Positions 1 through 64,000 of a stretch of DNA of 64,000 nt are shown one piece after another; positions within the stretch are counted from its first letter, which is position 1, and each line of letters starts with the position of its first letter. The DNA comes from Elusimicrobiota bacterium (GTDB taxonomy: Bacteria; Elusimicrobiota; Elusimicrobia; UBA1565; UBA9628), in NCBI GenBank assembly GCA_027319565.1, contig DAHVNA010000001.1, forward strand, positions 114,716-178,715. The letters are read 5' to 3'. The notes beneath the pieces are model-generated. The model was not told the DNA's origin, made no database searches, and worked only from the letters and a program-made list of their open reading frames with translations. A program made the translations under genes and the position numbers.

Positions 1-1915
1 CAATATAAGGGTTATAGAGGATGTGGGTAAACCCCAGGGCTAATAATTCTTGGCGCAATTGCCGCCAGTCGGCGATGGAGTTGTAATCGAGAACTCCGGG
101 GTTTAAAGGATCGCCCCAGGCGTATTGGGGGTTGAGATAATAGCCCCTGACATCCCGGAAAAGAAAAATTTTAGAATTTAGCGGCAGATGATTGGCGGCT
201 TGACTCATCAAATACCAAGGCCCGAGACTTTTTTCAAGATAATGCCGGGCGGGCGGCTCTAGAGCGGCATCGAGGTTTAAAAAGGCATACATTTCGTTGT
301 TCAAAGACAATTTCTTCAAGGGCCAGAGGCCAATTAAAAGCGCGGAAAATGCCAGGGTTCGCAAGAACGGTTTTTCTCCGAGGAGTTGGGAACTCCAGGC
401 GCCGATTAAAACCGCCAAGATCGCGGCCGCCGGTAAAAAATAGCGCCAGTCCTGGTAGACATAAAACCAAACCGTGTAGAAGAAAAAGATAAAGAGAAGA
501 ATTTTTTTCTCGATCGCTTCGAGAGACGGGCGCCGGATGAGACGAACGGAGAGCAAAATGAAAAAAGGAATCATCATCCACTGCGGCTGGTGGAGAAAGG
601 TCTTGGGTTTTAAAATAAGGACAAAGGGGACGCTTAAATAATGAACGAAGGTTTTGGAGACTCCTTCGGTCACTGACGCAGATAAGCGCTTCCAGGCCGC
701 CATATCCGGGGCGCTGGCATGAAAAAATTGTCCCAAATAGGGCCAGACCGGGTTTCCAGTTTGAATCCAATTTTTTAAATACCAGGGAAATCCCAAAAGA
801 AAGACTCCGCTTCCGTAGAGAAAAATTTCTTTTGCCTTCTCAAGGACGGAATCGGAATTTTGGATTAAAATCAGAGCGCCTAAAGCTGCGATGGCCCATA
901 GCCCGGTAATTTTCGCGCTGGCGGCAAGGCCGCTTAAGAGCCCGCAGAGAAATAAGAGCCGCTTGCGTTCTCGTGAAAGCGGTTCTCGCGATAAGATGAG
1001 AAAAACAAAAACAGCGGCGGCGATGGTTTGGGCGATGTTGAGGTCTGTTTCCGCGTTTCCTATGACCCGTTGAAATAACGGCTGAACCGATAAAAGAGCG
1101 CAAGAAATTTCCGCCGCTCTATTTCCAAAGAAACGCCGGGCAATCAGCCATGCCGCGGCCAAAAGTCCAAGGCCGTTGATAAAATTAACGATGTGGGCGG
1201 CGCGGGCGCCGATGAAGGCCAAGCACAAGAGATAAATCATTTCGGCTCCAAGGGGATAATGGGCATTGGCTGACCATCTTAAGTTGACCAAGGCCTTGTC
1301 ATGGAGAAAAATTTTGGGAAGAGCCAGATGATAAGCCAAGGAGTCCCAATCGGTGTCCGGGGCTGAGCTAGCGATAAAGCCTCGCAAAAGGGCGGCAAAA
1401 ATGGCGGTCCAGCAAAGAATGGATATCCAATCTCTTTTCTCGTGAGAGGAATCTCTAATTTTTTGGACGGCTTTGGCGAAAAAATTTCTTTCTCGCCAGG
1501 CTCCCCAACAGAGAAATGCAAAGAGGCTCAATAATACCGCGCTTGTGTAAAGAGAAAGAAGACCGAGACTGAAGATGAGTAGAGAAATTAATCCCTCCCC
1601 GATAACCAACGATAGAAATAATTTTTCCGGCGTCTCTAAAACTTCTGAAATCTCAAGCGAATCTAGGATGGCGCGGCCTAAAGATAAAAAGCCAAGGGCG
1701 AGGATGAGGGCGAAAACGACGCTAGCGGTAAAATGAAAAAATCCGTTGAGACTCCTGAGAGTTAAAGCGTTCGGATGCGAAAATAAATAGGACAGGCAAT
1801 AGCGGCTTTGAAATAAAACAAAGGCGAGCGCGAGAAAAAAAGATAAAAATAGGTTAATTTTGGCTTGAGAGCTTATCTGAAATTTTTTCGCGCAATTCAA
1901 GGATCGCTCGAACAT
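1..1915 (-). CDS. GT-C fold membrane glycosyltransferase (family 39 / PMT-ArnT-like), partial. The C-terminus runs off the window start. The gene is in the third minus-strand frame and is missing from the supplied ORF track.
   Basis: I translated the minus strand myself. The frame whose codons end at coordinate ≡1 (mod 3) is open from nt 1915 down to nt 1 with no stop. It begins MFERSLNCAKK and contains about 12 predicted TM helices. Motifs include SAPDTDWDSLAYHLALPKIFL, GSGVFLLGFPWYLKNWIQTGNPVWPY and LPLNSKIFLFRDVRGYYLNPQYAWGDPLNPGV, typical of PMT_2/ArnT-like GT-C enzymes. The ORF-track entries 234..770, 840..1103 and 1279..1521 are in other frames. The start overlaps the 3' end of the upstream MltB gene by about 60 nt. 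Confidence 0.6.
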   Translation of the reverse strand, partial: MFERSLNCAKKFQISSQAKINLFLSFFLALAFVLFQSRYCLSYLFSHPNALTLRSLNGFFHFTASVVFALILALGFLSLGRAILDSLEISEVLETPEKLFLSLVIGEGLISLLIFSLGLLSLYTSAVLLSLFAFLCWGAWRERNFFAKAVQKIRDSSHEKRDWISILCWTAIFAALLRGFIASSAPDTDWDSLAYHLALPKIFLHDKALVNLRWSANAHYPLGAEMIYLLCLAFIGARAAHIVNFINGLGLLAAAWLIARRFFGNRAAEISCALLSVQPLFQRVIGNAETDLNIAQTIAAAVFVFLILSREPLSRERKRLLFLCGLLSGLAASAKITGLWAIAALGALILIQNSDSVLEKAKEIFLYGSGVFLLGFPWYLKNWIQTGNPVWPYLGQFFHASAPDMAAWKRLSASVTEGVSKTFVHYLSVPFVLILKPKTFLHQPQWMMIPFFILLSVRLIRRPSLEAIEKKILLFIFFFYTVWFYVYQDWRYFLPAAAILAVLIGAWSSQLLGEKPFLRTLAFSALLIGLWPLKKLSLNNEMYAFLNLDAALEPPARHYLEKSLGPWYLMSQAANHLPLNSKIFLFRDVRGYYLNPQYAWGDPLNPGVLDYNSIADWRQLRQELLALGFTHILYNPYI

Positions 1916-2762
1916 AGTTGTCGGAAGGGTTGTAGGCGTAAATCGAGTTCCAGATCGGAGATCCCGGGCTGGAATCTCCGGCGGCGTATCCGTGGGCTAT
2001 GAGGTAGTGGGCGACGCTGGCTAAAACGTCGGGCCAACTCTTCCAGTTTTTAACTCCGTCCCCATCGAAATCGACGGCATATGTATTGTAGCTGGACGGC
2101 ATGAATTGAAAATATCCGAAAGCTCCGGCGTAGGAACCCTTGATGGATTGAGGACGAATGTTTCCTTTATAACAAAGCTCCATGTAAGCGGCCAGTTCTT
2201 GCCGAGCCCAATCGGATAAGGCCGGGATCTTGGCCGCGATGGTGTAAAGGGCCGATAGGACCGGAATGCTTCCGGTGACATGTCCCCAGCGCGTTTCAAC
2301 CCCGACCAAGCTGACTAAAATAAGAGGATCGACGGGATAATCGTTTTGGATTTGAGACAAAAGTTCCGCATGTTTTTGATAAAAAGCGGCGCCGTAATCG
2401 ATATTGGCCTTGGTCATGAATCTTTTGCGGTATTCTTTATAGGGCATTTTCTCGGCGGGGCGGTGGAATAAGCCGATAATTGCGGGGATGATCTTCGTCT
2501 TTGGATTAAACAAGGCTCTGTGGACAAAGGAGTTGGGGACATTAGAATCGGAGAGACGATGGATGATATCTCGATAAATGGTTTCTTTGCTGAGGGCTTT
2601 TTTACTCTCGGTCAAAGAGGAGCTTTTTTGCCTGAGGAGAATTTGAATCTGATTGATCTGATTGAAAAATGCGGAATCATCCTGCGGGAGTTCTGCCGCT
2701 TGAGAGAGGAGAACATTTCCGAGGACCAATATCAAGGACAGAGATAATTTTTTCCTATTCAT
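1854..2762 (-). CDS. mltB: Membrane-bound lytic murein transglycosylase B (MltB, family 3 LT) with a signal peptide.
   Basis: N-terminal signal peptide MNRKKLSLSLILVLGNVLLSQAAE. MltB hallmark motifs are LVGVETRWG and YAGAFGYFQFMPSSY, plus the EF-hand-like DFDGDG. Confidence 0.8.
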   Translation of the reverse strand: MNRKKLSLSLILVLGNVLLSQAAELPQDDSAFFNQINQIQILLRQKSSSLTESKKALSKETIYRDIIHRLSDSNVPNSFVHRALFNPKTKIIPAIIGLFHRPAEKMPYKEYRKRFMTKANIDYGAAFYQKHAELLSQIQNDYPVDPLILVSLVGVETRWGHVTGSIPVLSALYTIAAKIPALSDWARQELAAYMELCYKGNIRPQSIKGSYAGAFGYFQFMPSSYNTYAVDFDGDGVKNWKSWPDVLASVAHYLIAHGYAAGDSSPGSPIWNSIYAYNPSDNYVRAILELREKISDKLSSQN

Positions 2763-2823
2763 AATTTAAGTTTAGCATAGAAAGTCTTACATAAGACCAT
2801 GATAAATTCCTATCATTAGAAAC

Positions 2824-5064
2824 ATGGCGCGCTCACGGCCTGTCGCGGAAACTTTGCCGGTTGGTCTTTCATGGCTGGATTTCCTTCAGCATTTTTTTCT
2901 GGTCTTAGCCTTTTTTGTCTCTCCGCTGATTTTTTTTACCAATCTTACTCGCAATCCCTATATCACGCAGATTTGCGCCCTCAATATCTCGATTTCCATC
3001 GTTCTCACTCTTTGGATGTTCCAAAATTACGGAGAGTTGCGAAAGATTAAGACGGTTCTTGATTTTCCGCTGCTCTTTTGGACCCTCATTATTTTCATCA
3101 GTTGGGGATACGCTTTTTTTAGGCACGTCAAATTTTACCGGCCCTCCGTTTTCAATGAAGGCCTTAACCATGAAATTTTTTGGGTGATCAACTGCCTGGG
3201 GGCTTTTTTTATCGGGGTTTCTTCGATCCGAAGTCAAGAGGAGGCCGATGAAGATGTCAACATCTGGGCGTGGGCGGGTTTTTGCGTTGTATGGGGGAGT
3301 TTGTGGTTTTTTTTCCCGTTGATGAGGAGTTCCAACTCGCCAGCCACCGACATCGCGGCCTTGGTCTGGAACGGTTACGGGGCTTTTCTCTGGGTGTTGG
3401 GAGTGGGATGTTGCGTTTACTTAAGCTTTAAAAGAAGAGCCATTGATTATCTCCATCTCGCTTTGGCCGCGGGGTTTTTGGCCTCGGCTTACGGCGTTCT
3501 TCAGTATTTTAATTTTGAGTTTATTTGGCCTCACGCGCTCAATCCTTATGGCGGACGCGCGGTTTCAACTTTTGGAAACCCCAACTTCCTTTCTTCCTAC
3601 AATGTCATCTTGCTTCCTTTTTGCGTGGTTTTATGGGCCCGAGCCAAGGGTGGGGCGCGTTATTGGTATGGCATCTGCGCGCTGACGCTTGAAGCCGGGC
3701 TTTTATGCAGCCTGACCCGCTCTTCTTGGCTTGGGGCTTTTGTGGCCGTGTCTTTCTTATTTTTTTCGAAAGGATTTATTCATATGCTCCGGAAAGAAAT
3801 ACGCCTATTTGGGCTTTTTTTTGGAGTGGGTTTTGCCGTTTTTGTCTTATGGCCGCATAGTCTTCTTTCGGCTGGATATCATCCCAGCGTTTTAGGGCGC
3901 TTGGAAGAAGTCGATACCTTGCTTAAGCCCGGACCGGTGAAGCAGGCCTATAGTCCTTGGCATCAAAGAGTGATGATTTGGACTTGCGCCTGGCTGATGG
4001 CCAAAGACAATCCCTTGACCGGGCAAGGTTTTGGGCTTTTTGAGTTGTTCTATCCGTTTTATCAAGGACCGGTTTTGCGGGCTACGCCTTTTTACTGGGA
4101 TTTAAGGACTCATGCCAACAATGCCCACAATGAGGCGCTGGAGGTTTTATCCCAGACAGGGATATTGGGGCTGGGGTTGTTTATTTGGGTCTGGGTGGTT
4201 TTTTTCCGTTTCGCGCGTGATTTTAGCGGTCAAGAAGAAGATTCCCTTAAAAATTTGTGGGTTTCCGCGGGCGCGGCGAGCGTTTTGGGCATGCTGGCTG
4301 ACAATCTCCTCAACGTGTCTCTTCATTTCGCGGTTCCGGCTTTTCTTTTTTGGTGGGTGGTGGGCTCTAGCGTTGGAAATGGGCGCGTTCACTTTTTGAA
4401 GGCGAGGGCGGAAAAAAATAAAAGAAATATTTGGGTTTTTCTCTCTGTTTTAGGCTTATGCGTGTGGATGATCGGGCGCTGGAGCTGCGTTTGGGAAAGA
4501 GAAGTCCATTATTTTTCCGGTTTTAAATTAGCTAGACAGGGAGATATGCCTGGCGCGATTAATCAGCTTGAGATTTCAAAACATTGGGGGCCGCCCGAGG
4601 TTAACGCGATTTACGAATTAGGCAACGCTTACGCGCGTTCCGGGTTTTTTAGAAGAGCTGAAAAAAACTATCAGGCGGCTCTTGATGCCAATGCGGGATA
4701 TGACGAAATTTTCTTTAACAAGGGGGCTATCGAGGCCAATCATCTCAATGACATCCTCGACGCGATTAATAATTTTCGCGTTTCGTGGTGGATTAACCCA
4801 CTTTTGAAAGACGTTTACAATAGCCTAGGCGCGCTTTATTTGCGAGATCCGCTTAAGTATCTCTCGCCGGCCTTGGATCTTCTCTCATATGGCGTCAAGG
4901 TATTCCCCCAAGACTCCGGGTTCTGGAATAATTTAGGCTATCTTCAAACCCTCAATAAAAATTATCCTGAAGCTGTCAGCGATTATCAAAGAGCTCTTCA
5001 GATTAACCCCAATTTGACCGCCGCGCGAAAGAATCTGGAAATTCTAACCCACTTTCGTCCCTAA
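2824..5064 (+). CDS. O-antigen ligase (Wzy_C)-like polytopic membrane protein with C-terminal TPR repeats. This is a candidate PglL/TfpO-type O-oligosaccharyltransferase.
   Basis: At least 10 TM helices. Wzy_C-like core LCSLTRSSWLGAFVAVSFLFF. C-terminal TPR-like units: IYELGNAYARSGFFRRAEKNYQAALDAN and NNLGYLQTLNKNYPEAVSDYQRALQINPN. Confidence 0.65.
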   Translation: MARSRPVAETLPVGLSWLDFLQHFFLVLAFFVSPLIFFTNLTRNPYITQICALNISISIVLTLWMFQNYGELRKIKTVLDFPLLFWTLIIFISWGYAFFRHVKFYRPSVFNEGLNHEIFWVINCLGAFFIGVSSIRSQEEADEDVNIWAWAGFCVVWGSLWFFFPLMRSSNSPATDIAALVWNGYGAFLWVLGVGCCVYLSFKRRAIDYLHLALAAGFLASAYGVLQYFNFEFIWPHALNPYGGRAVSTFGNPNFLSSYNVILLPFCVVLWARAKGGARYWYGICALTLEAGLLCSLTRSSWLGAFVAVSFLFFSKGFIHMLRKEIRLFGLFFGVGFAVFVLWPHSLLSAGYHPSVLGRLEEVDTLLKPGPVKQAYSPWHQRVMIWTCAWLMAKDNPLTGQGFGLFELFYPFYQGPVLRATPFYWDLRTHANNAHNEALEVLSQTGILGLGLFIWVWVVFFRFARDFSGQEEDSLKNLWVSAGAASVLGMLADNLLNVSLHFAVPAFLFWWVVGSSVGNGRVHFLKARAEKNKRNIWVFLSVLGLCVWMIGRWSCVWEREVHYFSGFKLARQGDMPGAINQLEISKHWGPPEVNAIYELGNAYARSGFFRRAEKNYQAALDANAGYDEIFFNKGAIEANHLNDILDAINNFRVSWWINPLLKDVYNSLGALYLRDPLKYLSPALDLLSYGVKVFPQDSGFWNNLGYLQTLNKNYPEAVSDYQRALQINPNLTAARKNLEILTHFRP

Positions 5065-5151
5065 ACTCTGTAATAATTTAGCAAACACTTCGGCGCAATA
5101 ATTATTAGGATAAGCGAAATCTATTTAAGGGAGAAATATCGGTTAAAGCTC

Positions 5152-6978
5152 ATGTTTAGAAGGAGGCAGAAGTTTTTTTGGAGCTTGATTATTGGCTCAC
5201 TTACCGTCGGTGCATGGGGGGGAATTATTGCTGGCCAAGAGCCGCCGCTGAGCCGCGATATGCAACTGGGAATTTTTTATTTCAAGAAGGGGGAGGATTC
5301 CGAGGCGATGGACCGCTTTATTGAAGTCCTTAATGGCGGAAACCCGACCGAGAGAACCCTTGCCAATAAGTATCTTAACCGTATTACTCGGCGCATGTCG
5401 GGGACAGAATCAAATCCACAAAAACCAGCTCAAAAAACGGAAGAGAAAACATCTTCTTCTTCATCCTCGGCTGTTCCCTCAAGCGCCGTAAAACCGGCTC
5501 CAAGTCCTACTCCATCCCAAGCTCAAGCCGCGCCAGCGTCTGTTGCGGCGCCGCATGAAGCGCCTGTAGCGTCCCCTCAAACACAAAAACAAAGCCCTGC
5601 GGTTGCTGTTTCCCCTACGGCTCAAGCCGCGCCACTGAGTCCTAGCGCCATTCAAGAACAAATCAAGGGGAAAATCCAAGCCTTGGCTGATTCCGGATTG
5701 AGGCGCTTGAAGCGCGTTCATCGTGTCGTTATTCTTCGTAAAAAAGATGAACGGCCGTTGGCGATTGCCTTGCCTTCGGATATTCTATTTGAAAAGCAAA
5801 TAGCGTTTAAAAACCGCGCCAATCAAATTATTTCCGATTTAGCCTCGGTCACTTACGGAGAAGGACAAGCGAAAATATTCATTTTCCCCCAAGGAGCCGC
5901 ATTGGGAGATGTGAAGGTCATGGATATGCGTCGGGCAGTGGCTCTCGCCGATTCCTTGGTGTCTCTGGGAATCGCTCCTAGCCGGGTTCAGGCGGAGCTT
6001 CTCACTGGAAGCTCATACCGCATTCCGAGTTCGCTTCTTTCATTTAAAGGGATTATCTTGGTTTTTGATTATCATTCGACTCTTGATCTTAAGGCGCCGC
6101 CGGACGAGTCCGGACCGCCCTTATCGATGGGGCTTTCTAGTCCGCGGTTCAGGGCTGATCAAGGCCAAGGCGTTTTGATCGAGTTCTCCGTTCAAAAACC
6201 GCATTCGGGGGTGAATTTCTGGAGATTTAAGATTTTGGGACCCGAGAACGCCAAAGCGAAGACAATTGAAGAAGTCGTGGGAAGCGGCCCGGTGTTTCAT
6301 CAGGTCTATTGGGACGGCAGGAAAAATTATTCCGGCTTTCATGAACCCTATGGTTTTTATGAGTGCCTTTTAACGGCGAAAGATGGCTCAGGGCGAACTC
6401 GGGCGATTCACCGTTGGGTTGAACTGGCCGGACCCGCTGGGGCGCAACACGCTTCAAGGAAAATTCCCGCGAAGGCATCCAAGGTAGTCAGCGCATCGAA
6501 GCGTTCTCATCTTAAGCCAGCGGGGAAGTCTTTTCACGGCAAAAAAGTTTCATATGTTCAATTGCGCGCGAGCCGCAGAAAGAAAATGAAGCGGAGTCTG
6601 CATGAAAAGAAAATAAAATCCCGAGCGAAAGGGCCTCGGATTGCAAGCGCGATTGTGTTTAAGACCAGTAGTTATCAATTGTCAAAAGCCATGAAAAGCA
6701 ATATCCTGAAACTTGCGCGTGACATGGCTAAAAATAAGAAAGTCCGATATGATATTATCGGTTATGCCAAGCCTGCGGAAAAAAATGCTAAAAACTTATG
6801 TCGGCAGCGGGCGCAGATAGTCGCCGGATTGCTCATCAACAAATATCGGATTAATTTTAAAAGGCTTAAAATCAGCGGGAAAGTGTCAAATTTAAAAGGT
6901 TCTCGTGTGCTGGTTTTAGCGCGAATAGCCGCAAAAAAGAGGAGAATTCAAAAGCGTGGACGAAAAGTTCATCGATGA
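5152..6978 (+). CDS. Envelope protein with an N-terminal TM/signal anchor, a Pro/Ala/Ser-rich linker, two OmpA-like peptidoglycan-binding domains and one FlgD-Ig-like domain.
   Basis: N-terminal TM/signal FFWSLIIGSLTVGAWGGIIAG, then a P/A/S-rich linker. OmpA-like segments: ANQIISDLASVTYGEGQAKIFIFPQGAALGDVKVMDMRRAVALADSLVSLGIAPSRV and NLCRQRAQIVAGLLINKYRINFKRLKISGKV. FlgD-Ig-like segment: GPVFHQVYWDGRKNYSGFHEPYGFYECLLTAKDGSGR. Confidence 0.5.
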   Translation: MFRRRQKFFWSLIIGSLTVGAWGGIIAGQEPPLSRDMQLGIFYFKKGEDSEAMDRFIEVLNGGNPTERTLANKYLNRITRRMSGTESNPQKPAQKTEEKTSSSSSSAVPSSAVKPAPSPTPSQAQAAPASVAAPHEAPVASPQTQKQSPAVAVSPTAQAAPLSPSAIQEQIKGKIQALADSGLRRLKRVHRVVILRKKDERPLAIALPSDILFEKQIAFKNRANQIISDLASVTYGEGQAKIFIFPQGAALGDVKVMDMRRAVALADSLVSLGIAPSRVQAELLTGSSYRIPSSLLSFKGIILVFDYHSTLDLKAPPDESGPPLSMGLSSPRFRADQGQGVLIEFSVQKPHSGVNFWRFKILGPENAKAKTIEEVVGSGPVFHQVYWDGRKNYSGFHEPYGFYECLLTAKDGSGRTRAIHRWVELAGPAGAQHASRKIPAKASKVVSASKRSHLKPAGKSFHGKKVSYVQLRASRRKKMKRSLHEKKIKSRAKGPRIASAIVFKTSSYQLSKAMKSNILKLARDMAKNKKVRYDIIGYAKPAEKNAKNLCRQRAQIVAGLLINKYRINFKRLKISGKVSNLKGSRVLVLARIAAKKRRIQKRGRKVHR

Positions 6979-8581
6979 ATGGGCCTTTGGGATAAAGGCT
7001 CCCAAGGTTTCTCAAAATCTGGGCATTTACCTAAGCCCAAGCGTGGCCTATATTGCCCAATCCCATCTCAACAAAGGCCGTTTGGTTTTAGATCAGCTTT
7101 TTCGCGTGGCCCTTCCTAAACCTAAAGTCGTGGCTCCGCCTAAGGAAGCTTCTCAAATGCCGGGAGTGGAGTTGTGGGGAGATTTTAACGATATTTTGGA
7201 CGTTTTGCGCCCCTCTATAGGCAAACTGGTCAATGCGCCAAAGGAGGTCGTGGTTTCTCTCTCTCCGGAACTCAGTCTCCTTCGTTATTTTCAGATGCCT
7301 CAAATTGAGCAAAGATTTTGGAAAACGGCAATTCCTTTGGAGGCAAAAAAACATATTCCTTTCGCCTTTCAAGGCCTTACCAGCGATTTTCAGGTTTTTC
7401 CTTCTGCGGTTTCAACCCCGGAGGGAAAAACGATGCAGGGGGTCTTGTTCGCCGTCACGTCTAAATCGACCTGGGAAGGCGTTAGAGATTTAATGAAGGG
7501 GTTGAAATTAGAGATGGTGGCCATGGAGACCAGCGTCAACTCTTATTTGAGATTTCTGCTGTCCATGGATAAAGGGATTGCGGATCCTGCTTGCCTTTGG
7601 GTCCATTTTTCCGATGTGAAGGTTCGCATTGTCGGATTTGCAAAAGGAATTCCGCTTTTGTTTAGAGAAGCTGATTGGTATCCCAATGGTGATCTAAGGA
7701 CGCTAGGACTTCCCAGCCTGGTTGATTTTATCAGCCATAAATTAAATTTGGGGTCCGTGCAAAAGTGCTTAGTTAGCGGCGCAGCCAATGAGTCTATCAT
7801 TGCGGGGCTTTCCCAGGAGATAAATCTGAGAGGGGAACCCAAAAACCCTGGACTTCCATTAGGGCTTAAGGGCGGAGATTTTGAGTCTTATGCCGCCATT
7901 GGCGGTTCTTTCCGTTTTACCGCTCCTTCTCCCGCCAATATCGATTTTTCCGCGGCAATGAAGGTGACTGATGGCGAGAGAAAAGCGGCGATGTTTGTTT
8001 TTGGGGCTTCAGTTGTTGTCGCCGTACTTTTTATCGTTTTAGGCTTGTTCTCAGGTGTCCAAGTTTTCATGCAATCACGGGAACTTTCAGGAATTAAAAG
8101 AGACCCGCATGTCGAGGCCCTCTTTCGCGGAAAATCCCAGGGGGATATACAAAAGATGATCTCTAAAATAGAAAAAGAAACGGCTTTTTTAGGCGGCGCC
8201 AGTAATAAAAAAAATGACCCTTCTGTTTTCCTTGAGGATATCGCTGCTTCCATTCCCGAAAACCTTTGGCTGACCGATATAAAACTGGATAATCCCTTAC
8301 CACGGCCAGGGCGCAACATAGGGCAGGGTATGACACTAAAATTATCTGGATATTCCACGGCCGATTCGCGGATGGGGGAAGAAGAAGACGCCAAAAACTT
8401 TAAAGAAGCTCTTGAGGAATTGCCTGATTTTAAAAGATTTTCCGTTCAGATACAATTGCAGAAAGGGCAAAGCCAAAGCATGTTTGGGGGTCTCAATAAA
8501 GACCCGTATGAAGCGGAGCGGCAGCGCGAGAAAAGAACGGGTTTTGATATTACCATTCAGCCGCGATACGATTTAAATTAA
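6956..8581 (+). CDS. pilM: Type IV pilus assembly PilM (actin-like ATPase fold) fused to a PilN-like TM + periplasmic segment.
   Basis: PilM-like N-terminus GIYLSPSVAYIAQ. A single TM at the C-terminal third (MFVFGASVVVAVLFIVLGLFSGVQVF) is followed by a PilN-like periplasmic region (ENLWLTDIKLDN...MTLKLSGYS). Position immediately upstream of the pilO/pilP/pilQ homologues. Confidence 0.6.
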   Translation: MDEKFIDEWAFGIKAPKVSQNLGIYLSPSVAYIAQSHLNKGRLVLDQLFRVALPKPKVVAPPKEASQMPGVELWGDFNDILDVLRPSIGKLVNAPKEVVVSLSPELSLLRYFQMPQIEQRFWKTAIPLEAKKHIPFAFQGLTSDFQVFPSAVSTPEGKTMQGVLFAVTSKSTWEGVRDLMKGLKLEMVAMETSVNSYLRFLLSMDKGIADPACLWVHFSDVKVRIVGFAKGIPLLFREADWYPNGDLRTLGLPSLVDFISHKLNLGSVQKCLVSGAANESIIAGLSQEINLRGEPKNPGLPLGLKGGDFESYAAIGGSFRFTAPSPANIDFSAAMKVTDGERKAAMFVFGASVVVAVLFIVLGLFSGVQVFMQSRELSGIKRDPHVEALFRGKSQGDIQKMISKIEKETAFLGGASNKKNDPSVFLEDIAASIPENLWLTDIKLDNPLPRPGRNIGQGMTLKLSGYSTADSRMGEEEDAKNFKEALEELPDFKRFSVQIQLQKGQSQSMFGGLNKDPYEAERQREKRTGFDITIQPRYDLN

Positions 8582-8585
8582 TTTT

Positions 8586-9175
8586 ATGGCTATGGATATT
8601 AAGGATATCAATAGAAAAATTCGCCATTTGCAGCGAGATTTTGGCGATACTATTTTTGTTCTCCAAAATAAGGGACTTAAGTATTTCCAACGCGTTTGGT
8701 TGGCGGCGCTTCTCATTTGTTTGTACCCTATAAATTCTTTTATCAATCGATGGATAGTAGAATTTCGTCATTAGAGATGAGAATTAAGACAGCCCGGGCC
8801 ACTAATAAATATGCCAAGACCTATAACGATGCCATGGAAAATCTTCTCGTCGTTGAGCGCCGCCTTCCTCCGGCAAGCAAGGGGACCGGGTGGTTAAGCG
8901 ATATTTCTATTTCTTCTCTCAAAGACGAAAACATTACTCCTGATTCAGTCTCTTCCGTCCATCAAGTTCAAAGCGGAAAACTTATTAAGGAAAGCATCTC
9001 GGTCGATTTTCAAGCGAAATTCCCTGAAATTTTTTCGTGGCTTTATAAGATTGAACACGATCATTATCTGATTCATGTTGACTCTCTGCAGATAAAAAAG
9101 AAAGGGCTCGATGAAAACAAAGTTCATTGCACTCTTTCTACTTTGATTCAGGCTGGATCCGGAGGTAATTCCTAA
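8586..9175 (+). CDS. PilO-like inner-membrane pilus assembly protein, apparently split by a frameshift. A TM-bearing ORF (8586..8774) is followed by a coiled-coil periplasmic ORF (8696..9175).
   Basis: ORF 8586..8774 encodes a short cytoplasmic segment plus a TM (RVWLAALLICLYPINSFI). The overlapping +2 frame continues from about 8750 with MDSRISSLEMRIKTARATNKYAKTYNDAMENLL... for roughly 140 aa. Position between pilMN and pilP. The frames switch near the homopolymeric tcttttatcaatcg around 8738-8752. Confidence 0.35.
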
Positions 9176-9177
9176 AC

Positions 9178-9894
9178 ATGGCTAAAAAGAGTCCTGCGGG
9201 CTGGGTGGTTCTTATGCTTGTTTTAGCCCTTCCGGGACTTGCTTTTTATTTTTGGTGGAATCATTTGGGCGGCAATCATAATGTCACTCAAAAACTCGCG
9301 AAAACACAGCCTTTTTCTCGTGTTTTTAACGCCTCTCCCCCTGGCACTAAGGTCTCAATTCCACGATTTTCTAGCGCTCCGATGGCGCCTGCTTCAAGCC
9401 CTCAAGCCTCGCCGAAATCTCCGGTGGTCGCAAAAACAATGCCCGCAGCTCTTGCCCGACCCGGCGTTTCTACGCCTTCCTCTGTTTCATTGGTCAACGC
9501 AGGAAAGCCGCTTACTACCTCTTCGGTTTCAGCCATGGCTTTAAAACCCGTAGCGCAAAATGGCCAGAAATTAGCGGTTCCAACTTTGAAAAGAGACCCC
9601 ACTCTCTCTCCGACGGACCGACAGGAAATTTATGATTTGCTTCACCCGAAGCCTAAACCCAAGATTGTGCGCCGGAGGATTAAAAAGAAAAAGGGCCCTC
9701 CTATTGAAAGTTTGATTGATTTGTCAGGAATCATTTTTATGTCTCCATCGAATGCCAAGGCGATTATTAATGGAAATCTTATGAAGGTGGGGCAAATGGT
9801 GCATGGGGCTAAGATTATTGAGATCGAAAAACAAAAAGTTATTTTCTCTTATCATGGGCGAAAGGTAATCAAGGTGATGAGCGGTAAACTTTGA
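9178..9894 (+). CDS. PilP/GspC-like pilus assembly protein: TM anchor, Pro/Ser/Ala-rich linker and a C-terminal beta domain.
   Basis: TM anchor VVLMLVLALPGLAFYFWW. Low-complexity P/S/A linker. C-terminal IIFMSPSNAKAIINGNLMKVGQMVHGAKIIEIEKQKVIFSYHGRKVIKVM resembles the PilP/GspC HR domain. Located directly upstream of the secretin. Confidence 0.5.
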   Translation: MAKKSPAGWVVLMLVLALPGLAFYFWWNHLGGNHNVTQKLAKTQPFSRVFNASPPGTKVSIPRFSSAPMAPASSPQASPKSPVVAKTMPAALARPGVSTPSSVSLVNAGKPLTTSSVSAMALKPVAQNGQKLAVPTLKRDPTLSPTDRQEIYDLLHPKPKPKIVRRRIKKKKGPPIESLIDLSGIIFMSPSNAKAIINGNLMKVGQMVHGAKIIEIEKQKVIFSYHGRKVIKVMSGKL

Positions 9895-9904
9895 GGAGAC
9901 TATT

Positions 9905-11893
9905 ATGAAGATTAATGGGTGGGGTTTTAAAGGTCTTGCGTGGGGAAAAAGTTTGTGGCGCGCTCTTTGCCTTTTATCAGCCTTGGAATTGGCCCTTTTG
10001 CCTGGGTTGACGGCCCTAGCCCAATCCGACAGCTCAACTCCCGAGGCCAATCCGCAGTTCCAAAATTCCGTGCAAAGTCCTAAAAGCGATTCCGGCTCTC
10101 CAGTGGGAAGCGTTTCCGCCGTTAAAGCCCATGCCGCGTCGGCTTCTAAAGCCCTCGAGCAGGCAAGTTCCCCTTCTCAAGCGGGCGCGTCTCCGTCAGG
10201 AATTCAAATCGGCGCTTCCAGTTCTCCAACGCCCCCGCGTAAGAAAAGAGCCCCATCCCCTTTGGACACACGCGTTTCGATTCGAGTCAAGGGCGCGCCA
10301 TTGGCGACTTTTTTAGATGCCATTTCCGCTCAGGCCAGGATTAATTTCTTAATCACCGAGGGCCTTGAGTCAGTTAAAATGACCGCCTTTTTGCAAAAGG
10401 TGACGGTTCGAGAAGCCTTGCAGATCCTTCTTGAAATTAAAGGCTTAACCTATCGGCAGATTGGCAAAAGTAATACCTATGTCATTAAAAAACGTTCCAA
10501 AAATGCTCCCAACTTTATCACGCGGATTTATTCTCTTTCCTACATACCCTTGGTCAATATCTCTCAACAAGGAACCCAAGGTCAACAAGGAGGAGCGGCA
10601 GGCGGCGCGGCGGGCGGCATGGCGGCAATGCTCGGCGGAATGGGGGGGCCGTCTGCGGGAGGAAGTTCTGGCGGCGGCGCGCCGGGAGGAGCTGGCGGTT
10701 CTGGCGGAGGGTTGGCGCCAGGTCAGGGTGGGCAGGCTTTAGGAATGGGATCCATGATGGGAGGCGCTGGCGTGGGTGGACAGCAAGGCGGCATGCCGGG
10801 AGCGGGAACCGGGGGCGTGAGCTCTATTGTGACCGTGGTCCAATCGGTTTTAACCAAGGCCGGCCGAGTGGCTGTGGATCCTCGAACCAACTCTTTAATC
10901 GTAACCGATGTGCCGGAGGTCTTTCCCCAGGTGGATCAACTGATTGCCGAACTTGACAAAAAAGTTCCCCAGATCATGATTGAGGCCCAGATTGTGGAAA
11001 TTGATTCCAATCGCGCCAATGATCTCGGTTTTGAGTGGGGCGGGCCAAACGGCGAAATGGGGACTTTTACCGGTGGCCAGCGCGATACGTCTTTTCCAAT
11101 GGTTTTGACCGGAGCCAGCGGCCAGCCGCGCTTTTTTGATCCGGTTCAAAACGTCATGAGCACCTTGGCCCTTGAAGGCGGCGGCATGATGGGGGGCAGT
11201 AGCGGCGGCATGGGCGGCGGCATGGGCACGACCTTGGGCGGAATTGGATCCACTGGCGGAACCTTGGCTATTCCCACGACACAGCCGGGAATCAATCCTC
11301 TGACCGGGCTTCCTATGCTGGGGTCTAGCGTCATGACCAGCGTCTTGAACTTAAGCCAGCTGACGATTACCTTACGCATGCTGGTCTCTCGCTCGGAAGC
11401 GCGCTATTTGGGAAAGCCCAAAATCTTAACCGTCAATAATACTCCGGCGACGATTTCTATCACTGGAAACACCGCAATTTACATGTCGCAGCAGACCACC
11501 GGCGGGACCATGGGAATTACCCAGGCGACCTATTCTCCTGTGACTGCAAATACTGGCCTTACTTTGACCGTGACTCCTCAAGTCAACGGCGATGGATATA
11601 TTACGATGGCGGTCAATCCTCAGTTTACCGATGTGCAACCAGCGGTCATTTCAAGCGCGGCCAATCCTGTTTATGACACTCTGGTTCGACGTGCGCAAAC
11701 CCTAGTGCGCGTCAAAAATGGAGAGACCTTGGTTCTTGGAGGGCTTTTGCATTCAACCGAACAGAAAACCGTGCGCAAGGTTCCGTTTTTGGGATATATT
11801 CCCGTCATCGGATGGCTTTTTACCAGCGTCCAAGCCCAGCGCAAGAACACGGATCTGGTCATCTTTATAACGCCGACCATCATTAACGATTGA
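9905..11893 (+). CDS. pilQ: Secretin (PilQ/GspD family) with long Gly-rich low-complexity inserts.
   Basis: Signal peptide. N0-like ITEGLESVKMTAFLQKVTVREALQILLEIKGLTYRQIG. Secretin_N: RVAVDPRTNSLIVTDVPEVFPQVDQLIAELDKKVPQIMIEAQIVEI. Secretin C domain: LVRVKNGETLVLGGLLHSTEQKTVRKVPFLGYIPVIGWLF...DLVIFITPTII. Gly-rich inserts at about aa 218-300 and 420-455. Confidence 0.85.
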   Translation: MKINGWGFKGLAWGKSLWRALCLLSALELALLPGLTALAQSDSSTPEANPQFQNSVQSPKSDSGSPVGSVSAVKAHAASASKALEQASSPSQAGASPSGIQIGASSSPTPPRKKRAPSPLDTRVSIRVKGAPLATFLDAISAQARINFLITEGLESVKMTAFLQKVTVREALQILLEIKGLTYRQIGKSNTYVIKKRSKNAPNFITRIYSLSYIPLVNISQQGTQGQQGGAAGGAAGGMAAMLGGMGGPSAGGSSGGGAPGGAGGSGGGLAPGQGGQALGMGSMMGGAGVGGQQGGMPGAGTGGVSSIVTVVQSVLTKAGRVAVDPRTNSLIVTDVPEVFPQVDQLIAELDKKVPQIMIEAQIVEIDSNRANDLGFEWGGPNGEMGTFTGGQRDTSFPMVLTGASGQPRFFDPVQNVMSTLALEGGGMMGGSSGGMGGGMGTTLGGIGSTGGTLAIPTTQPGINPLTGLPMLGSSVMTSVLNLSQLTITLRMLVSRSEARYLGKPKILTVNNTPATISITGNTAIYMSQQTTGGTMGITQATYSPVTANTGLTLTVTPQVNGDGYITMAVNPQFTDVQPAVISSAANPVYDTLVRRAQTLVRVKNGETLVLGGLLHSTEQKTVRKVPFLGYIPVIGWLFTSVQAQRKNTDLVIFITPTIIND

Positions 11894-11948
11894 AGGCCTT
11901 GACATATTCCGCAAACCCGTTATACTTCTAAAAGGGGTTAAAATTTAA

Positions 11949-13703
11949 ATGCCTGACAAAGCCTTCTTGGCGGATATGATGGTTTCTTCCGGTTCGCTGA
12001 CGGCGGAACAAAAAGAGAAAGCTCTCAAGGCTTCTCAAGAAGCTAGGTGCAGCTTTGAAGAGGCGGTCATTAAACTTGGTTTCGCTTCCGAAAGCGTGGT
12101 CACTGCGGCTTTGTCAAGGCAATTAGGCATTCCCCTCGCTTCGCGGGAAAATAAGATTTTAATCCCGGAAAAAGGCCAGGGGCTTGAGAAATTGATTCCT
12201 GAAAATTTCGCTCGAGATCATCTGGTCGTTCCCCTATTTCTTGAAGATGGCACCCTGGGCGTTGCGATGGCAGATCCTACCAATGTGATGCTTCAAGATA
12301 ATATTCGGGTCTTGAGTTCCAAAACCATTCATCCCTTTGTGGCGGCAAAAACTCAAATTTTAAAGTCCATTGACGAGCTTTATGGCGGAAATCTTGGAGG
12401 CAGTCTCGTTGATCGTACGCTGGAAGAGGGTAAAAAAAGCGGCGGGGTTAGCGCTGAAGAATCCGACTCTGCGGATGTGCGCGTGGATCTCGACAAGGCT
12501 ATTTCTGGTTCAAAAGACGCCCAGATTATTTCTCTTATCAACGCCATTTTAAAACAGGCCGTCAATGAGAGATGTTCCGATATTCATTTGGAAAGTTTTG
12601 ACAACCGCGCGAGTTTGCGCTTCCGCATCGACGGGATTTTGTATGAGAGAAGCTCTCCTCCCAAAGCGATATTCGCGTCCTTGGTTTCGAGGATCAAAAT
12701 TCTCTCGAAACTTGATATCGCGGAGCGCCGTCTGCCTCAAGATGGAACCTTTTCAATTAAACTTCAAAACCGCAATATCGATCTGCGGGTTTCCATTTGC
12801 CCGACGGTTTACGGAGAAAAGGTCGTCATGCGTATTTTAGATAAGGGCGCGGTTAATCTTGACGTAGATAAAATCGGCTTTGAGCCAAAACAGAAAGCGG
12901 ATTTTTTGGATGCGGCCAAACAGCCCCATGGCCTGATATTTCTCACCGGTCCCACGGGGTCCGGAAAAACCACCACCCTTTATTCCGTCTTAAATACCAT
13001 TAAAACGCCGGAGCTTAATTTTATGACTATTGAGGATCCGGTTGAAATTAAGCTCGACGGTCTCAATCAAGTTCAGGTTCGCTCCGATATCGGGCTTACT
13101 TTTGCCGCGGCCTTGCGTTCTTTTTTACGCCAAGATCCGGATGTGATTTTAGTCGGAGAGGTTCGAGATCAGGAAACCGCCCAGACCTGCTTAAGGGCGG
13201 CCTTAACCGGACACCTGGTTCTTTCGACTCTTCACACTAACGACGCGATGTCAACAGTCGTGCGTTTAATTGATCTGGGAATCGAGCCGTTTTTGCTTTC
13301 CGGAAGTCTTCTTTTGGCGGCGGCTCAGCGCTTGGTTCGCATTCTTTGTCCCCATTGCAAAAAGCCTTATAAACCGGACCCCGCTCAATTGGAGGCTTGC
13401 ATCAAGGAATCCATGTTGCCGCAGGCTCAAATTCCGAATCCGGCCAATATCGTTTTTTACAGAGAGCATGGCTGCGATAAATGTTCTCAAACCGGTTATA
13501 TGGGCCGACGGGCGATCTATGAAATTTACCGTATTATTCCGGAGATGAGAGAAATTATCTACAAATACGGCGGCGATTTGGCCCGGCTTCGAGAGGTGGC
13601 GGTCAAAAGCGGCATGTGGGATTTAAGGGCGAGCGGTTGGAGAAAGGTTTTGTCCGGGTTGACGACTTCTGAAGAGGTGCTCTCGGTGACGATGAAGGAA
13701 TAG
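11949..13703 (+). CDS. pilB: Type IV pilus / T2SS assembly ATPase (PilB/GspE family).
   Basis: T2SSE_N domain (LADMMVSSGSLTAEQKEKALKASQEARCSFEEAVIKLGFASESVV). Walker A GPTGSGKTTT. Asp box LVGEVRD. His box. Tetracysteine CPHCK...CDKC. Confidence 0.85.
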   Translation: MPDKAFLADMMVSSGSLTAEQKEKALKASQEARCSFEEAVIKLGFASESVVTAALSRQLGIPLASRENKILIPEKGQGLEKLIPENFARDHLVVPLFLEDGTLGVAMADPTNVMLQDNIRVLSSKTIHPFVAAKTQILKSIDELYGGNLGGSLVDRTLEEGKKSGGVSAEESDSADVRVDLDKAISGSKDAQIISLINAILKQAVNERCSDIHLESFDNRASLRFRIDGILYERSSPPKAIFASLVSRIKILSKLDIAERRLPQDGTFSIKLQNRNIDLRVSICPTVYGEKVVMRILDKGAVNLDVDKIGFEPKQKADFLDAAKQPHGLIFLTGPTGSGKTTTLYSVLNTIKTPELNFMTIEDPVEIKLDGLNQVQVRSDIGLTFAAALRSFLRQDPDVILVGEVRDQETAQTCLRAALTGHLVLSTLHTNDAMSTVVRLIDLGIEPFLLSGSLLLAAAQRLVRILCPHCKKPYKPDPAQLEACIKESMLPQAQIPNPANIVFYREHGCDKCSQTGYMGRRAIYEIYRIIPEMREIIYKYGGDLARLREVAVKSGMWDLRASGWRKVLSGLTTSEEVLSVTMKE

Positions 13704-13711
13704 GAGGCCTT

Positions 13712-14935
13712 ATGTCTCAATTTTCATATGTCGTTCAAGACGCTAGGGGCGAGGCCATTTCTGGGACCCTTGAAGCGGGAGATGAAAACGAAGCGGTGGC
13801 GGCCCTTCAATCAAAGGGCTATTTTATTTTGTCATTGTCTTCTAAAGACACAAAGACGACCAGCCGACAAGGCGCATCTTCCAAATCGCCCAAGGTCGCC
13901 CAGCAGGATCTTATTTTCTTTTCTGAACAATTGTCGACGCTTTTAACCGGTGGCGTTCCTTTAGTTCGAGCTTTGTCCTTGCTTGGAGAACATACCAACT
14001 CCCCGGGGCTTCACGCGGTGGTGGGAGCGGTGACCCAAGACGTGTCCCGCGGAACGGCGCTTTATAAGGCTCTGGCGAAACATCCCGCCATTTTCGATAC
14101 CTTGTGGGTTTCCCTGGTTCAAGCGGGAGAAATGGGAGGACAACTCCCCAAGGTTTTGCGGCAAATCGCCAATTATTTGACGGCTCAAGCGGAATTAAGA
14201 GGAAAAATCATCACGGCTTTGGCTTATCCCGCGGTTCTGGCTTGTATGTCGGGAGGGGTTCTCGCTTTTTTCGTCATCCATATCGTCCCGGTTTTTGCCG
14301 ATATTTTTAAGCAATTTCACATTAAACTCCCGATGCTCACCCAAATGGTTGTTTCCACTTCGGAACTCATCGTTCATCACTTAGGCCTGATTATTTTTGT
14401 CGTGGTGGGGGGATACATGGCGTGGAAATCGTATACTTCCACCGATGCCGGCAAAATTGCCAAATGGAATCTGATATTTGGAATTCCTTTTTTTGGCGAC
14501 TTCATCAAACACATTATGGTCGAAAGACTCTTGACTACTCTTTCGACTTTAATTGAAAGCGGCGTCAGTATTCTTAATGCGATTGCGGTTTTAGAAGGCG
14601 TTTTTTCATCCAATATTATTTTCCAGACGGCTCTGAGCGCGATTAAGGTGGACGTGGCGGCGGGAAAATCAATATCGGCGGCCTTTAGAAAATCGGGGGT
14701 TTTGCCTTCCTTGGTAACCGAGATGATGTTCATGGGGGAAGAATCGGGCAAGTTGCCGGATATGCTTCAGACCATGTCCGGGTTTTACAGGCTTCAAATT
14801 GATCAGTTTACTCGCAGATTCACCGCCATTATAGACCCGATACTGGTGGTCGGAATCGGCGGACTTGTCGGCGTTATTGTTTTAGCGGTCTTTATGCCAA
14901 TCTTTAAAATGTCGACGATGGGAGGAGGACATTGA
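13712..14935 (+). CDS. pilC: Type IV pilus / T2SS inner-membrane platform protein (PilC/GspF family).
   Basis: Two T2SSF repeats (FSEQLSTLLTGGVPLVRALSLL and LTTLSTLIESGVSILNAIAVL). Three TM segments. Directly follows the ATPase gene. Confidence 0.85.
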   Translation: MSQFSYVVQDARGEAISGTLEAGDENEAVAALQSKGYFILSLSSKDTKTTSRQGASSKSPKVAQQDLIFFSEQLSTLLTGGVPLVRALSLLGEHTNSPGLHAVVGAVTQDVSRGTALYKALAKHPAIFDTLWVSLVQAGEMGGQLPKVLRQIANYLTAQAELRGKIITALAYPAVLACMSGGVLAFFVIHIVPVFADIFKQFHIKLPMLTQMVVSTSELIVHHLGLIIFVVVGGYMAWKSYTSTDAGKIAKWNLIFGIPFFGDFIKHIMVERLLTTLSTLIESGVSILNAIAVLEGVFSSNIIFQTALSAIKVDVAAGKSISAAFRKSGVLPSLVTEMMFMGEESGKLPDMLQTMSGFYRLQIDQFTRRFTAIIDPILVVGIGGLVGVIVLAVFMPIFKMSTMGGGH

Positions 14936-15546
14936 TGAACGGAGAGGAGAAGAAAGTAAAAGAGAGTAACGGAGAGTCACGGAAAGTAGAAGAAAGTTAC
15001 GGAAAGCGACAGAAGCAACGGAAACAGCCTTTTTCCGTTTCTTTCCGTTTCTTTCCGTTTCTTTCCGTTCCGTTTGGTTTTACGCTCATAGAGCTTTTAG
15101 TGGTGATTTTGATTGTCGGAATATTGGCGGCTATTGGATATCCTTCCTACATCCGTTCGATGGAAACCAGCAAGGCCAACGACGCCGTGGGGTATTTGAC
15201 CATGGCTGGGAACGCCGATCGGATGTACGCCGTGGATCATAATGGGATATATGTTGCAGCGGGACAAATTACTGATTCCTGTGATAATGGGGCTACTTGT
15301 CCTCAGAACAATGCCTGCGACTTGGTCTATTGCGGCTATATGCCGGCGGACAATTACAGTGAAAAGCCCTACAGTATTACCATTAATGCTTACGCTCCGC
15401 CTCCATCAGCGCTGGTGACGGTTCAGCGTTGTACAGGTTCTTCTCCTTGTACAAATTCTTCTCCTTACACCGGTTGGGGATATAATATTGATGCCAATGG
15501 AAATGTCACGCCATTTGGTAATCAGACGCCGCCGCCGCCACAATAA
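14935..15546 (+). CDS. Type IV pilin/pseudopilin (probable major subunit) with an exceptionally long charged leader of about 48 aa before the prepilin cleavage site.
   Basis: The ATG overlaps the pilC stop (ttgATGA). Class III signal ...SVPFG|FTLIELLVVILIVGILAAIGYPSY, with Gly at -1 and Glu at +5. The C-terminal domain is Cys-rich with a Ser/Thr/Pro-rich tail (GSSPCTNSSPYTGWGY...TPPPPQ). The leader is encoded by inverted and tandem repeat DNA. Confidence 0.75.
   Translation: MNGEEKKVKESNGESRKVEESYGKRQKQRKQPFSVSFRFFPFLSVPFGFTLIELLVVILIVGILAAIGYPSYIRSMETSKANDAVGYLTMAGNADRMYAVDHNGIYVAAGQITDSCDNGATCPQNNACDLVYCGYMPADNYSEKPYSITINAYAPPPSALVTVQRCTGSSPCTNSSPYTGWGYNIDANGNVTPFGNQTPPPPQ
14966..15075 (+). 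repeat. Inverted repeat with a tandem arm inside the pilin leader-coding region. ACGGAAAG-type units at 14966-15028 face (CTTTCCGTTT)x4 at 15031-15070.
   Basis: Direct reading: gtaacggagag / tcacggaaag / ttacggaaag / caacggaaacag, then cc, then ttttccgttt ctttccgttt ctttccgttt ctttccgttc cgttt. The two arms are reverse complements, so the segment can fold as a long RNA/DNA hairpin. Confidence 0.7.
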
Positions 15547-15561
15547 GAAAGAAGAAAGCAA

Positions 15562-16131
15562 ATGAAAGAAACGGGCGCGACGCTTATTGAGGTTTTAGCC
15601 TCCGTTCTCATAGCGGCGGTGATGACTTCCGCTGTTTTCAGCGTGACCTTGGGGGCCAAGGTACAATCAAAAATTACGGAAGAACACAATGCGGCGTCTG
15701 AGTGCGTGACCCAGCTGACCAATGAACTTCACTCTTTCGTCACCGGTTATTGGGATTACAATACGAATACTTTCAATTCCAATATGACGGAAATCTGCGG
15801 CCCCGCTGATTCGTCTTGTTACCCGGGAACAAGTGGGGGGAATTCCTCTCAATGGACTTGGGCAGATCTGGGAGTAACGGATAACTGCGGGAGCGGCTGT
15901 TACGTTTTAGCTACCGGAACTCACGTCCTTTCAGTTGGGCCCAATGGCTTGACGGCTTTGGGCCAACCCTTTTGTCTTCCTCCCTGGATGTGGCAGCCGC
16001 CTTATAATCCTAGTGGAAATCAGCTCTTGTCCTATACCGTTTCGGCTCCACCGATCGTCTCCGGTCAACAAGTGGGAGGGCCAGGGGTTCAAGTGACGGT
16101 GAATTGGTATAACATCAATGGGTCCCAATGA
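15562..16131 (+). CDS. Minor pilin/pseudopilin (prepilin-type N-terminus).
   Basis: MKETG|ATLIEVLASVLIAAVMTSAVF has the class III signal with Glu at +5. Size and position match the minor-pilin block. Confidence 0.7.
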   Translation: MKETGATLIEVLASVLIAAVMTSAVFSVTLGAKVQSKITEEHNAASECVTQLTNELHSFVTGYWDYNTNTFNSNMTEICGPADSSCYPGTSGGNSSQWTWADLGVTDNCGSGCYVLATGTHVLSVGPNGLTALGQPFCLPPWMWQPPYNPSGNQLLSYTVSAPPIVSGQQVGGPGVQVTVNWYNINGSQ

Positions 16132-16802
16132 ATAAAAATTTTATCGGAGTTTCGATGAGAAATGGCGGATTTACCTTGGTCGAAATGATTGTCGCTCTTC
16201 TTTTAAGCTCTCTTGTCATGGTGGGCTTGATTGATATTACCGCTAGCATCATCGCCCAGCATTTTGAGGGAATTCGTAGAGGAAGAGTAGACAGTGAGAC
16301 CCTTTATTCTCTCGATCAGATGAGGCTGGAGCTTGAAGCCGCGACCTATTACTCTTATCCCAATACGTCAAGCCCGGCTACCATGTCCATTCAGGGCTGC
16401 GGAAATTATTTTTCAGCGACAAGCCCTGGTACGCAAATTTACACGGGGCCCGGCGCAACAATAAGTTCTTTTGCCTATTGCCTTGAGAACAAGTGTACAG
16501 GGAGTAATTCCAATTTGTGCGATCCATCGGGTTATACGGGGCCCTATGATTTAATTCGCTATTATAATCCCAATGGTTGTCCTATTTCGTGCGGAGGAGG
16601 GACGCCTCAGACCTTGGTTTATCAGAATGTCTATTTAGAACCAATATCATTAAATCCTTCGGGCCAGCCTTTTGTCTTGAACCGGCCGCTCGGCGGGGTC
16701 GATGTGCATATGATTATAGGCTATCCTGTTTTGGCGGGAGAAACCCCCACCTATTATCAAATTGATACAACCTATATTCCGGATACGGGGCGCATGCAGT
16801 GA
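16128..16802 (+). CDS. Minor pilin/pseudopilin (PilW/GspJ-like).
   Basis: MRNGG|FTLVEMIVALLLSSLVMVGL prepilin motif. Start overlaps the upstream stop (ATGA). Confidence 0.7.
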   Translation: MNKNFIGVSMRNGGFTLVEMIVALLLSSLVMVGLIDITASIIAQHFEGIRRGRVDSETLYSLDQMRLELEAATYYSYPNTSSPATMSIQGCGNYFSATSPGTQIYTGPGATISSFAYCLENKCTGSNSNLCDPSGYTGPYDLIRYYNPNGCPISCGGGTPQTLVYQNVYLEPISLNPSGQPFVLNRPLGGVDVHMIIGYPVLAGETPTYYQIDTTYIPDTGRMQ

Positions 16803-17233
16803 TTAAAAATTCCAGAGGGCAGATTTTAACCAGCACCTTGGTGACCGCCATGGTGGTAGTCCTCATCGCGGCCGGGCTCATGCATTTAATCTTGATGAGG
16901 TATACCGCCGCTAATAGAGCGACGATGGAGGTTAAATACACCCGCTGCGTTCAACTGGCCGTGGGTCAATTTTTTTCTACCTGGGACAGGCTTAGTTCAA
17001 CTGCGGGGGTCACCGATCCTGTTTGCAGTAGCGCGTCGCCACTGTTTACCTGTGCTGGGTCAAACCATGGACATTGCCATTGTACCTGTACATTTAACAG
17101 TGGATCCTTATCCGGCCTCACGGTGAAGGTGAAACCTGGTACAAATGGTGCAAACCCTCCTTGCACTTTTGAGGCTCAGACTACAACGAATACGTCCTCG
17201 CCCTTTGCCTCGGTTACCCCCGTTTGCCAGTGA
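16799..17233 (+). CDS. GspK/PilX-like pseudopilin lacking Glu+5.
   Basis: N-terminus SRGQILTSTLVTAMVVVLIAAGLMHLILM resembles the GspK-type hydrophobic segment, with no Glu at +5. The product is short (144 aa) and Cys-rich. It is the last gene of the pilin block. Confidence 0.45.
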   Translation: MIKNSRGQILTSTLVTAMVVVLIAAGLMHLILMRYTAANRATMEVKYTRCVQLAVGQFFSTWDRLSSTAGVTDPVCSSASPLFTCAGSNHGHCHCTCTFNSGSLSGLTVKVKPGTNGANPPCTFEAQTTTNTSSPFASVTPVCQ

Positions 17234-18201
17234 AACGCCTAATTGTTACCGCCGACGATTTTGGGGCGAGTTCTTTTGTCAACGAGGCGGTCATCCGCGC
17301 TTTTAAAGAAGGCATTTTGCGCTTTGCAAGCTTGATTGTTGACGCGCCCGCGGCCGAAGAAGCGGCGAAATTGGCTAAAGAAAACCCTGGCCTTGGCGTC
17401 GGGCTTCATTTGGACTTGTGCCATGAATTTGGAAGCGATTCTTGCTTTCCTCGTCATTCCGGCGAAAGCCGGAATCCAGACTTTCGCGCGGAGCTAGACT
17501 CCGGCTTACAAATTGCCGGAGTGACGAATCGAGCGGTTTGGGCCAATTCTCCAGCTCTTTGGGGCTTACGGTATTTTTTTTCTCCATATTGGAGAAAACG
17601 GATCGCTTCAGAAATTTCCCGGCAACTAGAGAAGTTTCTCTCGCTTGGAATTAATCCTACGCATGCGGACGGGCACACTAATATCCATATCCACCCCGTT
17701 ATTTTCCCCGCCCTTTTGCGGGCCTGCCAAAAATACGGAATTTCCAGGATCAGGGTTCCCGCCGGAGAGTACGATTTGGGCCGGCGCTATTTAAAGAAAA
17801 TTCCGTTTCTAAACAAGGTAGAATACGCGGCGTTTGGAGCGCTTGGCCCCTATCTCAAAAAACAAGCCAAGAAAATCGCGCCTCAAATCGAGATACTTCC
17901 CCGCTGTTTTGGACTTTTGCGCTCAGGGCGCATGAGGGAAGACTATGTTCTAAGGCTTTTAGAAAATCTGCCCGAGGGAGACAGCGAAATTTATTTTCAT
18001 CCCTCGCTGGATCCAAAAAGCCGAGTGTTCGGAGATTCTCCGACAAAGACCCATCAGACCATAACGGAATTTGAAACCTTGACTAGTCCGCGGATTTTAG
18101 AAGCTCTGGGGCGTTTGGATATCGCGTTGTTTTCGCCCGGTGGCTTAGATAAATCAAAAAGCCAAACGAAGACCACAAAATCTCCCGAATATGGCGGATA
18201 A
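17224..18201 (+). CDS. hpnK: ChbG/YdjC-family carbohydrate deacetylase, HpnK-like. It carries an in-frame REP-like insertion of about 25 aa.
   Basis: YdjC signature RLIVTADDFGASSFVNEAVIRAFKEGILRFASLIVDAP...GVGLHLDL. It sits next to hpnL, hpnI and hpnJ-like genes. The segment CFPRHSGESRNPDFRAELDSGLQIAGVT is encoded by the palindromic element at 17452-17526. Confidence 0.6.
   Translation: MPVKRLIVTADDFGASSFVNEAVIRAFKEGILRFASLIVDAPAAEEAAKLAKENPGLGVGLHLDLCHEFGSDSCFPRHSGESRNPDFRAELDSGLQIAGVTNRAVWANSPALWGLRYFFSPYWRKRIASEISRQLEKFLSLGINPTHADGHTNIHIHPVIFPALLRACQKYGISRIRVPAGEYDLGRRYLKKIPFLNKVEYAAFGALGPYLKKQAKKIAPQIEILPRCFGLLRSGRMREDYVLRLLENLPEGDSEIYFHPSLDPKSRVFGDSPTKTHQTITEFETLTSPRILEALGRLDIALFSPGGLDKSKSQTKTTKSPEYGG
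17452..17526 (+). repeat. REP/MITE-like double-hairpin palindromic element, copy 1, in frame inside the hpnK CDS.
   Basis: CGTCATTCCGGC-GAAA-GCCGGAATCCAG ...21 nt... ACTCCGGC-TTACAAATT-GCCGGAGTGACG. These are two perfect 8-bp stems, and the element ends are themselves inverted (CGTCA...TGACG). Confidence 0.7.
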
Positions 18202-19087
18202 TGGCAAAACTAAGTCCCTGACCTGCGGTATATCCAAAGGCCTTAAAGATCAAAACCTTTCCGGCTTCTTGAGTTCCGAGCTTGGCCGGCACCATAAAAA
18301 ACACCGCCTCAAAGGCGTTTGAGAGAGCTTCGATGACCAAGGCCGTAAAGGCGTCAATGGGCAGATTCATAAATGAGCAGATGACTGCCACTTCAATCAT
18401 CATTGAGGCGTATCCAACGGTAAAAAACAAGACGGAAAAGCCCATCCGAATGGGATGCGCCGTTAAATAGCGTCTCATGTTCTCCCGAATGGCCGAAATT
18501 CCGGGCCCGCCGATATCGCAAAAAAATTTTCCTTGTTTGTTTTTATAGGCGAGAATAAAGAGAGAAAAGGCGATTAGCCCGGCGACAAACAGGGCTCCTA
18601 AAACGATCCAAAGAATTTCTCCGCCGTCTAAGGCGTTCATTTTTCCTAATATTAAAAATAAAATTCCGACTAAAATAAAGGCCATTTGCCCGAGGCTTTG
18701 AGAGAGTTTGCCGATAAAGACGCTGGTGTTTTTTATTTCGGAAGAAAGTTCGCTTCCCAAAAAAGGCGGGCGGACAAATTCTCCGGCGACGGTAGCCGAT
18801 GGAGTGAGATAATTGACCCCGTCGCCCGCGAGTCTGCCTTGAGCCAAGGACAGAAAGCGAACTTTATTCCCGTCTTGGGGCGCCAAGGTAAAACGCCAGG
18901 CCCAGGCATTGAGGCTTTGTTCAAGAATCGGAATGGGGAGAATGGCGAGAAAACCCCAAAGACCGAACTCGCGGATATGCGCGAGTATTCTAGCGGGGCC
19001 GAGATGATGGATGAGGAAAAAAAGCGTAATCAGCCCGATGATGATGACAAGCCGGTGAAACCAAAGAAGAGCTTTTTTAGAGCTCAT
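18083..19087 (-). CDS. hpnL: Flippase-like / lysylphosphatidylglycerol-synthase-TM-domain membrane protein (HpnL-like).
   Basis: Eight predicted TM helices. It belongs to the UPF0104/LPG_synthase_TM-type family. Genomic context is with hpnI, hpnJ and hpnK. It overlaps the hpnK 3' end convergently by about 118 nt. Confidence 0.5.
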   Translation of the reverse strand: MSSKKALLWFHRLVIIIGLITLFFLIHHLGPARILAHIREFGLWGFLAILPIPILEQSLNAWAWRFTLAPQDGNKVRFLSLAQGRLAGDGVNYLTPSATVAGEFVRPPFLGSELSSEIKNTSVFIGKLSQSLGQMAFILVGILFLILGKMNALDGGEILWIVLGALFVAGLIAFSLFILAYKNKQGKFFCDIGGPGISAIRENMRRYLTAHPIRMGFSVLFFTVGYASMMIEVAVICSFMNLPIDAFTALVIEALSNAFEAVFFMVPAKLGTQEAGKVLIFKAFGYTAGQGLSFAIIRHIREILWSSFGFLIYLSHRAKTTRYPNAPELLKSAD

Positions 19088-20256
19088 CTTTCTGCGGCAA
19101 CTAAAGCGGGCTCGTCAATAGTTTCGGGGAAGGAATAGGCTTCTCCTCTCCAGGAGACGGATTGGTTTTTCCAGCCATATCCCCAGGCGAAAAAAATGAT
19201 GATTTCGTTTAAGGGCAACAGGAAAAAAGAGCGCCAGTTTGACTTCACGCCGGAGGCGTCTAAAATCCGCTGCTGCGCCAAAAATTTGGATAAAACGACG
19301 GCGGCCATCAACATGAGAGCGTTTGAACTAGGGCCAAAGAGAAATAAAGAGAGAATGAGCAGAGAAAACCCATGGAGAAACAAAAGCCCTAGGTATCCAG
19401 AAGCGCGGCAGGTCCGAATCGTGTGGGCCCAGCGAATCTGGTGCTTAAGGTATTTGAGAAACCCTGAATCTTCTGTCACGCATTCGACTAAACAAGAGGC
19501 GGCAGCGATTTGAAGCCCAAGGGCTTTGACCGCTTCGCCTAAAACAAAATCATCGGCTAGGTGGCGGGAGAGATACTCAAATCCGCCGATTTTTTCAAAA
19601 ACCTCTTTGCGAATCAGCATCGCCGCTCCCATCGCAAAACGCATCCCAAAAGAATAAGCCGCCATGGCTTGGGGGAGAAAATAGGCGTTGATGGATAATG
19701 CTTCCATCGAGGGCCAGAACTTGCGGCTTTGAGCCCCCTGGTAAAAGGAGGTGACCAGCCCAATTTGGGGGTTTGAAAGGGGTTCGGTCATGCGCTTTAG
19801 GAAATCTTTTTGGACTCGGACATCGGAGTCGGCCATCATTAAGAGGGGATATTTAATGAAAGCTTGAGCGGAAGAGACGTTATTGATTTTAGGGTTAAGC
19901 CCCTTAAGGGAATTGCCTTGAGAGAAAACAATTTCAATATCTTGTTCCGGAAATTTTTCCTTTATTTTTTGCGCGATCGAAGTGGCGGGGTCATCGGGGT
20001 TTGTAATGGTGAGGATGATTTGAAACAGTGGGTAATCAAGAGAACAAAAGCTTTCTAAATTTTCGGCTAGCCCCGGTTCGTTGCCCTTGAGCGGTTTAAG
20101 AATGGTAACCGGAGGACAAAAATCAGACTGGGATTTCCTTTTTTTTAGAATGGAAGGGGCAAGAAGAGCCGTTAAAAGAGAAAAGGCGATTGAAAAAACG
20201 GCGATTCCGTAGAGAAAGAAGAAAACCACATCAACGGCTGCCGGTTGAGAAATCAT
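19084..20256 (-). CDS. hpnI: Family 2/21 glycosyltransferase (ceramide-glucosyltransferase-like), HpnI-like.
   Basis: N-terminal TM, then VTILKPLKGNEPGLAENLESFCSLDYP. A DxD region (MMADSDVRV) and a C-terminal TM. The family assignment to HpnI rests on recalled motifs. Confidence 0.6.
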   Translation of the reverse strand: MISQPAAVDVVFFFLYGIAVFSIAFSLLTALLAPSILKKRKSQSDFCPPVTILKPLKGNEPGLAENLESFCSLDYPLFQIILTITNPDDPATSIAQKIKEKFPEQDIEIVFSQGNSLKGLNPKINNVSSAQAFIKYPLLMMADSDVRVQKDFLKRMTEPLSNPQIGLVTSFYQGAQSRKFWPSMEALSINAYFLPQAMAAYSFGMRFAMGAAMLIRKEVFEKIGGFEYLSRHLADDFVLGEAVKALGLQIAAASCLVECVTEDSGFLKYLKHQIRWAHTIRTCRASGYLGLLFLHGFSLLILSLFLFGPSSNALMLMAAVVLSKFLAQQRILDASGVKSNWRSFFLLPLNEIIIFFAWGYGWKNQSVSWRGEAYSFPETIDEPALVAAER

Positions 20257-20262
20257 TCCAGA

Positions 20263-21720
20263 CTAGACAGCCGCCATGTCTTTTTTTGGGGCTTCGGCTT
20301 TGGCGGTTTTTCGATTTCGCAGATACTGGAAAAACTCTTTTCCTTCCCGCAGACGGCGTCTGCGCTCGTTGGGATCTTTGAGCATTCCGGCCAGTATTCT
20401 CAAAATGGGTTTCGGGCGGGCATAGAACCGTGAATAAAAGCGCAAGACCGCCTGTTCAATCTCAGAGCTTGAAAGATGCGGATAGTGAAGCGTGCAGGCC
20501 TGGGTGCCGTCCGAGCGGGACAAAGCGCTTTCGTCATACCATTTGTTGGCCATCGCTTGGCGATAAAGTTCGGTGCCGGGATAGGGTGCCGACAAGGAGA
20601 CCTGGATCGTCTTAACGTCGAGTTCGCAGGCGTATTTCATCGTTTCTTCGATAGTGTCCTTGGTCTCGCCGGGAAGGCCCAGAATAAAACAGCCGTGAAT
20701 ATCAATTCCAAGTTTTCGGCAGTTTTTCGTAAATTCCTTGGCGATATCGGTGCGGACGCCTTTTTTGATGTTGTTGAGAATTTGCTGATTGCCGGATTCA
20801 TATCCGACGAGCAAGAGGCGAAGCCCATTTTCCCTGAATATTTTTAAATATTCATAAGGGATGTTCGCGCGTGAATTGCAAGCCCAGGTAATTCCCAGTT
20901 TTTTAAGCCCTTTGGCGATTTCAACGGCGCGAGAGAGATTAGCCGTGAAGGTATCGTCATCAAAGAAAAAATCCTTGACTTGAGGAAACATTTCTTTGGC
21001 CCGGGCCATTTCAGCGATAACGCTTTGAGCGGAACGGACGCGATAAAGATGTCCGCTGACGGTTTGGGGCCACAGGCAAAAGCTGCAACGGGCCGGGCAG
21101 CCGCGGCCGGTGTAGAGAGAAAGATAGGGGTGTCGCAGATAGCCGTTAAAATAGTTTTCGATGGTTAAATCTCTTTTGTAAACATCGATGACGGAGGGAA
21201 GTTCATCCATGTTTTCAATCAGCGGGCGATCGTTGTTGTGAAAGATCGCTCCATTTTTTCGATAACTCATCCCTAAAATATCTTCCCAAGGTTTTCCTTG
21301 TGCGATTTCAAGAATGGTATAGTCAAATTCTTCGCGGGCGACAAAGTCGAGATGCGGAGCGGCTTCCAATGACTCTTGGGGCAAAACCGCGACATGGGCG
21401 CCGACAAATCCCATGAGCATCTGAGGATAAGTGTCTTTGAGGGCTTTGGCCACTTTAATGTCGCTGTCGAAAGAGGGAGTGGAGGTATGAATGACGCAGA
21501 GTTCAAAGCCCTTGGCCCTTTGGATGACTTCGGCTAAACTCAAATCATCGGCGGGAGCGTCGATCAGTTTTGAACTTGGAATCATCGCCGCCGGCTGGGC
21601 CAACCAGGTTGGATACCAAAACGAGCGCACCTCCCGAGTGGTTTGATAGCGGGATCCGGCTCCGCCGTCGAATCCTTCAAAAGAAGGTGGATTTAGAAAA
21701 AGGGTTCTCATTGTATTCAT
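20263..21720 (-). CDS. hpnJ: B12-binding radical SAM protein, HpnJ-like.
   Basis: N-terminal LFLNPPSFEGFDGGAGSRYQTTREVRSFWYPTWLAQPAA (B12-binding-like). Radical SAM cluster motif GCPARCSFC (CX3CX2C). Confidence 0.65.
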   Translation of the reverse strand: MNTMRTLFLNPPSFEGFDGGAGSRYQTTREVRSFWYPTWLAQPAAMIPSSKLIDAPADDLSLAEVIQRAKGFELCVIHTSTPSFDSDIKVAKALKDTYPQMLMGFVGAHVAVLPQESLEAAPHLDFVAREEFDYTILEIAQGKPWEDILGMSYRKNGAIFHNNDRPLIENMDELPSVIDVYKRDLTIENYFNGYLRHPYLSLYTGRGCPARCSFCLWPQTVSGHLYRVRSAQSVIAEMARAKEMFPQVKDFFFDDDTFTANLSRAVEIAKGLKKLGITWACNSRANIPYEYLKIFRENGLRLLLVGYESGNQQILNNIKKGVRTDIAKEFTKNCRKLGIDIHGCFILGLPGETKDTIEETMKYACELDVKTIQVSLSAPYPGTELYRQAMANKWYDESALSRSDGTQACTLHYPHLSSSEIEQAVLRFYSRFYARPKPILRILAGMLKDPNERRRRLREGKEFFQYLRNRKTAKAEAPKKDMAAV

Positions 21721-21738
21721 CGGGATATACCTCTTTAT

Positions 21739-22245
21739 TTAGGCGGCAGACGGAATCAACTTCAGAGCGGCTGTTTCAAGCGAGAAAAGCGTGGCGGTAA
21801 AAAATAGGTCGCCTAGGGCCGAGTTTCTTAAAAAGGGAAGGGCGGCGGTATAGCAAGCCAGAAGCCCTGAACTGTTGTGGGGGTAGAGACTTGAAGTCGC
21901 CCAAACCCCAAAATTAGTCACGACAAAAAATAGAAGAGAGCTCGTTACGCAGGCTAGGGCGATGGTTTGGGCGTTTCGGCGGCTTTTGAGGAAAAGCCCC
22001 AGAGCCGAGACTAAAATGAAGGAAGCGTAGACAAACGGCATGGTTCCGTGAAAGCCCAGAAATAAATCGCTGACAAAAAGCGCCGCCAGGGGGACGGTCA
22101 AAGCCAAGGCGGGGGATAAATAAGCTCCGCCCAGAAGCGCGATGGCGGTTAAAGGGGTGACATTGGCCGGATGGGGCAAAAGCCGTGCCACGGCCCCCAT
22201 TAAAATGATGCTGGCCGTAACTGTGATTGTTTTCTTGTTATTCAT
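21739..22245 (-). CDS. Small polytopic membrane protein, function unknown.
   Basis: About 5 TM helices and no recognisable motif. Co-directional with and directly downstream of the hpnJ-like gene. Confidence 0.35.
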   Translation of the reverse strand: MNNKKTITVTASIILMGAVARLLPHPANVTPLTAIALLGGAYLSPALALTVPLAALFVSDLFLGFHGTMPFVYASFILVSALGLFLKSRRNAQTIALACVTSSLLFFVVTNFGVWATSSLYPHNSSGLLACYTAALPFLRNSALGDLFFTATLFSLETAALKLIPSAA

Positions 22246-22269
22246 ATCTTTTCTATTATACCAAATTAA

Positions 22270-22980
22270 TTAACTCCGCATTAAAAGAAGGCTGCCCTCA
22301 AAAAGAAGTATTGAAAACGCGGCGAGCGCGATTTGTGAAACCGGATCGGGGGTGACGAGAACGGGCGCGATAAAGCAAAGGAGATAAATCTGCCGCCAAT
22401 ATCCCCGCAAAACCGATTTTTTAAGAAGCCCCGCCCGGTTGAGCCCGTAGAGAATCAAGGGAAATTGAAAAAGAAGTCCGCAGCCGAGCATGAGATGAAC
22501 GACAAAGCGCAGGTAATGCTCGAGCCCGATCAAGGGTTTAATTTGAGGCGTTCGATAGGATAAAAGAAATTTGAGCGCGGCGGGAACGGCGATGAAAAAA
22601 GCGAGACAAGCTCCGACTAAAAAAAGAAGATAAGAGATGGGAATCATCGTCAGAATTCTTTTTTTCCAAGACTCCGAGAGGGCCGGAGCCGCGAAAAGAT
22701 AGGCTTGGCCTAAAATAAAAGGCAAGGTCAGTATTAGCCCGGCAAAAGCGGAGACCTCAAGCCGGGTGAAGAAGGCTTCGGTCGGGTTCATAAAGACAAG
22801 ATATCCGACCGGCCTTGCCAAAAATGAGAGAAGGGGGCCTGAAAAATAAAATCCGATGGCGACCCCAACGGAAAGAATGGCGACTGAAATAGTGACTCTT
22901 TTTCTCAGTTCATCAAGATGCGACAAAAAAGGCATTGTCGCCTCTGTTTTGACGGGAGCTTCAAGAACCTCTGCGCTCAT
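22270..22980 (-). CDS. tatC: Twin-arginine translocase subunit TatC.
   Basis: FLSHLDELRKRVTISVAILSVGVAIGF..NPTEAFFTRLEVSAFAGLILTLPFILGQAYLF. Six TM helices. Confidence 0.85.
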   Translation of the reverse strand: MSAEVLEAPVKTEATMPFLSHLDELRKRVTISVAILSVGVAIGFYFSGPLLSFLARPVGYLVFMNPTEAFFTRLEVSAFAGLILTLPFILGQAYLFAAPALSESWKKRILTMIPISYLLFLVGACLAFFIAVPAALKFLLSYRTPQIKPLIGLEHYLRFVVHLMLGCGLLFQFPLILYGLNRAGLLKKSVLRGYWRQIYLLCFIAPVLVTPDPVSQIALAAFSILLFEGSLLLMRS

Positions 22981-23366
22981 GGGGCCGGGAATAGGGTCTC
23001 TTCTTTTCCTTCAAACCAAGGCAATCGAATGACCTTGATTCCGAGATTTTTAATGAGGGCTTCGGTCTCCTCGTCTGGAATTTTCTGATCATAACCCAAG
23101 GCTAGAATGTCCGGCTTTTCCTTTAAAAGCGATTGGGAAAAGCTGTTTTCTTCTCCGACTCGGGCCGAATCGGCGATTTTAAGATCTTTGATCCATTGAA
23201 GGCGAATGGCGGACGGGACGGCATTCGCCTTTTTGTTGTGGGTGTCGCTGGACAAAATAACAATCAACTCATCTCCAAGATTTCGCGCTTCCTTAAGCAT
23301 CTTAAGATGAGCTTTGTGGACGCGGTTAAAGCATCCAGCGGTGAATACTTTGCGCTTGGAGCTCAA
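22977..23366 (-). CDS. Small cytidylyltransferase-like nucleotidyltransferase (TagD/RibL-like, about 129 aa).
   Basis: HxxH-type motif FTAGCFNRVHKAHLKML. Size and secondary pattern resemble glycerol-3-phosphate cytidylyltransferase or FMN adenylyltransferase. The gene sits between tatA and tatC. Confidence 0.5.
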   Translation of the reverse strand: MSSKRKVFTAGCFNRVHKAHLKMLKEARNLGDELIVILSSDTHNKKANAVPSAIRLQWIKDLKIADSARVGEENSFSQSLLKEKPDILALGYDQKIPDEETEALIKNLGIKVIRLPWFEGKEETLFPAP

Positions 23367-23369
23367 TGT

Positions 23370-23564
23370 CTAAGGTTTTGGGAGAGCGTCCTGGGTTTTG
23401 GCCGCTTCGATTTTTTTGTCTTCTTCCAGGCCTTCCTTGAGGCCTTGCTTGAACATGTTGACCGCGCGTCCGCATTGCTTGGCGAATTCCGGTATTTTAT
23501 TGGGGCCAAACAAAATGAGCCCGACAATTAGAATAACTAGAATTTCTCCGAAAGAAAGATCCAT
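23370..23564 (-). CDS. tatA: Twin-arginine translocase subunit TatA/E.
   Basis: MDLSFGEILVILIVGLILFGPNKIPEFAKQCGRAVNMFKQGLKE. The ORF-track start 16 codons upstream was rejected as an extension. Confidence 0.8.
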   Translation of the reverse strand: MDLSFGEILVILIVGLILFGPNKIPEFAKQCGRAVNMFKQGLKEGLEEDKKIEAAKTQDALPKP

Positions 23565-23620
23565 AATTCCTCCATCAAGAAGGGGACATCTCCCACTTCT
23601 TTTATATATCATATCACGAA

Positions 23621-24316
23621 ATGAAGCGGGCGAACCGTTATTGGGGTGTCGGGGTGGCGGTTTTTTTTCTTTCTGCCTGTTCCAACAAGAAAATGGCGGG
23701 CGGAAATGGGCGCGCTTATTATCAGGCTTTGAATTGCCAGGTCTGTCACCGCATTGGAAATGAAGGGGGAGCTCAAAAAGGGCCGGATCTCTCTTTTGTC
23801 GGGTTTCGGAAAAGCGCCGACTGGCTTAATCTCTGGCTTAAAAATCCCCAGGCTTGGAAACCGCAAACCCCCATGCCGAATTTCCATCTATCCTCTTCGG
23901 CGCGCAAGGCCCTGGTGGAATATTTGTCAAGCCTTAAAGGCCAGGTTTTTGATGGACATCGGCCATGGAATACTCCGGAGATTCGCCGCGATCCTATTTT
24001 GCGCGGGCATATAATTTATATTCGGGTTGGTTGCGTAACCTGTCATGGAATTGGCGGCGTTGGCGGTTATCCCGACAACAATGTCGTGGGGGGGCTGATT
24101 CCACCGCTCAATTCCGTTTCGCAGTCGTTTACCAAAGAGGAATTGATTCGGAAAATAAAATTGGGCGCGACGCCCCAGAAAGCCAACCCCGAAGGTCCTA
24201 CGCCGCTTCTTCAGATGCCAGCTTGGGGGCAGGTTTTAAGCGATGGGGAAATTTCCGCGGTCGCCGATTATCTTCTTTCGCTTAAATCCAAACAATCGGC
24301 GGCGGGAAATTGGTAG
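23621..24316 (+). CDS. Diheme c-type cytochrome, probable lipoprotein.
   Basis: Lipobox-like FFLSAC. Two CxxCH haem-binding motifs (CQVCH, CVTCH). The tail NPEGPTPLLQMPAWGQVLSDGEISAVADYL resembles cbb3 subunit-III / cytochrome c. Confidence 0.75.
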   Translation: MKRANRYWGVGVAVFFLSACSNKKMAGGNGRAYYQALNCQVCHRIGNEGGAQKGPDLSFVGFRKSADWLNLWLKNPQAWKPQTPMPNFHLSSSARKALVEYLSSLKGQVFDGHRPWNTPEIRRDPILRGHIIYIRVGCVTCHGIGGVGGYPDNNVVGGLIPPLNSVSQSFTKEELIRKIKLGATPQKANPEGPTPLLQMPAWGQVLSDGEISAVADYLLSLKSKQSAAGNW

Positions 24317-24329
24317 GATGAAAAGATAG

Positions 24330-24953
24330 ATGGCAATTTCAAGCTTGCGCGGGCGCGTGATTGATTCCAGAAACGATCGGGTGGTGTTTGAGGTTTCCGG
24401 CGTGGGCTATGAGGTTTTTGTTTCCCGCGGGGCTATCGAAAGAATGATTCAAGAAGGCAATGGCGAGATTTTGATTCAAATCGTGTCTGTATCCGCAATG
24501 TATGGAGGCGGAGAAACCTTCTACGGCTTTTTGACGGCGGAAGAAAAAGAGGTGTTTTTGCTTTTTAAAGACAATATCCCCGGAACCGGGGCGAAAAAAG
24601 CCATGGAGTATGTGGAAAAAGCCGCGAAGTCTTTTCCTGATTTTCGGCGCGCCGTCCTCGAGAAAGACTCAAAAGTCTTGGGAGCGATTTTCGGCTTTAC
24701 CTCTAAAACCGCGGACAAATTAATCGCCGGGCTTAAAGACAAGATCGGGGATATATCGCTAGGCGGAGTCGAAAAAATACGGCGCGCGCCCTTGGCGGCG
24801 GATACTTCTCTGTCTCAGGTTTTGAACGCTTTGTCGAGCTTGGGATATAAAAATTCGGAAGCGCGAGCGGCTTTAGAGGCCGTCATTGGCGAAAACGGAG
24901 AGGCGAATTTGAGCGCGGAGGAAATCGTGCGCCGAGCGCTTAAGAAACTCTAA
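24330..24953 (+). CDS. ruvA: Holliday junction branch-migration complex subunit RuvA.
   Basis: [32 protein letters not shown]-fold start. HhH region. C-terminal domain III. Immediately followed by ruvB. Confidence 0.85.
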
Positions 24954-25984
24954 TGGGCGAGATTTCAGAGTCGGTTCTAATGCCGGATCCTGCGGCGGGA
25001 GAAGAGATTTTTGACCGAGCCCTTCGCCCCAAGACTCTAGATGAATTTATCGGCCAAGAAAAACTCAAGGCCAACTTAAGGGTCTTTATCGAGGCCGCGC
25101 GCAAACGCAAGGAGCCCTTGGACCATTGCCTCTTTTATTCTCCTCCGGGGCTCGGGAAAACGACCTTGTCCTATATCCTGGCGCGGGAAATGGGCGTTAA
25201 TTTGAGAACTTCCTCGGGGCCTATTTTAGAGCGCGCCGGAGATTTGGCCGCTCTTTTGACTGATTTAAGCGAGGGCGATATTTTCTTCATCGATGAAATT
25301 CACCGTTTAAACGCGGTGGTTGAAGAAGCTCTTTATCCAGTGATGGAAGATTTCACTTTTTTTGTTTCGACAGGTAAGGGCCCTTCCGCTTCAGTTTTAA
25401 AATTAGCGGTTCCGCGCTTTACCTTGGTGGGGGCGACGACCCGGGCCGGGCTTTTAACCGGGCCGCTGAGAGACCGCTTTGGCATCGTCGGCAATCTCGG
25501 CTTTTATGACAATGCGGAGCTTGAAAAAATCGTTCTTCGTAGCGCCGGAATTTTAAAAATTCGCATATCCAATGACGGAGCTTCGGAGATTGCTCGCCGC
25601 TGCCGCCAAACCCCCAGAATCGCCAACCGCCTTTTGCGTCGCGTGCGCGATTTCGCGGATGTCAAAGGCCAAGGCCTTATTGATGGCCCCATCGCTCGTT
25701 ATGGCTTGGATGCTCTTGAAGTTGATGCGGAGGGCTTGGACGCCGGCGACCGCCGGCTTTTGTCCGCGTTGATCGAGAAATTTTCCGGCGGACCCGTCGG
25801 CCTTGAAAATCTGGCGATCGCGGTGGGAGAAGAGTTGGACACCTTGACCGATGTCATCGAGCCTTTCTTGATTCAGTCCGGATTTATGTCCCGCACCCCG
25901 CGGGGAAGAGTCGCTTCCCAAAAAGCGTATCGGCATTTAAATTTTCCCGTTCCTCCCGTGCAACAAGATGCCGGGCTCTTCTAG
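24953..25984 (+). CDS. ruvB: Holliday junction branch-migration ATPase RuvB.
   Basis: Walker [11 protein letters not shown]. Walker [10 protein letters not shown]-terminal RuvB winged helix. Confidence 0.9.
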
Positions 25985-27113
25985 TCTTTCCAAGGCCGCT
26001 TTTTTCGCTTTAACCTTGATTTCTCTTGTCTCTCTAAACGCCTGGTCTCATGAGCGTTCGATTCGGGTGGGGATCGTTCCGCAGGCGGATTCATTTGTCT
26101 TTGTGGTTCAGGGCCATTACCAGGCGCTTGATTTTTTGGGACGTTCCAAAAATCTCGTGGATGGAAAGACCTACACCGTTAAACCATCCGCGAAACTTTT
26201 ATCGTTAGGCCGCTGGACCTTGCCGGCCAAGGCTTGGCTTAAGAGCCAAGATCCCCATGCGGCTCTCTGGATCGGAGGACGGCGCTATCCCGGAAATTTT
26301 TTGGTGCTTCTAAATTCCAATAAGACGGTTACGGGAATTGAAATTATCGGCATTGAGACTTACTTGCTTGGAGTGGTCGGCCATGAGATGGACGCGTCTT
26401 GGCCGCTAGAGGCTTTAAAGGCCCAGGCGGTGGTGGCTAGAACCTTTGCCTATTTTCAGCTTGAGAAATACCATTCCCAGGGTTATGACTTGGGAGATGA
26501 CGCGGGTTCTCAGGTCTACGGCGGGGTCAATCAAACGCCGAAAAACGTCGTTCTAGCGGTTGAGAAAACCAAGGGAGAAGTTTTAGGCTATCGGGGAAAA
26601 CTCTTGAGCGTCTATTATCACTCTTGTTGCGGCGGCCATACCGCGGATGCGGGATGGGTGTGGGGATTTAAGAATACGCCGCGGCCTCTAAGGGGGGTGC
26701 GCGACCCTTATTGCAAATTTTCCCCCGATTACCGTTGGAAGGTTTTTTTTAGATCGGATGAAATCAAGGCCGCGCTCGAGAGCCGCCGACTTTTGGGGGG
26801 AGCGCTTAAGTTTTTTAGAATCGGAACCGAGAAATATGATTACGCTAAAAGTTTCAAAGCTCAAATTGGAGATACCCCTTTGAGCGTGGATGCCAACCGA
26901 TTTCGTTTGGCCTTGGGGCCTTCCAGCCTCAAAAGCGTGCGGATTTTTAGGATTAAAAGAGAATCGGGCGGCGTTGAGTTTTCCGGCGCGGGCTCGGGAC
27001 ACGGGGTGGGCCTTTGCCAATGGGGCGCGCGCGGCCAAGCCATGCGCGGCAGAAGCTATGAGAAGATCCTGAAATTTTATTTTCCCGGTTCGGTTCTTTC
27101 TGTCGTCGAGTAA
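25968..27113 (+). CDS. SpoIID/LytB-family peptidoglycan-remodelling protein.
   Basis: Signal peptide. SpoIID motifs: [35 protein letters not shown] and [20 protein letters not shown]. Confidence 0.8.
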
Positions 27114-27224
27114 AAATGATTTTTTAGGTTTTTATGATCACTGCCTCTTGAATCTTCGTTTCAGTTCTGTTAATCTGTTGGAGGTGTCGGTTGGTTAAAG
27201 GGTTTAAGAAACGGGAGAACGGTC

Positions 27225-27662
27225 ATGAACTATCATCTAAAACGGATTAATCCATATTGGCATAATCATCCCATGATTCCCACCGGGGTCGTGGTGGGAG
27301 TTATCTGCGCGGCCATGGGCTTTGCCGCTCAACGCCCGGCTATAGAAATCGTAGGAGTGTCGATCGCGGGATTATCTCTCTTTGTCGCGGTCAAGCCCGT
27401 CTTTTCCCTCTTGTTTTCTTTGATTGGGCTTTTTGGAGGAGTCAGCACGTTTTTGATCGCCCCCGGGCTTAACGCCGACAGCTTGACGCCACCGCTTAAG
27501 TTTATTTCCATTCTTCTATTCACCGCGTTTTATGCGGCGCTCATGGACGCGATGCTTTTGGTCGTGGCGGTGATTTATAATTTCCTGGTCGGCCCTGGGG
27601 GCCTTTCCGGGCTTCATCTTGAATTATCCGAGGCGGAGGCGGAAGAAGAGGTCGAGGGATGA
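27225..27662 (+). CDS. Small membrane protein (4 TM) with an acidic C-terminal tail. First gene of the signalling operon.
   Basis: Hydrophobic segments. Its stop overlaps the start of the OmpR-like gene (ATGA). Confidence 0.35.
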   Translation: MNYHLKRINPYWHNHPMIPTGVVVGVICAAMGFAAQRPAIEIVGVSIAGLSLFVAVKPVFSLLFSLIGLFGGVSTFLIAPGLNADSLTPPLKFISILLFTAFYAALMDAMLLVVAVIYNFLVGPGGLSGLHLELSEAEAEEEVEG

Positions 27663-28483
27663 AAATCAACGCCATTTACGCCTCGCGCGAACCCAATCGC
27701 GCAGCAGTTTTAATTGAAGCGTTATCGGCCAATCAGTTCGCTGTGTCTGTGGCGCAAAAATCCAAAGAGGTTTTGGATCAACTCTCTAAGCAGAACGCTA
27801 GTCTTCTTTTAATGGGAGAAAAACTACTTGATGCTGACGGAGTTTCATTCGTTAAAAACCTAAGGGCCAAAGGGGCTTATAAGCAAATGCCGGTGGTGGC
27901 GGTCGTCGAACATGGAGAAACCCAGGCGGTTGCCCCGCGGCGGAGCGCATATGCGGCCTTTGGGAAAAAGCCCGTTGACGCCATTCGCGTCAAATTTTCC
28001 GGCGAGGGAACTTCAAATGGAGTGGCCGCTTCCGCGTCTTCCCAGGCGAGCATTCGCCTCGCGTTTTTTAACGCGGGAGCGGATGAGTGTCTTTCTCTGA
28101 ATTGGGATGCGGCGGAATGTGTTGCCCGCATCAAAGCTCTTTTGAGGCGCACCCAAACGGTTCCTTCCGAAGAAATCATCAAGATGGGGCTTATCGAACT
28201 TAATTTGACAAGTTACACCCTTCATATTGGCGGCAAAAAAGTTAATTTAACTTCTAAGGAACTCGATTTGCTTTATGTTTTCCTAAGTTCGTCAAATCGC
28301 GTTTTAAGCCGTCCGTATTTAATTGAGCGCGTCTGGGGATATAACTATTTCGGGTCTCCGCGGACGGTGGATGTTCATGTGAGGCGTTTGCGGGAAAAAT
28401 TAGGCCCGGCGGCAAAGTACGTGACGACCATCCCTTGCGTGGGATATAAATTGATTCCCCCAAGTTCTGAAATGCGGAGGTAG
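27659..28483 (+). CDS. OmpR/PhoB-family winged-helix regulator with a degenerate (pseudo-)receiver domain.
   Basis: C-terminal trans_reg_C: LTSKELDLLYVFLSSSNRVLSRPYLIERVWGYNYFGSPRTVDVHVRRLREKLG...IPCVGYKL. The N-terminal receiver-like fold has no phospho-acceptor Asp in the expected place (SLLLMGEKLLDADG) and carries a roughly 60-aa insert before the DNA-binding domain. Confidence 0.65.
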   Translation: MKINAIYASREPNRAAVLIEALSANQFAVSVAQKSKEVLDQLSKQNASLLLMGEKLLDADGVSFVKNLRAKGAYKQMPVVAVVEHGETQAVAPRRSAYAAFGKKPVDAIRVKFSGEGTSNGVAASASSQASIRLAFFNAGADECLSLNWDAAECVARIKALLRRTQTVPSEEIIKMGLIELNLTSYTLHIGGKKVNLTSKELDLLYVFLSSSNRVLSRPYLIERVWGYNYFGSPRTVDVHVRRLREKLGPAAKYVTTIPCVGYKLIPPSSEMRR

Positions 28484-28488
28484 CGAAC

Positions 28489-28875
28489 ATGACAAAACAA
28501 AGCCATTCCAAGCTTCTGGTGATCGACGACGACGCCCATCTGCGCGAGAGTTTGGCCGAGGTTTTGGAACTGGACGGATTTGAATGCTTTCAGGCGGGAA
28601 CGGCCAAGGCCGGGCTTGAGAGCGCGGCGAAAATCAATCCCGAGATTGTCATCATGGATATTCAATTGCCGGATTCCTCTGGTTTTCAGATATGCCAGGA
28701 ACTGCGCAAGCGCTCGAAAACGACGATATTGATTATGATGACGGGGCGTTTTTTGTCTTTAGACGAGAAAAAACAGGGTTTTGCCTTGGGCGCGGATGAT
28801 TATTTGACCAAACCTTTCGATATCGTTGAGCTTTCTGCGCGAATCCGGCAAATGCTGACCCGCCGGAAGGGTTAA
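28489..28875 (+). CDS. Single-domain CheY-like response regulator receiver.
   Basis: LLVIDDDAHLRESLAEVLELDGFEC...IVIMDIQLPDSSGFQICQEL...DYLTKPFD, with the canonical DD, D and K residues. Confidence 0.8.
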   Translation: MTKQSHSKLLVIDDDAHLRESLAEVLELDGFECFQAGTAKAGLESAAKINPEIVIMDIQLPDSSGFQICQELRKRSKTTILIMMTGRFLSLDEKKQGFALGADDYLTKPFDIVELSARIRQMLTRRKG

Positions 28876-28886
28876 TCTTAGGCCTC

Positions 28887-30767
28887 ATGCCATCATCGGC
28901 TCAAAGAGGCAAACTCGCCTATAAAATTCTTCTCTGGTTTTTGGTCATTTCTCTAATTCCGATGGGAGTCGCCGGGCTCTATTTGATTAATATTTCCCAG
29001 GCTTCTCTTCATCAGCAAATTTTGGGGACGGAAAAATCCTTGGCCGAGAGTTTTGCCGAAACGGTCTATAAATATATCGCGACCTATCGGGATATTCTGG
29101 AAGAATCCGCGGCTTTGCCGCAATTTGTTTCGGGAAATAAAGAAGAGGAAGAGTCTTATCTCAAGCGCCTGATGAGCCTTCATGTCGCTATTTTAGAGCT
29201 CTCGGTTTTGGATTCTTCCGGCCATGAAACGATTCGGGAAGGGCGATTCCTCGGGCCCAACCCGCAGTTGCGCGATATGGAATCGGAGGGTTTTTTCGAT
29301 ACGGCTTTGGCGCGGGGGGAATTTATCGGCGGCCTTAAACGCTTTCAAGGCATTTATCCGACGGTGACAATCGCGGTTTCTATCGGATCGCCGAAATCGG
29401 GGCACACTCCCTTGGGAGTCTTGGCGGCTAAAATCAGCCTCAATGGACTTTCTTCAATGTTGTCCATGGAGTTTCCGCCTTCCAGCCAAACCTCGGCCGC
29501 CGTGGCCGCCCCGGACGGATTTCTGATCGCCCACTCCGATCCGGAAAAAGTTTATAAGCCGGACGCGCGTTTAAACAGCGAGATATTAAAAATTTTAACC
29601 ACCCAGGTCGCTGATTCCGGCGGGGGAGAAATAACCCTTTCCGATGGGAAAAACTTTTTAAGCGCTTATGCCGATGTCAATGGTTTGGACTGGATCGTCT
29701 ATGTTCAAGAGTCTATTCAAGCCGCCTATCATACGGCGGCGCGAATGCGCTCGCAGATTTTGCGGCTGTTGGTCTGGGTGATTATCGCGATTATCGTTTT
29801 ATCCTTGGCGGTTTCAAGGCATATCACGCAGCCATTAAGGGCTCTTAAGGACGCGGCTCGAAAAGTCGGCATGGGGCAATTTGAGGATTTCCCGGAAGTC
29901 CTTACCACTAACGATGAGATTGGAGATCTGGCCCAAGCGTTTTTGTCGATGAGCGAGTCGTTAAAAGAAAAAACCGGGGAACTGGTCGACACTAAACAAG
30001 AGCTTGAACGCTTGAACCGGACCCTTGAAAAGCGGGTCGAAGCGCGCACAAGAGAACTTAAAGCGGCGCAGGAAGAATTGATCAAAAAAGAGCGCTTAGC
30101 CGCGATCGGACAGATGGCTTCGGTGGTCGGCCATGAGATACGCAACCCGTTAGCCGTCATCAATAACTCGATTTACTTTATTAAAACGAAATTGGCGTCT
30201 GTCTTGGCGCAGGACCCGAAAGTCTCAAAGCACGTCAAAATCATAGAATCCGAGATTCAACAGGCCAATGGGATTATCAACGAGATATTGACCTATTCAC
30301 GGCAGCGCGAGCTTCAGCCCGAGACGGTTCGGCTCAATGATTGGCTGGAAGAGCTTCTTTCGGTGTATCCATTTCCTTCTCATATTACGGTTCAAAAAAT
30401 TTTCGTTCCCTCCAATCCGCCGGTTGAAATCGACTTGACCGAGATGCAGCAAGCTTTAAGAAATTTAATTGGGAACGCCATTGAGGTGATGCCGGAAAAA
30501 GGGATTTTAGGCGTTAAGACGTTTTTGTCTCAAGCCAACATGGCGGCTATCGAGATTTCTGACACCGGGCCCGGCATTCCCCCGGAGACGCTTGAAAAAA
30601 TATTCGCGCCATTTTTTACTACCAAGGCCCGCGGAACGGGCCTGGGGCTGGCGGTCGTAAAAAAAGTCATCGATCGCCACGGGGGAAAAGTGGAAGTGGC
30701 TAGCGTCGTGGGGCGCGGGACTATTTTTCGTCTCCATATTCCGATTTCCCAGAAGGTGGAAGCATGA
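28887..30767 (+). CDS. Sensor histidine kinase with a periplasmic (Cache-like) sensor domain, HAMP, HisKA and HATPase_c.
   Basis: Two TM segments flank a roughly 270-aa periplasmic domain. HAMP follows TM2. H-box ASVVGHEIRNPL. N, G1 and G2 boxes (GNAIEVM, DTGPGIP, GTGLGLAVV). Confidence 0.85.
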   Translation: MPSSAQRGKLAYKILLWFLVISLIPMGVAGLYLINISQASLHQQILGTEKSLAESFAETVYKYIATYRDILEESAALPQFVSGNKEEEESYLKRLMSLHVAILELSVLDSSGHETIREGRFLGPNPQLRDMESEGFFDTALARGEFIGGLKRFQGIYPTVTIAVSIGSPKSGHTPLGVLAAKISLNGLSSMLSMEFPPSSQTSAAVAAPDGFLIAHSDPEKVYKPDARLNSEILKILTTQVADSGGGEITLSDGKNFLSAYADVNGLDWIVYVQESIQAAYHTAARMRSQILRLLVWVIIAIIVLSLAVSRHITQPLRALKDAARKVGMGQFEDFPEVLTTNDEIGDLAQAFLSMSESLKEKTGELVDTKQELERLNRTLEKRVEARTRELKAAQEELIKKERLAAIGQMASVVGHEIRNPLAVINNSIYFIKTKLASVLAQDPKVSKHVKIIESEIQQANGIINEILTYSRQRELQPETVRLNDWLEELLSVYPFPSHITVQKIFVPSNPPVEIDLTEMQQALRNLIGNAIEVMPEKGILGVKTFLSQANMAAIEISDTGPGIPPETLEKIFAPFFTTKARGTGLGLAVVKKVIDRHGGKVEVASVVGRGTIFRLHIPISQKVEA

Positions 30768-31912
30768 CAGAACCGAAGGCGCGTATTCTCATTGTCGATG
30801 ACGATCCCCATATCCGCGAATCTCTGTTGGATGTTCTGGAAGACGCCGGTTACGAGGTTTTTACGGCCTCCAGGGAGAAAGAGGCCTTGGACAAGGTTCA
30901 CTCGCATAGTTTTGACGTGATCTTGATGGATTATAATCTTCCGGATTCAACCGGAATCCAGGTGATCAAGAAAATCAAAAAAATTAGGCCGATTGATTCC
31001 CAAAGCCAGATATTGATGCTTACCGCGGATAAAAGCCAAGAGACGGCGGTCATGGCCATTCAGGAATCCGTGGCGGATTTTCTCGTCAAGCCGGTTGATG
31101 TCGATCGCCTTAAACGAGTCATTTCAAATTCCCTGGAAAAGCTTCGCTTGATTCGGGAAAACGAGAGAATAACGCTTCAGCTTAAGAAAAGCAACGAGGA
31201 ACTCGAGCATTTGGACCGGATGAAATCTAAATTTCTCTCAATGTCTTCGCATGATTTATCCAATGCCTTAATGGCTCTTCAGGCCAGTTTTGAACTTCTT
31301 TCTCAAACGATGAACCCCTCGGAAGAGCAGACAAAAAGAATGCTCGCTATTTCTTCCAGCATCAGCCAATTAACTCGCCTGACCGCCGATTTAGTCGACT
31401 GGGCGTCCATTGAAAGTGGAAAATTCAGAATTGAGCGGGAAATCTGCTCTCCAGAAACTCTGCTACGGGAAATCTTGCTGGGTTCTCAAGCTCGCGCGCA
31501 GGCGCGGGGAATTAAGTTTACGGAAAAAATAGAAAAATCCTTGCCCGATATTTATGCCGACAAGAGGCGTATTTCCCAGGTTCTTAATAACCTGCTTGAA
31601 AATGCCATTCGCTACACTTCCAAAGGCGGAGAAATTCTGGTCTATGCGATGAAACTCGCCAACGGCAATGCGGAAACCGCGATTCAATTTGGAGTTAAAG
31701 ACTCCGGAGATGGGATACCGCCAAGCGAACTCGGTAAAATCTTCCAAAGTTTTTATCAAGGCTCCGATTCCTCTAAAAGCGGACGCCTGGGGCTGGGATT
31801 GGCGACTTCTAAAGAAATTGTCGAGGCTCACGGCGGAAGGATCTGGGTTGAAAGCGAAGGAGTCGGGCGCGGCGCGACTTTCTTTTTTACGGTTCCCACC
31901 TCGAAAAAATGA
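30764..31912 (+). CDS. Hybrid response regulator-histidine kinase (REC + HisKA + HATPase_c), cytoplasmic.
   Basis: RILIVDDDPHIRESLLDVLEDAGYEV...VILMDYNLPDSTG. H-box SMSSHDLSNAL. HATPase boxes NLLENAIRYT, DSGDGIP and GRLGLGLATSKEIVEAHGGRIWVESEGVGRGATFFF. Confidence 0.85.
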   Translation: MTEPKARILIVDDDPHIRESLLDVLEDAGYEVFTASREKEALDKVHSHSFDVILMDYNLPDSTGIQVIKKIKKIRPIDSQSQILMLTADKSQETAVMAIQESVADFLVKPVDVDRLKRVISNSLEKLRLIRENERITLQLKKSNEELEHLDRMKSKFLSMSSHDLSNALMALQASFELLSQTMNPSEEQTKRMLAISSSISQLTRLTADLVDWASIESGKFRIEREICSPETLLREILLGSQARAQARGIKFTEKIEKSLPDIYADKRRISQVLNNLLENAIRYTSKGGEILVYAMKLANGNAETAIQFGVKDSGDGIPPSELGKIFQSFYQGSDSSKSGRLGLGLATSKEIVEAHGGRIWVESEGVGRGATFFFTVPTSKK

Positions 31913-33975
31913 CGACTTTTCGCCGATGGGGGCGGCTTTTCTTGCCTCTCGCTTTTATTTCCTGCGCGACAGTCAAAGTTCCCATGTCGGTAACGTTTCC
32001 GCCGGCCATCGATTTGTCTCCTTACCATCGCTTCGCTTTTGGCGACATGAACGGCAATCTCGGCCATCGTTTTCAAGACGCTTTGGAAAGTTATTTGTCG
32101 CGCTCCAAAAATTTTAATTTCATAAATAGAGACCGGCTTAATGTGTTGACTGCGGAATATGACCTGACTCAGGCGCAAAATTCAGCGGATGCTCAAATGA
32201 ACGCTATTGCGATGAAGGTTCATGGCGCGGCGTTTATTTCGGGAACCATTAATCAAAATTATTACCAGTTCATTCAAGAGTCGCCGGATACCTGTCAATG
32301 GAATAACCGCGCTCATCCCTGCCCGTTAAAAACACGGGTCGGGCGGATTCGCATCGGCGGGCATTTGGATGTGACAAGTGCCGTAAGTGGAAAATTGATT
32401 CACTCCCAAGCGATATCAAAAGTTTGTCAGGCTCAGAGCCAGGCCAAAAACGCTTCTCCGCCTCCCATCGATCGCTCGCAGTTGACGCAAAATTGCGTTA
32501 ATTCCGCGGCGCGGGATTTGGCGATGCTTTTTTTGCCCTCAAGGAAAATGTTTTATCCAAGTTTCATAAAAGTGGGGGATATCCCGGCGGTGGCCCGGGG
32601 AATTGGAGATGTGGAGGCCGGAGACATAGCCCAAGCGGCCAAGGATTTTAACGCGGCCCTTAAAGATCCCAAGGTCGGCTCTAGGGATTTTGATAAAAAG
32701 TCTTTGTCTGAAATCTATTGGGATCTCGCGTTGGCCCAAGAATATTCCTGGCAGTTTGGGCCGGCCTTGGATTCCCTCAAGAAATCATATGCGCTTAACC
32801 CGGTTTTAAAAACGCAAAAAGAAGAATCCCAGCTTCTTAATTTTGAATCCGCGCGAAGACGGCTTTTAGGCGTTACTCCCCTGATGCTGGCGGTCGAAGG
32901 TGGGGCTTTTCATCAAGTTCAAACTCTTCTTCAAAAAGGCGCGGACCCTAATTTGCAGGATGCCTCGGGAAATACGGCCTTAATGCGCGCCGTTCAGAAA
33001 CAGAACTTGGCGATGGTCCAAATTCTTCTTCGCCATGGGGCTTGGCCCACGATTAGAAATAATCAAGGACTGAGCGCTTTGGATATGTCTAAAAATCCAA
33101 AAATTTCCGATCTGTTGAGAGAAGATTTTTCAAAACCTTCGGTTTCCCATCCAGAAAAGCCCGCGCGGCCTTCAAAAATCGTAATTCATTCCGATGTGGA
33201 TAAAATTCCTTACCATCTTCCGGAAGACCCGTTTAAAATCGCACTGGTCGTCGGCATTGAACACTATGAAAACAATCTCCCATCGGCTGATTTTGCCGAC
33301 CACGACGCCGAAGTCATGCGCGAGCATTTAATGGCTTTGGGCTATGCTCCGCGCCATATCCATTGGCTCAAAGATGAAGAAGCGACTCGCGCGGCCTTGG
33401 TCAAAAATTTTGAGGGCTGGCTGCCTCAAGTCGTTTCCTCATCTTCTACCGTTTTCTTTTATTACTCCGGTCACGGGGCCGCCGATCCGCAGACGCATAA
33501 AACTTATTTGGTTCCAGCGGATGGAGATCCCAATTATCTTCAAGAAACGGCTTATCCTCTTTCCCGTCTTTACTCGACTCTTGGAAAATTATCCGCAAAA
33601 CGGGTGATTGTCGTTTTAGACTCTTGCTTTTCAGGCCGCGGCGCGAGGTCTTTGTCTCCCACGGGAATGCGGCCTTTGGTGACCGTCTCTCCATCCGCGC
33701 CTATTTCAAAAGGGAGGGTTGTTGCCATGACCGCTGCTTCCGGGACCCAGATCGCGGAAGTTCTTAATTCCGAGGGCCATGGCTTGTTTACTTATTATTT
33801 TTTGAAGGGCCTTAATGGCGCGGCCACAACGCCAGTGAAAGTCATTACCTTGCAATCTCTCTATCATTATTTAAGGCCCGAGGTCGAAGACGCCGCAGGC
33901 CTTAAAAACCGGACTCAGACGCCGGAGTTTTTGCCGCAAAGACTTCTGAATGCGGCGCCGATTGTCTTGCGATAA
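31909..33975 (+). CDS. Lipoprotein with a CsgG/LpoB-like N-terminal domain, ankyrin repeats and a C-terminal caspase-like (peptidase C14) domain.
   Basis: Lipoprotein-type signal (RLFLPLAFISCAT). CsgG-like segment HRFAFGDMNGNLGHRFQDALESYLSRSKNFNFINRDRLNVLTAEYDL. Ankyrin units TPLMLAVEGGAFHQVQTLLQKGADPNLQDASGNTALMRAVQKQNLAMVQILLRHGA. Caspase His/Cys dyad in FFYYSGHGAADP and VIVVLDSCFSGRGA. Confidence 0.7.
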   Translation: MTTFRRWGRLFLPLAFISCATVKVPMSVTFPPAIDLSPYHRFAFGDMNGNLGHRFQDALESYLSRSKNFNFINRDRLNVLTAEYDLTQAQNSADAQMNAIAMKVHGAAFISGTINQNYYQFIQESPDTCQWNNRAHPCPLKTRVGRIRIGGHLDVTSAVSGKLIHSQAISKVCQAQSQAKNASPPPIDRSQLTQNCVNSAARDLAMLFLPSRKMFYPSFIKVGDIPAVARGIGDVEAGDIAQAAKDFNAALKDPKVGSRDFDKKSLSEIYWDLALAQEYSWQFGPALDSLKKSYALNPVLKTQKEESQLLNFESARRRLLGVTPLMLAVEGGAFHQVQTLLQKGADPNLQDASGNTALMRAVQKQNLAMVQILLRHGAWPTIRNNQGLSALDMSKNPKISDLLREDFSKPSVSHPEKPARPSKIVIHSDVDKIPYHLPEDPFKIALVVGIEHYENNLPSADFADHDAEVMREHLMALGYAPRHIHWLKDEEATRAALVKNFEGWLPQVVSSSSTVFFYYSGHGAADPQTHKTYLVPADGDPNYLQETAYPLSRLYSTLGKLSAKRVIVVLDSCFSGRGARSLSPTGMRPLVTVSPSAPISKGRVVAMTAASGTQIAEVLNSEGHGLFTYYFLKGLNGAATTPVKVITLQSLYHYLRPEVEDAAGLKNRTQTPEFLPQRLLNAAPIVLR

Positions 33976-34069
33976 ATTTTTCAATGGATGAGCGATTCCA
34001 TGCAAACTCATCTGGCATTGGATAATTCTAGCACGTGTGGGGGATTTTGGAAAGTGCTAAAATTCCACA

Positions 34070-35122
34070 GTGGGATACTTAAAAGGACTCGCGAAACGGG
34101 CGGAAGAAAGCGGTAAGGCGTATTTAAGGTCTCAATTTTTTAGGTTTTTACCGGTTTTGCCTCCGCCCAAGACTCCGGTCGACGTAAAAGCTGTTTCCCG
34201 CATTTTAGCCGTTCGTTCCGACGCGCGCTTAGGAAATATACTTCTTTTAACTCCGGCTCTGCGCTTAATTAAAGAGGCTTTTCCATCCGCACAAACGGAT
34301 ATCTTGATGCCGCAAGCTTATGCCGCGGCCTTAAAATTTAACCCTTGCGTCTCCCGGGTTTTAAGTCCCAAAGAATGGCCGCTTCTGCGCTTTTTCGGTT
34401 ATGATCTCGCTTTTGATTTTTCCTCCTACCATGCTTTTTCTCTCTCGGGTGCGTTGTGGAGCGCTTGGTCCGGTGCGCGCTGGAGGTTGGGATATCAACG
34501 TGGGGAATCGGATAGATTCATTAATATGCCTGTTCTCTGCCCTCGGGAAAAATTTCATGAGACCGTTAATTTAGCGCGCCTGGTGCGCGAGGCGGCGGGA
34601 AGGCCTTTAAGGCCCGATTCGGATTTAAGGCTTGAGTGGCATTGGGGTCCCGGTGAAAAAGAAGAGGGAGAAAAATTCTGGCGAAATCAGGGGTTGGATC
34701 AAGAATCCGTGGCTCTGTTCATCGGAGCTCGGGATCAGAAGCGACTCCCGCTGGCCTGGTTTTTAGAAATAGCCTCTCTTTTGCGCGCCCAGGGGAGAAA
34801 AACCGCTCTTCTCGCGGGTCCTGCGGAAAGACGTTTGATTGAGAATGTGTCCTTGCCCGTAGAGACGGTTTTACTGCCGGAGATGCCTTTAAGAAAATTT
34901 GCCGCCGCTTTATCCAATGCGAGAGCGGTTTTAACGGCCGACACGGGGCCGATGCATCTTTGCGTTTCTCTTAATATTCCGACGGTCGAACTCTTTAGCC
35001 ACAGCGAGCCTTGGAGGTTTGGCTATTCTCATTGGCCTTCCCATCGGGTGATAGAGACCCCAGGCCGATGGGCGGAAGTGGGAGAGGTCTGGCCGGTTTT
35101 ATCAGGGCTTCTTAACCGTTGA
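34070..35122 (+). CDS. Family 9 glycosyltransferase (ADP-heptose:LPS heptosyltransferase-like).
   Basis: ILAVRSDARLGNILLLTPALRLIKEAFPSAQTDILMPQAYAAALKFNPCV is a GT9 N-domain. C-terminal TADTGPMHLCVSLNIPTVELF is a GT9 nucleotide-sugar-binding motif. Confidence 0.7.
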   Translation: MGYLKGLAKRAEESGKAYLRSQFFRFLPVLPPPKTPVDVKAVSRILAVRSDARLGNILLLTPALRLIKEAFPSAQTDILMPQAYAAALKFNPCVSRVLSPKEWPLLRFFGYDLAFDFSSYHAFSLSGALWSAWSGARWRLGYQRGESDRFINMPVLCPREKFHETVNLARLVREAAGRPLRPDSDLRLEWHWGPGEKEEGEKFWRNQGLDQESVALFIGARDQKRLPLAWFLEIASLLRAQGRKTALLAGPAERRLIENVSLPVETVLLPEMPLRKFAAALSNARAVLTADTGPMHLCVSLNIPTVELFSHSEPWRFGYSHWPSHRVIETPGRWAEVGEVWPVLSGLLNR

Positions 35123-36073
35123 GGCTTGAGCTTTCGGAATAATCTTGCGGAGCGGACCTGAAATCATCGCGGGCTTGGTTTTTACCGGGCTCAATTGCGG
35201 TTTCAGGCGGATTTTAGGCTTGGGCTTCTGCGGGAGAAGATTGTCGATTTCATATGCTGAAACGAGAACCACGATGTTTCGGTCCAGGGATTTCGCGTAG
35301 TAATAAAGAGGTTTTCCCGATTTAACGGGTTGCGGAGTTCCAATAATCCATTCAATATTTTCCTTCCCGTCTTGCGCTTTGAAAGTAAAAAGTGGCTTTT
35401 TAAAGGGGTTTTTCTTTGGCAAATCTTGATCGACAAATTCTGTCGCGCGCAGGCCAAAGACGCTCGGCCAGGTCGGGCTTGAGGGATAGAGAGTGTAGCT
35501 TTTTCCGCGTCTGGGTGCGACCTCGATTGACTTTGGAATTCCGTAGGATCTCGGGAAAAAAGCGCGTTCTCTAAAATTATCTGGGTCCTGGGTGAGTCTC
35601 GAGGCATTGAGGCCGGAAGTGATATAAATTTCCGGGCGATTGGTGTACCTGAAATAAGCGGAATTCCAGCCGAAGGCCTGCCGTCCAAAATAGCCGTCTA
35701 AAATGGGTTTGGGGCTAATAGCCGCGTAAGCGATGAGGTGCGCGGCCGATGTAGAAATTCCGTAATCCGCATAGGAGGATGGGTTTTTAGTCGCGACATC
35801 TTCAAGAATAATTTGCGGGAGAGCTTCCACGATTTGAGATACAGAGTCTGGATCCGCCAAATCCGCCACCGGCTTTTGAACCTTCCAAGCGCCTTTGTCT
35901 TTGACCAGTTCGACTGATTTTCCTTGATAAGAAATATCTAGTTTCTCAATCTGATTGGCTTTGACTCCTTCGAGGATGGGGGCGCGCGTGATGCGGGCGT
36001 TGTCAATGGCGATCCAAACTAAGGCGCCGAAAGTCGCGAGGAAAAGAGCGGAAAGAATTAAAATTTTTTTCAT
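35102..36073 (-). CDS. DUF4340-like secreted protein. Last gene of the GldG-type ABC transporter operon.
   Basis: Signal peptide. Position directly downstream of the GldG-like auxiliary component matches the usual arrangement with these transporters. The family call is from recalled context, not a strong motif. Confidence 0.45.
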   Translation of the reverse strand: MKKILILSALFLATFGALVWIAIDNARITRAPILEGVKANQIEKLDISYQGKSVELVKDKGAWKVQKPVADLADPDSVSQIVEALPQIILEDVATKNPSSYADYGISTSAAHLIAYAAISPKPILDGYFGRQAFGWNSAYFRYTNRPEIYITSGLNASRLTQDPDNFRERAFFPRSYGIPKSIEVAPRRGKSYTLYPSSPTWPSVFGLRATEFVDQDLPKKNPFKKPLFTFKAQDGKENIEWIIGTPQPVKSGKPLYYYAKSLDRNIVVLVSAYEIDNLLPQKPKPKIRLKPQLSPVKTKPAMISGPLRKIIPKAQASTVKKP

Positions 36074-36078
36074 GGCTT

Positions 36079-37695
36079 TTAAGAGGAGATGGGAGTCGGT
36101 TCTTGTTGATGCGCTTCTTCTGCGGGAGCGGTGTCTGCGCCGTAGAGCGAAATCATTTTGCGCCTTCTCTTCATTTGTCTGCGATAACTAAACGCGCCGT
36201 AGACTAAAAGCATACAGGGTAGGAAAAGAATCATTCCATATTTGACCAGTAGACGCATTTTGTCGGACAAGGGCCTGAGAGGCCGATAGGTCATGCCTTT
36301 CCCGCGAATGGAGAGTAAATCGCTGTCCTCACAAGACCACTCAAGAAGATTTTCCAAAAAGACCGCGCTTGTCTGGCGATTGGCGAAATGAGAATCTAAC
36401 ACGTAAGCGGTCGCAATCACAATGGCCCGCGCGGATTTATGCGGAGTCAAAGATGGGGTTCCCGCAGGAGCGGGAAATTGCCCGGAAACTAACCCCGCCA
36501 GCGAGAAAGGCCCGCGCCGGTCTTTCGCCAAATTGGCGGAACTTTGCGTGATGCCGATGTTGTAGGAATTTTTAAGCCAGCTGTTGGGACTTGAGTCCAC
36601 TAAAGATTCGTATTTGAGTCCATTGACTGCGGCGGTTGAAGCGAAAATGGGGTGCACAAAGGGCAAGGTAACGCCTTGAAGATGCTCGACGGCGGGGTTG
36701 GAAGAATCAAAATGGGTGGCGACCGGTATGTAAGGATATTGCTGAATTCTCATCGCGACAAATTGGCCGATATTTTGTTGAAATTCGACATTTTCCGATT
36801 GGGCGTCGACGACAAAGCCATTGGGAATATTGAGCCCCCAGTCTTTTAGAAGCGGTCCTAAACCCAGACTCATCGGCGCGCTATAAAAGGCTTGGAAATT
36901 AACCGAGCGCCGATTAAAGAGAATTCCCAAGGGCTTTCCTTCAAACAGCCAATTTCTCAGGGCTTCAATGTCTTGGTTTTTAAACTTTTGAGTGGGACCT
37001 AAAATCCACAGAGCCGAGACATCGGAGGGGATTGCGGAGCTAAGATCGACGGTCTTTAAATTGAGGTCTTCCCGAAGCGGAGCAAAGAGGTTAGATGCCG
37101 AGGGGTCTCCCGGGTTTTTTTCGCCATGCCCAACGACAAAGCCTACGGTCGGAAGGACCGGATCGGCGAGTTTTTTGATGCGGCTGGTGATTTGATACTC
37201 CAAATCGGAGGTGTCTTGTAAAAAGGGAATAACCTGACTGCGCCCTTTATAAAGGAGAGCGATTCCCATATAGGCGGTTTTGACCTCGAATTTATCTTTG
37301 GCCATCACGTTCACCTGGACCGGGGAAATGCCCAGCGCCTGAGCGTCGTCTTTTCTTTTTTGAGATTCGTTGGGATCCAAAAATTCAACCGTAATATGCC
37401 CGTGGGCCGCAGATTTATATTCGCCTAAGAGATCGCGGAGATAATTTTCATTGAGCCCGTAGGGCGGGGGAAGATTCGGAGTGAAATAGACCTTGACGAT
37501 CAGGTTGTCGGTTAATTTTGAGAGGATATGTTTAGTTCCCTTGGATATGGAGAAGATGTGTCCGGAGGAAAAATCCATTCGGGAATAAACGTAATAGGAA
37601 ATTCCGTTGACGGCGGCCAATGTCCCAATCAAAAGCAAAGTGCCTAAGCCGGAAAACAGAAGTTGCCGGAATTTGGTCTTGGGTTCTTGAGACAT
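36079..37695 (-). CDS. GldG-like ABC-transporter auxiliary component (ABC_transp_aux domain), bitopic at both ends.
   Basis: N-terminal TM, large periplasmic domain and C-terminal TM (ILFLPCMLLVYGAFSY), the GldG architecture. Start overlaps the permease stop. Confidence 0.65.
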   Translation of the reverse strand: MSQEPKTKFRQLLFSGLGTLLLIGTLAAVNGISYYVYSRMDFSSGHIFSISKGTKHILSKLTDNLIVKVYFTPNLPPPYGLNENYLRDLLGEYKSAAHGHITVEFLDPNESQKRKDDAQALGISPVQVNVMAKDKFEVKTAYMGIALLYKGRSQVIPFLQDTSDLEYQITSRIKKLADPVLPTVGFVVGHGEKNPGDPSASNLFAPLREDLNLKTVDLSSAIPSDVSALWILGPTQKFKNQDIEALRNWLFEGKPLGILFNRRSVNFQAFYSAPMSLGLGPLLKDWGLNIPNGFVVDAQSENVEFQQNIGQFVAMRIQQYPYIPVATHFDSSNPAVEHLQGVTLPFVHPIFASTAAVNGLKYESLVDSSPNSWLKNSYNIGITQSSANLAKDRRGPFSLAGLVSGQFPAPAGTPSLTPHKSARAIVIATAYVLDSHFANRQTSAVFLENLLEWSCEDSDLLSIRGKGMTYRPLRPLSDKMRLLVKYGMILFLPCMLLVYGAFSYRRQMKRRRKMISLYGADTAPAEEAHQQEPTPISS

Positions 37696-38447
37696 TAGCT
37701 AATTCTCCTGTGACTGAGCTTTTGCGCGGTCAGATAGAGAAAGATGAAGATAAACGACGCGAAATAGAGAATATCCCGGGTATCCAAGACGCCTTTTCCC
37801 ATCGTCTGCATGTGGGAATCCAACCCGATGAAATCAAGGATGCTCGAAAGTCCGGTGGGAAGAAAAATGGCGAATTTTCCGATCACGACAAAGCTAAATC
37901 CGATTAAGAAAGCGGTGATGAAAGACACGATCTGGTTTTTGCTAAAAGAAGAGGTGTAGAGCCCCGCCGCTCCAATTAAGAGACCTTCAAAAGTCAACGC
38001 GCAAAGAGTTCCGATGGATTCTCCCCAATCCAGATGGGCCGGAGGGGCCACCAAAAACGCGAGACCAACCGCGAAAAACAAAAGCGCGGCAATGACGAGG
38101 GTATAAAGAGAAGCAAAGCCGAGATACTTTCCCAGGACGATATCCCAATCTTCTAACGGGAAAGTGGCCAGCGTTTCAAAAGTTCCGGATTTTAATTCTT
38201 CCGAGAGAAGGCCCATGGTCAAGGCCGGGACAAAGAAAGAGAGGATGATGGGCTCAAAGTCGATGAGGGTTTTAATGGTCGCCTGCCCGACCAGGAAAAG
38301 AGGCGCCATAAACAAATACCCAGTTAGAAGATAAAAAACAAACAAAGCGACATAGGTCGACGGCGATTCCAAAGCGACGCGAAGGCCCTTGTGCGCCAGG
38401 GCTTTGACGGCGTGAACTTGAAACAGCGGTTCTTCTTGCGTTTTCAT
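37695..38447 (-). CDS. ABC-2 family permease (GldF-like).
   Basis: Six TM helices with the ABC-2 pattern. Lies between the ATPase and the GldG-like gene. Confidence 0.65.
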   Translation of the reverse strand: MKTQEEPLFQVHAVKALAHKGLRVALESPSTYVALFVFYLLTGYLFMAPLFLVGQATIKTLIDFEPIILSFFVPALTMGLLSEELKSGTFETLATFPLEDWDIVLGKYLGFASLYTLVIAALLFFAVGLAFLVAPPAHLDWGESIGTLCALTFEGLLIGAAGLYTSSFSKNQIVSFITAFLIGFSFVVIGKFAIFLPTGLSSILDFIGLDSHMQTMGKGVLDTRDILYFASFIFIFLYLTAQKLSHRRIS

Positions 38448-38452
38448 TTTGA

Positions 38453-39385
38453 TTAGTTTTGAGTGAGGTTCCTGAAAATCTCTTCCAGATCTTGCCTGTC
38501 TTTTCTTAATTCCAAAATCGGCCAGCGTTTTTCAGCGGCCAGGTTGAAGAGATCTTCCCGAACGTCGGTCTTGGCCGAGGCGTCAAAATAAAACCCCGGT
38601 TCCTTGGGGTTGTGGATGGCCTCTTCTGCCGATGACACGCCGGGCAGTTTTCTTAAAGCGGATAAAATTTCGGAGGCCGGCCCTTTGAGAGAAACAAAAA
38701 AACGGATTTGAGAGTTTTTTCCGCCGGAGCTGATTTCTTCTGAGCTTCCCTCCGCGACCAAGCGTCCGTTGTTGATGATGATGAGCCTATCGCAGAGGAC
38801 TTTCGCCTCCGAGAGAATATGGGTTGAAAAAAGAACGGTCTTTTCCCGTCCAAGTTCGCGGATGAGATCTCGTACTTCATGAACCTGATTGGGGTCCAGG
38901 CCCGAGGTCGGTTCATCCAGGATGAGAACTTCCGGGTCATGGAGAATCGCTTGCGCCAGGCCCACGCGCTGGCGAAAACCTTTAGAGAGTTCGCCGATTT
39001 TCCGCCCCAAGGCGGATCTGAGCCCGCAGGCTTTGACGGCATAGGCAATGCGCTCGCGCTTTTTTTCGCCGGAGATTCCTCTTAGATGTGCGGCTAATTC
39101 TAAACTCTCCGCGACTTCCAAGTCTTCATAGAGAGGATTATTCTCTGGCAAATAGCCCAAATGGCGGCGCGCTTCCATGGGGTTTTCTGAAACATCAAGA
39201 TCGAGAATCTTCGCGTGCCCATCGTCTGCCGGGAAAAAAGAAGTCAAAAGCCTCATCGTGGTCGTCTTTCCCGCGCCGTTGGGACCGAGAAATCCGACAA
39301 TACGGCCTTGCTCGACTTTGAAGCTTAAATCGTCGACAGCAGTTCTTTCTCCAAATTTTTTCTTTAAACGAATCGCTTCAATCAT
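38453..39385 (-). CDS. ABC transporter ATP-binding protein (GldA-like).
   Basis: Walker A GPNGAGKTTT. Signature LSKGFRQRVGLA. Walker B LILDEPTSGLD. H-loop. Confidence 0.9.
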   Translation of the reverse strand: MIEAIRLKKKFGERTAVDDLSFKVEQGRIVGFLGPNGAGKTTTMRLLTSFFPADDGHAKILDLDVSENPMEARRHLGYLPENNPLYEDLEVAESLELAAHLRGISGEKKRERIAYAVKACGLRSALGRKIGELSKGFRQRVGLAQAILHDPEVLILDEPTSGLDPNQVHEVRDLIRELGREKTVLFSTHILSEAKVLCDRLIIINNGRLVAEGSSEEISSGGKNSQIRFFVSLKGPASEILSALRKLPGVSSAEEAIHNPKEPGFYFDASAKTDVREDLFNLAAEKRWPILELRKDRQDLEEIFRNLTQN

Positions 39386-39449
39386 GACTTCTATATTAAA
39401 GAAAAATTTTAGGGGAATTTGTCAATATTTCGCTTTTTTCCCGTAACCC

Positions 39450-39478
39450 TTGACAATGTCAGGGGGCGGGGCTAGACT
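39450..39478 (+). promoter_or_regulatory. Sigma70-like promoter candidate for the TPR gene and the Tol-like locus.
   Basis: TTGACA (39450-39455), a 17-nt spacer, then TAGACT (39473-39478). An SD-like GAAAGGAGG lies at 39522-39531. Confidence 0.4.
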
Positions 39479-39520
39479 ATTTGAAGGAAGCGCCAAAAAT
39501 TCAGAAATTATTTTTCGCGC

Positions 39521-42500
39521 TTGAAAGGAGGGGCTTTGGGCTTGCTTTGGTCGTTATTTTTGTGGGGGAATCAGCTTTGTTTTCCCCAGGCTGCGGCAAT
39601 CCCGCCGGAGATGACTCTCAACACCCAAGCTCAACAGCTTTATCTCTCCGCGGGAAATTTTTTTCAAACCCAAGATTACGCCCATGCCGCCGATCAATAC
39701 CAAGAATTCTTAAAACGCGATCGCGATCAACCCGATCGTCTTGAGGCCCAGATGATGCTGGCGGAAAGCCTTTACCGGCAAGGCATTGCGCAATTGTCTT
39801 TGTCTCCTAAGCGCGCGGCAAAGATTTTTAAGCAGGCGAAAAAGGCTTATAAGAAAGTGTCTCGGGACTCTCCAAGCGGGGACTATCTGGCGGAGAGCGC
39901 GCGGTTTCGAATCGGGGAAATGGCCTTTAACCTTGGCCAATATGACGAGGCCGTTTCGGATATGGAAAGTTTGGTTTCCGATTACCCTCTAGGCACGTTG
40001 AGAGGCGAAGCCCGGTTGCTTGAGGCCGAGGCCTTGATGTCTCAAAAACAGTTCTCAAAGGCGGAGAACTTGCTGGATGAGGCTTTAAAAGAACAACCCT
40101 CTTATGCCGATAATCCGAGACTCAAATTAGTGCGCGGGATCGCTCTTTTTGAAACGGGAAATCCTGCCGCTGCTCTGGCGTCTCTGAGCGGGCTTCAATC
40201 TCCGCTCGCGCTTTTATATTCCGCTCGAGCCAACATGAATCTGGAAAAGCCTTTAATCGCGGTTGAGAACCTTAAGACCCTGATCGCGGATTATCCTGAA
40301 GACCCGGAAGTTGAAATGAGCCGTTATCTGGTGGGGGAGGCTTTTTTCGAGGCCAGAGACTACACCTCGGCAGCCCAGGTCTTTAACCAGTTTCTGATGG
40401 ATTATCCGCGTAGCTCTTTGCGCGGGGCGGCGACTTATAAAATGGGCTTATGCAGTTATAACCTTAAAGATTATATGGCGGCGCGCGGAGACTTTGAGTC
40501 GGTTGAACAAATGAGTCCGCCTGGAGAATTCGCCGAGCCGAGCCTCTACATGATGGGCGAATCTTTTCTAAAGGAAGGAAACTATACCAAAGCCGGTTTT
40601 GATTATTCCGATTTATCCTCCGCTTATTCCAATCGCTTGGCCGGAACCGCTCAATTTAAGCTGGCTTGGACCCAATATAAGCGGCAGGAATATCCGGAGG
40701 CCCATGTCACGCTCAATTCGTTCATTGTCCGCTATTCATCGCATCCATTAGTTCCAGCGGCGGCGTATCTCAATGGAAATACTTTAGGAAGCGAGGGTAA
40801 ATATCGCCAGGCGGCTCACGCCTATCAACAATCCTTAGACTTGGCGGCTTCCAATCTCTATCCCTATCGGAGTTTAATTTTAAACCCGGCCTTGGCCATG
40901 CTTAGCCGCTCCTATTTGGAAGCCGGAGAATACGGCCATTTGATCTCCGGTTATCAATACGTCCTTAAGGAAAATGCCCCCACCCAGGATCCTTGGCGCG
41001 CGGCCGCTCTCCTTTATATAGCGGAGGGATATTACCGGCAGGGGCTTTATGATCAGTCTCTTTCGATTTACAAGGAAATCATCCATTCCTATCCTGCGAC
41101 TCCGGAATCCATTGTCGCAAAGGATGGAATCAGTTGGTGTCTTTTTAAACAAGGGCATTTTTCTCAATCTTATCAGAAGCGCGTTGAACTGGAGGCCTTG
41201 AAGAACGCGCCGGCGATTGCCCCGTCTAAGACCGTTGTCGTCAATGAAAATCCGGGCGCCGATTTGTTTTTAAACAACCAGTATGCCGAGGCGGTCACTC
41301 TTTTTAATCAGAAAAAATATGCCGACGCCTTGGACGCCTTTGAGCGGTTTGAAAAAGATTACGCCCAGGACCCGCGCGCGGCCGATGCCGCTTTGGAAGA
41401 GGGTTGGTGCTATTACCGCCTCAATTATTACGGTGACGCCGTTAAAACCTGGGAAAGGGTGGAAGCGAGTTATTCGTCTTCTGAAGCCGCCAAATCCGCG
41501 GCCTGGGCCACGGCCGACACTTATTTTAGAGCCGCTCAATACGACAAAGCCGTGGCGGCCTATCAACATATACTCCAAACCTATCCGGATGACGCCGCTT
41601 CTTCATATGCCCGGCTTCGCATCGCCCAAAGTTATTACAACGCGAAAAATATTCCCCAGGCCATCTCTGCGTTTGAGGATGTTTTGAATAATTCTCCTGG
41701 AGACAAGGAGGGTCAACAGGTTCTGGATTATTTAACGCAGATGCTTTATCAGCCCGAATCTAAAGACGCGGCCTTAAAGGCTCTTCAATCTTTGGCGAGC
41801 TCCCAATCTTCGAACTCTTTTGGAGCGAGAGCGGAACTGGGTTTGGGGCTTTATTTTTTCGAGACGGGAGATTATACCAGCGCGGTTCAAAACTTAGAGG
41901 AAGCGATCCCCAACCTTTCGCGGGACAAAGATATTCGCGACGCCCAGTATGATTTGGCCCAATCTTATTACGCCTTAAAGCGCTATGAGGATGCGGAAAG
42001 GGCTTATCAGCGCTTTACGGAAAACTATCCTGACGATTCGCGTCTGAGAGCGGCTTTGTTTCGCATGGGAACCTCGGCGTTCAATTTAAAGGATTTCGAA
42101 AGAGCGGCCGCGGCTTTCCATCAGTTGGCGGCGCAGTATCCAAAGTCTCATTACGCCGCCTTGGCCCTCTACAACTCTTCCTTGGCCTATCGAAAATTGG
42201 GCGATTGGGAATCGGCGGCCTTGGCCTTGAAAAATTATATCGCTCTTTATCCGCAGCAGGCTCAAAAATCAAGCGCGCCATCGGAACTGGCTTCCGTTTA
42301 CGAGGAACAACGAGACTATGGAAAAGCGATTAAGCAGCTGGAGTCCGAAAAGAGCTCTCTTAAAAGCGATGACCCTGTTTTCCTAGAGACCAGTCTTGAG
42401 ATCGCCAAGGATTACGCGGCGATGGGAGATGATGCCGATTCTCTGAAAGAATACCAAGCCATCGAGGCTAGCCCGCTTAAGAGTAATCCCTACCGTTTAA

Positions 42501-42727
42501 ACGCCTTGGCCGATTTGGGCCGCTTCTATGAAGATAAAAAAGAGTGGAGCCTTGCGGCAAAGACCTATGAGGAGTTGTCTTTGAGCACCAACGATCCCAG
42601 TTGGCGCGATCCCGCCAAAGCTCGCGCAGAAGCGGATCGCGAAAAAGTTTCCAAGACCGTTTCGGCTGATTCCAATCAGAATCAAGTTCAGAATTCTTCC
42701 GCGCCGGCGGGAGGAGGGGCGCAATGA
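39521..42727 (+). CDS. Very large TPR-repeat protein (CpoB/YbgF-like repeats), probably periplasmic.
   Basis: N-terminal hydrophobic signal-like segment. TPR-like repeats across 1068 aa (e.g. QAQMMLAESLYRQGI, AAYLNGNTLGSEGKYRQAAHAYQQSL, AQYDLAQSYYALKRYEDAERAYQRF). The start may lie at in-frame TTGs at 39536 or 39542, since the SD falls inside the annotated start. Confidence 0.75.
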   Translation: MKGGALGLLWSLFLWGNQLCFPQAAAIPPEMTLNTQAQQLYLSAGNFFQTQDYAHAADQYQEFLKRDRDQPDRLEAQMMLAESLYRQGIAQLSLSPKRAAKIFKQAKKAYKKVSRDSPSGDYLAESARFRIGEMAFNLGQYDEAVSDMESLVSDYPLGTLRGEARLLEAEALMSQKQFSKAENLLDEALKEQPSYADNPRLKLVRGIALFETGNPAAALASLSGLQSPLALLYSARANMNLEKPLIAVENLKTLIADYPEDPEVEMSRYLVGEAFFEARDYTSAAQVFNQFLMDYPRSSLRGAATYKMGLCSYNLKDYMAARGDFESVEQMSPPGEFAEPSLYMMGESFLKEGNYTKAGFDYSDLSSAYSNRLAGTAQFKLAWTQYKRQEYPEAHVTLNSFIVRYSSHPLVPAAAYLNGNTLGSEGKYRQAAHAYQQSLDLAASNLYPYRSLILNPALAMLSRSYLEAGEYGHLISGYQYVLKENAPTQDPWRAAALLYIAEGYYRQGLYDQSLSIYKEIIHSYPATPESIVAKDGISWCLFKQGHFSQSYQKRVELEALKNAPAIAPSKTVVVNENPGADLFLNNQYAEAVTLFNQKKYADALDAFERFEKDYAQDPRAADAALEEGWCYYRLNYYGDAVKTWERVEASYSSSEAAKSAAWATADTYFRAAQYDKAVAAYQHILQTYPDDAASSYARLRIAQSYYNAKNIPQAISAFEDVLNNSPGDKEGQQVLDYLTQMLYQPESKDAALKALQSLASSQSSNSFGARAELGLGLYFFETGDYTSAVQNLEEAIPNLSRDKDIRDAQYDLAQSYYALKRYEDAERAYQRFTENYPDDSRLRAALFRMGTSAFNLKDFERAAAAFHQLAAQYPKSHYAALALYNSSLAYRKLGDWESAALALKNYIALYPQQAQKSSAPSELASVYEEQRDYGKAIKQLESEKSSLKSDDPVFLETSLEIAKDYAAMGDDADSLKEYQAIEASPLKSNPYRLNALADLGRFYEDKKEWSLAAKTYEELSLSTNDPSWRDPAKARAEADREKVSKTVSADSNQNQVQNSSAPAGGGAQ

Positions 42728-42781
42728 TGAATGGACGGAATTTTATTTCTAGTGGAGTGGTTCATAAATCCATTTACAATC

Positions 42782-42855
42782 CGTCACCCCGGCAGGTCTT
42801 AAGCCGGGGTCCAGCCTCTTTGTGGGTTTGGATTCCGGCAACAGCCGGAATGACG
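42782..42855 (-). repeat. REP/MITE-like double-hairpin element, copy 2, in inverse orientation to copy 1. It lies in the 5' leader / N-terminal extension of the FlgD-Ig gene.
   Basis: The reverse complement reads CGTCATTCCGGC-TGTT-GCCGGAATCCAAACCCACAAAGAGGCTGG-ACCCCGGC-TTAAGACCT-GCCGGGGTGACG, the same architecture as copy 1 at 17452-17526. Confidence 0.7.
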
Positions 42856-45800
42856 AAAATGCAAAATGTAAGCAAGAATTGGAGACTCTACGCTAGGGGA
42901 AAATGGCTTGCCATTTTCTTCTTCTTGATCGCCTTTTTATGGCCAAGGAATCTTCATGCCAAATCATCTCCATTAGAGCCCCCCAGCCTGATTTTTTCGC
43001 CCGCTGGAAACGGATCTCGAAAAACTCTTTCTTTTGTCGTTAATCTGCCGGAGACCGCCGAAGTCTCTAGCTGGCGTTTTGAGATTCGAGAGAAGGGAAA
43101 CAAAGACCTTCCCGGCGCCCTTGTCAAAGCATTTTCCGGTGATGGACGCCCGCCTCAAAAGATTGTCTGGGATGGAAAAGACACCCAAAACCGGGTGGTC
43201 GAGGATGGAACTTATTATTATTCGTTGAGCCTTCAGACCCCGGCTGGAAATCAAGCCGCGATTCGCCTTTCTCCGGTGATTGTCGACCGCGTTCCTCCCA
43301 CTATTTCGGCCAAGGTCCATCCCAGAATTTTTTCTCCCAACGGTCTTAAGCCGGAGACCGTTTTTACTTTGAAAGCTTCCGATCAGTACGGAATTTATGA
43401 ATGGCTGCTTGAAATTAAAGGTTCCGATGGGGTGCCGGTCAAGTCTTGGATGGGAAAAGGGCGTCCGCCCGCGGCCGTGCGTTGGGATGGGAGAGGAGAT
43501 TTTAATGAAGACGTGCCGAACGGGACCTATACCTTTCAGCTCACGGTTGAGAACCTGGCTTCAAATCGCGCGGTCACGCCGCCCCAGACGGTGACGGTTA
43601 AAAGGCAAGGCGTGGTTTCAACCGTGGGAGTGACTCCGGACGTTTTTTCCCCGCATAAAGAGAAACCGATCGCGAGTTTTGATATTACCGGCGGCGATCC
43701 TTCCTCGGTTGAGCGTTGGGAGCTCAAAATTATCAACCAAGCCGGCAGGCCCGTCTTTTCTTTCAAAGGCAATGGGGCTCCACCCGCGCGTCTTGACTGG
43801 AATGGGGATATTTCTAAGGATAAGACCGCGCCTGACGGGGCTTATCAAGTTATCTTATATGAGACCGACAATGCCGGGAACACCGCCGCTTCCGCTCCGG
43901 AACCCCTCTATGTCGATACAAAGCCGCCTCTTTTGGAAGCGCGCCTGGAGCCGGATTTGTTGAGTCCGGGAAAACAGCGCGAAAATTCCCAAGGGATTTT
44001 TAAATTGCGCGCTGAGAGCCGATATCCGTTTAAATGGGCCCTTAAAATTTATACCGATGTCGGAGAACCGGTCAGAACTTGGAGCGGGAAAATGGGGTCA
44101 AGAGTCCCGAACCAAATTTTGTGGCACGGCAATAACGACTCCGGGCAGATTGTCACCGACGGGACCTATTCTTATTCCCTTTGGGCTTCTGATATCGCCG
44201 GAAATGAAGGGGAAACTCCGCGGCAAAAATTCGTGGTGAACACGACTCCCCCGGCTCTGTCTGTTTCAGCGGATCATGCCCTTTTTTCTCCCAATGGCGA
44301 CCCCACTCTGAGCCACGTCGTTTTTAGTTTGAGCGCCCAGGATGCCAGTCCCTTCGCGAGCTGGGCTCTTTTGATTAACGATTCAAGCGGCAATCTTGTT
44401 CGCGAATTCACCGGATCTCCGCTCAATATTCCGGAGAGCGTCTCATGGAACGGGAAAAGCAAAGACCGCGAACCGCTTCCGGACGGGACCTACTCCTATG
44501 CGCTCGAGGCGAAAGATATCGCGGGAAATTCCGCCAAGACTAGTCCCCAAAATATCGTTATTGGAGCGACCAAGCCCATTCCTCGGGTGTCTTCTTCTCT
44601 GGACGCTATCTCGCCCAATGCCGATGGATTTAAAGACACGACCGATTTCCATTTGAGCGTCAAATCCTTCAATCCGGTTGAAAAATGGTTTCTTAGGATT
44701 TTTGATGAAGACAAGGTCGCGCGCCGGACCTTTGAAGGGCAGGGAGACGTTCCCGGAACCATCCAATGGGGCGGCGAGGGAGACGATCAAAAAACGCTTC
44801 CGGACGGGAGATATTCTTATCAGCTGGAAGTGGTCGACGCCGCCGGAAACACCAGCAAGACCCGCCTTAAATCTATTTTGATCAACACAACGCCGCCCAC
44901 AATTAAAATTACCGCCGACCCTGCTCTTTTTTCGCCGAAACCGACGGCGCCTCATTTTAGCTCTTCGACCATGTTTGTCCTAGGCTATCAAGATGTCAGC
45001 CCGGTCATGAGATGGAAAGTGATCATTCAGGACCCGATGAAAAATAATGTTCGCGTTTTTTCCGGAAATTCTTCTTTTCCGCGGTCAATTTCCTGGTATG
45101 GGCGTTCCAGCTCCAGAAAGATTTTACCGGACGGGCCCTACACCTATACTCTTTTCGCGGAAGATGATGTTGGCAATAAGTCGACCACCTCCGAGCAGAT
45201 TTTGCGCTTGGACGGCTCTTCTCCCCAGGTGAGTTTGAGAGCGGACCCCACGCTTTTTTCGCCCGGGACGGGCTCTCAGAAAAACGAGACGACTCTATTG
45301 TTGGGATATAAGGCCAAGGCCGACATCTCTAAATGGAAATTGTCCATTGACTTAAAAAAGGGAGAAGTCGCGCGCGTTTTCTCGGGCCTTGGGCGTCCGC
45401 CGCAAAATATCCCATGGGACGGGAAAAACGCCTACGGGCGCATTCTTCCCGATGGGACTTACGACGCGTTTTTGAAAGTCATTGACGAAGTCGGCAACGA
45501 GGGGCTTAGCCCCGCCGCTAAAATCACGATCGACACCTCAAAACCAGTCGCCACTGTCGTCGCCCAAACCGAGCAGTTGGAAGACCTAAGCGTTCCTCTG
45601 ACCGTTACGAAAGACGCGGACAAGGATATCGTTATTTCCTTGGCCAGCGAGGTCCTTTTTGATAGCGGCAAGTCGACTTTAAAAGATGCGGCCGACAATA
45701 CCCTTTTAAGAGCCGCCTATCTTATTAAGCGTTATCCCCATCGCGCCGTTTTAATTAATGGGTATACCGACAATGTGCCAATCCATGACGCGTCGTTTAA

Positions 45801-46023
45801 AAACAACCAACAGCTTTCAAAAGCGCGGGCCGAGGCCGTAATGAAGTTCTTGGCCTTTAAGGCGAATATTCCCGCCTCTCGGATGAAAGCCCAGGGCTTT
45901 GGGGATAAAAATCCTATCGCCTCTAACGACGATCCCGAGGGCCGGCAAAAGAACCGCCGCGTGGAAATTGTTTTGACCAGCAATACCCATCGATCTCATG
46001 CGACTAAGGAGGAGAATCAATGA
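42850..46023 (+). CDS. Giant envelope protein with a signal peptide, about 8 tandem FlgD-Ig-like domains and a C-terminal OmpA_C peptidoglycan-binding domain (Pal-like anchor).
   Basis: Likely start MTKMQNVSKNWRLYARGKWLAIFFFLIAFLWPRNLHA (signal peptide). The ORF-track start at 42724 reads through the REP element. Repeats carry FSPNG..., W(D/N)G(K/R)..., PDGTY.Y and DxAGN motifs (e.g. IVWDGKDTQNRVVEDGTYYYSL; ILWHGNNDSGQIVTDGTYSYSLWASDIAGN). OmpA_C: LFDSGKSTLKDAADNTLLRAAYLIKRYPHRAVLINGYTDNVP...SKARAEAVMKFL...RRVEIVL. Confidence 0.75.
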   Translation: MTKMQNVSKNWRLYARGKWLAIFFFLIAFLWPRNLHAKSSPLEPPSLIFSPAGNGSRKTLSFVVNLPETAEVSSWRFEIREKGNKDLPGALVKAFSGDGRPPQKIVWDGKDTQNRVVEDGTYYYSLSLQTPAGNQAAIRLSPVIVDRVPPTISAKVHPRIFSPNGLKPETVFTLKASDQYGIYEWLLEIKGSDGVPVKSWMGKGRPPAAVRWDGRGDFNEDVPNGTYTFQLTVENLASNRAVTPPQTVTVKRQGVVSTVGVTPDVFSPHKEKPIASFDITGGDPSSVERWELKIINQAGRPVFSFKGNGAPPARLDWNGDISKDKTAPDGAYQVILYETDNAGNTAASAPEPLYVDTKPPLLEARLEPDLLSPGKQRENSQGIFKLRAESRYPFKWALKIYTDVGEPVRTWSGKMGSRVPNQILWHGNNDSGQIVTDGTYSYSLWASDIAGNEGETPRQKFVVNTTPPALSVSADHALFSPNGDPTLSHVVFSLSAQDASPFASWALLINDSSGNLVREFTGSPLNIPESVSWNGKSKDREPLPDGTYSYALEAKDIAGNSAKTSPQNIVIGATKPIPRVSSSLDAISPNADGFKDTTDFHLSVKSFNPVEKWFLRIFDEDKVARRTFEGQGDVPGTIQWGGEGDDQKTLPDGRYSYQLEVVDAAGNTSKTRLKSILINTTPPTIKITADPALFSPKPTAPHFSSSTMFVLGYQDVSPVMRWKVIIQDPMKNNVRVFSGNSSFPRSISWYGRSSSRKILPDGPYTYTLFAEDDVGNKSTTSEQILRLDGSSPQVSLRADPTLFSPGTGSQKNETTLLLGYKAKADISKWKLSIDLKKGEVARVFSGLGRPPQNIPWDGKNAYGRILPDGTYDAFLKVIDEVGNEGLSPAAKITIDTSKPVATVVAQTEQLEDLSVPLTVTKDADKDIVISLASEVLFDSGKSTLKDAADNTLLRAAYLIKRYPHRAVLINGYTDNVPIHDASFKNNQQLSKARAEAVMKFLAFKANIPASRMKAQGFGDKNPIASNDDPEGRQKNRRVEIVLTSNTHRSHATKEENQ

Positions 46024-46634
46024 TTCATATTAATTTTTTGGAAATTCTAAAAACGAGTTTTACCCTGGTCATATTGCTTTTTTGCTCCTTGGTGACCATG
46101 ACTTTCGCCATTGAGAGATGGTGGTATTACCGCTCGGTCAGAATCGACGTCGAAAAATTCATGACGGCAATCAAAGAATTTTTGGAGGCCCACAAACACG
46201 CGGAAGCCCTCAATCTCGCGTCGAATTCTCCGGGGCCTGTCGCGGCAATAGTCCGCATCGCCCTTTTAAATCGCAGTCGCCCTAAAAGCGAGGCCGCCGC
46301 CCTTTTAAGCGCCGCGCAGATTGATGAAAGGGGAAAACTGGAGCGTTATCTCGGCATTTTGGGAACCATGGGAAATACCGCGCCGTTTATTGGCCTCTTT
46401 GGAACCGTGGTGGGAATTATTAAGGCTTTTCATGATTTGGCTCTTTCCGGATCGGGAGGGCCTTCGGTCGTCGCTGCGGGAATCGCGGAAGCGCTGGTGG
46501 CGACGGCCAGCGGGCTTGCGGTCGCTATTCCATCGGCGATGCTCTATAACTATTTTGTCAAAAAGGTCAAGGATATCGCTTCTGACATGGAAGCTTCCTC
46601 GATTCGGATTCTAGTTTATTTGGGGCTTAGCTGA
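46020..46634 (+). CDS. MotA/TolQ/ExbB-family proton channel.
   Basis: Three TM segments. LGILGTMGNTAPFIGLFGTVVGIIKAF and GIAEALVATASGLAVAIPSAMLYNYF. Start overlaps the upstream stop. Confidence 0.85.
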   Translation: MIHINFLEILKTSFTLVILLFCSLVTMTFAIERWWYYRSVRIDVEKFMTAIKEFLEAHKHAEALNLASNSPGPVAAIVRIALLNRSRPKSEAAALLSAAQIDERGKLERYLGILGTMGNTAPFIGLFGTVVGIIKAFHDLALSGSGGPSVVAAGIAEALVATASGLAVAIPSAMLYNYFVKKVKDIASDMEASSIRILVYLGLS

Positions 46635-47050
46635 TGCAGACCGGTTCTTCAAACAACTCGATTATCACCGACATCAATGTAACTCCCTTGGTCGACGTCT
46701 GCTTGGTTTTAGTGATTATTTTCATGGTGGTAGCGCCGCTGGCGATGCAGGCTTCCATTGAAGTCGCTTCTACCCGGGTCGGAGCGCCCAAAGCTCGGGC
46801 GGCTTTGACCAAGAATGTCGACGTGGTTTTGGACGCGCGGGGAACGGTCACGATTAATGGAACTCCGGTGGCTTGGGAGAATCTGCCCCAGGCGTTGAGA
46901 AAGGCGATTTCCCGTAGCCAGGATCGCTTGGTCGGGCTTAAGGCTTCTCCCAAGGCGCCTTTAGGCAAGGTGGTTGAGATTTTAGATGATTCCAAACAGA
47001 ACGGCGCTAAAAAAGTAGCCTTGATCAATCCCAAAGAAGGAGGAAGTTGA
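46634..47050 (+). CDS. ExbD/TolR-family protein, paralogue 1.
   Basis: ITDINVTPLVDVCLVLVIIFMVVAPL is the ExbD/TolR TM. Periplasmic domain. Start overlaps the ExbB stop. Confidence 0.85.
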   Translation: MQTGSSNNSIITDINVTPLVDVCLVLVIIFMVVAPLAMQASIEVASTRVGAPKARAALTKNVDVVLDARGTVTINGTPVAWENLPQALRKAISRSQDRLVGLKASPKAPLGKVVEILDDSKQNGAKKVALINPKEGGS

Positions 47051-47469
47051 TGGCGATAGGGCAAGGAAAGTCGGGCGAGCCGATTACCTCGATTAACATC
47101 ACGCCCTTAGTGGATGTCAGCCTTGTTTTGGTCATTATTTTTATGGTCGCCGCGCCGCTTTTAACACAGCCGATTTTGCCGGTTCAGCTTCCTAAAGCCG
47201 TGACGGATGAGGGAAAGGAAAGAGAAAATATCACGATTACGATTACCAAGGACGGCCAATGGGCGCTCAATGCCGATCCGACGACTCCTGAAACTCTTCC
47301 CTCGGTTTTGCCCTCGCTTTTGGCGAAAAATAAAGATAAATACGTGATCATCCGGGCGGATGCCGATTCTCCCTATTCCTACACTTTGGAAGCGCTTAAA
47401 ATCGCGAAAGCGGCCGGGGCCAAGGATTATGCGGTGGCGACAGTCGAGAAAAAGAGAGTATCTCCGTGA
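47047..47469 (+). CDS. ExbD/TolR-family protein, paralogue 2.
   Basis: ITSINITPLVDVSLVLVIIFMVAAPL. Second adjacent ExbD paralogue. Start overlaps the upstream stop. Confidence 0.85.
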   Translation: MMAIGQGKSGEPITSINITPLVDVSLVLVIIFMVAAPLLTQPILPVQLPKAVTDEGKERENITITITKDGQWALNADPTTPETLPSVLPSLLAKNKDKYVIIRADADSPYSYTLEALKIAKAAGAKDYAVATVEKKRVSP

Positions 47470-48587
47470 GTAAGGATGCGACTAGGCTTGAGACTTCGGC
47501 GGGTTTAGCCGCCGCTATTCATGCTTCCCTTTTCGGGCTCTATCTTTTGCTCAAAGCAACCGCGCCTACCGAAGAGATGGTGAAGCTAACCCGGGTTGAT
47601 TTTATCGATGAAATTCCCCAAGCCGCGCCTACTACTTCTGCCAATCCCGGTCGGCTTGAACGCGCGCCCAAAAGCTTCAAGGATTTTCTTCATATGGCCC
47701 TTCCCTCGTTTCACGCTCCAAGCCCGCCCCAAGCCAAGTTGGAAGAAATGCAAACCAGCCCCGCTTTAAACTCGCCCAAAGAGACTTTGCCTTCTCCCCG
47801 TATCACGCTTAAAACCAGCGCTAATTCCGTTCATATGAATTTTCGCTTTGCGCCCGCTCATTTAAAATCGGCGGATTCGCATTTGTCGGATATCTCTTCC
47901 CCGCAAGCAGTTCCACAAGAAACGCCCCAAGACATGCCAAATTCAAAGCCGATTGCGTTAGAGGCGGTTGGAAAGGTCAAGGTTTCAGGGCAAATTCATT
48001 TTAATCAAGCGGCGCATTTTAAGAGTTCGGATCAAATACGAGATTTGCCTCAGGAAAATTTGGCGGCCTCGGGACCCGCGGCGCTGGAAGATTCTCAGCC
48101 CGGGGCGATTCAATTAAATTCCAGCTATCACGCGGCAAGCAGATCCGCCTTGCCTTCCGGCGGAGACTTGCCCATCGGCTATGATAAAGGAATTTCCTTG
48201 AAAGAGGGGGCGGTTCATCCCGCGGGAGCGAATTTGCCGCAAGCTTCTCTTGCGCCTGCCGCGACAAAACCGGGCAAGCTTAAAAGCGTCAATCATAAAG
48301 GCATGGAGATTAGCGGTCCCTTGGCGGACCGGAAGATTTTAAAAGCGGCGGCGCCGCGCTATCCCAATTGGGCGAAAAGCCAAGGAGTGGAAGCCGATGT
48401 CATCGTCCGTTTTTATGTTTCGCCCGAGGGGCGGGTTTTAGACCGAATGATTATCGAAAGGACCTCGGGATACCAAAGGCTTGATGAACTGTGCAAAAAA
48501 ACTCTCAAGAAAATGCTTTTTGCCCCGCTTGAAAAAGGCGATCAGGTCGAATGGGGGTATATCACCTTTCATTTCAAATTAAAATGA
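47466..48587 (+). CDS. TonB/TolA-like energy-transducing protein: N-terminal TM, long linker and TonB_C domain.
   Basis: TM LAAAIHASLFGLYLLL. C-terminal VEADVIVRFYVSPEGRVLDRMIIERTSGYQRLDELCKKTLKKMLFAPLEKGDQVEWGYITFHFKL matches TonB_C. Confidence 0.7.
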   Translation: MSKDATRLETSAGLAAAIHASLFGLYLLLKATAPTEEMVKLTRVDFIDEIPQAAPTTSANPGRLERAPKSFKDFLHMALPSFHAPSPPQAKLEEMQTSPALNSPKETLPSPRITLKTSANSVHMNFRFAPAHLKSADSHLSDISSPQAVPQETPQDMPNSKPIALEAVGKVKVSGQIHFNQAAHFKSSDQIRDLPQENLAASGPAALEDSQPGAIQLNSSYHAASRSALPSGGDLPIGYDKGISLKEGAVHPAGANLPQASLAPAATKPGKLKSVNHKGMEISGPLADRKILKAAAPRYPNWAKSQGVEADVIVRFYVSPEGRVLDRMIIERTSGYQRLDELCKKTLKKMLFAPLEKGDQVEWGYITFHFKLK

Positions 48588-48596
48588 GATAAAGCC

Positions 48597-49196
48597 ATGG
48601 CTCAAGAAAGCTCGCAATTGACCTTAAACCGCCGAAGGCGCTATTTTATCGATACGGAAATTCAATTGCCGCTGACCCTGGGTCTTATTTTTATCGCGAC
48701 GGTTGAGGGAGTTTTCGTGGGATGGGGGCTCAGCCGGATTATTCATCTTGCCTTTGATTGGCAGAATGCTCGCCAGATTTTAGAATTCTTCGCTTTTCTT
48801 GTCATGACTTTCTTGCCGATGGTCCTCATTAATTTTTGGCTGAGCGCATGGTTTACCCATCGGATGATTGGGCCGCTCTCAAGGGCGCGCAAAGCGCTGT
48901 CTTCCGTTGTAGAGGGAAATTTGGAATGCGAGATTATTCCCAGGGAAGGCGACTTTCTCCGCCATTATCTGGAAGACGTCAACTCGGCCGTGCGGACCTT
49001 AAAACGCCTCATTTACCGAGATCATCAATACGTTCAGGAAACAGTCGAACTCTTAAACCAGTGCCGCGATAAAATCGAGAGTAGCGGCCTTCCCAGCGAG
49101 GCGAAAAACGATCTTCAAAAACTCATTTCCCAAGCCAAAAGCCGCCTGAGTATTGTCAATGTCCATTTCGTGCGTCACCGAGGGGATAAGACATGA
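48597..49196 (+). CDS. Membrane protein with two TM segments and a HAMP-like domain. No output domain.
   Basis: TM1 LTLGLIFIATVEGVFVGWGL. TM2 FAFLVMTFLPMVLINFWLSAWF. The HAMP-like helix pair follows: HRMIGPLSRARKALSSVVEGNLE. Confidence 0.45.
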   Translation: MAQESSQLTLNRRRRYFIDTEIQLPLTLGLIFIATVEGVFVGWGLSRIIHLAFDWQNARQILEFFAFLVMTFLPMVLINFWLSAWFTHRMIGPLSRARKALSSVVEGNLECEIIPREGDFLRHYLEDVNSAVRTLKRLIYRDHQYVQETVELLNQCRDKIESSGLPSEAKNDLQKLISQAKSRLSIVNVHFVRHRGDKT

Positions 49197-49573
49197 AAAA
49201 AACAGATGAAGCGGTCTTGATCGTAGATGATGACGATGGCATGCGGGAGTTGGCCGAAGTGATGTGTAAGCAGATGAAGCTTAAAACTTTCTCCGCTTCG
49301 GACACCGTCGCCGCCCGGCGCTATCTTGAAGAAAATATCCCGCGCTTGATTCTTCTCGACATCATGATGCCGGACGGAAACGGCATCGAGTTTTGTCAGT
49401 GGATGCGTTCGCAAGAGGAGTTTAAAAATGTTTCAATTATCGTAACAAGCGCTTTAAAAGAAGAAGAAACGATTCAAGACGCTTTTAAAGTCGGCGCCAA
49501 TGACTTTTTGTCAAAGCCCTTCGAGGTGGTGATTTTTATGGAGAAACTGGGACGTTGGATTAAAGATAAATGA
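49193..49573 (+). CDS. Single-domain CheY-like response regulator receiver.
   Basis: VLIVDDDDGMRELAEV...LILLDIMMPDGNGIEFCQWMR...DFLSKPF. Confidence 0.8.
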   Translation: MKKTDEAVLIVDDDDGMRELAEVMCKQMKLKTFSASDTVAARRYLEENIPRLILLDIMMPDGNGIEFCQWMRSQEEFKNVSIIVTSALKEEETIQDAFKVGANDFLSKPFEVVIFMEKLGRWIKDK

Positions 49574-50544
49574 GAGCGGCTATTTTAGCTTGTTTGTTTT
49601 TTGGAGGCGTTCTCTTTGCCGCGGCGGATTCTCAAAACGGCGGGAATGCCGCGAGCGGGCAAGGAGTGTTGCCGGAGGTCCTCATCGAAGCCGAGCATAA
49701 CAAGCCTTTGCCGTTGTCCAAACCACCCTTGAGTTTTGATGTCAAGGAAGACCAGCCAATCGAAAAGATTCTCAAACAAACGGACCGTTCTTTGATGAAT
49801 CGTCTTCCTTCTCAAATACTAAAATCAAACGTCTTTAAGCCAGAGATTTCAGTCAGCTCTCGGGTTATTATTCCGTCCCAGATTTGGATTGTCCGGCCTT
49901 GGGCGGGAGATTTCGCGCATGTTTTTCACCCGCAAAATATCCTATCAAGCATTCACGCCTTTGAAGATAATCGAAACGAGCGCAAGAAGGCAGTTTGGGA
50001 AATGGACGTGGTCGATGGAGAGGGAAAATCAATCCAGCATTTTTCCGGTTCCGGAGTCGTGCCCAAGCGGATACCCTTTGACGGGAAAGACAAGGATGGA
50101 AAATGGATCGAAGTCGGAGAGACCTACATGGGAGTTCTCAAAAACACCGATTCTCAAGGCAGGATTCATACCGCCTACGGCCGTCCTTTTAAAATAGCGG
50201 GGCTCAGCCTCAAGAATTCTTCCTCTTTTTCTATCGACTTGGACGCGGGAGTTCTTTTTTCCACCTCTTCTGCCGTTCTTGAGTTTTCTCCCTTCGGGCG
50301 GGAACTGATTGTAGAAGCCGCCCAGTTGCTGCAAAGATATTATCCCGGCTTTTCGGTTGCGGCATCTCTTTCGAGCAAACGCTTAAATTCCCAAGAACTT
50401 AAAAAAGCCGTTTCCCTGTGCGCCGAGGAAATCGCAAATAGACTCATTATTTCCTCGTCTAATATCCGAAAGAGTTGGAACCGTCAAGATGCGGGAGGAG
50501 AGGGAGTTCTCGCCATTTCAGTCCAATCCCAGGCTCGGCCGTAA
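49570..50544 (+). CDS. Secreted hypothetical protein with one FlgD-Ig-like domain.
   Basis: Signal peptide MRAAILACLFFGGVLFAAA. VWEMDVVDGEGKSIQHFSGSGVVPKRIPFDGKDKDGKWIEVGETYMGVLKNTDSQGR matches the W..G...P..i.fDGkd..G..v..G.Y pattern. Confidence 0.4.
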   Translation: MRAAILACLFFGGVLFAAADSQNGGNAASGQGVLPEVLIEAEHNKPLPLSKPPLSFDVKEDQPIEKILKQTDRSLMNRLPSQILKSNVFKPEISVSSRVIIPSQIWIVRPWAGDFAHVFHPQNILSSIHAFEDNRNERKKAVWEMDVVDGEGKSIQHFSGSGVVPKRIPFDGKDKDGKWIEVGETYMGVLKNTDSQGRIHTAYGRPFKIAGLSLKNSSSFSIDLDAGVLFSTSSAVLEFSPFGRELIVEAAQLLQRYYPGFSVAASLSSKRLNSQELKKAVSLCAEEIANRLIISSSNIRKSWNRQDAGGEGVLAISVQSQARP

Positions 50545-50551
50545 GAATCGT

Positions 50552-51184
50552 TTATCTCACTGTGCCGTTTTTTTTGGCTCGCCAAAATTCAAAAAGGCCT
50601 GGAAGCAAGGAAATAAAGATGACGACCAGAATGACCAAATGGATGCGTCGGCCGATGTTGGGGATTAGCCCTGCCAAGGAATAGCCTCCGCCGGCCATGG
50701 CGAGAATCCAAAGAAGGCCGCCGACGATATTGTAAGCGACGAAACGAGAGTAAGGCATTTCAGCCACTCCGGCGACCGCGGGGGCGAAAGTTCTGACAAT
50801 GGGAATAAAACGGGCCAAAACGATGGTTTTCGCTCCATATTGTTCATAAAAATCGTGCGCCCGCCGCAAGTGTTTTTTCTTAAAAAAAAGAGAATCCTCT
50901 TTTTGAAAAAGGCTGTGTCCGGCCTTAAGCCCGATTCCGTATCCGATTTGATCTCCTAAGATGGCGGCGATAGAAGCGGCGATTAAAAGCCAAGAAATAG
51001 AGAGTTCTCCCGTTTTCGCGAAAATTCCGGCCGTGACCAAAAGAGAGTCTCCGGGCAAAAAGAAACCGAAAAAAAGGCCGGTTTCGGCAAACAGGATGAG
51101 AGAAATCAGCGAAATTCCGCCCCAACTGATTAAGGCTTTGACATCATAAATTTCGCGAACGATATGGATAAGCGAGTGGATCAT
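50552..51184 (-). CDS. DedA/TVP38-family membrane protein.
   Basis: DedA core GLFFGFFLPGDSLLVTAGIFAKTGELS and GIGLKAGHSLFQK..LRRAHDFYEQYGAKTIVLARFIPIVRTFAP. Confidence 0.75.
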   Translation of the reverse strand: MIHSLIHIVREIYDVKALISWGGISLISLILFAETGLFFGFFLPGDSLLVTAGIFAKTGELSISWLLIAASIAAILGDQIGYGIGLKAGHSLFQKEDSLFFKKKHLRRAHDFYEQYGAKTIVLARFIPIVRTFAPAVAGVAEMPYSRFVAYNIVGGLLWILAMAGGGYSLAGLIPNIGRRIHLVILVVIFISLLPGLFEFWRAKKNGTVR

Positions 51185-51185
51185 T

Positions 51186-52436
51186 TTAGATGAGAAGTCC
51201 TGCGATGGCCGCGCTTAAAAAGCAGGTTAAAGAACCCGCGATCCAAGCATAAACTCCAAGGCGCGCCAGGTCTTTTCTGCGCTTGGGAGCCAAGACTCCG
51301 ATTCCTCCGATTTGAATTCCGATAGAGAGAAGATTTGAAAAACCGCACAGAGCGTAGGCGGCGATGATTTGAGAGCGCATATCCAAGGCTTGGCGAACAG
51401 ACAAGATTTTGGACATATCGGTGTAGGCTACAAATTCATTGAGAATCGTCTTTTCCCCCATTAAAAACCCCACGGTTTTACAATCTTTCCAGGGAACTCC
51501 CAATATCCACGCAATCGGAGACAAGGCTCGGCCCAAGATGAATTCAAGCCCGATGTCGGGGCGCCCGAAATAGCCGAAGATAATGTGAAGCCCGGCATTA
51601 ATCATCGCCAGCATCGCCATGAAGGCAATTAGCATGGCCGCAACGTTGAGCGCGAGTTTGAGCCCGGTCTCGGCTCCGCTTGCCGCCGCTTCCAAGACAT
51701 TGGAGTCGGTGTTAGAGTTGAGTTTTGGAATAAAACCGCTGGTTTCCGGGGTTTGGGTCTCAGGAATGATCAGTTTTGAGATGACCAATGAGCCAATGGC
51801 GGATAAGACGCTTGCCGCTAAAAGATGGCCGGCGATATCGGGAATGTAGGCTTTTAAAAGCCCGACATAGGCGATCATGACTCCGCCTGAAATCGTCGCC
51901 ATTCCAGCCACCATCACGCAGAATAACTCGGATTCCGTCATGTTTTCTAGATAGGGTTTGACTAAAAGCGGGGCCTCTGTTTGTCCCATAAAGACGTTGG
52001 CGGCGGCGTTGAGGGTTTCCGCGCCCGAGGTTTTTAAAGCGCGTTTCATGAGATGGGCCATGAGCGAAATTACCCATTGCATAATTCCCAGATAATAAAA
52101 AACGGACATCAGCGAAGAAAGAAAAATAACGCTGGGCAAGACTTGGAAGGCGAAGAAAAATCCGATAGAACCGGATTGCCCCGGCGGAATCGACAGCGCG
52201 TTAAAGACAAATTTTCCGCCTTCTTCTTGAAAGGCCAAGAGGCTGGTGACCAAATCGTTGACCTTGGCAAAAACCCAGTGTCCGCTTGCGGTCTTTAAAA
52301 TGAGGAGTGCGAAAATAAATTGAAGGAAAACCCCCCAGCCGACCACGGCCCAATTAATTTTTTTCCCGCGGCCGCCAAGCAGGCGCGCAAACAACAGCAT
52401 TGCGATAATGCCAAAGAAGCTCATCAGCCTAGGCAT
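51186..52436 (-). CDS. nupC: Concentrative nucleoside transporter (NupC/CNT family).
   Basis: Nucleos_tra2 motifs: NVFMGQTEAPLLVKPYL, GFIPKLNSNTDSNVLEAAASGAETGLKLALNVAAMLIAFMAMLA and GVPWKDCKTVGFLMGEKTILNEFVAY. Confidence 0.8.
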   Translation of the reverse strand: MPRLMSFFGIIAMLLFARLLGGRGKKINWAVVGWGVFLQFIFALLILKTASGHWVFAKVNDLVTSLLAFQEEGGKFVFNALSIPPGQSGSIGFFFAFQVLPSVIFLSSLMSVFYYLGIMQWVISLMAHLMKRALKTSGAETLNAAANVFMGQTEAPLLVKPYLENMTESELFCVMVAGMATISGGVMIAYVGLLKAYIPDIAGHLLAASVLSAIGSLVISKLIIPETQTPETSGFIPKLNSNTDSNVLEAAASGAETGLKLALNVAAMLIAFMAMLAMINAGLHIIFGYFGRPDIGLEFILGRALSPIAWILGVPWKDCKTVGFLMGEKTILNEFVAYTDMSKILSVRQALDMRSQIIAAYALCGFSNLLSIGIQIGGIGVLAPKRRKDLARLGVYAWIAGSLTCFLSAAIAGLLI

Positions 52437-54024
52437 GGCTAAAGACCTCGGCTTTAGAATGTTTTGAAAAAGAGAGAGCGAAGAATGTTATGGATAAGAG
52501 CGCATATGCCGCGGAAAACTGATAGGGAATTTGATTGGCCGGATAGGCCAAGGTCCAAGGCCCATACATCGAGCCGTCCGGGGATGCGGAATGAACAATT
52601 CCAAAAAATGAAAAGACAGACAATAGCATGAGATAAAATGAAGAACGCTTGAGCTTCCCATCAATTAATTCCGCCATGAATGCGCCCCAGAGCATCGCGG
52701 TCAAGATAAATCCGTTTCCAAGGGCCGTAATGACAAGAACTTCGGGCAAGCCTTTTCCGACGGCATTGAGAAGAGTCTGAAATTTTTCCGGGCTAATCCA
52801 ATCGGGGTTTGAAATTTTAATTTGTAAAAGCCGCGCTACGGTGGGAAAATAAGAGAAGGCGACGGCCGGGGCATGCCGGGCGGGGCAGGAGAGAAACGCC
52901 TGGCAGATGATGTCTAAGGCCACGAAAATGAGAATAGGAGCGATGACGGCCCGAGGAATTAATTCGACGATAGCCCCTAAATATCCAAAGATTCCTCCGA
53001 GTCCTATGAAGAGCCCGGTGAGGAGTGTGTATCCATAGCGGCTTCCCATATGCTTATAGGCGGGTTGACCGATATAAGGCGTTGACTGCGCGACCCCGCC
53101 GAAAATTCCGGCAATCAAGGTCGCGACGGCCTCGGTTAGAAGAATATCCCGGGTGTTAAAATTGTCGCCCGCGACTTTTGCGCTTTCAGTGACATTGATT
53201 CCCCCGACGACGGTCAAAATTCCAAAGGGAAGGGCGATTGGCAGATATCGGAGGGAAGGAATAAAACCATGGACAAATCCCAGTGTCGGGAGCGGAAACC
53301 CAAAATGAAAGGTGATGCTGGGGGGAGAATAATGGCCTCCCACAAGCCCATGCGGAGCCAAGAGATAATAAAGAAAAGTTCCCAGTCCTATCGCGGTTAA
53401 AACTCCGGGAAAATTCCACGGGAGTTTTCTGTGGGCGACCAAGGAATAAAGAATCAACCCCAAGGATAAAACCCCGACTAAGGGCATTCCAAAGACCTCG
53501 GCCAAAGGGACAAATCCAATTAAGGCAAGGCCGATTCCGGCTAAGGATCCCAAAAGTCCGGCCTGGGGCACCGCTTTTCTGACCCAATCGCCGAAAAACG
53601 AAAGAATGAGCTTTAAAACTCCAATGGAAATCATGGTCGCCATTCCGATTTCCCAGGCTTGAATGGCCGCCGCCTGCGGGGAAAGCCCCTGGTTTTTAAG
53701 CGCGATAAAAGACGGGCCGAGAACCGTCAGGGCGATTCCGATAGTCGAGGGAGTGTCCAAGCCCAAGGGCATGGCGGTGACGGATTCCTTTCCAGTTTTT
53801 TTAGCCAGGCGAAAGGCCATCCAGGTATAGACGAGATCGCCAAAAAGAACGCCCAAAGCCGTTCCCGGAAACATTCTTCCGTAGACGATGTTTTCCGGGA
53901 AATGAAATCCAAAAATCAGGATTCCGGCTAGGAAAGAAAGGACGGTCAGATTGTCGAAAGCAAGGCCGAAAAAACCGTTCAAATCGCCAAGCCCGATTAA
54001 ATTGCCAACGGCGTTTCTTTCCAT
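52429..54024 (-). CDS. NCS2-family nucleobase permease (AzgA-like).
   Basis: About 12 TM helices. N-terminal NLTVLSFLAGILIFGFHFPENIVYGRMFPGTALGVLFGDLVYTWMAF and MPLGLDTPSTIGIALTVLG resemble the AzgA family. Adjacent to nupC. Confidence 0.5.
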   Translation of the reverse strand: MERNAVGNLIGLGDLNGFFGLAFDNLTVLSFLAGILIFGFHFPENIVYGRMFPGTALGVLFGDLVYTWMAFRLAKKTGKESVTAMPLGLDTPSTIGIALTVLGPSFIALKNQGLSPQAAAIQAWEIGMATMISIGVLKLILSFFGDWVRKAVPQAGLLGSLAGIGLALIGFVPLAEVFGMPLVGVLSLGLILYSLVAHRKLPWNFPGVLTAIGLGTFLYYLLAPHGLVGGHYSPPSITFHFGFPLPTLGFVHGFIPSLRYLPIALPFGILTVVGGINVTESAKVAGDNFNTRDILLTEAVATLIAGIFGGVAQSTPYIGQPAYKHMGSRYGYTLLTGLFIGLGGIFGYLGAIVELIPRAVIAPILIFVALDIICQAFLSCPARHAPAVAFSYFPTVARLLQIKISNPDWISPEKFQTLLNAVGKGLPEVLVITALGNGFILTAMLWGAFMAELIDGKLKRSSFYLMLLSVFSFFGIVHSASPDGSMYGPWTLAYPANQIPYQFSAAYALLSITFFALSFSKHSKAEVFSHA

Positions 54025-54118
54025 TGGTAAATTCTACCTGATTTTGAGGGCGGTAACCGAGTTGCTGGCTTGAAAATGTGTTTCCCGTTCTCGGTCTAGG
54101 CCTTTTGTTGGCGCGAGT

Positions 54119-54136
54119 CTGGGCCTTTAGGCCCAG
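54119..54136. promoter_or_regulatory. Perfect 7-4-7 palindrome (CTGGGCC-TTTA-GGCCCAG) in a divergent intergenic region. Candidate operator.
   Basis: Read directly. Revcomp(CTGGGCC) = GGCCCAG. It lies between the start of the AzgA-like gene (minus strand, 54024) and the kinase-like gene (plus strand, 54168). A related half-site, TAGGCC, sits at about 54097. Confidence 0.4.
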
Positions 54137-54167
54137 GGAAAAAATGGGCGTTTAGCTTATACTAATA

Positions 54168-55232
54168 ATGATGAAGGAAAAACTCTTCAAATTCCGAAAA
54201 TTCCGATGGGGAATTGGGTTTCTCGCGTTATGGATGGGGTTTCCCGTTTGGGCTCTTGAGTCTTCCGCGCGCTTTGAAGAGCCGGTTCCAATTAATTTAC
54301 ATTCTTTTTCCAATGCCGTCCAACCCAATGATGTTTTGCCCGATCTGGGAAATTCTCCGAAAGAGATTTCTTTCCCAAGCGAAATTTTTCATAGAAAAGA
54401 GCGCCTTTTAAGTCCTCAGGTTCCTTTAGCTAGACCCCATGATCTAGCAGACAACGATCCTGCTCGGGGCTTTGTGCCATTTGAGAGAGTTGTCGAAAAT
54501 TCCCCAAAATCCGTATTTCAGACGAAAACCGCTTCTCGCCTCAATCAGGAGTCGTTTAAAAGTCCTGTTAGCGGCGGGGTTCTTTTTGACGGCGCTCAAG
54601 AAAAAGAGGGGCCGTGGAAATACGATTTGGAGGGAGCGTTGTGGTTTTCCGGTCAACAGGCGCAACTGATAGGTTCCGGTTCTTATGGGCGCGTTTTTGC
54701 GCATCCCGCTAATCAAGACTGGGTCGTTAAAGTGATTCACGGCAGCAGGATTTACGGGGCGACCGCGTTTTATGAACATCCGGAATTTTCCAATCTTGAG
54801 AAATTGTCTCAAGCCCATCTTTCTCCGCGCCCGATAGATACGGGTCTCATAAATGGCATTCCCTATATTATTTCAGAGCGGGTGCATGGCGCGACCTTAG
54901 GAGACATCATTGGCGAGAAAAAATTTGGCATTAGGGAGTTAAAATTATTGCGGCAGATGTTTAACTCTCTTTTAAAGAGCCGGTTTTCCATCGTCGATCT
55001 AACCCCCAGCAATGTCATGTTGGGGCATACGGCGTCTAATCCAGAACCCCAAGCCTATATTATTGACGCGGGGCTTTTAACTTCGATTAGCGTTTTTGCT
55101 AATCCTTTTATTGATATCCAAGATTTGGTGAAAGATTGCAACGATTTGCTACGCCGATCAGGGAGCGTTCGAAAAATCGAGTTTGCGCGCCGGGAGATTG
55201 GTCATAAAGCCGCGCTTTTTTTCTCGCGTTAA
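54168..55232 (+). CDS. Signal-peptide-bearing protein with a C-terminal protein-kinase-like (PKL) fold.
   Basis: Signal/TM FRWGIGFLALWMGFPVWALESS. Kinase-like elements: Gly loop LIGSGSYGRVF, beta3 Lys WVVKVIH, hinge ISERVHGATLGD, catalytic-loop-like IVDLTPSNVML and DFG-like YIIDAGL. Confidence 0.4.
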   Translation: MMKEKLFKFRKFRWGIGFLALWMGFPVWALESSARFEEPVPINLHSFSNAVQPNDVLPDLGNSPKEISFPSEIFHRKERLLSPQVPLARPHDLADNDPARGFVPFERVVENSPKSVFQTKTASRLNQESFKSPVSGGVLFDGAQEKEGPWKYDLEGALWFSGQQAQLIGSGSYGRVFAHPANQDWVVKVIHGSRIYGATAFYEHPEFSNLEKLSQAHLSPRPIDTGLINGIPYIISERVHGATLGDIIGEKKFGIRELKLLRQMFNSLLKSRFSIVDLTPSNVMLGHTASNPEPQAYIIDAGLLTSISVFANPFIDIQDLVKDCNDLLRRSGSVRKIEFARREIGHKAALFFSR

Positions 55233-55236
55233 TTTA

Positions 55237-57450
55237 ATGAAGATATCTGCTCAAATTCTGTGGAGCCTTTTTCTTTTGATTTCTGCTCCCTTTTCTTATG
55301 CCGCTTCCGGCTGGGTTGAGGCGGATCCTGCGGGAGGCTTTTCAAAATATAACCCGGCGACCGTCGACCGGATTGAGTTTGGGAATCAATTTCAGAATCA
55401 GGGAATGGATCAATGGTGCGATCGATTCCCTCTCATCGTGCCCCTCAGTCAAGACTTTGTCAACGGTTTGGGGCCGGGAAGTTTGTTGGTCGGGGGAACT
55501 TTTTCGGGAACTAGACAATTTCTCCGCTATCCCGATGGCAGTCTTGCTCTCAACGATCAATTGGAAATTAAATTTCAAAGCGGATATGCGATGACCGCCG
55601 TCAAGAGCGCGGCAGGCATTTCTCAGAGGGCTTTAGGGGTTTACGCGGGGGTTTCCGTCGATGGGCAGTCGATTGTCACCCGTCCGCTTCACACCGCTGA
55701 CTCTTGCAGCCAGGTCAAACGCCTTCTCAACGTGCTTGACTTTAAAACCGTTCTCCCGCTCAATGCCAAGAGAATTTCAAAAATGGAAGTGGGGGAATTG
55801 TGGGAAATTCCGCTGGTCTATCAGATTTCTTTTGAGCCTTTGGACGCGGCCCAGGTCCTGGAAACTCCGGGGTCTTTTACGCCTTTTTCCGCTTATTTCG
55901 CGATAGGCTTGTCTAAAACCGCGGACCCCACCGTGACTCTTTTTAGAAAATCTTCGCACGATTTGCGCCTCAAAATCCATTTCGATCAATTTAAGACCGT
56001 CAGCGCTTCCGGCGGAGCGGTCGTAGGGCCGATTCCAGCCACCGATATTGGAACTCCGGGAATTGAGTCGCTTTTATCGAACATGCTTCCGAATCTTATC
56101 TCGAATCCCGCGCTTAAACTTTTAACGCGAGAGGTGGATGATTATCTCGCGGCCCAGATTGCGGTTTTAGTCTCTCAAGAGCGCGGCGGGCAAATTTTAC
56201 TCGAATACCGCTTGGATCCCGCCAATCAAAAACAGATGGAAGAACTCGCCAAGCTTTTGAAAGGCGATTTGAGCGTTCTTTCAGCGATGAAAAATCTGTT
56301 GGTCGACTGGAGGGGACGAGAAAACAAAGATATCGAAAAAACCCTCAACGCTTTAAGGCAAAGGCATTTGGAACATTTGCGCGTTTCCGAATCCTTGTCC
56401 GGTTTTGATCATTATCGACAGAGTCTTAAAACGCTCAATTTTTCGGTTCCGTTTCTTTTTAATTACAGCGGCTCGGTCGCGCGGAACACCGATCATTATG
56501 TGATCGCAGCGCCCCGAGGTCTTGAGTTCTATTCCTATAAGTCTCAAAAACAATCGAATTGGGGATTTTTAAAGCCCCCGATTGTGGGCTCTTCGTTGAG
56601 GCATAATCAGAGTCAAAGCGTGCAATCCCTTGTTTTTCTCAATGCGCGCCACGCTTCTAAAAATAAGGATGAGCAATTAATAGTTTATAACCGGGAAACC
56701 GGCATTTTGCGCTTGGGAGATATCCAGCAGGAGTTGTCTCGAATTGATTCTTTGATTGCCTCTATCGGGTCTCTTCAAAATTTTCCGCCTGAGGCGGAAA
56801 TTCCCAAAAAACTCAAGGATCTTGTTTCCGGTTCCGAACATAAAGGCTATGCGGAGTTAAGCGTGATTTTGACTCCAAAAGCGATTCATCAAATTATTTC
56901 TTCTTCCTCGGAATCTGTTCTCCGTGCCTTTGAGCTTTCGCTTTCCGGCGGCAACCGCGCGGTCTTTGACTATGCCCTCAAATATTCAAGATTATCGGCC
57001 GATGGCAGCCTGCATTTTAAGCGTTCTTTTGTCCGACACTTGGACGAACTGAATTTGCCGGATCCAACCCGAAAAAGGCCGGAAATGGTTTTATCCAAGG
57101 CCGGGGTTTTATTTCACGAAGTCGAGCTTCTAATTTCTGATTTAAAGAGAGCGAAAAACATTCCTTCTCCGGAACAGCAATCAAAAGAGATTCTTAAGAT
57201 ATTGGACGGCAGTTCCCATTGGTTTGAGTCTTACTCTGGATATGGCCGGGTGGTTGAAGTTCTGTTGCGTCTTGCGCCGCGAGACGGGGTGGCCGCCGAT
57301 TTGTTTTTCCATGTAGACAAAAAGAAAACCGATTCCTCAAACCCGAGCAAGCGCTATTTATTTAGCCCAGATATTCTCAGCCAGGCTTCTCTGCGCGCGA
57401 TTAGCGCCGTTGAGCGTTCCTTTATGCCGCCGACTTCGCTCAACGATTGA
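55237..57450 (+). CDS. Large secreted hypothetical protein (738 aa).
   Basis: Signal peptide MKISAQILWSLFLLISAPFSYA|AS at an in-frame ATG with good context. The ORF-track start at 55183 overlaps the upstream gene. No recognisable domain. Confidence 0.4.
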   Translation: MKISAQILWSLFLLISAPFSYAASGWVEADPAGGFSKYNPATVDRIEFGNQFQNQGMDQWCDRFPLIVPLSQDFVNGLGPGSLLVGGTFSGTRQFLRYPDGSLALNDQLEIKFQSGYAMTAVKSAAGISQRALGVYAGVSVDGQSIVTRPLHTADSCSQVKRLLNVLDFKTVLPLNAKRISKMEVGELWEIPLVYQISFEPLDAAQVLETPGSFTPFSAYFAIGLSKTADPTVTLFRKSSHDLRLKIHFDQFKTVSASGGAVVGPIPATDIGTPGIESLLSNMLPNLISNPALKLLTREVDDYLAAQIAVLVSQERGGQILLEYRLDPANQKQMEELAKLLKGDLSVLSAMKNLLVDWRGRENKDIEKTLNALRQRHLEHLRVSESLSGFDHYRQSLKTLNFSVPFLFNYSGSVARNTDHYVIAAPRGLEFYSYKSQKQSNWGFLKPPIVGSSLRHNQSQSVQSLVFLNARHASKNKDEQLIVYNRETGILRLGDIQQELSRIDSLIASIGSLQNFPPEAEIPKKLKDLVSGSEHKGYAELSVILTPKAIHQIISSSSESVLRAFELSLSGGNRAVFDYALKYSRLSADGSLHFKRSFVRHLDELNLPDPTRKRPEMVLSKAGVLFHEVELLISDLKRAKNIPSPEQQSKEILKILDGSSHWFESYSGYGRVVEVLLRLAPRDGVAADLFFHVDKKKTDSSNPSKRYLFSPDILSQASLRAISAVERSFMPPTSLND

Positions 57451-58185
57451 TTAGAACCCGACGCCAATGTTAAGCTCGTAGCCGGAAATGCCATGGAATA
57501 TCATGTAGGCTCCTCTGAGATCCACAAAGGGGAAAGGGGTGATGTCGATGCCGGCCGCCAAACGCGAACCCGTGGCTGTTGCCGCGAGCCCATCAAGGCC
57601 AGCGATTTGGGCCGTGTTGATTGTCGCTCTAGTGTCGTCAAAGCCCGCGCCGATAAAGGGCTGAACGATCGGCAGTCTCCAGATCGCGCTGAGGTCTCCT
57701 GATAAATGAGTCATCGAAAAGGCGCTGTCGTTGATCATGTCTCCCATCGCGGAAACCTCGACCGTCGGTAAAAAGAAAAGGAGGCGGGATGGAGTGAAGA
57801 GTCCATAGCGAAGGCCTCCACCTAAAACCGTCGCGCCATCGTAGCTAAATCCATGAGCTACGACGTCTAAATGAAAGGGAAGCCCTAATGTTCCCTGAAC
57901 CATTGGCAAGCCGAACGCCCCGGCGCCGCTGTTTTTTAGGACGATGTCATTTGAATTGGGGGCGGTTTGCGCTACTCCAACAAGTCCCAGGGAAAAACCG
58001 GGGAAACCATCCGGCGCTGTCGGGTCAAATTCCGCGCCTCCAAGAACTCCTCCGATATCGAGCGCAAAAGGCTTGAGCGCCTGGGAATTGATGAGTGACG
58101 AAAATTGATTAAAGGGTCCCGCCCAGGACCATAGCGGCAAAGATAACGGCATTAACGCCAACAAAAACAGAAATATTTTTTTCAT
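57451..58185 (-). CDS. Probable outer-membrane beta-barrel protein.
   Basis: Signal peptide MKKIFLFLLALMPLSLPLWSWA. Alternating hydrophobic beta-strand pattern. Gly-rich. C-terminal ...LNIGVGF ends in an aromatic residue. Confidence 0.4.
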   Translation of the reverse strand: MKKIFLFLLALMPLSLPLWSWAGPFNQFSSLINSQALKPFALDIGGVLGGAEFDPTAPDGFPGFSLGLVGVAQTAPNSNDIVLKNSGAGAFGLPMVQGTLGLPFHLDVVAHGFSYDGATVLGGGLRYGLFTPSRLLFFLPTVEVSAMGDMINDSAFSMTHLSGDLSAIWRLPIVQPFIGAGFDDTRATINTAQIAGLDGLAATATGSRLAAGIDITPFPFVDLRGAYMIFHGISGYELNIGVGF

Positions 58186-58218
58186 GAAGAAAGGATATCA
58201 AAATTTTAGGAGAAATCT

Positions 58219-59421
58219 TTAATGAGATTTGAAAATGTCGGCTAAGGTCGTTAGTATGACGATATTTTTTGCCCCGGAATAGGACAGGCCGTTGATGAGG
58301 CGCATGGCATGTCTCCAGGATTTTTTGCAAGTATTGAGCTCGTTTGAATATTTGAGAATTTCATTGCGGATTTCTTGCCGCATCGTCTTTGACCAATAAC
58401 GCTTGGCCCTAGAATAGTTATCCTTGGCCTTTTGATATTTTTCCATGGACAATAAAAATTGCTTATGGCCGGAGTCGAGCAAATCCAGAACTTTTTCTTT
58501 GAGCGTTGGGGTGGGCAAGATTTCCAGTTTTTGCTTAGCTTTTTCCATTTCCACTTCCAGACGAGCTTTGAGAATCAGCGGTTCAGGAACGCTTCTTAGT
58601 TTTTTGGATAGACCGATAGCCTGGGTCGTCCACAGCCACCATTTGGTGATATCGAACTGATGCCAGTAAATTCCATTTCTCCAATCCGCCGGAAATTTGT
58701 GATGAAAATTGTGATAACCCTCGCCGAATGTCAAAGGGGCTAAAAGCCAGTTGTCGCGAGCCGAGTTACTCATTGAATAGGGCTTTCCGCCCCAAACATG
58801 GGCGGCGGAATTAATCAGGAAGGTCATATGATGAACCACGACCATTCTAAAAAGGCCGCCCCATAAAAACCCGCCGAGAGGGTGTCCCAAGATTAGGCCC
58901 AGCATTGTCGGCAGTCCAAAAGAGACCGCGACGACTAAAAAAGGGTACCAGCGGTCTTGCCAGAGAACAAGAGGATCTTTCGTTAAGTCCGGGGCGTTTT
59001 TCTTTCTCTGTTCCGCGAAGGGATCGGTGTAAAAAATCCACCCCATATGGGCGTAGAAAAAACCTTTTCCGATATTGTAGGGATCTTTTTCGCTGTCGAC
59101 ATACCGGTGGTGATCGCGGTGATCCGAGGCCCAGCTAAGAACTGAATTTTGGGCCGCCGCCGCGCCAAAAATGAGATAGAAAAGCTGGAGGGGTTTGCCG
59201 CATTCATAGCTTCGATGGGAATAGTAGCGGTGGTATCCGGCGGTGATAGAAAGACCGGTGGCCAAATACATAAGCGCGAACACGAAGAGATTGGCCCATG
59301 GAAATCCGTAATGGATTAAATACCATATCGCTCCCAAGAGAGCGGCGGTTGGAGTGGATGTCAGCCAAAAGAGATTGAGGTAGTTGATTTCTCTTTTTGG
59401 CTGTTGTGGTTGGGTCTCCAC
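58219..59421 (-). CDS. Acyl-CoA/acyl-lipid fatty-acid desaturase (Delta9-like) with a C-terminal extension of about 110 aa.
   Basis: Three His boxes: HRYYSHRSY, HRDHHRYVD and HNFHHKFP. Four TM helices. Coiled-coil-like tail from residue 290. Confidence 0.8.
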   Translation of the reverse strand: METQPQQPKREINYLNLFWLTSTPTAALLGAIWYLIHYGFPWANLFVFALMYLATGLSITAGYHRYYSHRSYECGKPLQLFYLIFGAAAAQNSVLSWASDHRDHHRYVDSEKDPYNIGKGFFYAHMGWIFYTDPFAEQRKKNAPDLTKDPLVLWQDRWYPFLVVAVSFGLPTMLGLILGHPLGGFLWGGLFRMVVVHHMTFLINSAAHVWGGKPYSMSNSARDNWLLAPLTFGEGYHNFHHKFPADWRNGIYWHQFDITKWWLWTTQAIGLSKKLRSVPEPLILKARLEVEMEKAKQKLEILPTPTLKEKVLDLLDSGHKQFLLSMEKYQKAKDNYSRAKRYWSKTMRQEIRNEILKYSNELNTCKKSWRHAMRLINGLSYSGAKNIVILTTLADIFKSH

Positions 59422-59428
59422 AAAGGGC

Positions 59429-60742
59429 CTAGTAGCGGTAATTCTCGGTCTTGTAAGGTCCTTTGGGGTTAATTCCTAGATATTCCGCCTGTTTTTGATT
59501 GAGTTGCGTCAGATGAGCTCCGAGCTTATCTAAATGGATTCGCGCCACTCTCTCATCGAGCAGTTTGGGCAGGGTATAGACCTTGTTTTCGTATTTCTTA
59601 TTCTCGCGATTGGACCATAATTCGATCTGGGCGAGAACTTGGTTGGAAAACGAGATGCTCATCACAAAGGAGGGGTGCCCCGAGGCGCATCCAAGGTTCA
59701 CTAAGCGTCCTTCGGCCAGGACGATCAAAACTTTTCCATCCGGCCAGGTGAATTGATCGACCTGCGGCTTGACCGTCGTTCTTTTGAGTTTTTTGTCGTT
59801 CATTAAAGAAGCGACATCAATTTCAAGGTCGAAGTGCCCGATATTGCAGACGATCGCGTGGGATTTCATCGCGTCCATATGCTTTTTAGTGATGACATCG
59901 CAGCAACCGGTGGCGGTCACGAAAATATCTCCGATGGGAGCGGCTTCATCCATCGTGATGACGGAAAAGCCTTCCATGGAGGCTTGGAGAGCGGTAATAG
60001 GATCGATTTCGGTCACTAGAACTCGGGCCCCCATTCCTTTAAACGATTGCGCGCAGCCTTTGCCGACATCTCCATATCCGCAGACGACCGCGATTTTCCC
60101 CGCGATCATGACATCGGTGGCGCGTTTAATGCCGTCCAAAAGCGATTCTCTGCAGCCGTAGAGATTGTCGAATTTAGACTTGGTGCAGGAATCATTGACG
60201 TTAATGGCCGGAACCTTGAGTTTTCCTTGGGCCTCCCGTTGATACAGGCGATGAACCCCGGTCGTGGTCTCTTCCGACAAGCCGGCGATATCTTTTAAGA
60301 GATGGGGATACTTGTCGTGAATAATGTTTGTCAGGTCGCCGCCGTCATCGAGCAGAAGATTGGGGCCGAGTCCGCCTTCAAATTGGAGAGTTTGCTCAAT
60401 GCACCAATCATATTCCTCAAGAGTTTCTCCCTTCCAGGCAAAAACGGGAATTCCCGCTTGGGCAATCGCCGCGGCGGCATGATCTTGAGTCGAGAAAATA
60501 TTGCAAGAACTCCAGCGGACTTCCGCCCCCAATTGAATCAGGGTTTCAATTAAGACAGCCGTTTCAATGGTCATATGGAGGCATCCGGCGATTCGTGCCC
60601 CTTTGAGCGGTTTTTTGCCGCGATATTCCGCCCTTAAAGACATCAGCCCTGGCATTTCCGCTTCGGCTAAAGCGATTTCCTTTCTTCCCCAATCGGCAAG
60701 AGTGATATCTTTGACTTTGTAATCCATGGCGGCGGTCGGCAT
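59429..60742 (-). CDS. ahcY: Adenosylhomocysteinase (S-adenosyl-L-homocysteine hydrolase).
   Basis: [35 protein letters not shown]-terminus. NAD-binding [27 protein letters not shown]. Start placed at the ATG preceded by AAGGAG (6-nt spacing) instead of the ORF-track start 30 codons upstream. Confidence 0.9.
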
Positions 60743-60840
60743 AAATTTCTCCTTCCCAAGGCGAGACTTGGGCATTTTTTTACTAGCACTAACCACTTTA
60801 TTGTAGCAAAACTCGCTATTGATGAGATACAATAAATGTC

Positions 60841-61434
60841 ATGAATAAAATCAACAGCCGTATTGCCGAGGAATTGACGGAAAGCGGGCGGGTCATCTCT
60901 CAGTCCGCTCAAATGGCCCCTTTGCTTGAGAAAGTAGCCGAAGAATTGGTGTCTTGTTATCGTCGCGGCAACAAGATATTGACTTTTGGAAATGGCGGAT
61001 CGGCTTGCGATGCCCAAAATTTCGCCGACGAACTCGTTGGCCGTTTCGAGCGCAATCGCCCACCCCTTCCGGCATTGGCTTTGACCACTAACACTTCGGA
61101 TCTCACCTCAATATCCAACGATTTCGGTTATGAGGTTGTCTTTGCAAGGCAACTTGAGGCCCATGCCAAGCCCGGAGATATCGCGGTGGCGATATCGACC
61201 TCGGGAAACTCCAAAAATGTCCTTTTGGCCGCAGAAGCGGCAAAAAAATTAGGGCTTTTAGTCATCGGTCTTTCTGGAGAAAGCGGGGGGAAACTCAAAA
61301 ATATCGCTGACTTCTGCGTTTGCGTCCCGTCTAAGACCGTCGCGCGCATCCAAGAGGCGCATATCGCCATCATTCAAATCTGGTGCGGGATTATTGAGGA
61401 CTCTCTTTTCCCGAATGCGCCAAAAGCCCATTGA
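60841..61434 (+). CDS. gmhA: Phosphoheptose isomerase (SIS domain).
   Basis: ILTFGNGGSACDAQNFADELVGRF...DIAVAISTSGNSKNVLLAAEAAKKLGLLVIGLSGESGG. Confidence 0.8.
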   Translation: MNKINSRIAEELTESGRVISQSAQMAPLLEKVAEELVSCYRRGNKILTFGNGGSACDAQNFADELVGRFERNRPPLPALALTTNTSDLTSISNDFGYEVVFARQLEAHAKPGDIAVAISTSGNSKNVLLAAEAAKKLGLLVIGLSGESGGKLKNIADFCVCVPSKTVARIQEAHIAIIQIWCGIIEDSLFPNAPKAH

Positions 61435-61913
61435 GACCGGCGATGGGAGAGATCGTTTCTTTAAAGACAGCCGCGCTGATCCGCCAAAGCCTGAAAAAAA
61501 AACATAAGACGGTTGTTTTTACCAATGGAGTCTTCGATATTTTGCACGCCGGTCATGTTCAGGTTCTGGAGCGGGCTAAAAAAATGGGAGATGTTTTAAT
61601 TCTAGGCCTTAACCGCGATGAGTCGGTTCGCCTATTGGGAAAAGGCCCGGGCCGCCCGCTCAACCGCTTTAAAGACCGTGCCCGAGTTTTAGCGGCATTG
61701 TCGGCTGTTGACTACGTCGTTGGGTTTAAGGAAAAAACCCCTGAGAAGACGATTCGGGTTTTAAGGCCCGATATCCTGGTTAAGGGCGCCGACTATTCAA
61801 AAAACCAAATCGCGGGCGCCGCCTTTGCCGGGAAAGTCGTCCGTATCGCGCTTAAAAAAGGCTATTCAACGACAGCCCTGGTCAAAAAAATTCAGGGGTT
61901 ATCCGCCGCCTGA
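61431..61913 (+). CDS. Standalone D-beta-D-heptose-1-phosphate adenylyltransferase (RfaE/HldE domain II, cytidylyltransferase fold).
   Basis: VVFTNGVFDILHAGHVQVLERAKKMGDVLILGLNRDESV...DYVVGF. HxGH motif. About 160 aa with no fused kinase domain. Confidence 0.75.
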   Translation: MRPAMGEIVSLKTAALIRQSLKKKHKTVVFTNGVFDILHAGHVQVLERAKKMGDVLILGLNRDESVRLLGKGPGRPLNRFKDRARVLAALSAVDYVVGFKEKTPEKTIRVLRPDILVKGADYSKNQIAGAAFAGKVVRIALKKGYSTTALVKKIQGLSAA

Positions 61914-62443
61914 GTTTTCGCCGGTTTCTTTTTTTGGCGCGTTTTTGACTGGGGCGATTTAATTTTTTCCTTGCCCTTATTATTGGCGTTTAATTTTTCA
62001 AGCTCCGCGATTTTCTCTTGCGCTTTTTTAACGTCTTTGAGTAGCGGGCTTGAAGGGTGGGATTTTTCAAACGCGCTTAGATCCGCTTGGGCTTGTTTGA
62101 GCTTTCCGGAGACGACTTCCTTAACGGCGGCGGCGAATTCCTTTCGTTCTTTGAGAGTTTGTTCTCTTTGGGAAACATTAGATTTCTCCCAAGTTGGTTG
62201 ATTGAGTTTGGAGAGGTCTTGTTTGCTTCCGCGCACAGCCGCGACCGCGACTAAGTCGTTTCTATTTTCGTAGCTTTGTCCTACCGATGAGGCGGAGAGG
62301 CTTTGTTCCAGTTGAGTAAACCAATTCATCAGTAGTGTCGTGGTCGATTGCGCTTTTTGAGGCGGTGGCGCCTGTCCTTCGTCAGCCTTCGATGAACCGA
62401 CGGCGAAGACGCTCAACGCGAGCGCAAGGATTATTTTTTTCAT
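61892..62443 (-). CDS. Secreted Lys-rich coiled-coil hypothetical protein.
   Basis: Signal peptide MKKIILALALSVFAVGSSKA. Low-complexity K/E/Q-rich. Overlaps the upstream gene convergently by 22 nt. Confidence 0.35.
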   Translation of the reverse strand: MKKIILALALSVFAVGSSKADEGQAPPPQKAQSTTTLLMNWFTQLEQSLSASSVGQSYENRNDLVAVAAVRGSKQDLSKLNQPTWEKSNVSQREQTLKERKEFAAAVKEVVSGKLKQAQADLSAFEKSHPSSPLLKDVKKAQEKIAELEKLNANNKGKEKIKSPQSKTRQKKKPAKTQAADNP

Positions 62444-64000
62444 GGGTTTCCCTCCTGAAAATTCTTGACCAGGATCTCAACCGAAGGGCCGTAGGAGGGG
62501 TCAAGCTCCTGTATCTGTTTTGCGGATTCGGAAACTTTCCGCGCGTTTTTAAGATGGATTTCGGTTTTAAGGAAGTTCATCCAGATATCGGGATTGCCGG
62601 GGTCGTTGAGCGCGGCTTTCTTATACCAACTCTCGGCCTTATGGTATTGGCGCTTTAAAAAGTCGATGTTTCCAAGATCGTTATAGGCGGCCGGGCTTGT
62701 GGAGCTAATGGCCAAGGCCGATTTAAAACTTTTCTTGGCGGCACTGATATTTCCATCTTCATACTCCCAAACCCCCAAGGCCAGGCGCGGATCGATGAGA
62801 GAGGGGTTTTCGGCGATTTTTTCTTCAAGCCTTTTCCGAATTGATCGGTAGGCCGCATGAAAGAGATTTTCGGAATTTTCTTTGACGAATTTATCGACCG
62901 CTTCCATATTCGGTATCTCCACCTTCCAGTCAGTGGGCGGCATGGTCACGGGCTCATATGTTTCCCAGGCTTTTCGCACATCGATGATATGAACGTCGCC
63001 TTTCTTTGACTCGGTTTTATAAGAATAGGCGGCGTTTCTTACGGCGTCGATAAAAGATTTTCCTATCAATGTCGACTCGACAGGGACCCAATAGGTTCCC
63101 TCATAACTAATCAAGCTGTCCTTAGGAAAAGCGGCATCGGTCCAAGAGGAGGCGCGGGTATCAAACATAAAGGCCATATGCCCTGGATAGTCGATAATGG
63201 CGGCGTGAACATTGTCCGCGTCAAGCATGGAGATGAATAGAGTCGTTAAATCGTCGCATTGTCCGCTTTTTCGCCGAAGAGTTTCCCGTGGAAATTGCGC
63301 ATAGTCAATCGGGAAATTGGGGTTGGTTGAAATTTTCTCAAAGGAGTTCGTCGGGTTTTCCGCGTATTGCATGCCGTAAACCCCTAAGGCTTCCCACAAA
63401 CGCATGGCGGCCAAAACATTGGAATTGAGGGCTGAGGCATCGGGAAAATTTTCCTGATGATTGAGAATCTCTCTCTCAAAATCAAATACGGGCGTATCGT
63501 TGGGAGTGATGAAATTGGCGATTCGGCGCGGGTCTTGCCAGGTAATGGCATTGCGGGAATAGACGGTCAGCGGCTGGGCAAGAGAGATCGTTTTCTTTTT
63601 GTTTTTTTCGAAATAGGTCAGCGTCAATTTCGCCTGAATGGGAGTTTCCTCCGTGACATCGAGGATGGTATTGTTTAAAGTCGCGATCAGAGGGACGACA
63701 ATCGAGGACATGGAGTCCAATTTTTTAATGCGTATGTCGTATCCAAAGTCCATGTAATTTTTGATCTGGAAGGTCAGCTTGAGGTCGTTAAACGGCACAT
63801 CGGAATTGTTCGTGATGGTGGCCGAGCCGATGGGATTTTTTAAATACCACTTATAGTTGGCCGGGAATATTCCGGACAATGTTATAGAGGAGATGGAGAT
63901 TTTCGGGCGGTTGGCGCTTTCCCCATCAATGGCCTTGATCGCCCGGCTTTGCGTGCCAATATCTCCGGTTTTCGCCTCGGTGGCCAATCGGTAGTAATAG
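62440..64000 (-). CDS. Transglutaminase-like domain protein with C-terminal TPR repeats. The N-terminus probably continues beyond the window end.
   Basis: Cys/His/Asp core SGQCDDLTTLFISMLDADNVHAAIIDYPGHMAFMFD. TPR-like C-terminus AYNDLGNIDFLKRQYHKAESWYKKAALNDPGNPD. The reading frame stays open to nt 64000 upstream of the TTG assigned by the ORF track. Confidence 0.5.
   Translation of the reverse strand, partial: YYYRLATEAKTGDIGTQSRAIKAIDGESANRPKISISSITLSGIFPANYKWYLKNPIGSATITNNSDVPFNDLKLTFQIKNYMDFGYDIRIKKLDSMSSIVVPLIATLNNTILDVTEETPIQAKLTLTYFEKNKKKTISLAQPLTVYSRNAITWQDPRRIANFITPNDTPVFDFEREILNHQENFPDASALNSNVLAAMRLWEALGVYGMQYAENPTNSFEKISTNPNFPIDYAQFPRETLRRKSGQCDDLTTLFISMLDADNVHAAIIDYPGHMAFMFDTRASSWTDAAFPKDSLISYEGTYWVPVESTLIGKSFIDAVRNAAYSYKTESKKGDVHIIDVRKAWETYEPVTMPPTDWKVEIPNMEAVDKFVKENSENLFHAAYRSIRKRLEEKIAENPSLIDPRLALGVWEYEDGNISAAKKSFKSALAISSTSPAAYNDLGNIDFLKRQYHKAESWYKKAALNDPGNPDIWMNFLKTEIHLKNARKVSESAKQIQELDPSYGPSVEILVKNFQEGNP

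Follow-up and report, generated by a model that had tools for sequence, protein, structure and literature searches.

To our knowledge, bacterial enzymes with a protein-kinase fold are, few exceptions aside, either cytoplasmic or injected into a host, and ATP-driven chemistry is not usually expected in the periplasm. The envelope kinases KdkA and WaaP work at the cytoplasmic face, the minimal effector kinases NleH, OspG and HopBF1 act inside the host cell, and the eukaryotic secretory-pathway kinases act in the Golgi lumen, which is supplied with ATP. The gene described here, ORF1 (54168–55232 on the forward strand, stop codon included), lies in a 64,000-nucleotide stretch, which we call the window, of the genome of an uncultivated Elusimicrobiota bacterium. 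It encodes a putative exported protein-kinase-like protein of 354 aa consisting of a predicted signal peptide, a linker and a minimal kinase domain. ORF1 would thus be an exported version of a known, YrbL-like kind of kinase, and export is unusual for a bacterial kinase.

Kinase domain and family placement

The linker of ~110 aa (residues 31–140; 54258–54587), delimited by identity comparison and composition, is variable and rich in Ser and Pro; it is only 27–29% identical to its counterparts in the orthologues with 50% identity, whereas the C-terminal kinase domain of ~210 aa (residues 141–354; 54588–55229), delimited by profile searches and motif conservation, is 65% identical. The preliminary description of this DNA reported a 354-aa product with all core motifs of protein-kinase-like proteins, and each of them could be located. 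The glycine-rich loop GSGSYGRV (residues 169–176; 54672–54695) aligns with the G-loop of the kinases found in PDB, and Lys188 within VVK (54729–54731), the equivalent of the β3 'VAIK' lysine, aligns with the AVKVI lysine of CDPK. The catalytic loop DLTPSN (residues 277–282; 54996–55013), with Asp277 as the putative catalytic base and Asn282 as the putative metal ligand, aligns with DLKPEN of solved kinases. The DFG-equivalent IIDAG (residues 298–302; 55059–55073), which contains Asp300, aligns with IIDFG. The residues G169xG171xxG174, K188, E206, D277, N282 and D300 follow each other in canonical order and spacing, and the alignment with solved kinases holds motif by motif. Judged by profiles and motifs, a protein-kinase-like domain makes up the C-terminal ~210 residues, and its predicted nucleotide-binding and catalytic set is complete. 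Its C-lobe is predicted to be truncated, as is typical of minimal kinases; 54 residues follow the Asp of the DxG motif, the family median being 80.

In Pfam, ORF1 matched YrbL-PhoP_reg (PF10707) with an E value of 1.8e-6, followed by Pkinase (0.14) and ABC1 (0.25). The PF10707 score of 28.2 bits is below the gathering cutoff of 31.5 bits, which one relative (P0024) exceeded with 32.9 bits, and 27 of 45 relatives matched PF10707 at E ≤ 0.01. The family profile built from a diverse alignment (A3) was aligned with E. coli YrbL by hhalign with a probability of 94.5% (E 7.9e-8, 120 columns); the alignment of the narrow clade (A1) reached just 25%. When the family profile was compared with PDB, 441 solved kinase sequences were found at E ≤ 1, and the top match among them had an E value of 5e-8. 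The kinase likeness of ORF1 is, by these profile scores, far above chance, and the closest named family to its kinase domain is YrbL (PF10707). Since the AlphaFold2 model of ORF1, made from a 7-sequence alignment, had a pLDDT of 33 and was unusable apart from showing a linker stretch devoid of predicted secondary structure, the fold assignment is based on profiles alone. The protein-kinase-like fold put forward in the preliminary description is supported by both the profile matches and the full set of catalytic landmarks. Its qualification as Kdo-kinase-like was not borne out: ORF1 has no match to PF06293 at E ≤ 1, only one of the 45 relatives has one (5e-5), and the nearest family is YrbL. 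A role in a defence system was also considered and rejected, the sole matches being marginal ones to PD-T4-6 and the MAD6 kinase (E 1e-3 to 8e-5), far under the cutoffs.

An exhaustive homologue search placed ORF1 in a family of ~100–160 clusters, the members of which are known only from metagenomes. Just 6 close homologues of ORF1 were present among 5.8 billion proteins, and a further word-indexed search with the diverse alignment yielded nothing new. The preliminary description had proposed inspecting the catalytic residues in homologues, and these proved to be well conserved: Lys188, Asp277, Asn282 and Asp300 are kept in 90–99% of 116 family domains. The position of Lys188 is occupied by K in 104 domains and by R in 6 more, Asp277 is kept in 111, Asn282 in 112 and Asp300 in 115 of them. 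Likewise, G171 is kept in 114 of the 116 domains, and the position of Glu206 holds E in 84 and D in 25 more. The wide retention of the Lys, Asp, Asn and Asp argues that the members of the family are active. In some relatives, the kinase domain is joined to a membrane domain (CPBP or rhomboid protease, LPG_synthase_TM), and it also occurs inside giant multi-enzyme proteins of 3000–7000 aa. A metagenome scan for family loci returned 36 loci, only two of which (L018 and L019) contained true members; the others were ordinary Hanks kinases picked up by a DLKPxNIMLG-type pattern. The neighbourhood statistics for the family are consequently those of ~10 loci.

Export signal and neighbouring genes

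The N-terminus of ORF1 reads MMKEKLFKFRKFRW-GIGFLALWMGFPVWA/LESS (the slash marks the predicted cleavage site). Its n-region is rich in K/R (six such residues, net charge +5), the h-region comprises 15 residues and the cleavage site is V-W-A/L. These are the features expected of a substrate of Sec and signal peptidase I, that is, a positive n-region, an h-region 7–15 residues long, positions −3 and −1 occupied by small residues, and no later transmembrane segment. A crude heuristic also called the N-terminus signal-peptide-like, this heuristic being a lax one that was positive for 26–45% of control ORFs as well. The junction WA[LIV]ESS is conserved among the orthologues, in which the features of the signal, not its sequence, persist at 33–40% identity over this segment. 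In the wider kinase family, about half of the members begin with a signal peptide and about half do not; by the same heuristic, 64 of 125 family members were signal-peptide-like without a later transmembrane segment vs 11 of 42 control ORFs. Most full-length relatives have a textbook signal peptide followed by an Ala/Pro-rich linker. Residues 1–30 of ORF1 (54168–54257), identified from these sequence features and the heuristic call, would form a Sec signal peptide that is cleaved off or, failing that, an anchor of N-in/C-out orientation. The signal peptide or N-terminal anchor noted in the preliminary description is thus present by its sequence features and persists in the orthologues. As the positive charges precede the hydrophobic segment, an N-in/C-out orientation is predicted, and ORF1 would therefore not have the ordinary PknB-type layout. 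The kinase probably acts outside the cytoplasm. In the CPBP and LPG_synthase_TM fusions, the K/R-rich flank of the first membrane helix is the one next to the kinase, a hint that the kinase domain of these proteins is cytoplasmic; the underlying transmembrane calling was crude and the result ambiguous.

ORF2 (55237–57450, forward strand) encodes a putative exported protein of 737 aa, the N-terminus of which was found signal-peptide-like (residues ~1–22) by the same heuristic. The preliminary description had the stop of ORF1 abutting a secreted protein of 738 aa. The nearly adjacent, presumably exported protein was confirmed, but its ATG is at 55237 and not 55234, which gives 737 aa, and the TAA stop of ORF1 (55230–55232) is followed by a 4-nt gap (TTTA). 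An orthologue with 50% identity shows a 4-nt overlap of the two genes instead. No terminator-like site was found between ORF1 and ORF2, the promoter and terminator scan was otherwise unremarkable and the Rfam scan of the window gave no matches. ORF2 had no match in Pfam, NCBIfam, PADLOC or PDB sequences, in agreement with the earlier remark that it has no recognisable domain, and no fold could be recognised in it either. Exactly two cysteines, Cys61 and Cys157, are invariant among 8 homologues, the most distant of which has 24% identity, and the C-terminal motif R-x-F-x-P-[PT] is also conserved; ORF2 is probably extracytoplasmic, with a probable disulfide. The convergent ORF3 (57451–58185, reverse strand), the stop codon of which lies against that of ORF2, encodes a protein of 244 aa with a signal peptide, a Gly/Phe-rich composition, amphipathic beta patterns and the C-terminus ...GVGF. 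These features suggest an outer-membrane-like protein; no family or PDB match to it was found.

The order kinase–ORF2–ORF3 is kept in all four related Elusimicrobia genomes, and the whole block down to the AdoHcyase gene is syntenic. The identity between these genomes is 48–50% for ORF1, 75% for ORF2, 80% for ORF3 and 80% for the desaturase, so that ORF1 diverges faster than the neighbouring genes. Outside this group, the two families were found apart. The ORF2 homologues P0010–P0013 (24–41% identity) have no kinase-like neighbour, and none of seven distant kinase homologues has an ORF2 homologue as a neighbour; co-occurrence of the ORF1 and ORF2 families was confined to close relatives. Genes for proteins of 217 aa (L009), 1001 aa (L016) and 818 aa (L013) beside distant relatives were examined as putative ORF2 homologues and none proved homologous; a 249-aa gene beside P0010 was rejected as an ORF3 homologue. 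The idea that the pair forms a substrate–enzyme or effector module is not supported by these comparisons, the pairing being seen only in four close genomes in which synteny extends to the flanking housekeeping genes. The link between ORF1 and ORF2 is weak and circumstantial.

Proposed function and alternative explanations

We propose that ORF1 is a minimal protein-kinase-fold enzyme which is exported through the Sec pathway and acts with an extracytoplasmic kinase domain on an extracytoplasmic target, and we give this reading a probability of roughly 0.55. After export, the kinase domain would be periplasmic, surface-exposed or extracellular and would sit on the flexible linker of ~110 residues. 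It would most likely transfer the γ-phosphate of ATP, or otherwise use a nucleotide, onto an extracytoplasmic target, as the conservation of its active site suggests. ORF1 may be co-transcribed with ORF2, next to the gene for the small outer-membrane-like protein ORF3, and the three proteins may act jointly in the envelope within a narrow Elusimicrobia clade, ORF2 being a candidate partner or substrate of the kinase; the evidence for this arrangement is circumstantial. The periplasm is commonly considered poor in ATP, which makes a periplasmic ATP-dependent enzyme awkward. ATP can reach this compartment, since the release of ATP by bacteria is abolished by periplasmic apyrase (PMC6335424).

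The supply of ATP and the absence of the signal in about half of the family speak for a kinase that stays in or faces the cytoplasm, its N-terminal hydrophobic stretch being no exporter and ORF1 being an ordinary intracellular atypical kinase. Its model is E. coli YrbL (210 aa), which starts 8 residues before the G-loop and lacks a hydrophobic stretch at its N-terminus, and the charge pattern at the membrane domains of the fused relatives also hints at a kinase inside. In ORF1, however, six K/R precede a 15-residue core, a length insufficient for a stable membrane helix, and V-W-A/LESS comes next; the features of the signal persist across orthologues despite sequence drift, the positive-inside rule predicts a C-out orientation and export is predicted for the products of both flanking genes as well. 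We therefore consider a cytoplasmic location quite unlikely. The need for ATP would also be satisfied if ORF1, once exported by Sec, were released, for instance through type II secretion or vesicles, and acted as an effector in or on a host, prey or competitor cell with plentiful ATP. Such an effector would be consistent with the minimal architecture (54 residues past the DxG Asp, family median 80), the weak profile matches (NleH1 at E 1.2e-3; OspG_kinase in one relative), the evolution of ORF1 at a faster rate than its neighbours, as is often the case for effectors, and the occurrence of the domain in multi-enzyme proteins of 3000–7000 aa which resemble effector arrays. The genes in the window are, however, ordinary envelope genes, and NleH and OspG leave the cell through type III secretion and lack Sec signals, so that we regard this explanation as rather improbable. 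It differs from the extracytoplasmic kinase proposed above only in the site of action.

The kinase fold may also serve something other than protein phosphorylation, such as a Bud32/RIO-like ATPase or switch, a small-molecule, glycan or lipid kinase working on the envelope, AMPylation or other chemistry, or a pseudokinase scaffold. The loop D-L-T-P-S-N has Thr where Ser/Thr protein kinases have Lys, a replacement likewise found in Bud32 (DLTTSN) and RIO. ORF1 also has no activation segment or APE motif, its C-lobe is short, and no biochemical activity of YrbL was reported in the literature that we found. The genomic surroundings are partly of the envelope type: relatives are adjacent to SLT and sugar epimerases, a Wzy_C-TPR protein or, beside an LPG_synthase_TM fusion, OEP, and genes for LPS heptose lie near ORF1 in the window. 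Nevertheless, the neighbourhoods of the relatives are heterogeneous with no recurrent partner, ORF1 does not match the Kdo/WaaP or APH families, and the full conservation of the Lys, Asp, Asn and Asp speaks against a dead pseudokinase. These functions as a group thus seem improbable to us.

More broadly, and only tentatively, ORF1 might represent a clade of minimal kinases that is as yet undescribed, catalytically intact and so far seen in uncultivated bacteria only; its members would be exported by Sec and phosphorylate periplasmic or surface targets with leaked or exported ATP, the domain being wired in some lineages to CPBP/rhomboid proteases or lipid-handling membrane domains. If kinases that combine a Sec signal with an intact active site do form a conserved clade, this raises the questions of whether phosphorylation takes place in the bacterial envelope and from which source the nucleotide comes; it would mean genuine extracytoplasmic phosphorylation in diderm bacteria. 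The clade would then also offer a first functional entry to the YrbL-like branch of the kinase superfamily, which is uncharacterised. The present practical value is modest, as the family is rare and known from metagenomes only.

Comparison with known kinases

In concept, ORF1 resembles Fam20C, VLK and CotH, which are signal-peptide-bearing enzymes with a kinase fold acting on exported substrates; no sequence relationship of these proteins to ORF1 appeared in any search of this analysis. With NleH and OspG, it shares a very small kinase domain lacking the substrate-binding helices of the C-lobe, and the match to NleH1 (4lrj) was weak and marginal (E 1.2e-3). The Kdo kinase/WaaP family (PF06293) is similar in that its members are small and belong to the protein-kinase-like superfamily, and some relatives of ORF1 have envelope-related neighbours.

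All core motifs of ORF1 align with those of the Hanks-type kinases (Pkinase, PF00069), such as PknB, and ordinary metagenomic kinases of this type score 40–80 bits on the HMM of the ORF1 family. In contrast, ORF1 itself reaches only 12 bits on Pkinase (E 0.14) against a cutoff of 31.7 bits. It has no His-Arg of the HRD motif (S-I-V-D instead), no activation segment and no APE motif, and its C-lobe is short. The order of domains is different as well: in PknB-type proteins, a cytoplasmic kinase is followed by a transmembrane segment and an external sensor, whereas in ORF1 the signal is followed by the linker and the kinase.

The likeness to YrbL (E. coli b3207, 'protein kinase-like domain-containing protein YrbL') extends over G-x-G-x-x-x-x-[VC]-[FY]-x-H-P ... 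[IV]-K-[IV], the L-x-P-x-N loop and the Asp of DxG, and the kinase domains are alike in size (~200 residues). E. coli YrbL nevertheless scores just 21.7 bits on the HMM of the ORF1 family. It is a small, cytoplasmic, PhoP-controlled protein of a single domain with neither signal peptide nor linker, whereas ORF1 has a predicted signal peptide and a linker of 110 aa. At the catalytic position, E. coli YrbL carries Ser (MSLKPQN), whereas ORF1 keeps the Asp (D277).

Kinase domain of ORF1

ORF1, read from the sequence as a 354-aa protein (54168-55232, plus strand), contains every kinase motif named in the preliminary description: GSGSYGRV (residues 169-176), W-V-V-K with Lys188, DLTPSN (277-282) and IIDAG (298-302). 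Its three Pfam matches, all belonging to the protein-kinase-like clan, were YrbL-PhoP_reg (E 1.8e-6; 28.2 bits, cutoff 31.5), Pkinase (E 0.14) and ABC1 (E 0.25). Among 1.84 billion representatives searched exhaustively with an HMM, 164 proteins matched at E<=1e-3, of which 69 reached E<=1e-10; the matches cover the kinase core, G-loop through DxG motif, and the weakest are ordinary Hanks kinases. PF10707 (YrbL) was matched by 27 of 45 relatives of ORF1, and their remaining Pfam matches were to APH, Pkinase, ABC1, Kdo, RIO1 and OspG, one or two apiece. When the profile of these 45 relatives was compared with solved kinase sequences, 441 matches at E<=1 were obtained (best 7wj6, 5e-8), with the G-loops aligned to each other, Lys188 opposite the VAIK lysine, DLTPSN opposite DLKPEN and IIDAG opposite IIDFG. 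The hhalign probability for this profile against E. coli YrbL was 94.5%.

The residues proposed earlier for a conservation check proved near-invariant in 116 family domains (K188 in 104, D277 in 111 and D300 in 115). G171 is kept in 114, N282 in 112 and E206 in 84, with D in 25 more. Only 54 residues follow Asp300 (family median 80), which makes ORF1 a minimal kinase that lacks both an activation segment and a full C-lobe. The AlphaFold model, built from an alignment of seven sequences, reached only pLDDT 33, too low to be of use as a structural check. An F-D-G-like motif at residues 140-142 (54585-54593), 25-30 residues ahead of the G-loop, is invariant among ORF1 orthologues and present in ~47% of the members of the wider family; this segment may extend the kinase domain at its N-terminus.

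Predicted export signals in ORF1 and its family

The N-terminus of ORF1, MMKEKLFKFRKFRW / GIGFLALWMGFPVWA / LESS, has an n-region of net charge +5, a hydrophobic core of 15 residues, towards the end of which lie Gly and Pro, and V-W-A at positions -3 to -1; neither a twin-arginine motif nor a lipobox is present in it. The 50% orthologues keep the WA[LIV]ESS junction as well as the signal features despite differing sequence. Since the charges precede the hydrophobic core, an N-in/C-out topology is predicted, the reverse of that in PknB. In the wider family, most full-length proteins start with a textbook signal peptide followed by an Ala/Pro-rich linker. By a heuristic, 78 of 125 family proteins were signal-peptide-like (64 also without a later TM), compared with 19 of 42 control ORFs from the window (11 without a later TM). 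Crude as the heuristic is, the enrichment over the controls is real.

The ORF1-ORF2-ORF3 block and its surroundings

ORF1 ends with TAA (55230-55232), which is followed by TTTA and the ATG of ORF2 at 55237. ORF2 (55237-57450, plus strand) therefore has 737 aa and not 738 as first described, 55234 being a Leu codon. The 4-nt gap, replaced by a 4-nt overlap in one orthologue, and an intergenic stretch free of terminator-like sites suggest that ORF1 and ORF2 are co-transcribed. ORF3 (244 aa; 57451-58185, minus strand) is convergent with ORF2; their stop codons abut at 57448-57453 with zero intergenic bases, which leaves no room for a terminator. The locus shows no GC anomaly, and no Rfam match was found in the window.

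ORF2 is indeed a large protein with a signal-like N-terminus and without a recognisable domain; neither a PDB relative nor a convincing fold match was found (its model was poor, pLDDT 54). Exactly two cysteines occur in ORF2 of the window and its three closest homologues, and all eight homologues, the most distant at 24% identity, share this invariant pair, which is consistent with a disulfide formed in an oxidising compartment. Equally far conserved are the last ~12 residues (R-x-F-x-P-[PT]-...-L-x-D; 57370-57447), which may serve as a tail for sorting or recognition. ORF3, also with a signal-like N-terminus, is Gly/Phe-rich with amphipathic beta patterns and a terminal GVGF, and we infer a resemblance to outer-membrane proteins.

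Only six close ORF1 homologues were found among 5.8 billion clustered proteins. The gene is present at four genome loci, two of them in Elusimicrobia bacterium MAGs, and the order ORF1-ORF2-ORF3 is kept wherever the locus is long enough to show these genes. A desaturase and AdoHcyase come next at three of the loci (L001, L006 and L007); the L005 sequence is not long enough to include any gene of the block after ORF1. Between the window and the more distant of the related genomes, identity is 48-50% for ORF1, 75.5% for ORF2, 80% each for ORF3 and the desaturase, and 95% for AdoHcyase, which makes ORF1 the fastest-evolving gene of the block. This is mainly due to its N-terminal third: the kinase domain is 65% identical to orthologues, the linker 27-29% and the signal segment 33-40%.

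As for the proposal that ORF1 and ORF2 form a module, their co-occurrence is confined to this narrow clade. None of four more distant ORF2 homologues (41, 37, 26 and 24% identity) has a kinase-like neighbour; arginine-biosynthesis genes, cNMP-binding regulators and unrelated genes lie beside them. The neighbours of seven distant kinase homologues varied, comprising an SLT transglycosylase with sugar epimerases, an OEP protein, a Wzy_C-TPR protein, two-component regulators, an ATP-grasp protein and a CHAT-TPR giant. The large ones were compared with ORF2 and none is its homologue.

Elsewhere in the window, a 688-aa protein with ankyrin repeats and a caspase (Peptidase_C14) domain (31909-33975, plus strand) is encoded immediately after two histidine-kinase genes (28887-31912). 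A tandem pair of very large envelope proteins (39521-46023, plus strand) consists of a 1068-aa TPR/YfiO-like protein and a 1099-aa protein that has a C-terminal OmpA domain besides FlgD_ig, CHU_C and Big repeats. The 324-aa product of 49570-50544 (plus strand), whose N-terminus is signal-like, gave no family match and is only marginally similar to the Lsa66 OmpA-like adhesin. LPS inner-core heptose genes at 60841-61913 and 34070-35122 (both plus strand), encoding a GmhA-like SIS protein, a cytidylyltransferase-like (HldE domain II-like) protein and a GT9 heptosyltransferase, fit a diderm with LPS.

Possible roles of ORF1 and its relation to YrbL

The best-supported reading is that ORF1 would be exported by Sec as a catalytically competent minimal kinase, tethered by its flexible linker and acting on an extracytoplasmic target. 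Its weak point is nucleotide supply. In enterobacteria, ATP does transit the periplasm, since periplasmic apyrase abolishes ATP release (PMC6335424). Alternatively, ORF1 might be secreted and act in another cell. It might also perform chemistry other than that of protein kinases, in favour of which stands the resemblance of its D-L-T-P-S-N loop to those of Bud32 and RIO.

A third alternative, that ORF1 is cytoplasmic after all, has to be weighed against the predicted N-in/C-out topology. In some family members the YrbL-like kinase domain is fused to a C-terminal membrane domain, namely an Rce1-like CPBP intramembrane protease (P0073, P0095), a rhomboid (P0089) or an LPG_synthase_TM domain (P0014). 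Positive-inside analysis of these fusions was ambiguous and, if anything, hints at a cytoplasmic kinase domain in these particular proteins; within the family, this hint is what speaks most against taking the kinase domain to be periplasmic in general. Giant multi-enzyme proteins of 2900-7300 aa (P0057, P0067, P0080, P0107 and P0114) embed the kinase domain among Pkinase, FKBP, Metallophos, HD and PRPP-synthetase N-domain modules and have no signal peptide.

The preliminary observation was confirmed and its interpretation partly supported. ORF1 is of moderate interest, which would become high only if extracytoplasmic activity were shown. Its clade is known only from metagenomes, and no published description was found in the literature searched. 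As judged by sequence comparison, ORF1 is a new variant, bearing a predicted export signal, among YrbL-like protein-kinase-fold proteins. The family HMM scored E. coli YrbL at 21.7 bits versus 40-80 bits for pattern-selected Hanks kinases, and the group is best described as a clade of its own within the kinase superfamily, YrbL being the named family closest to it. E. coli K-12 YrbL (encoded at 4453-5085 of locus L015) carries Ser (MSLKPQN) in place of the catalytic Asp of ORF1, whereas Asp is found there in 111 of 116 domains of the putatively exported clade.
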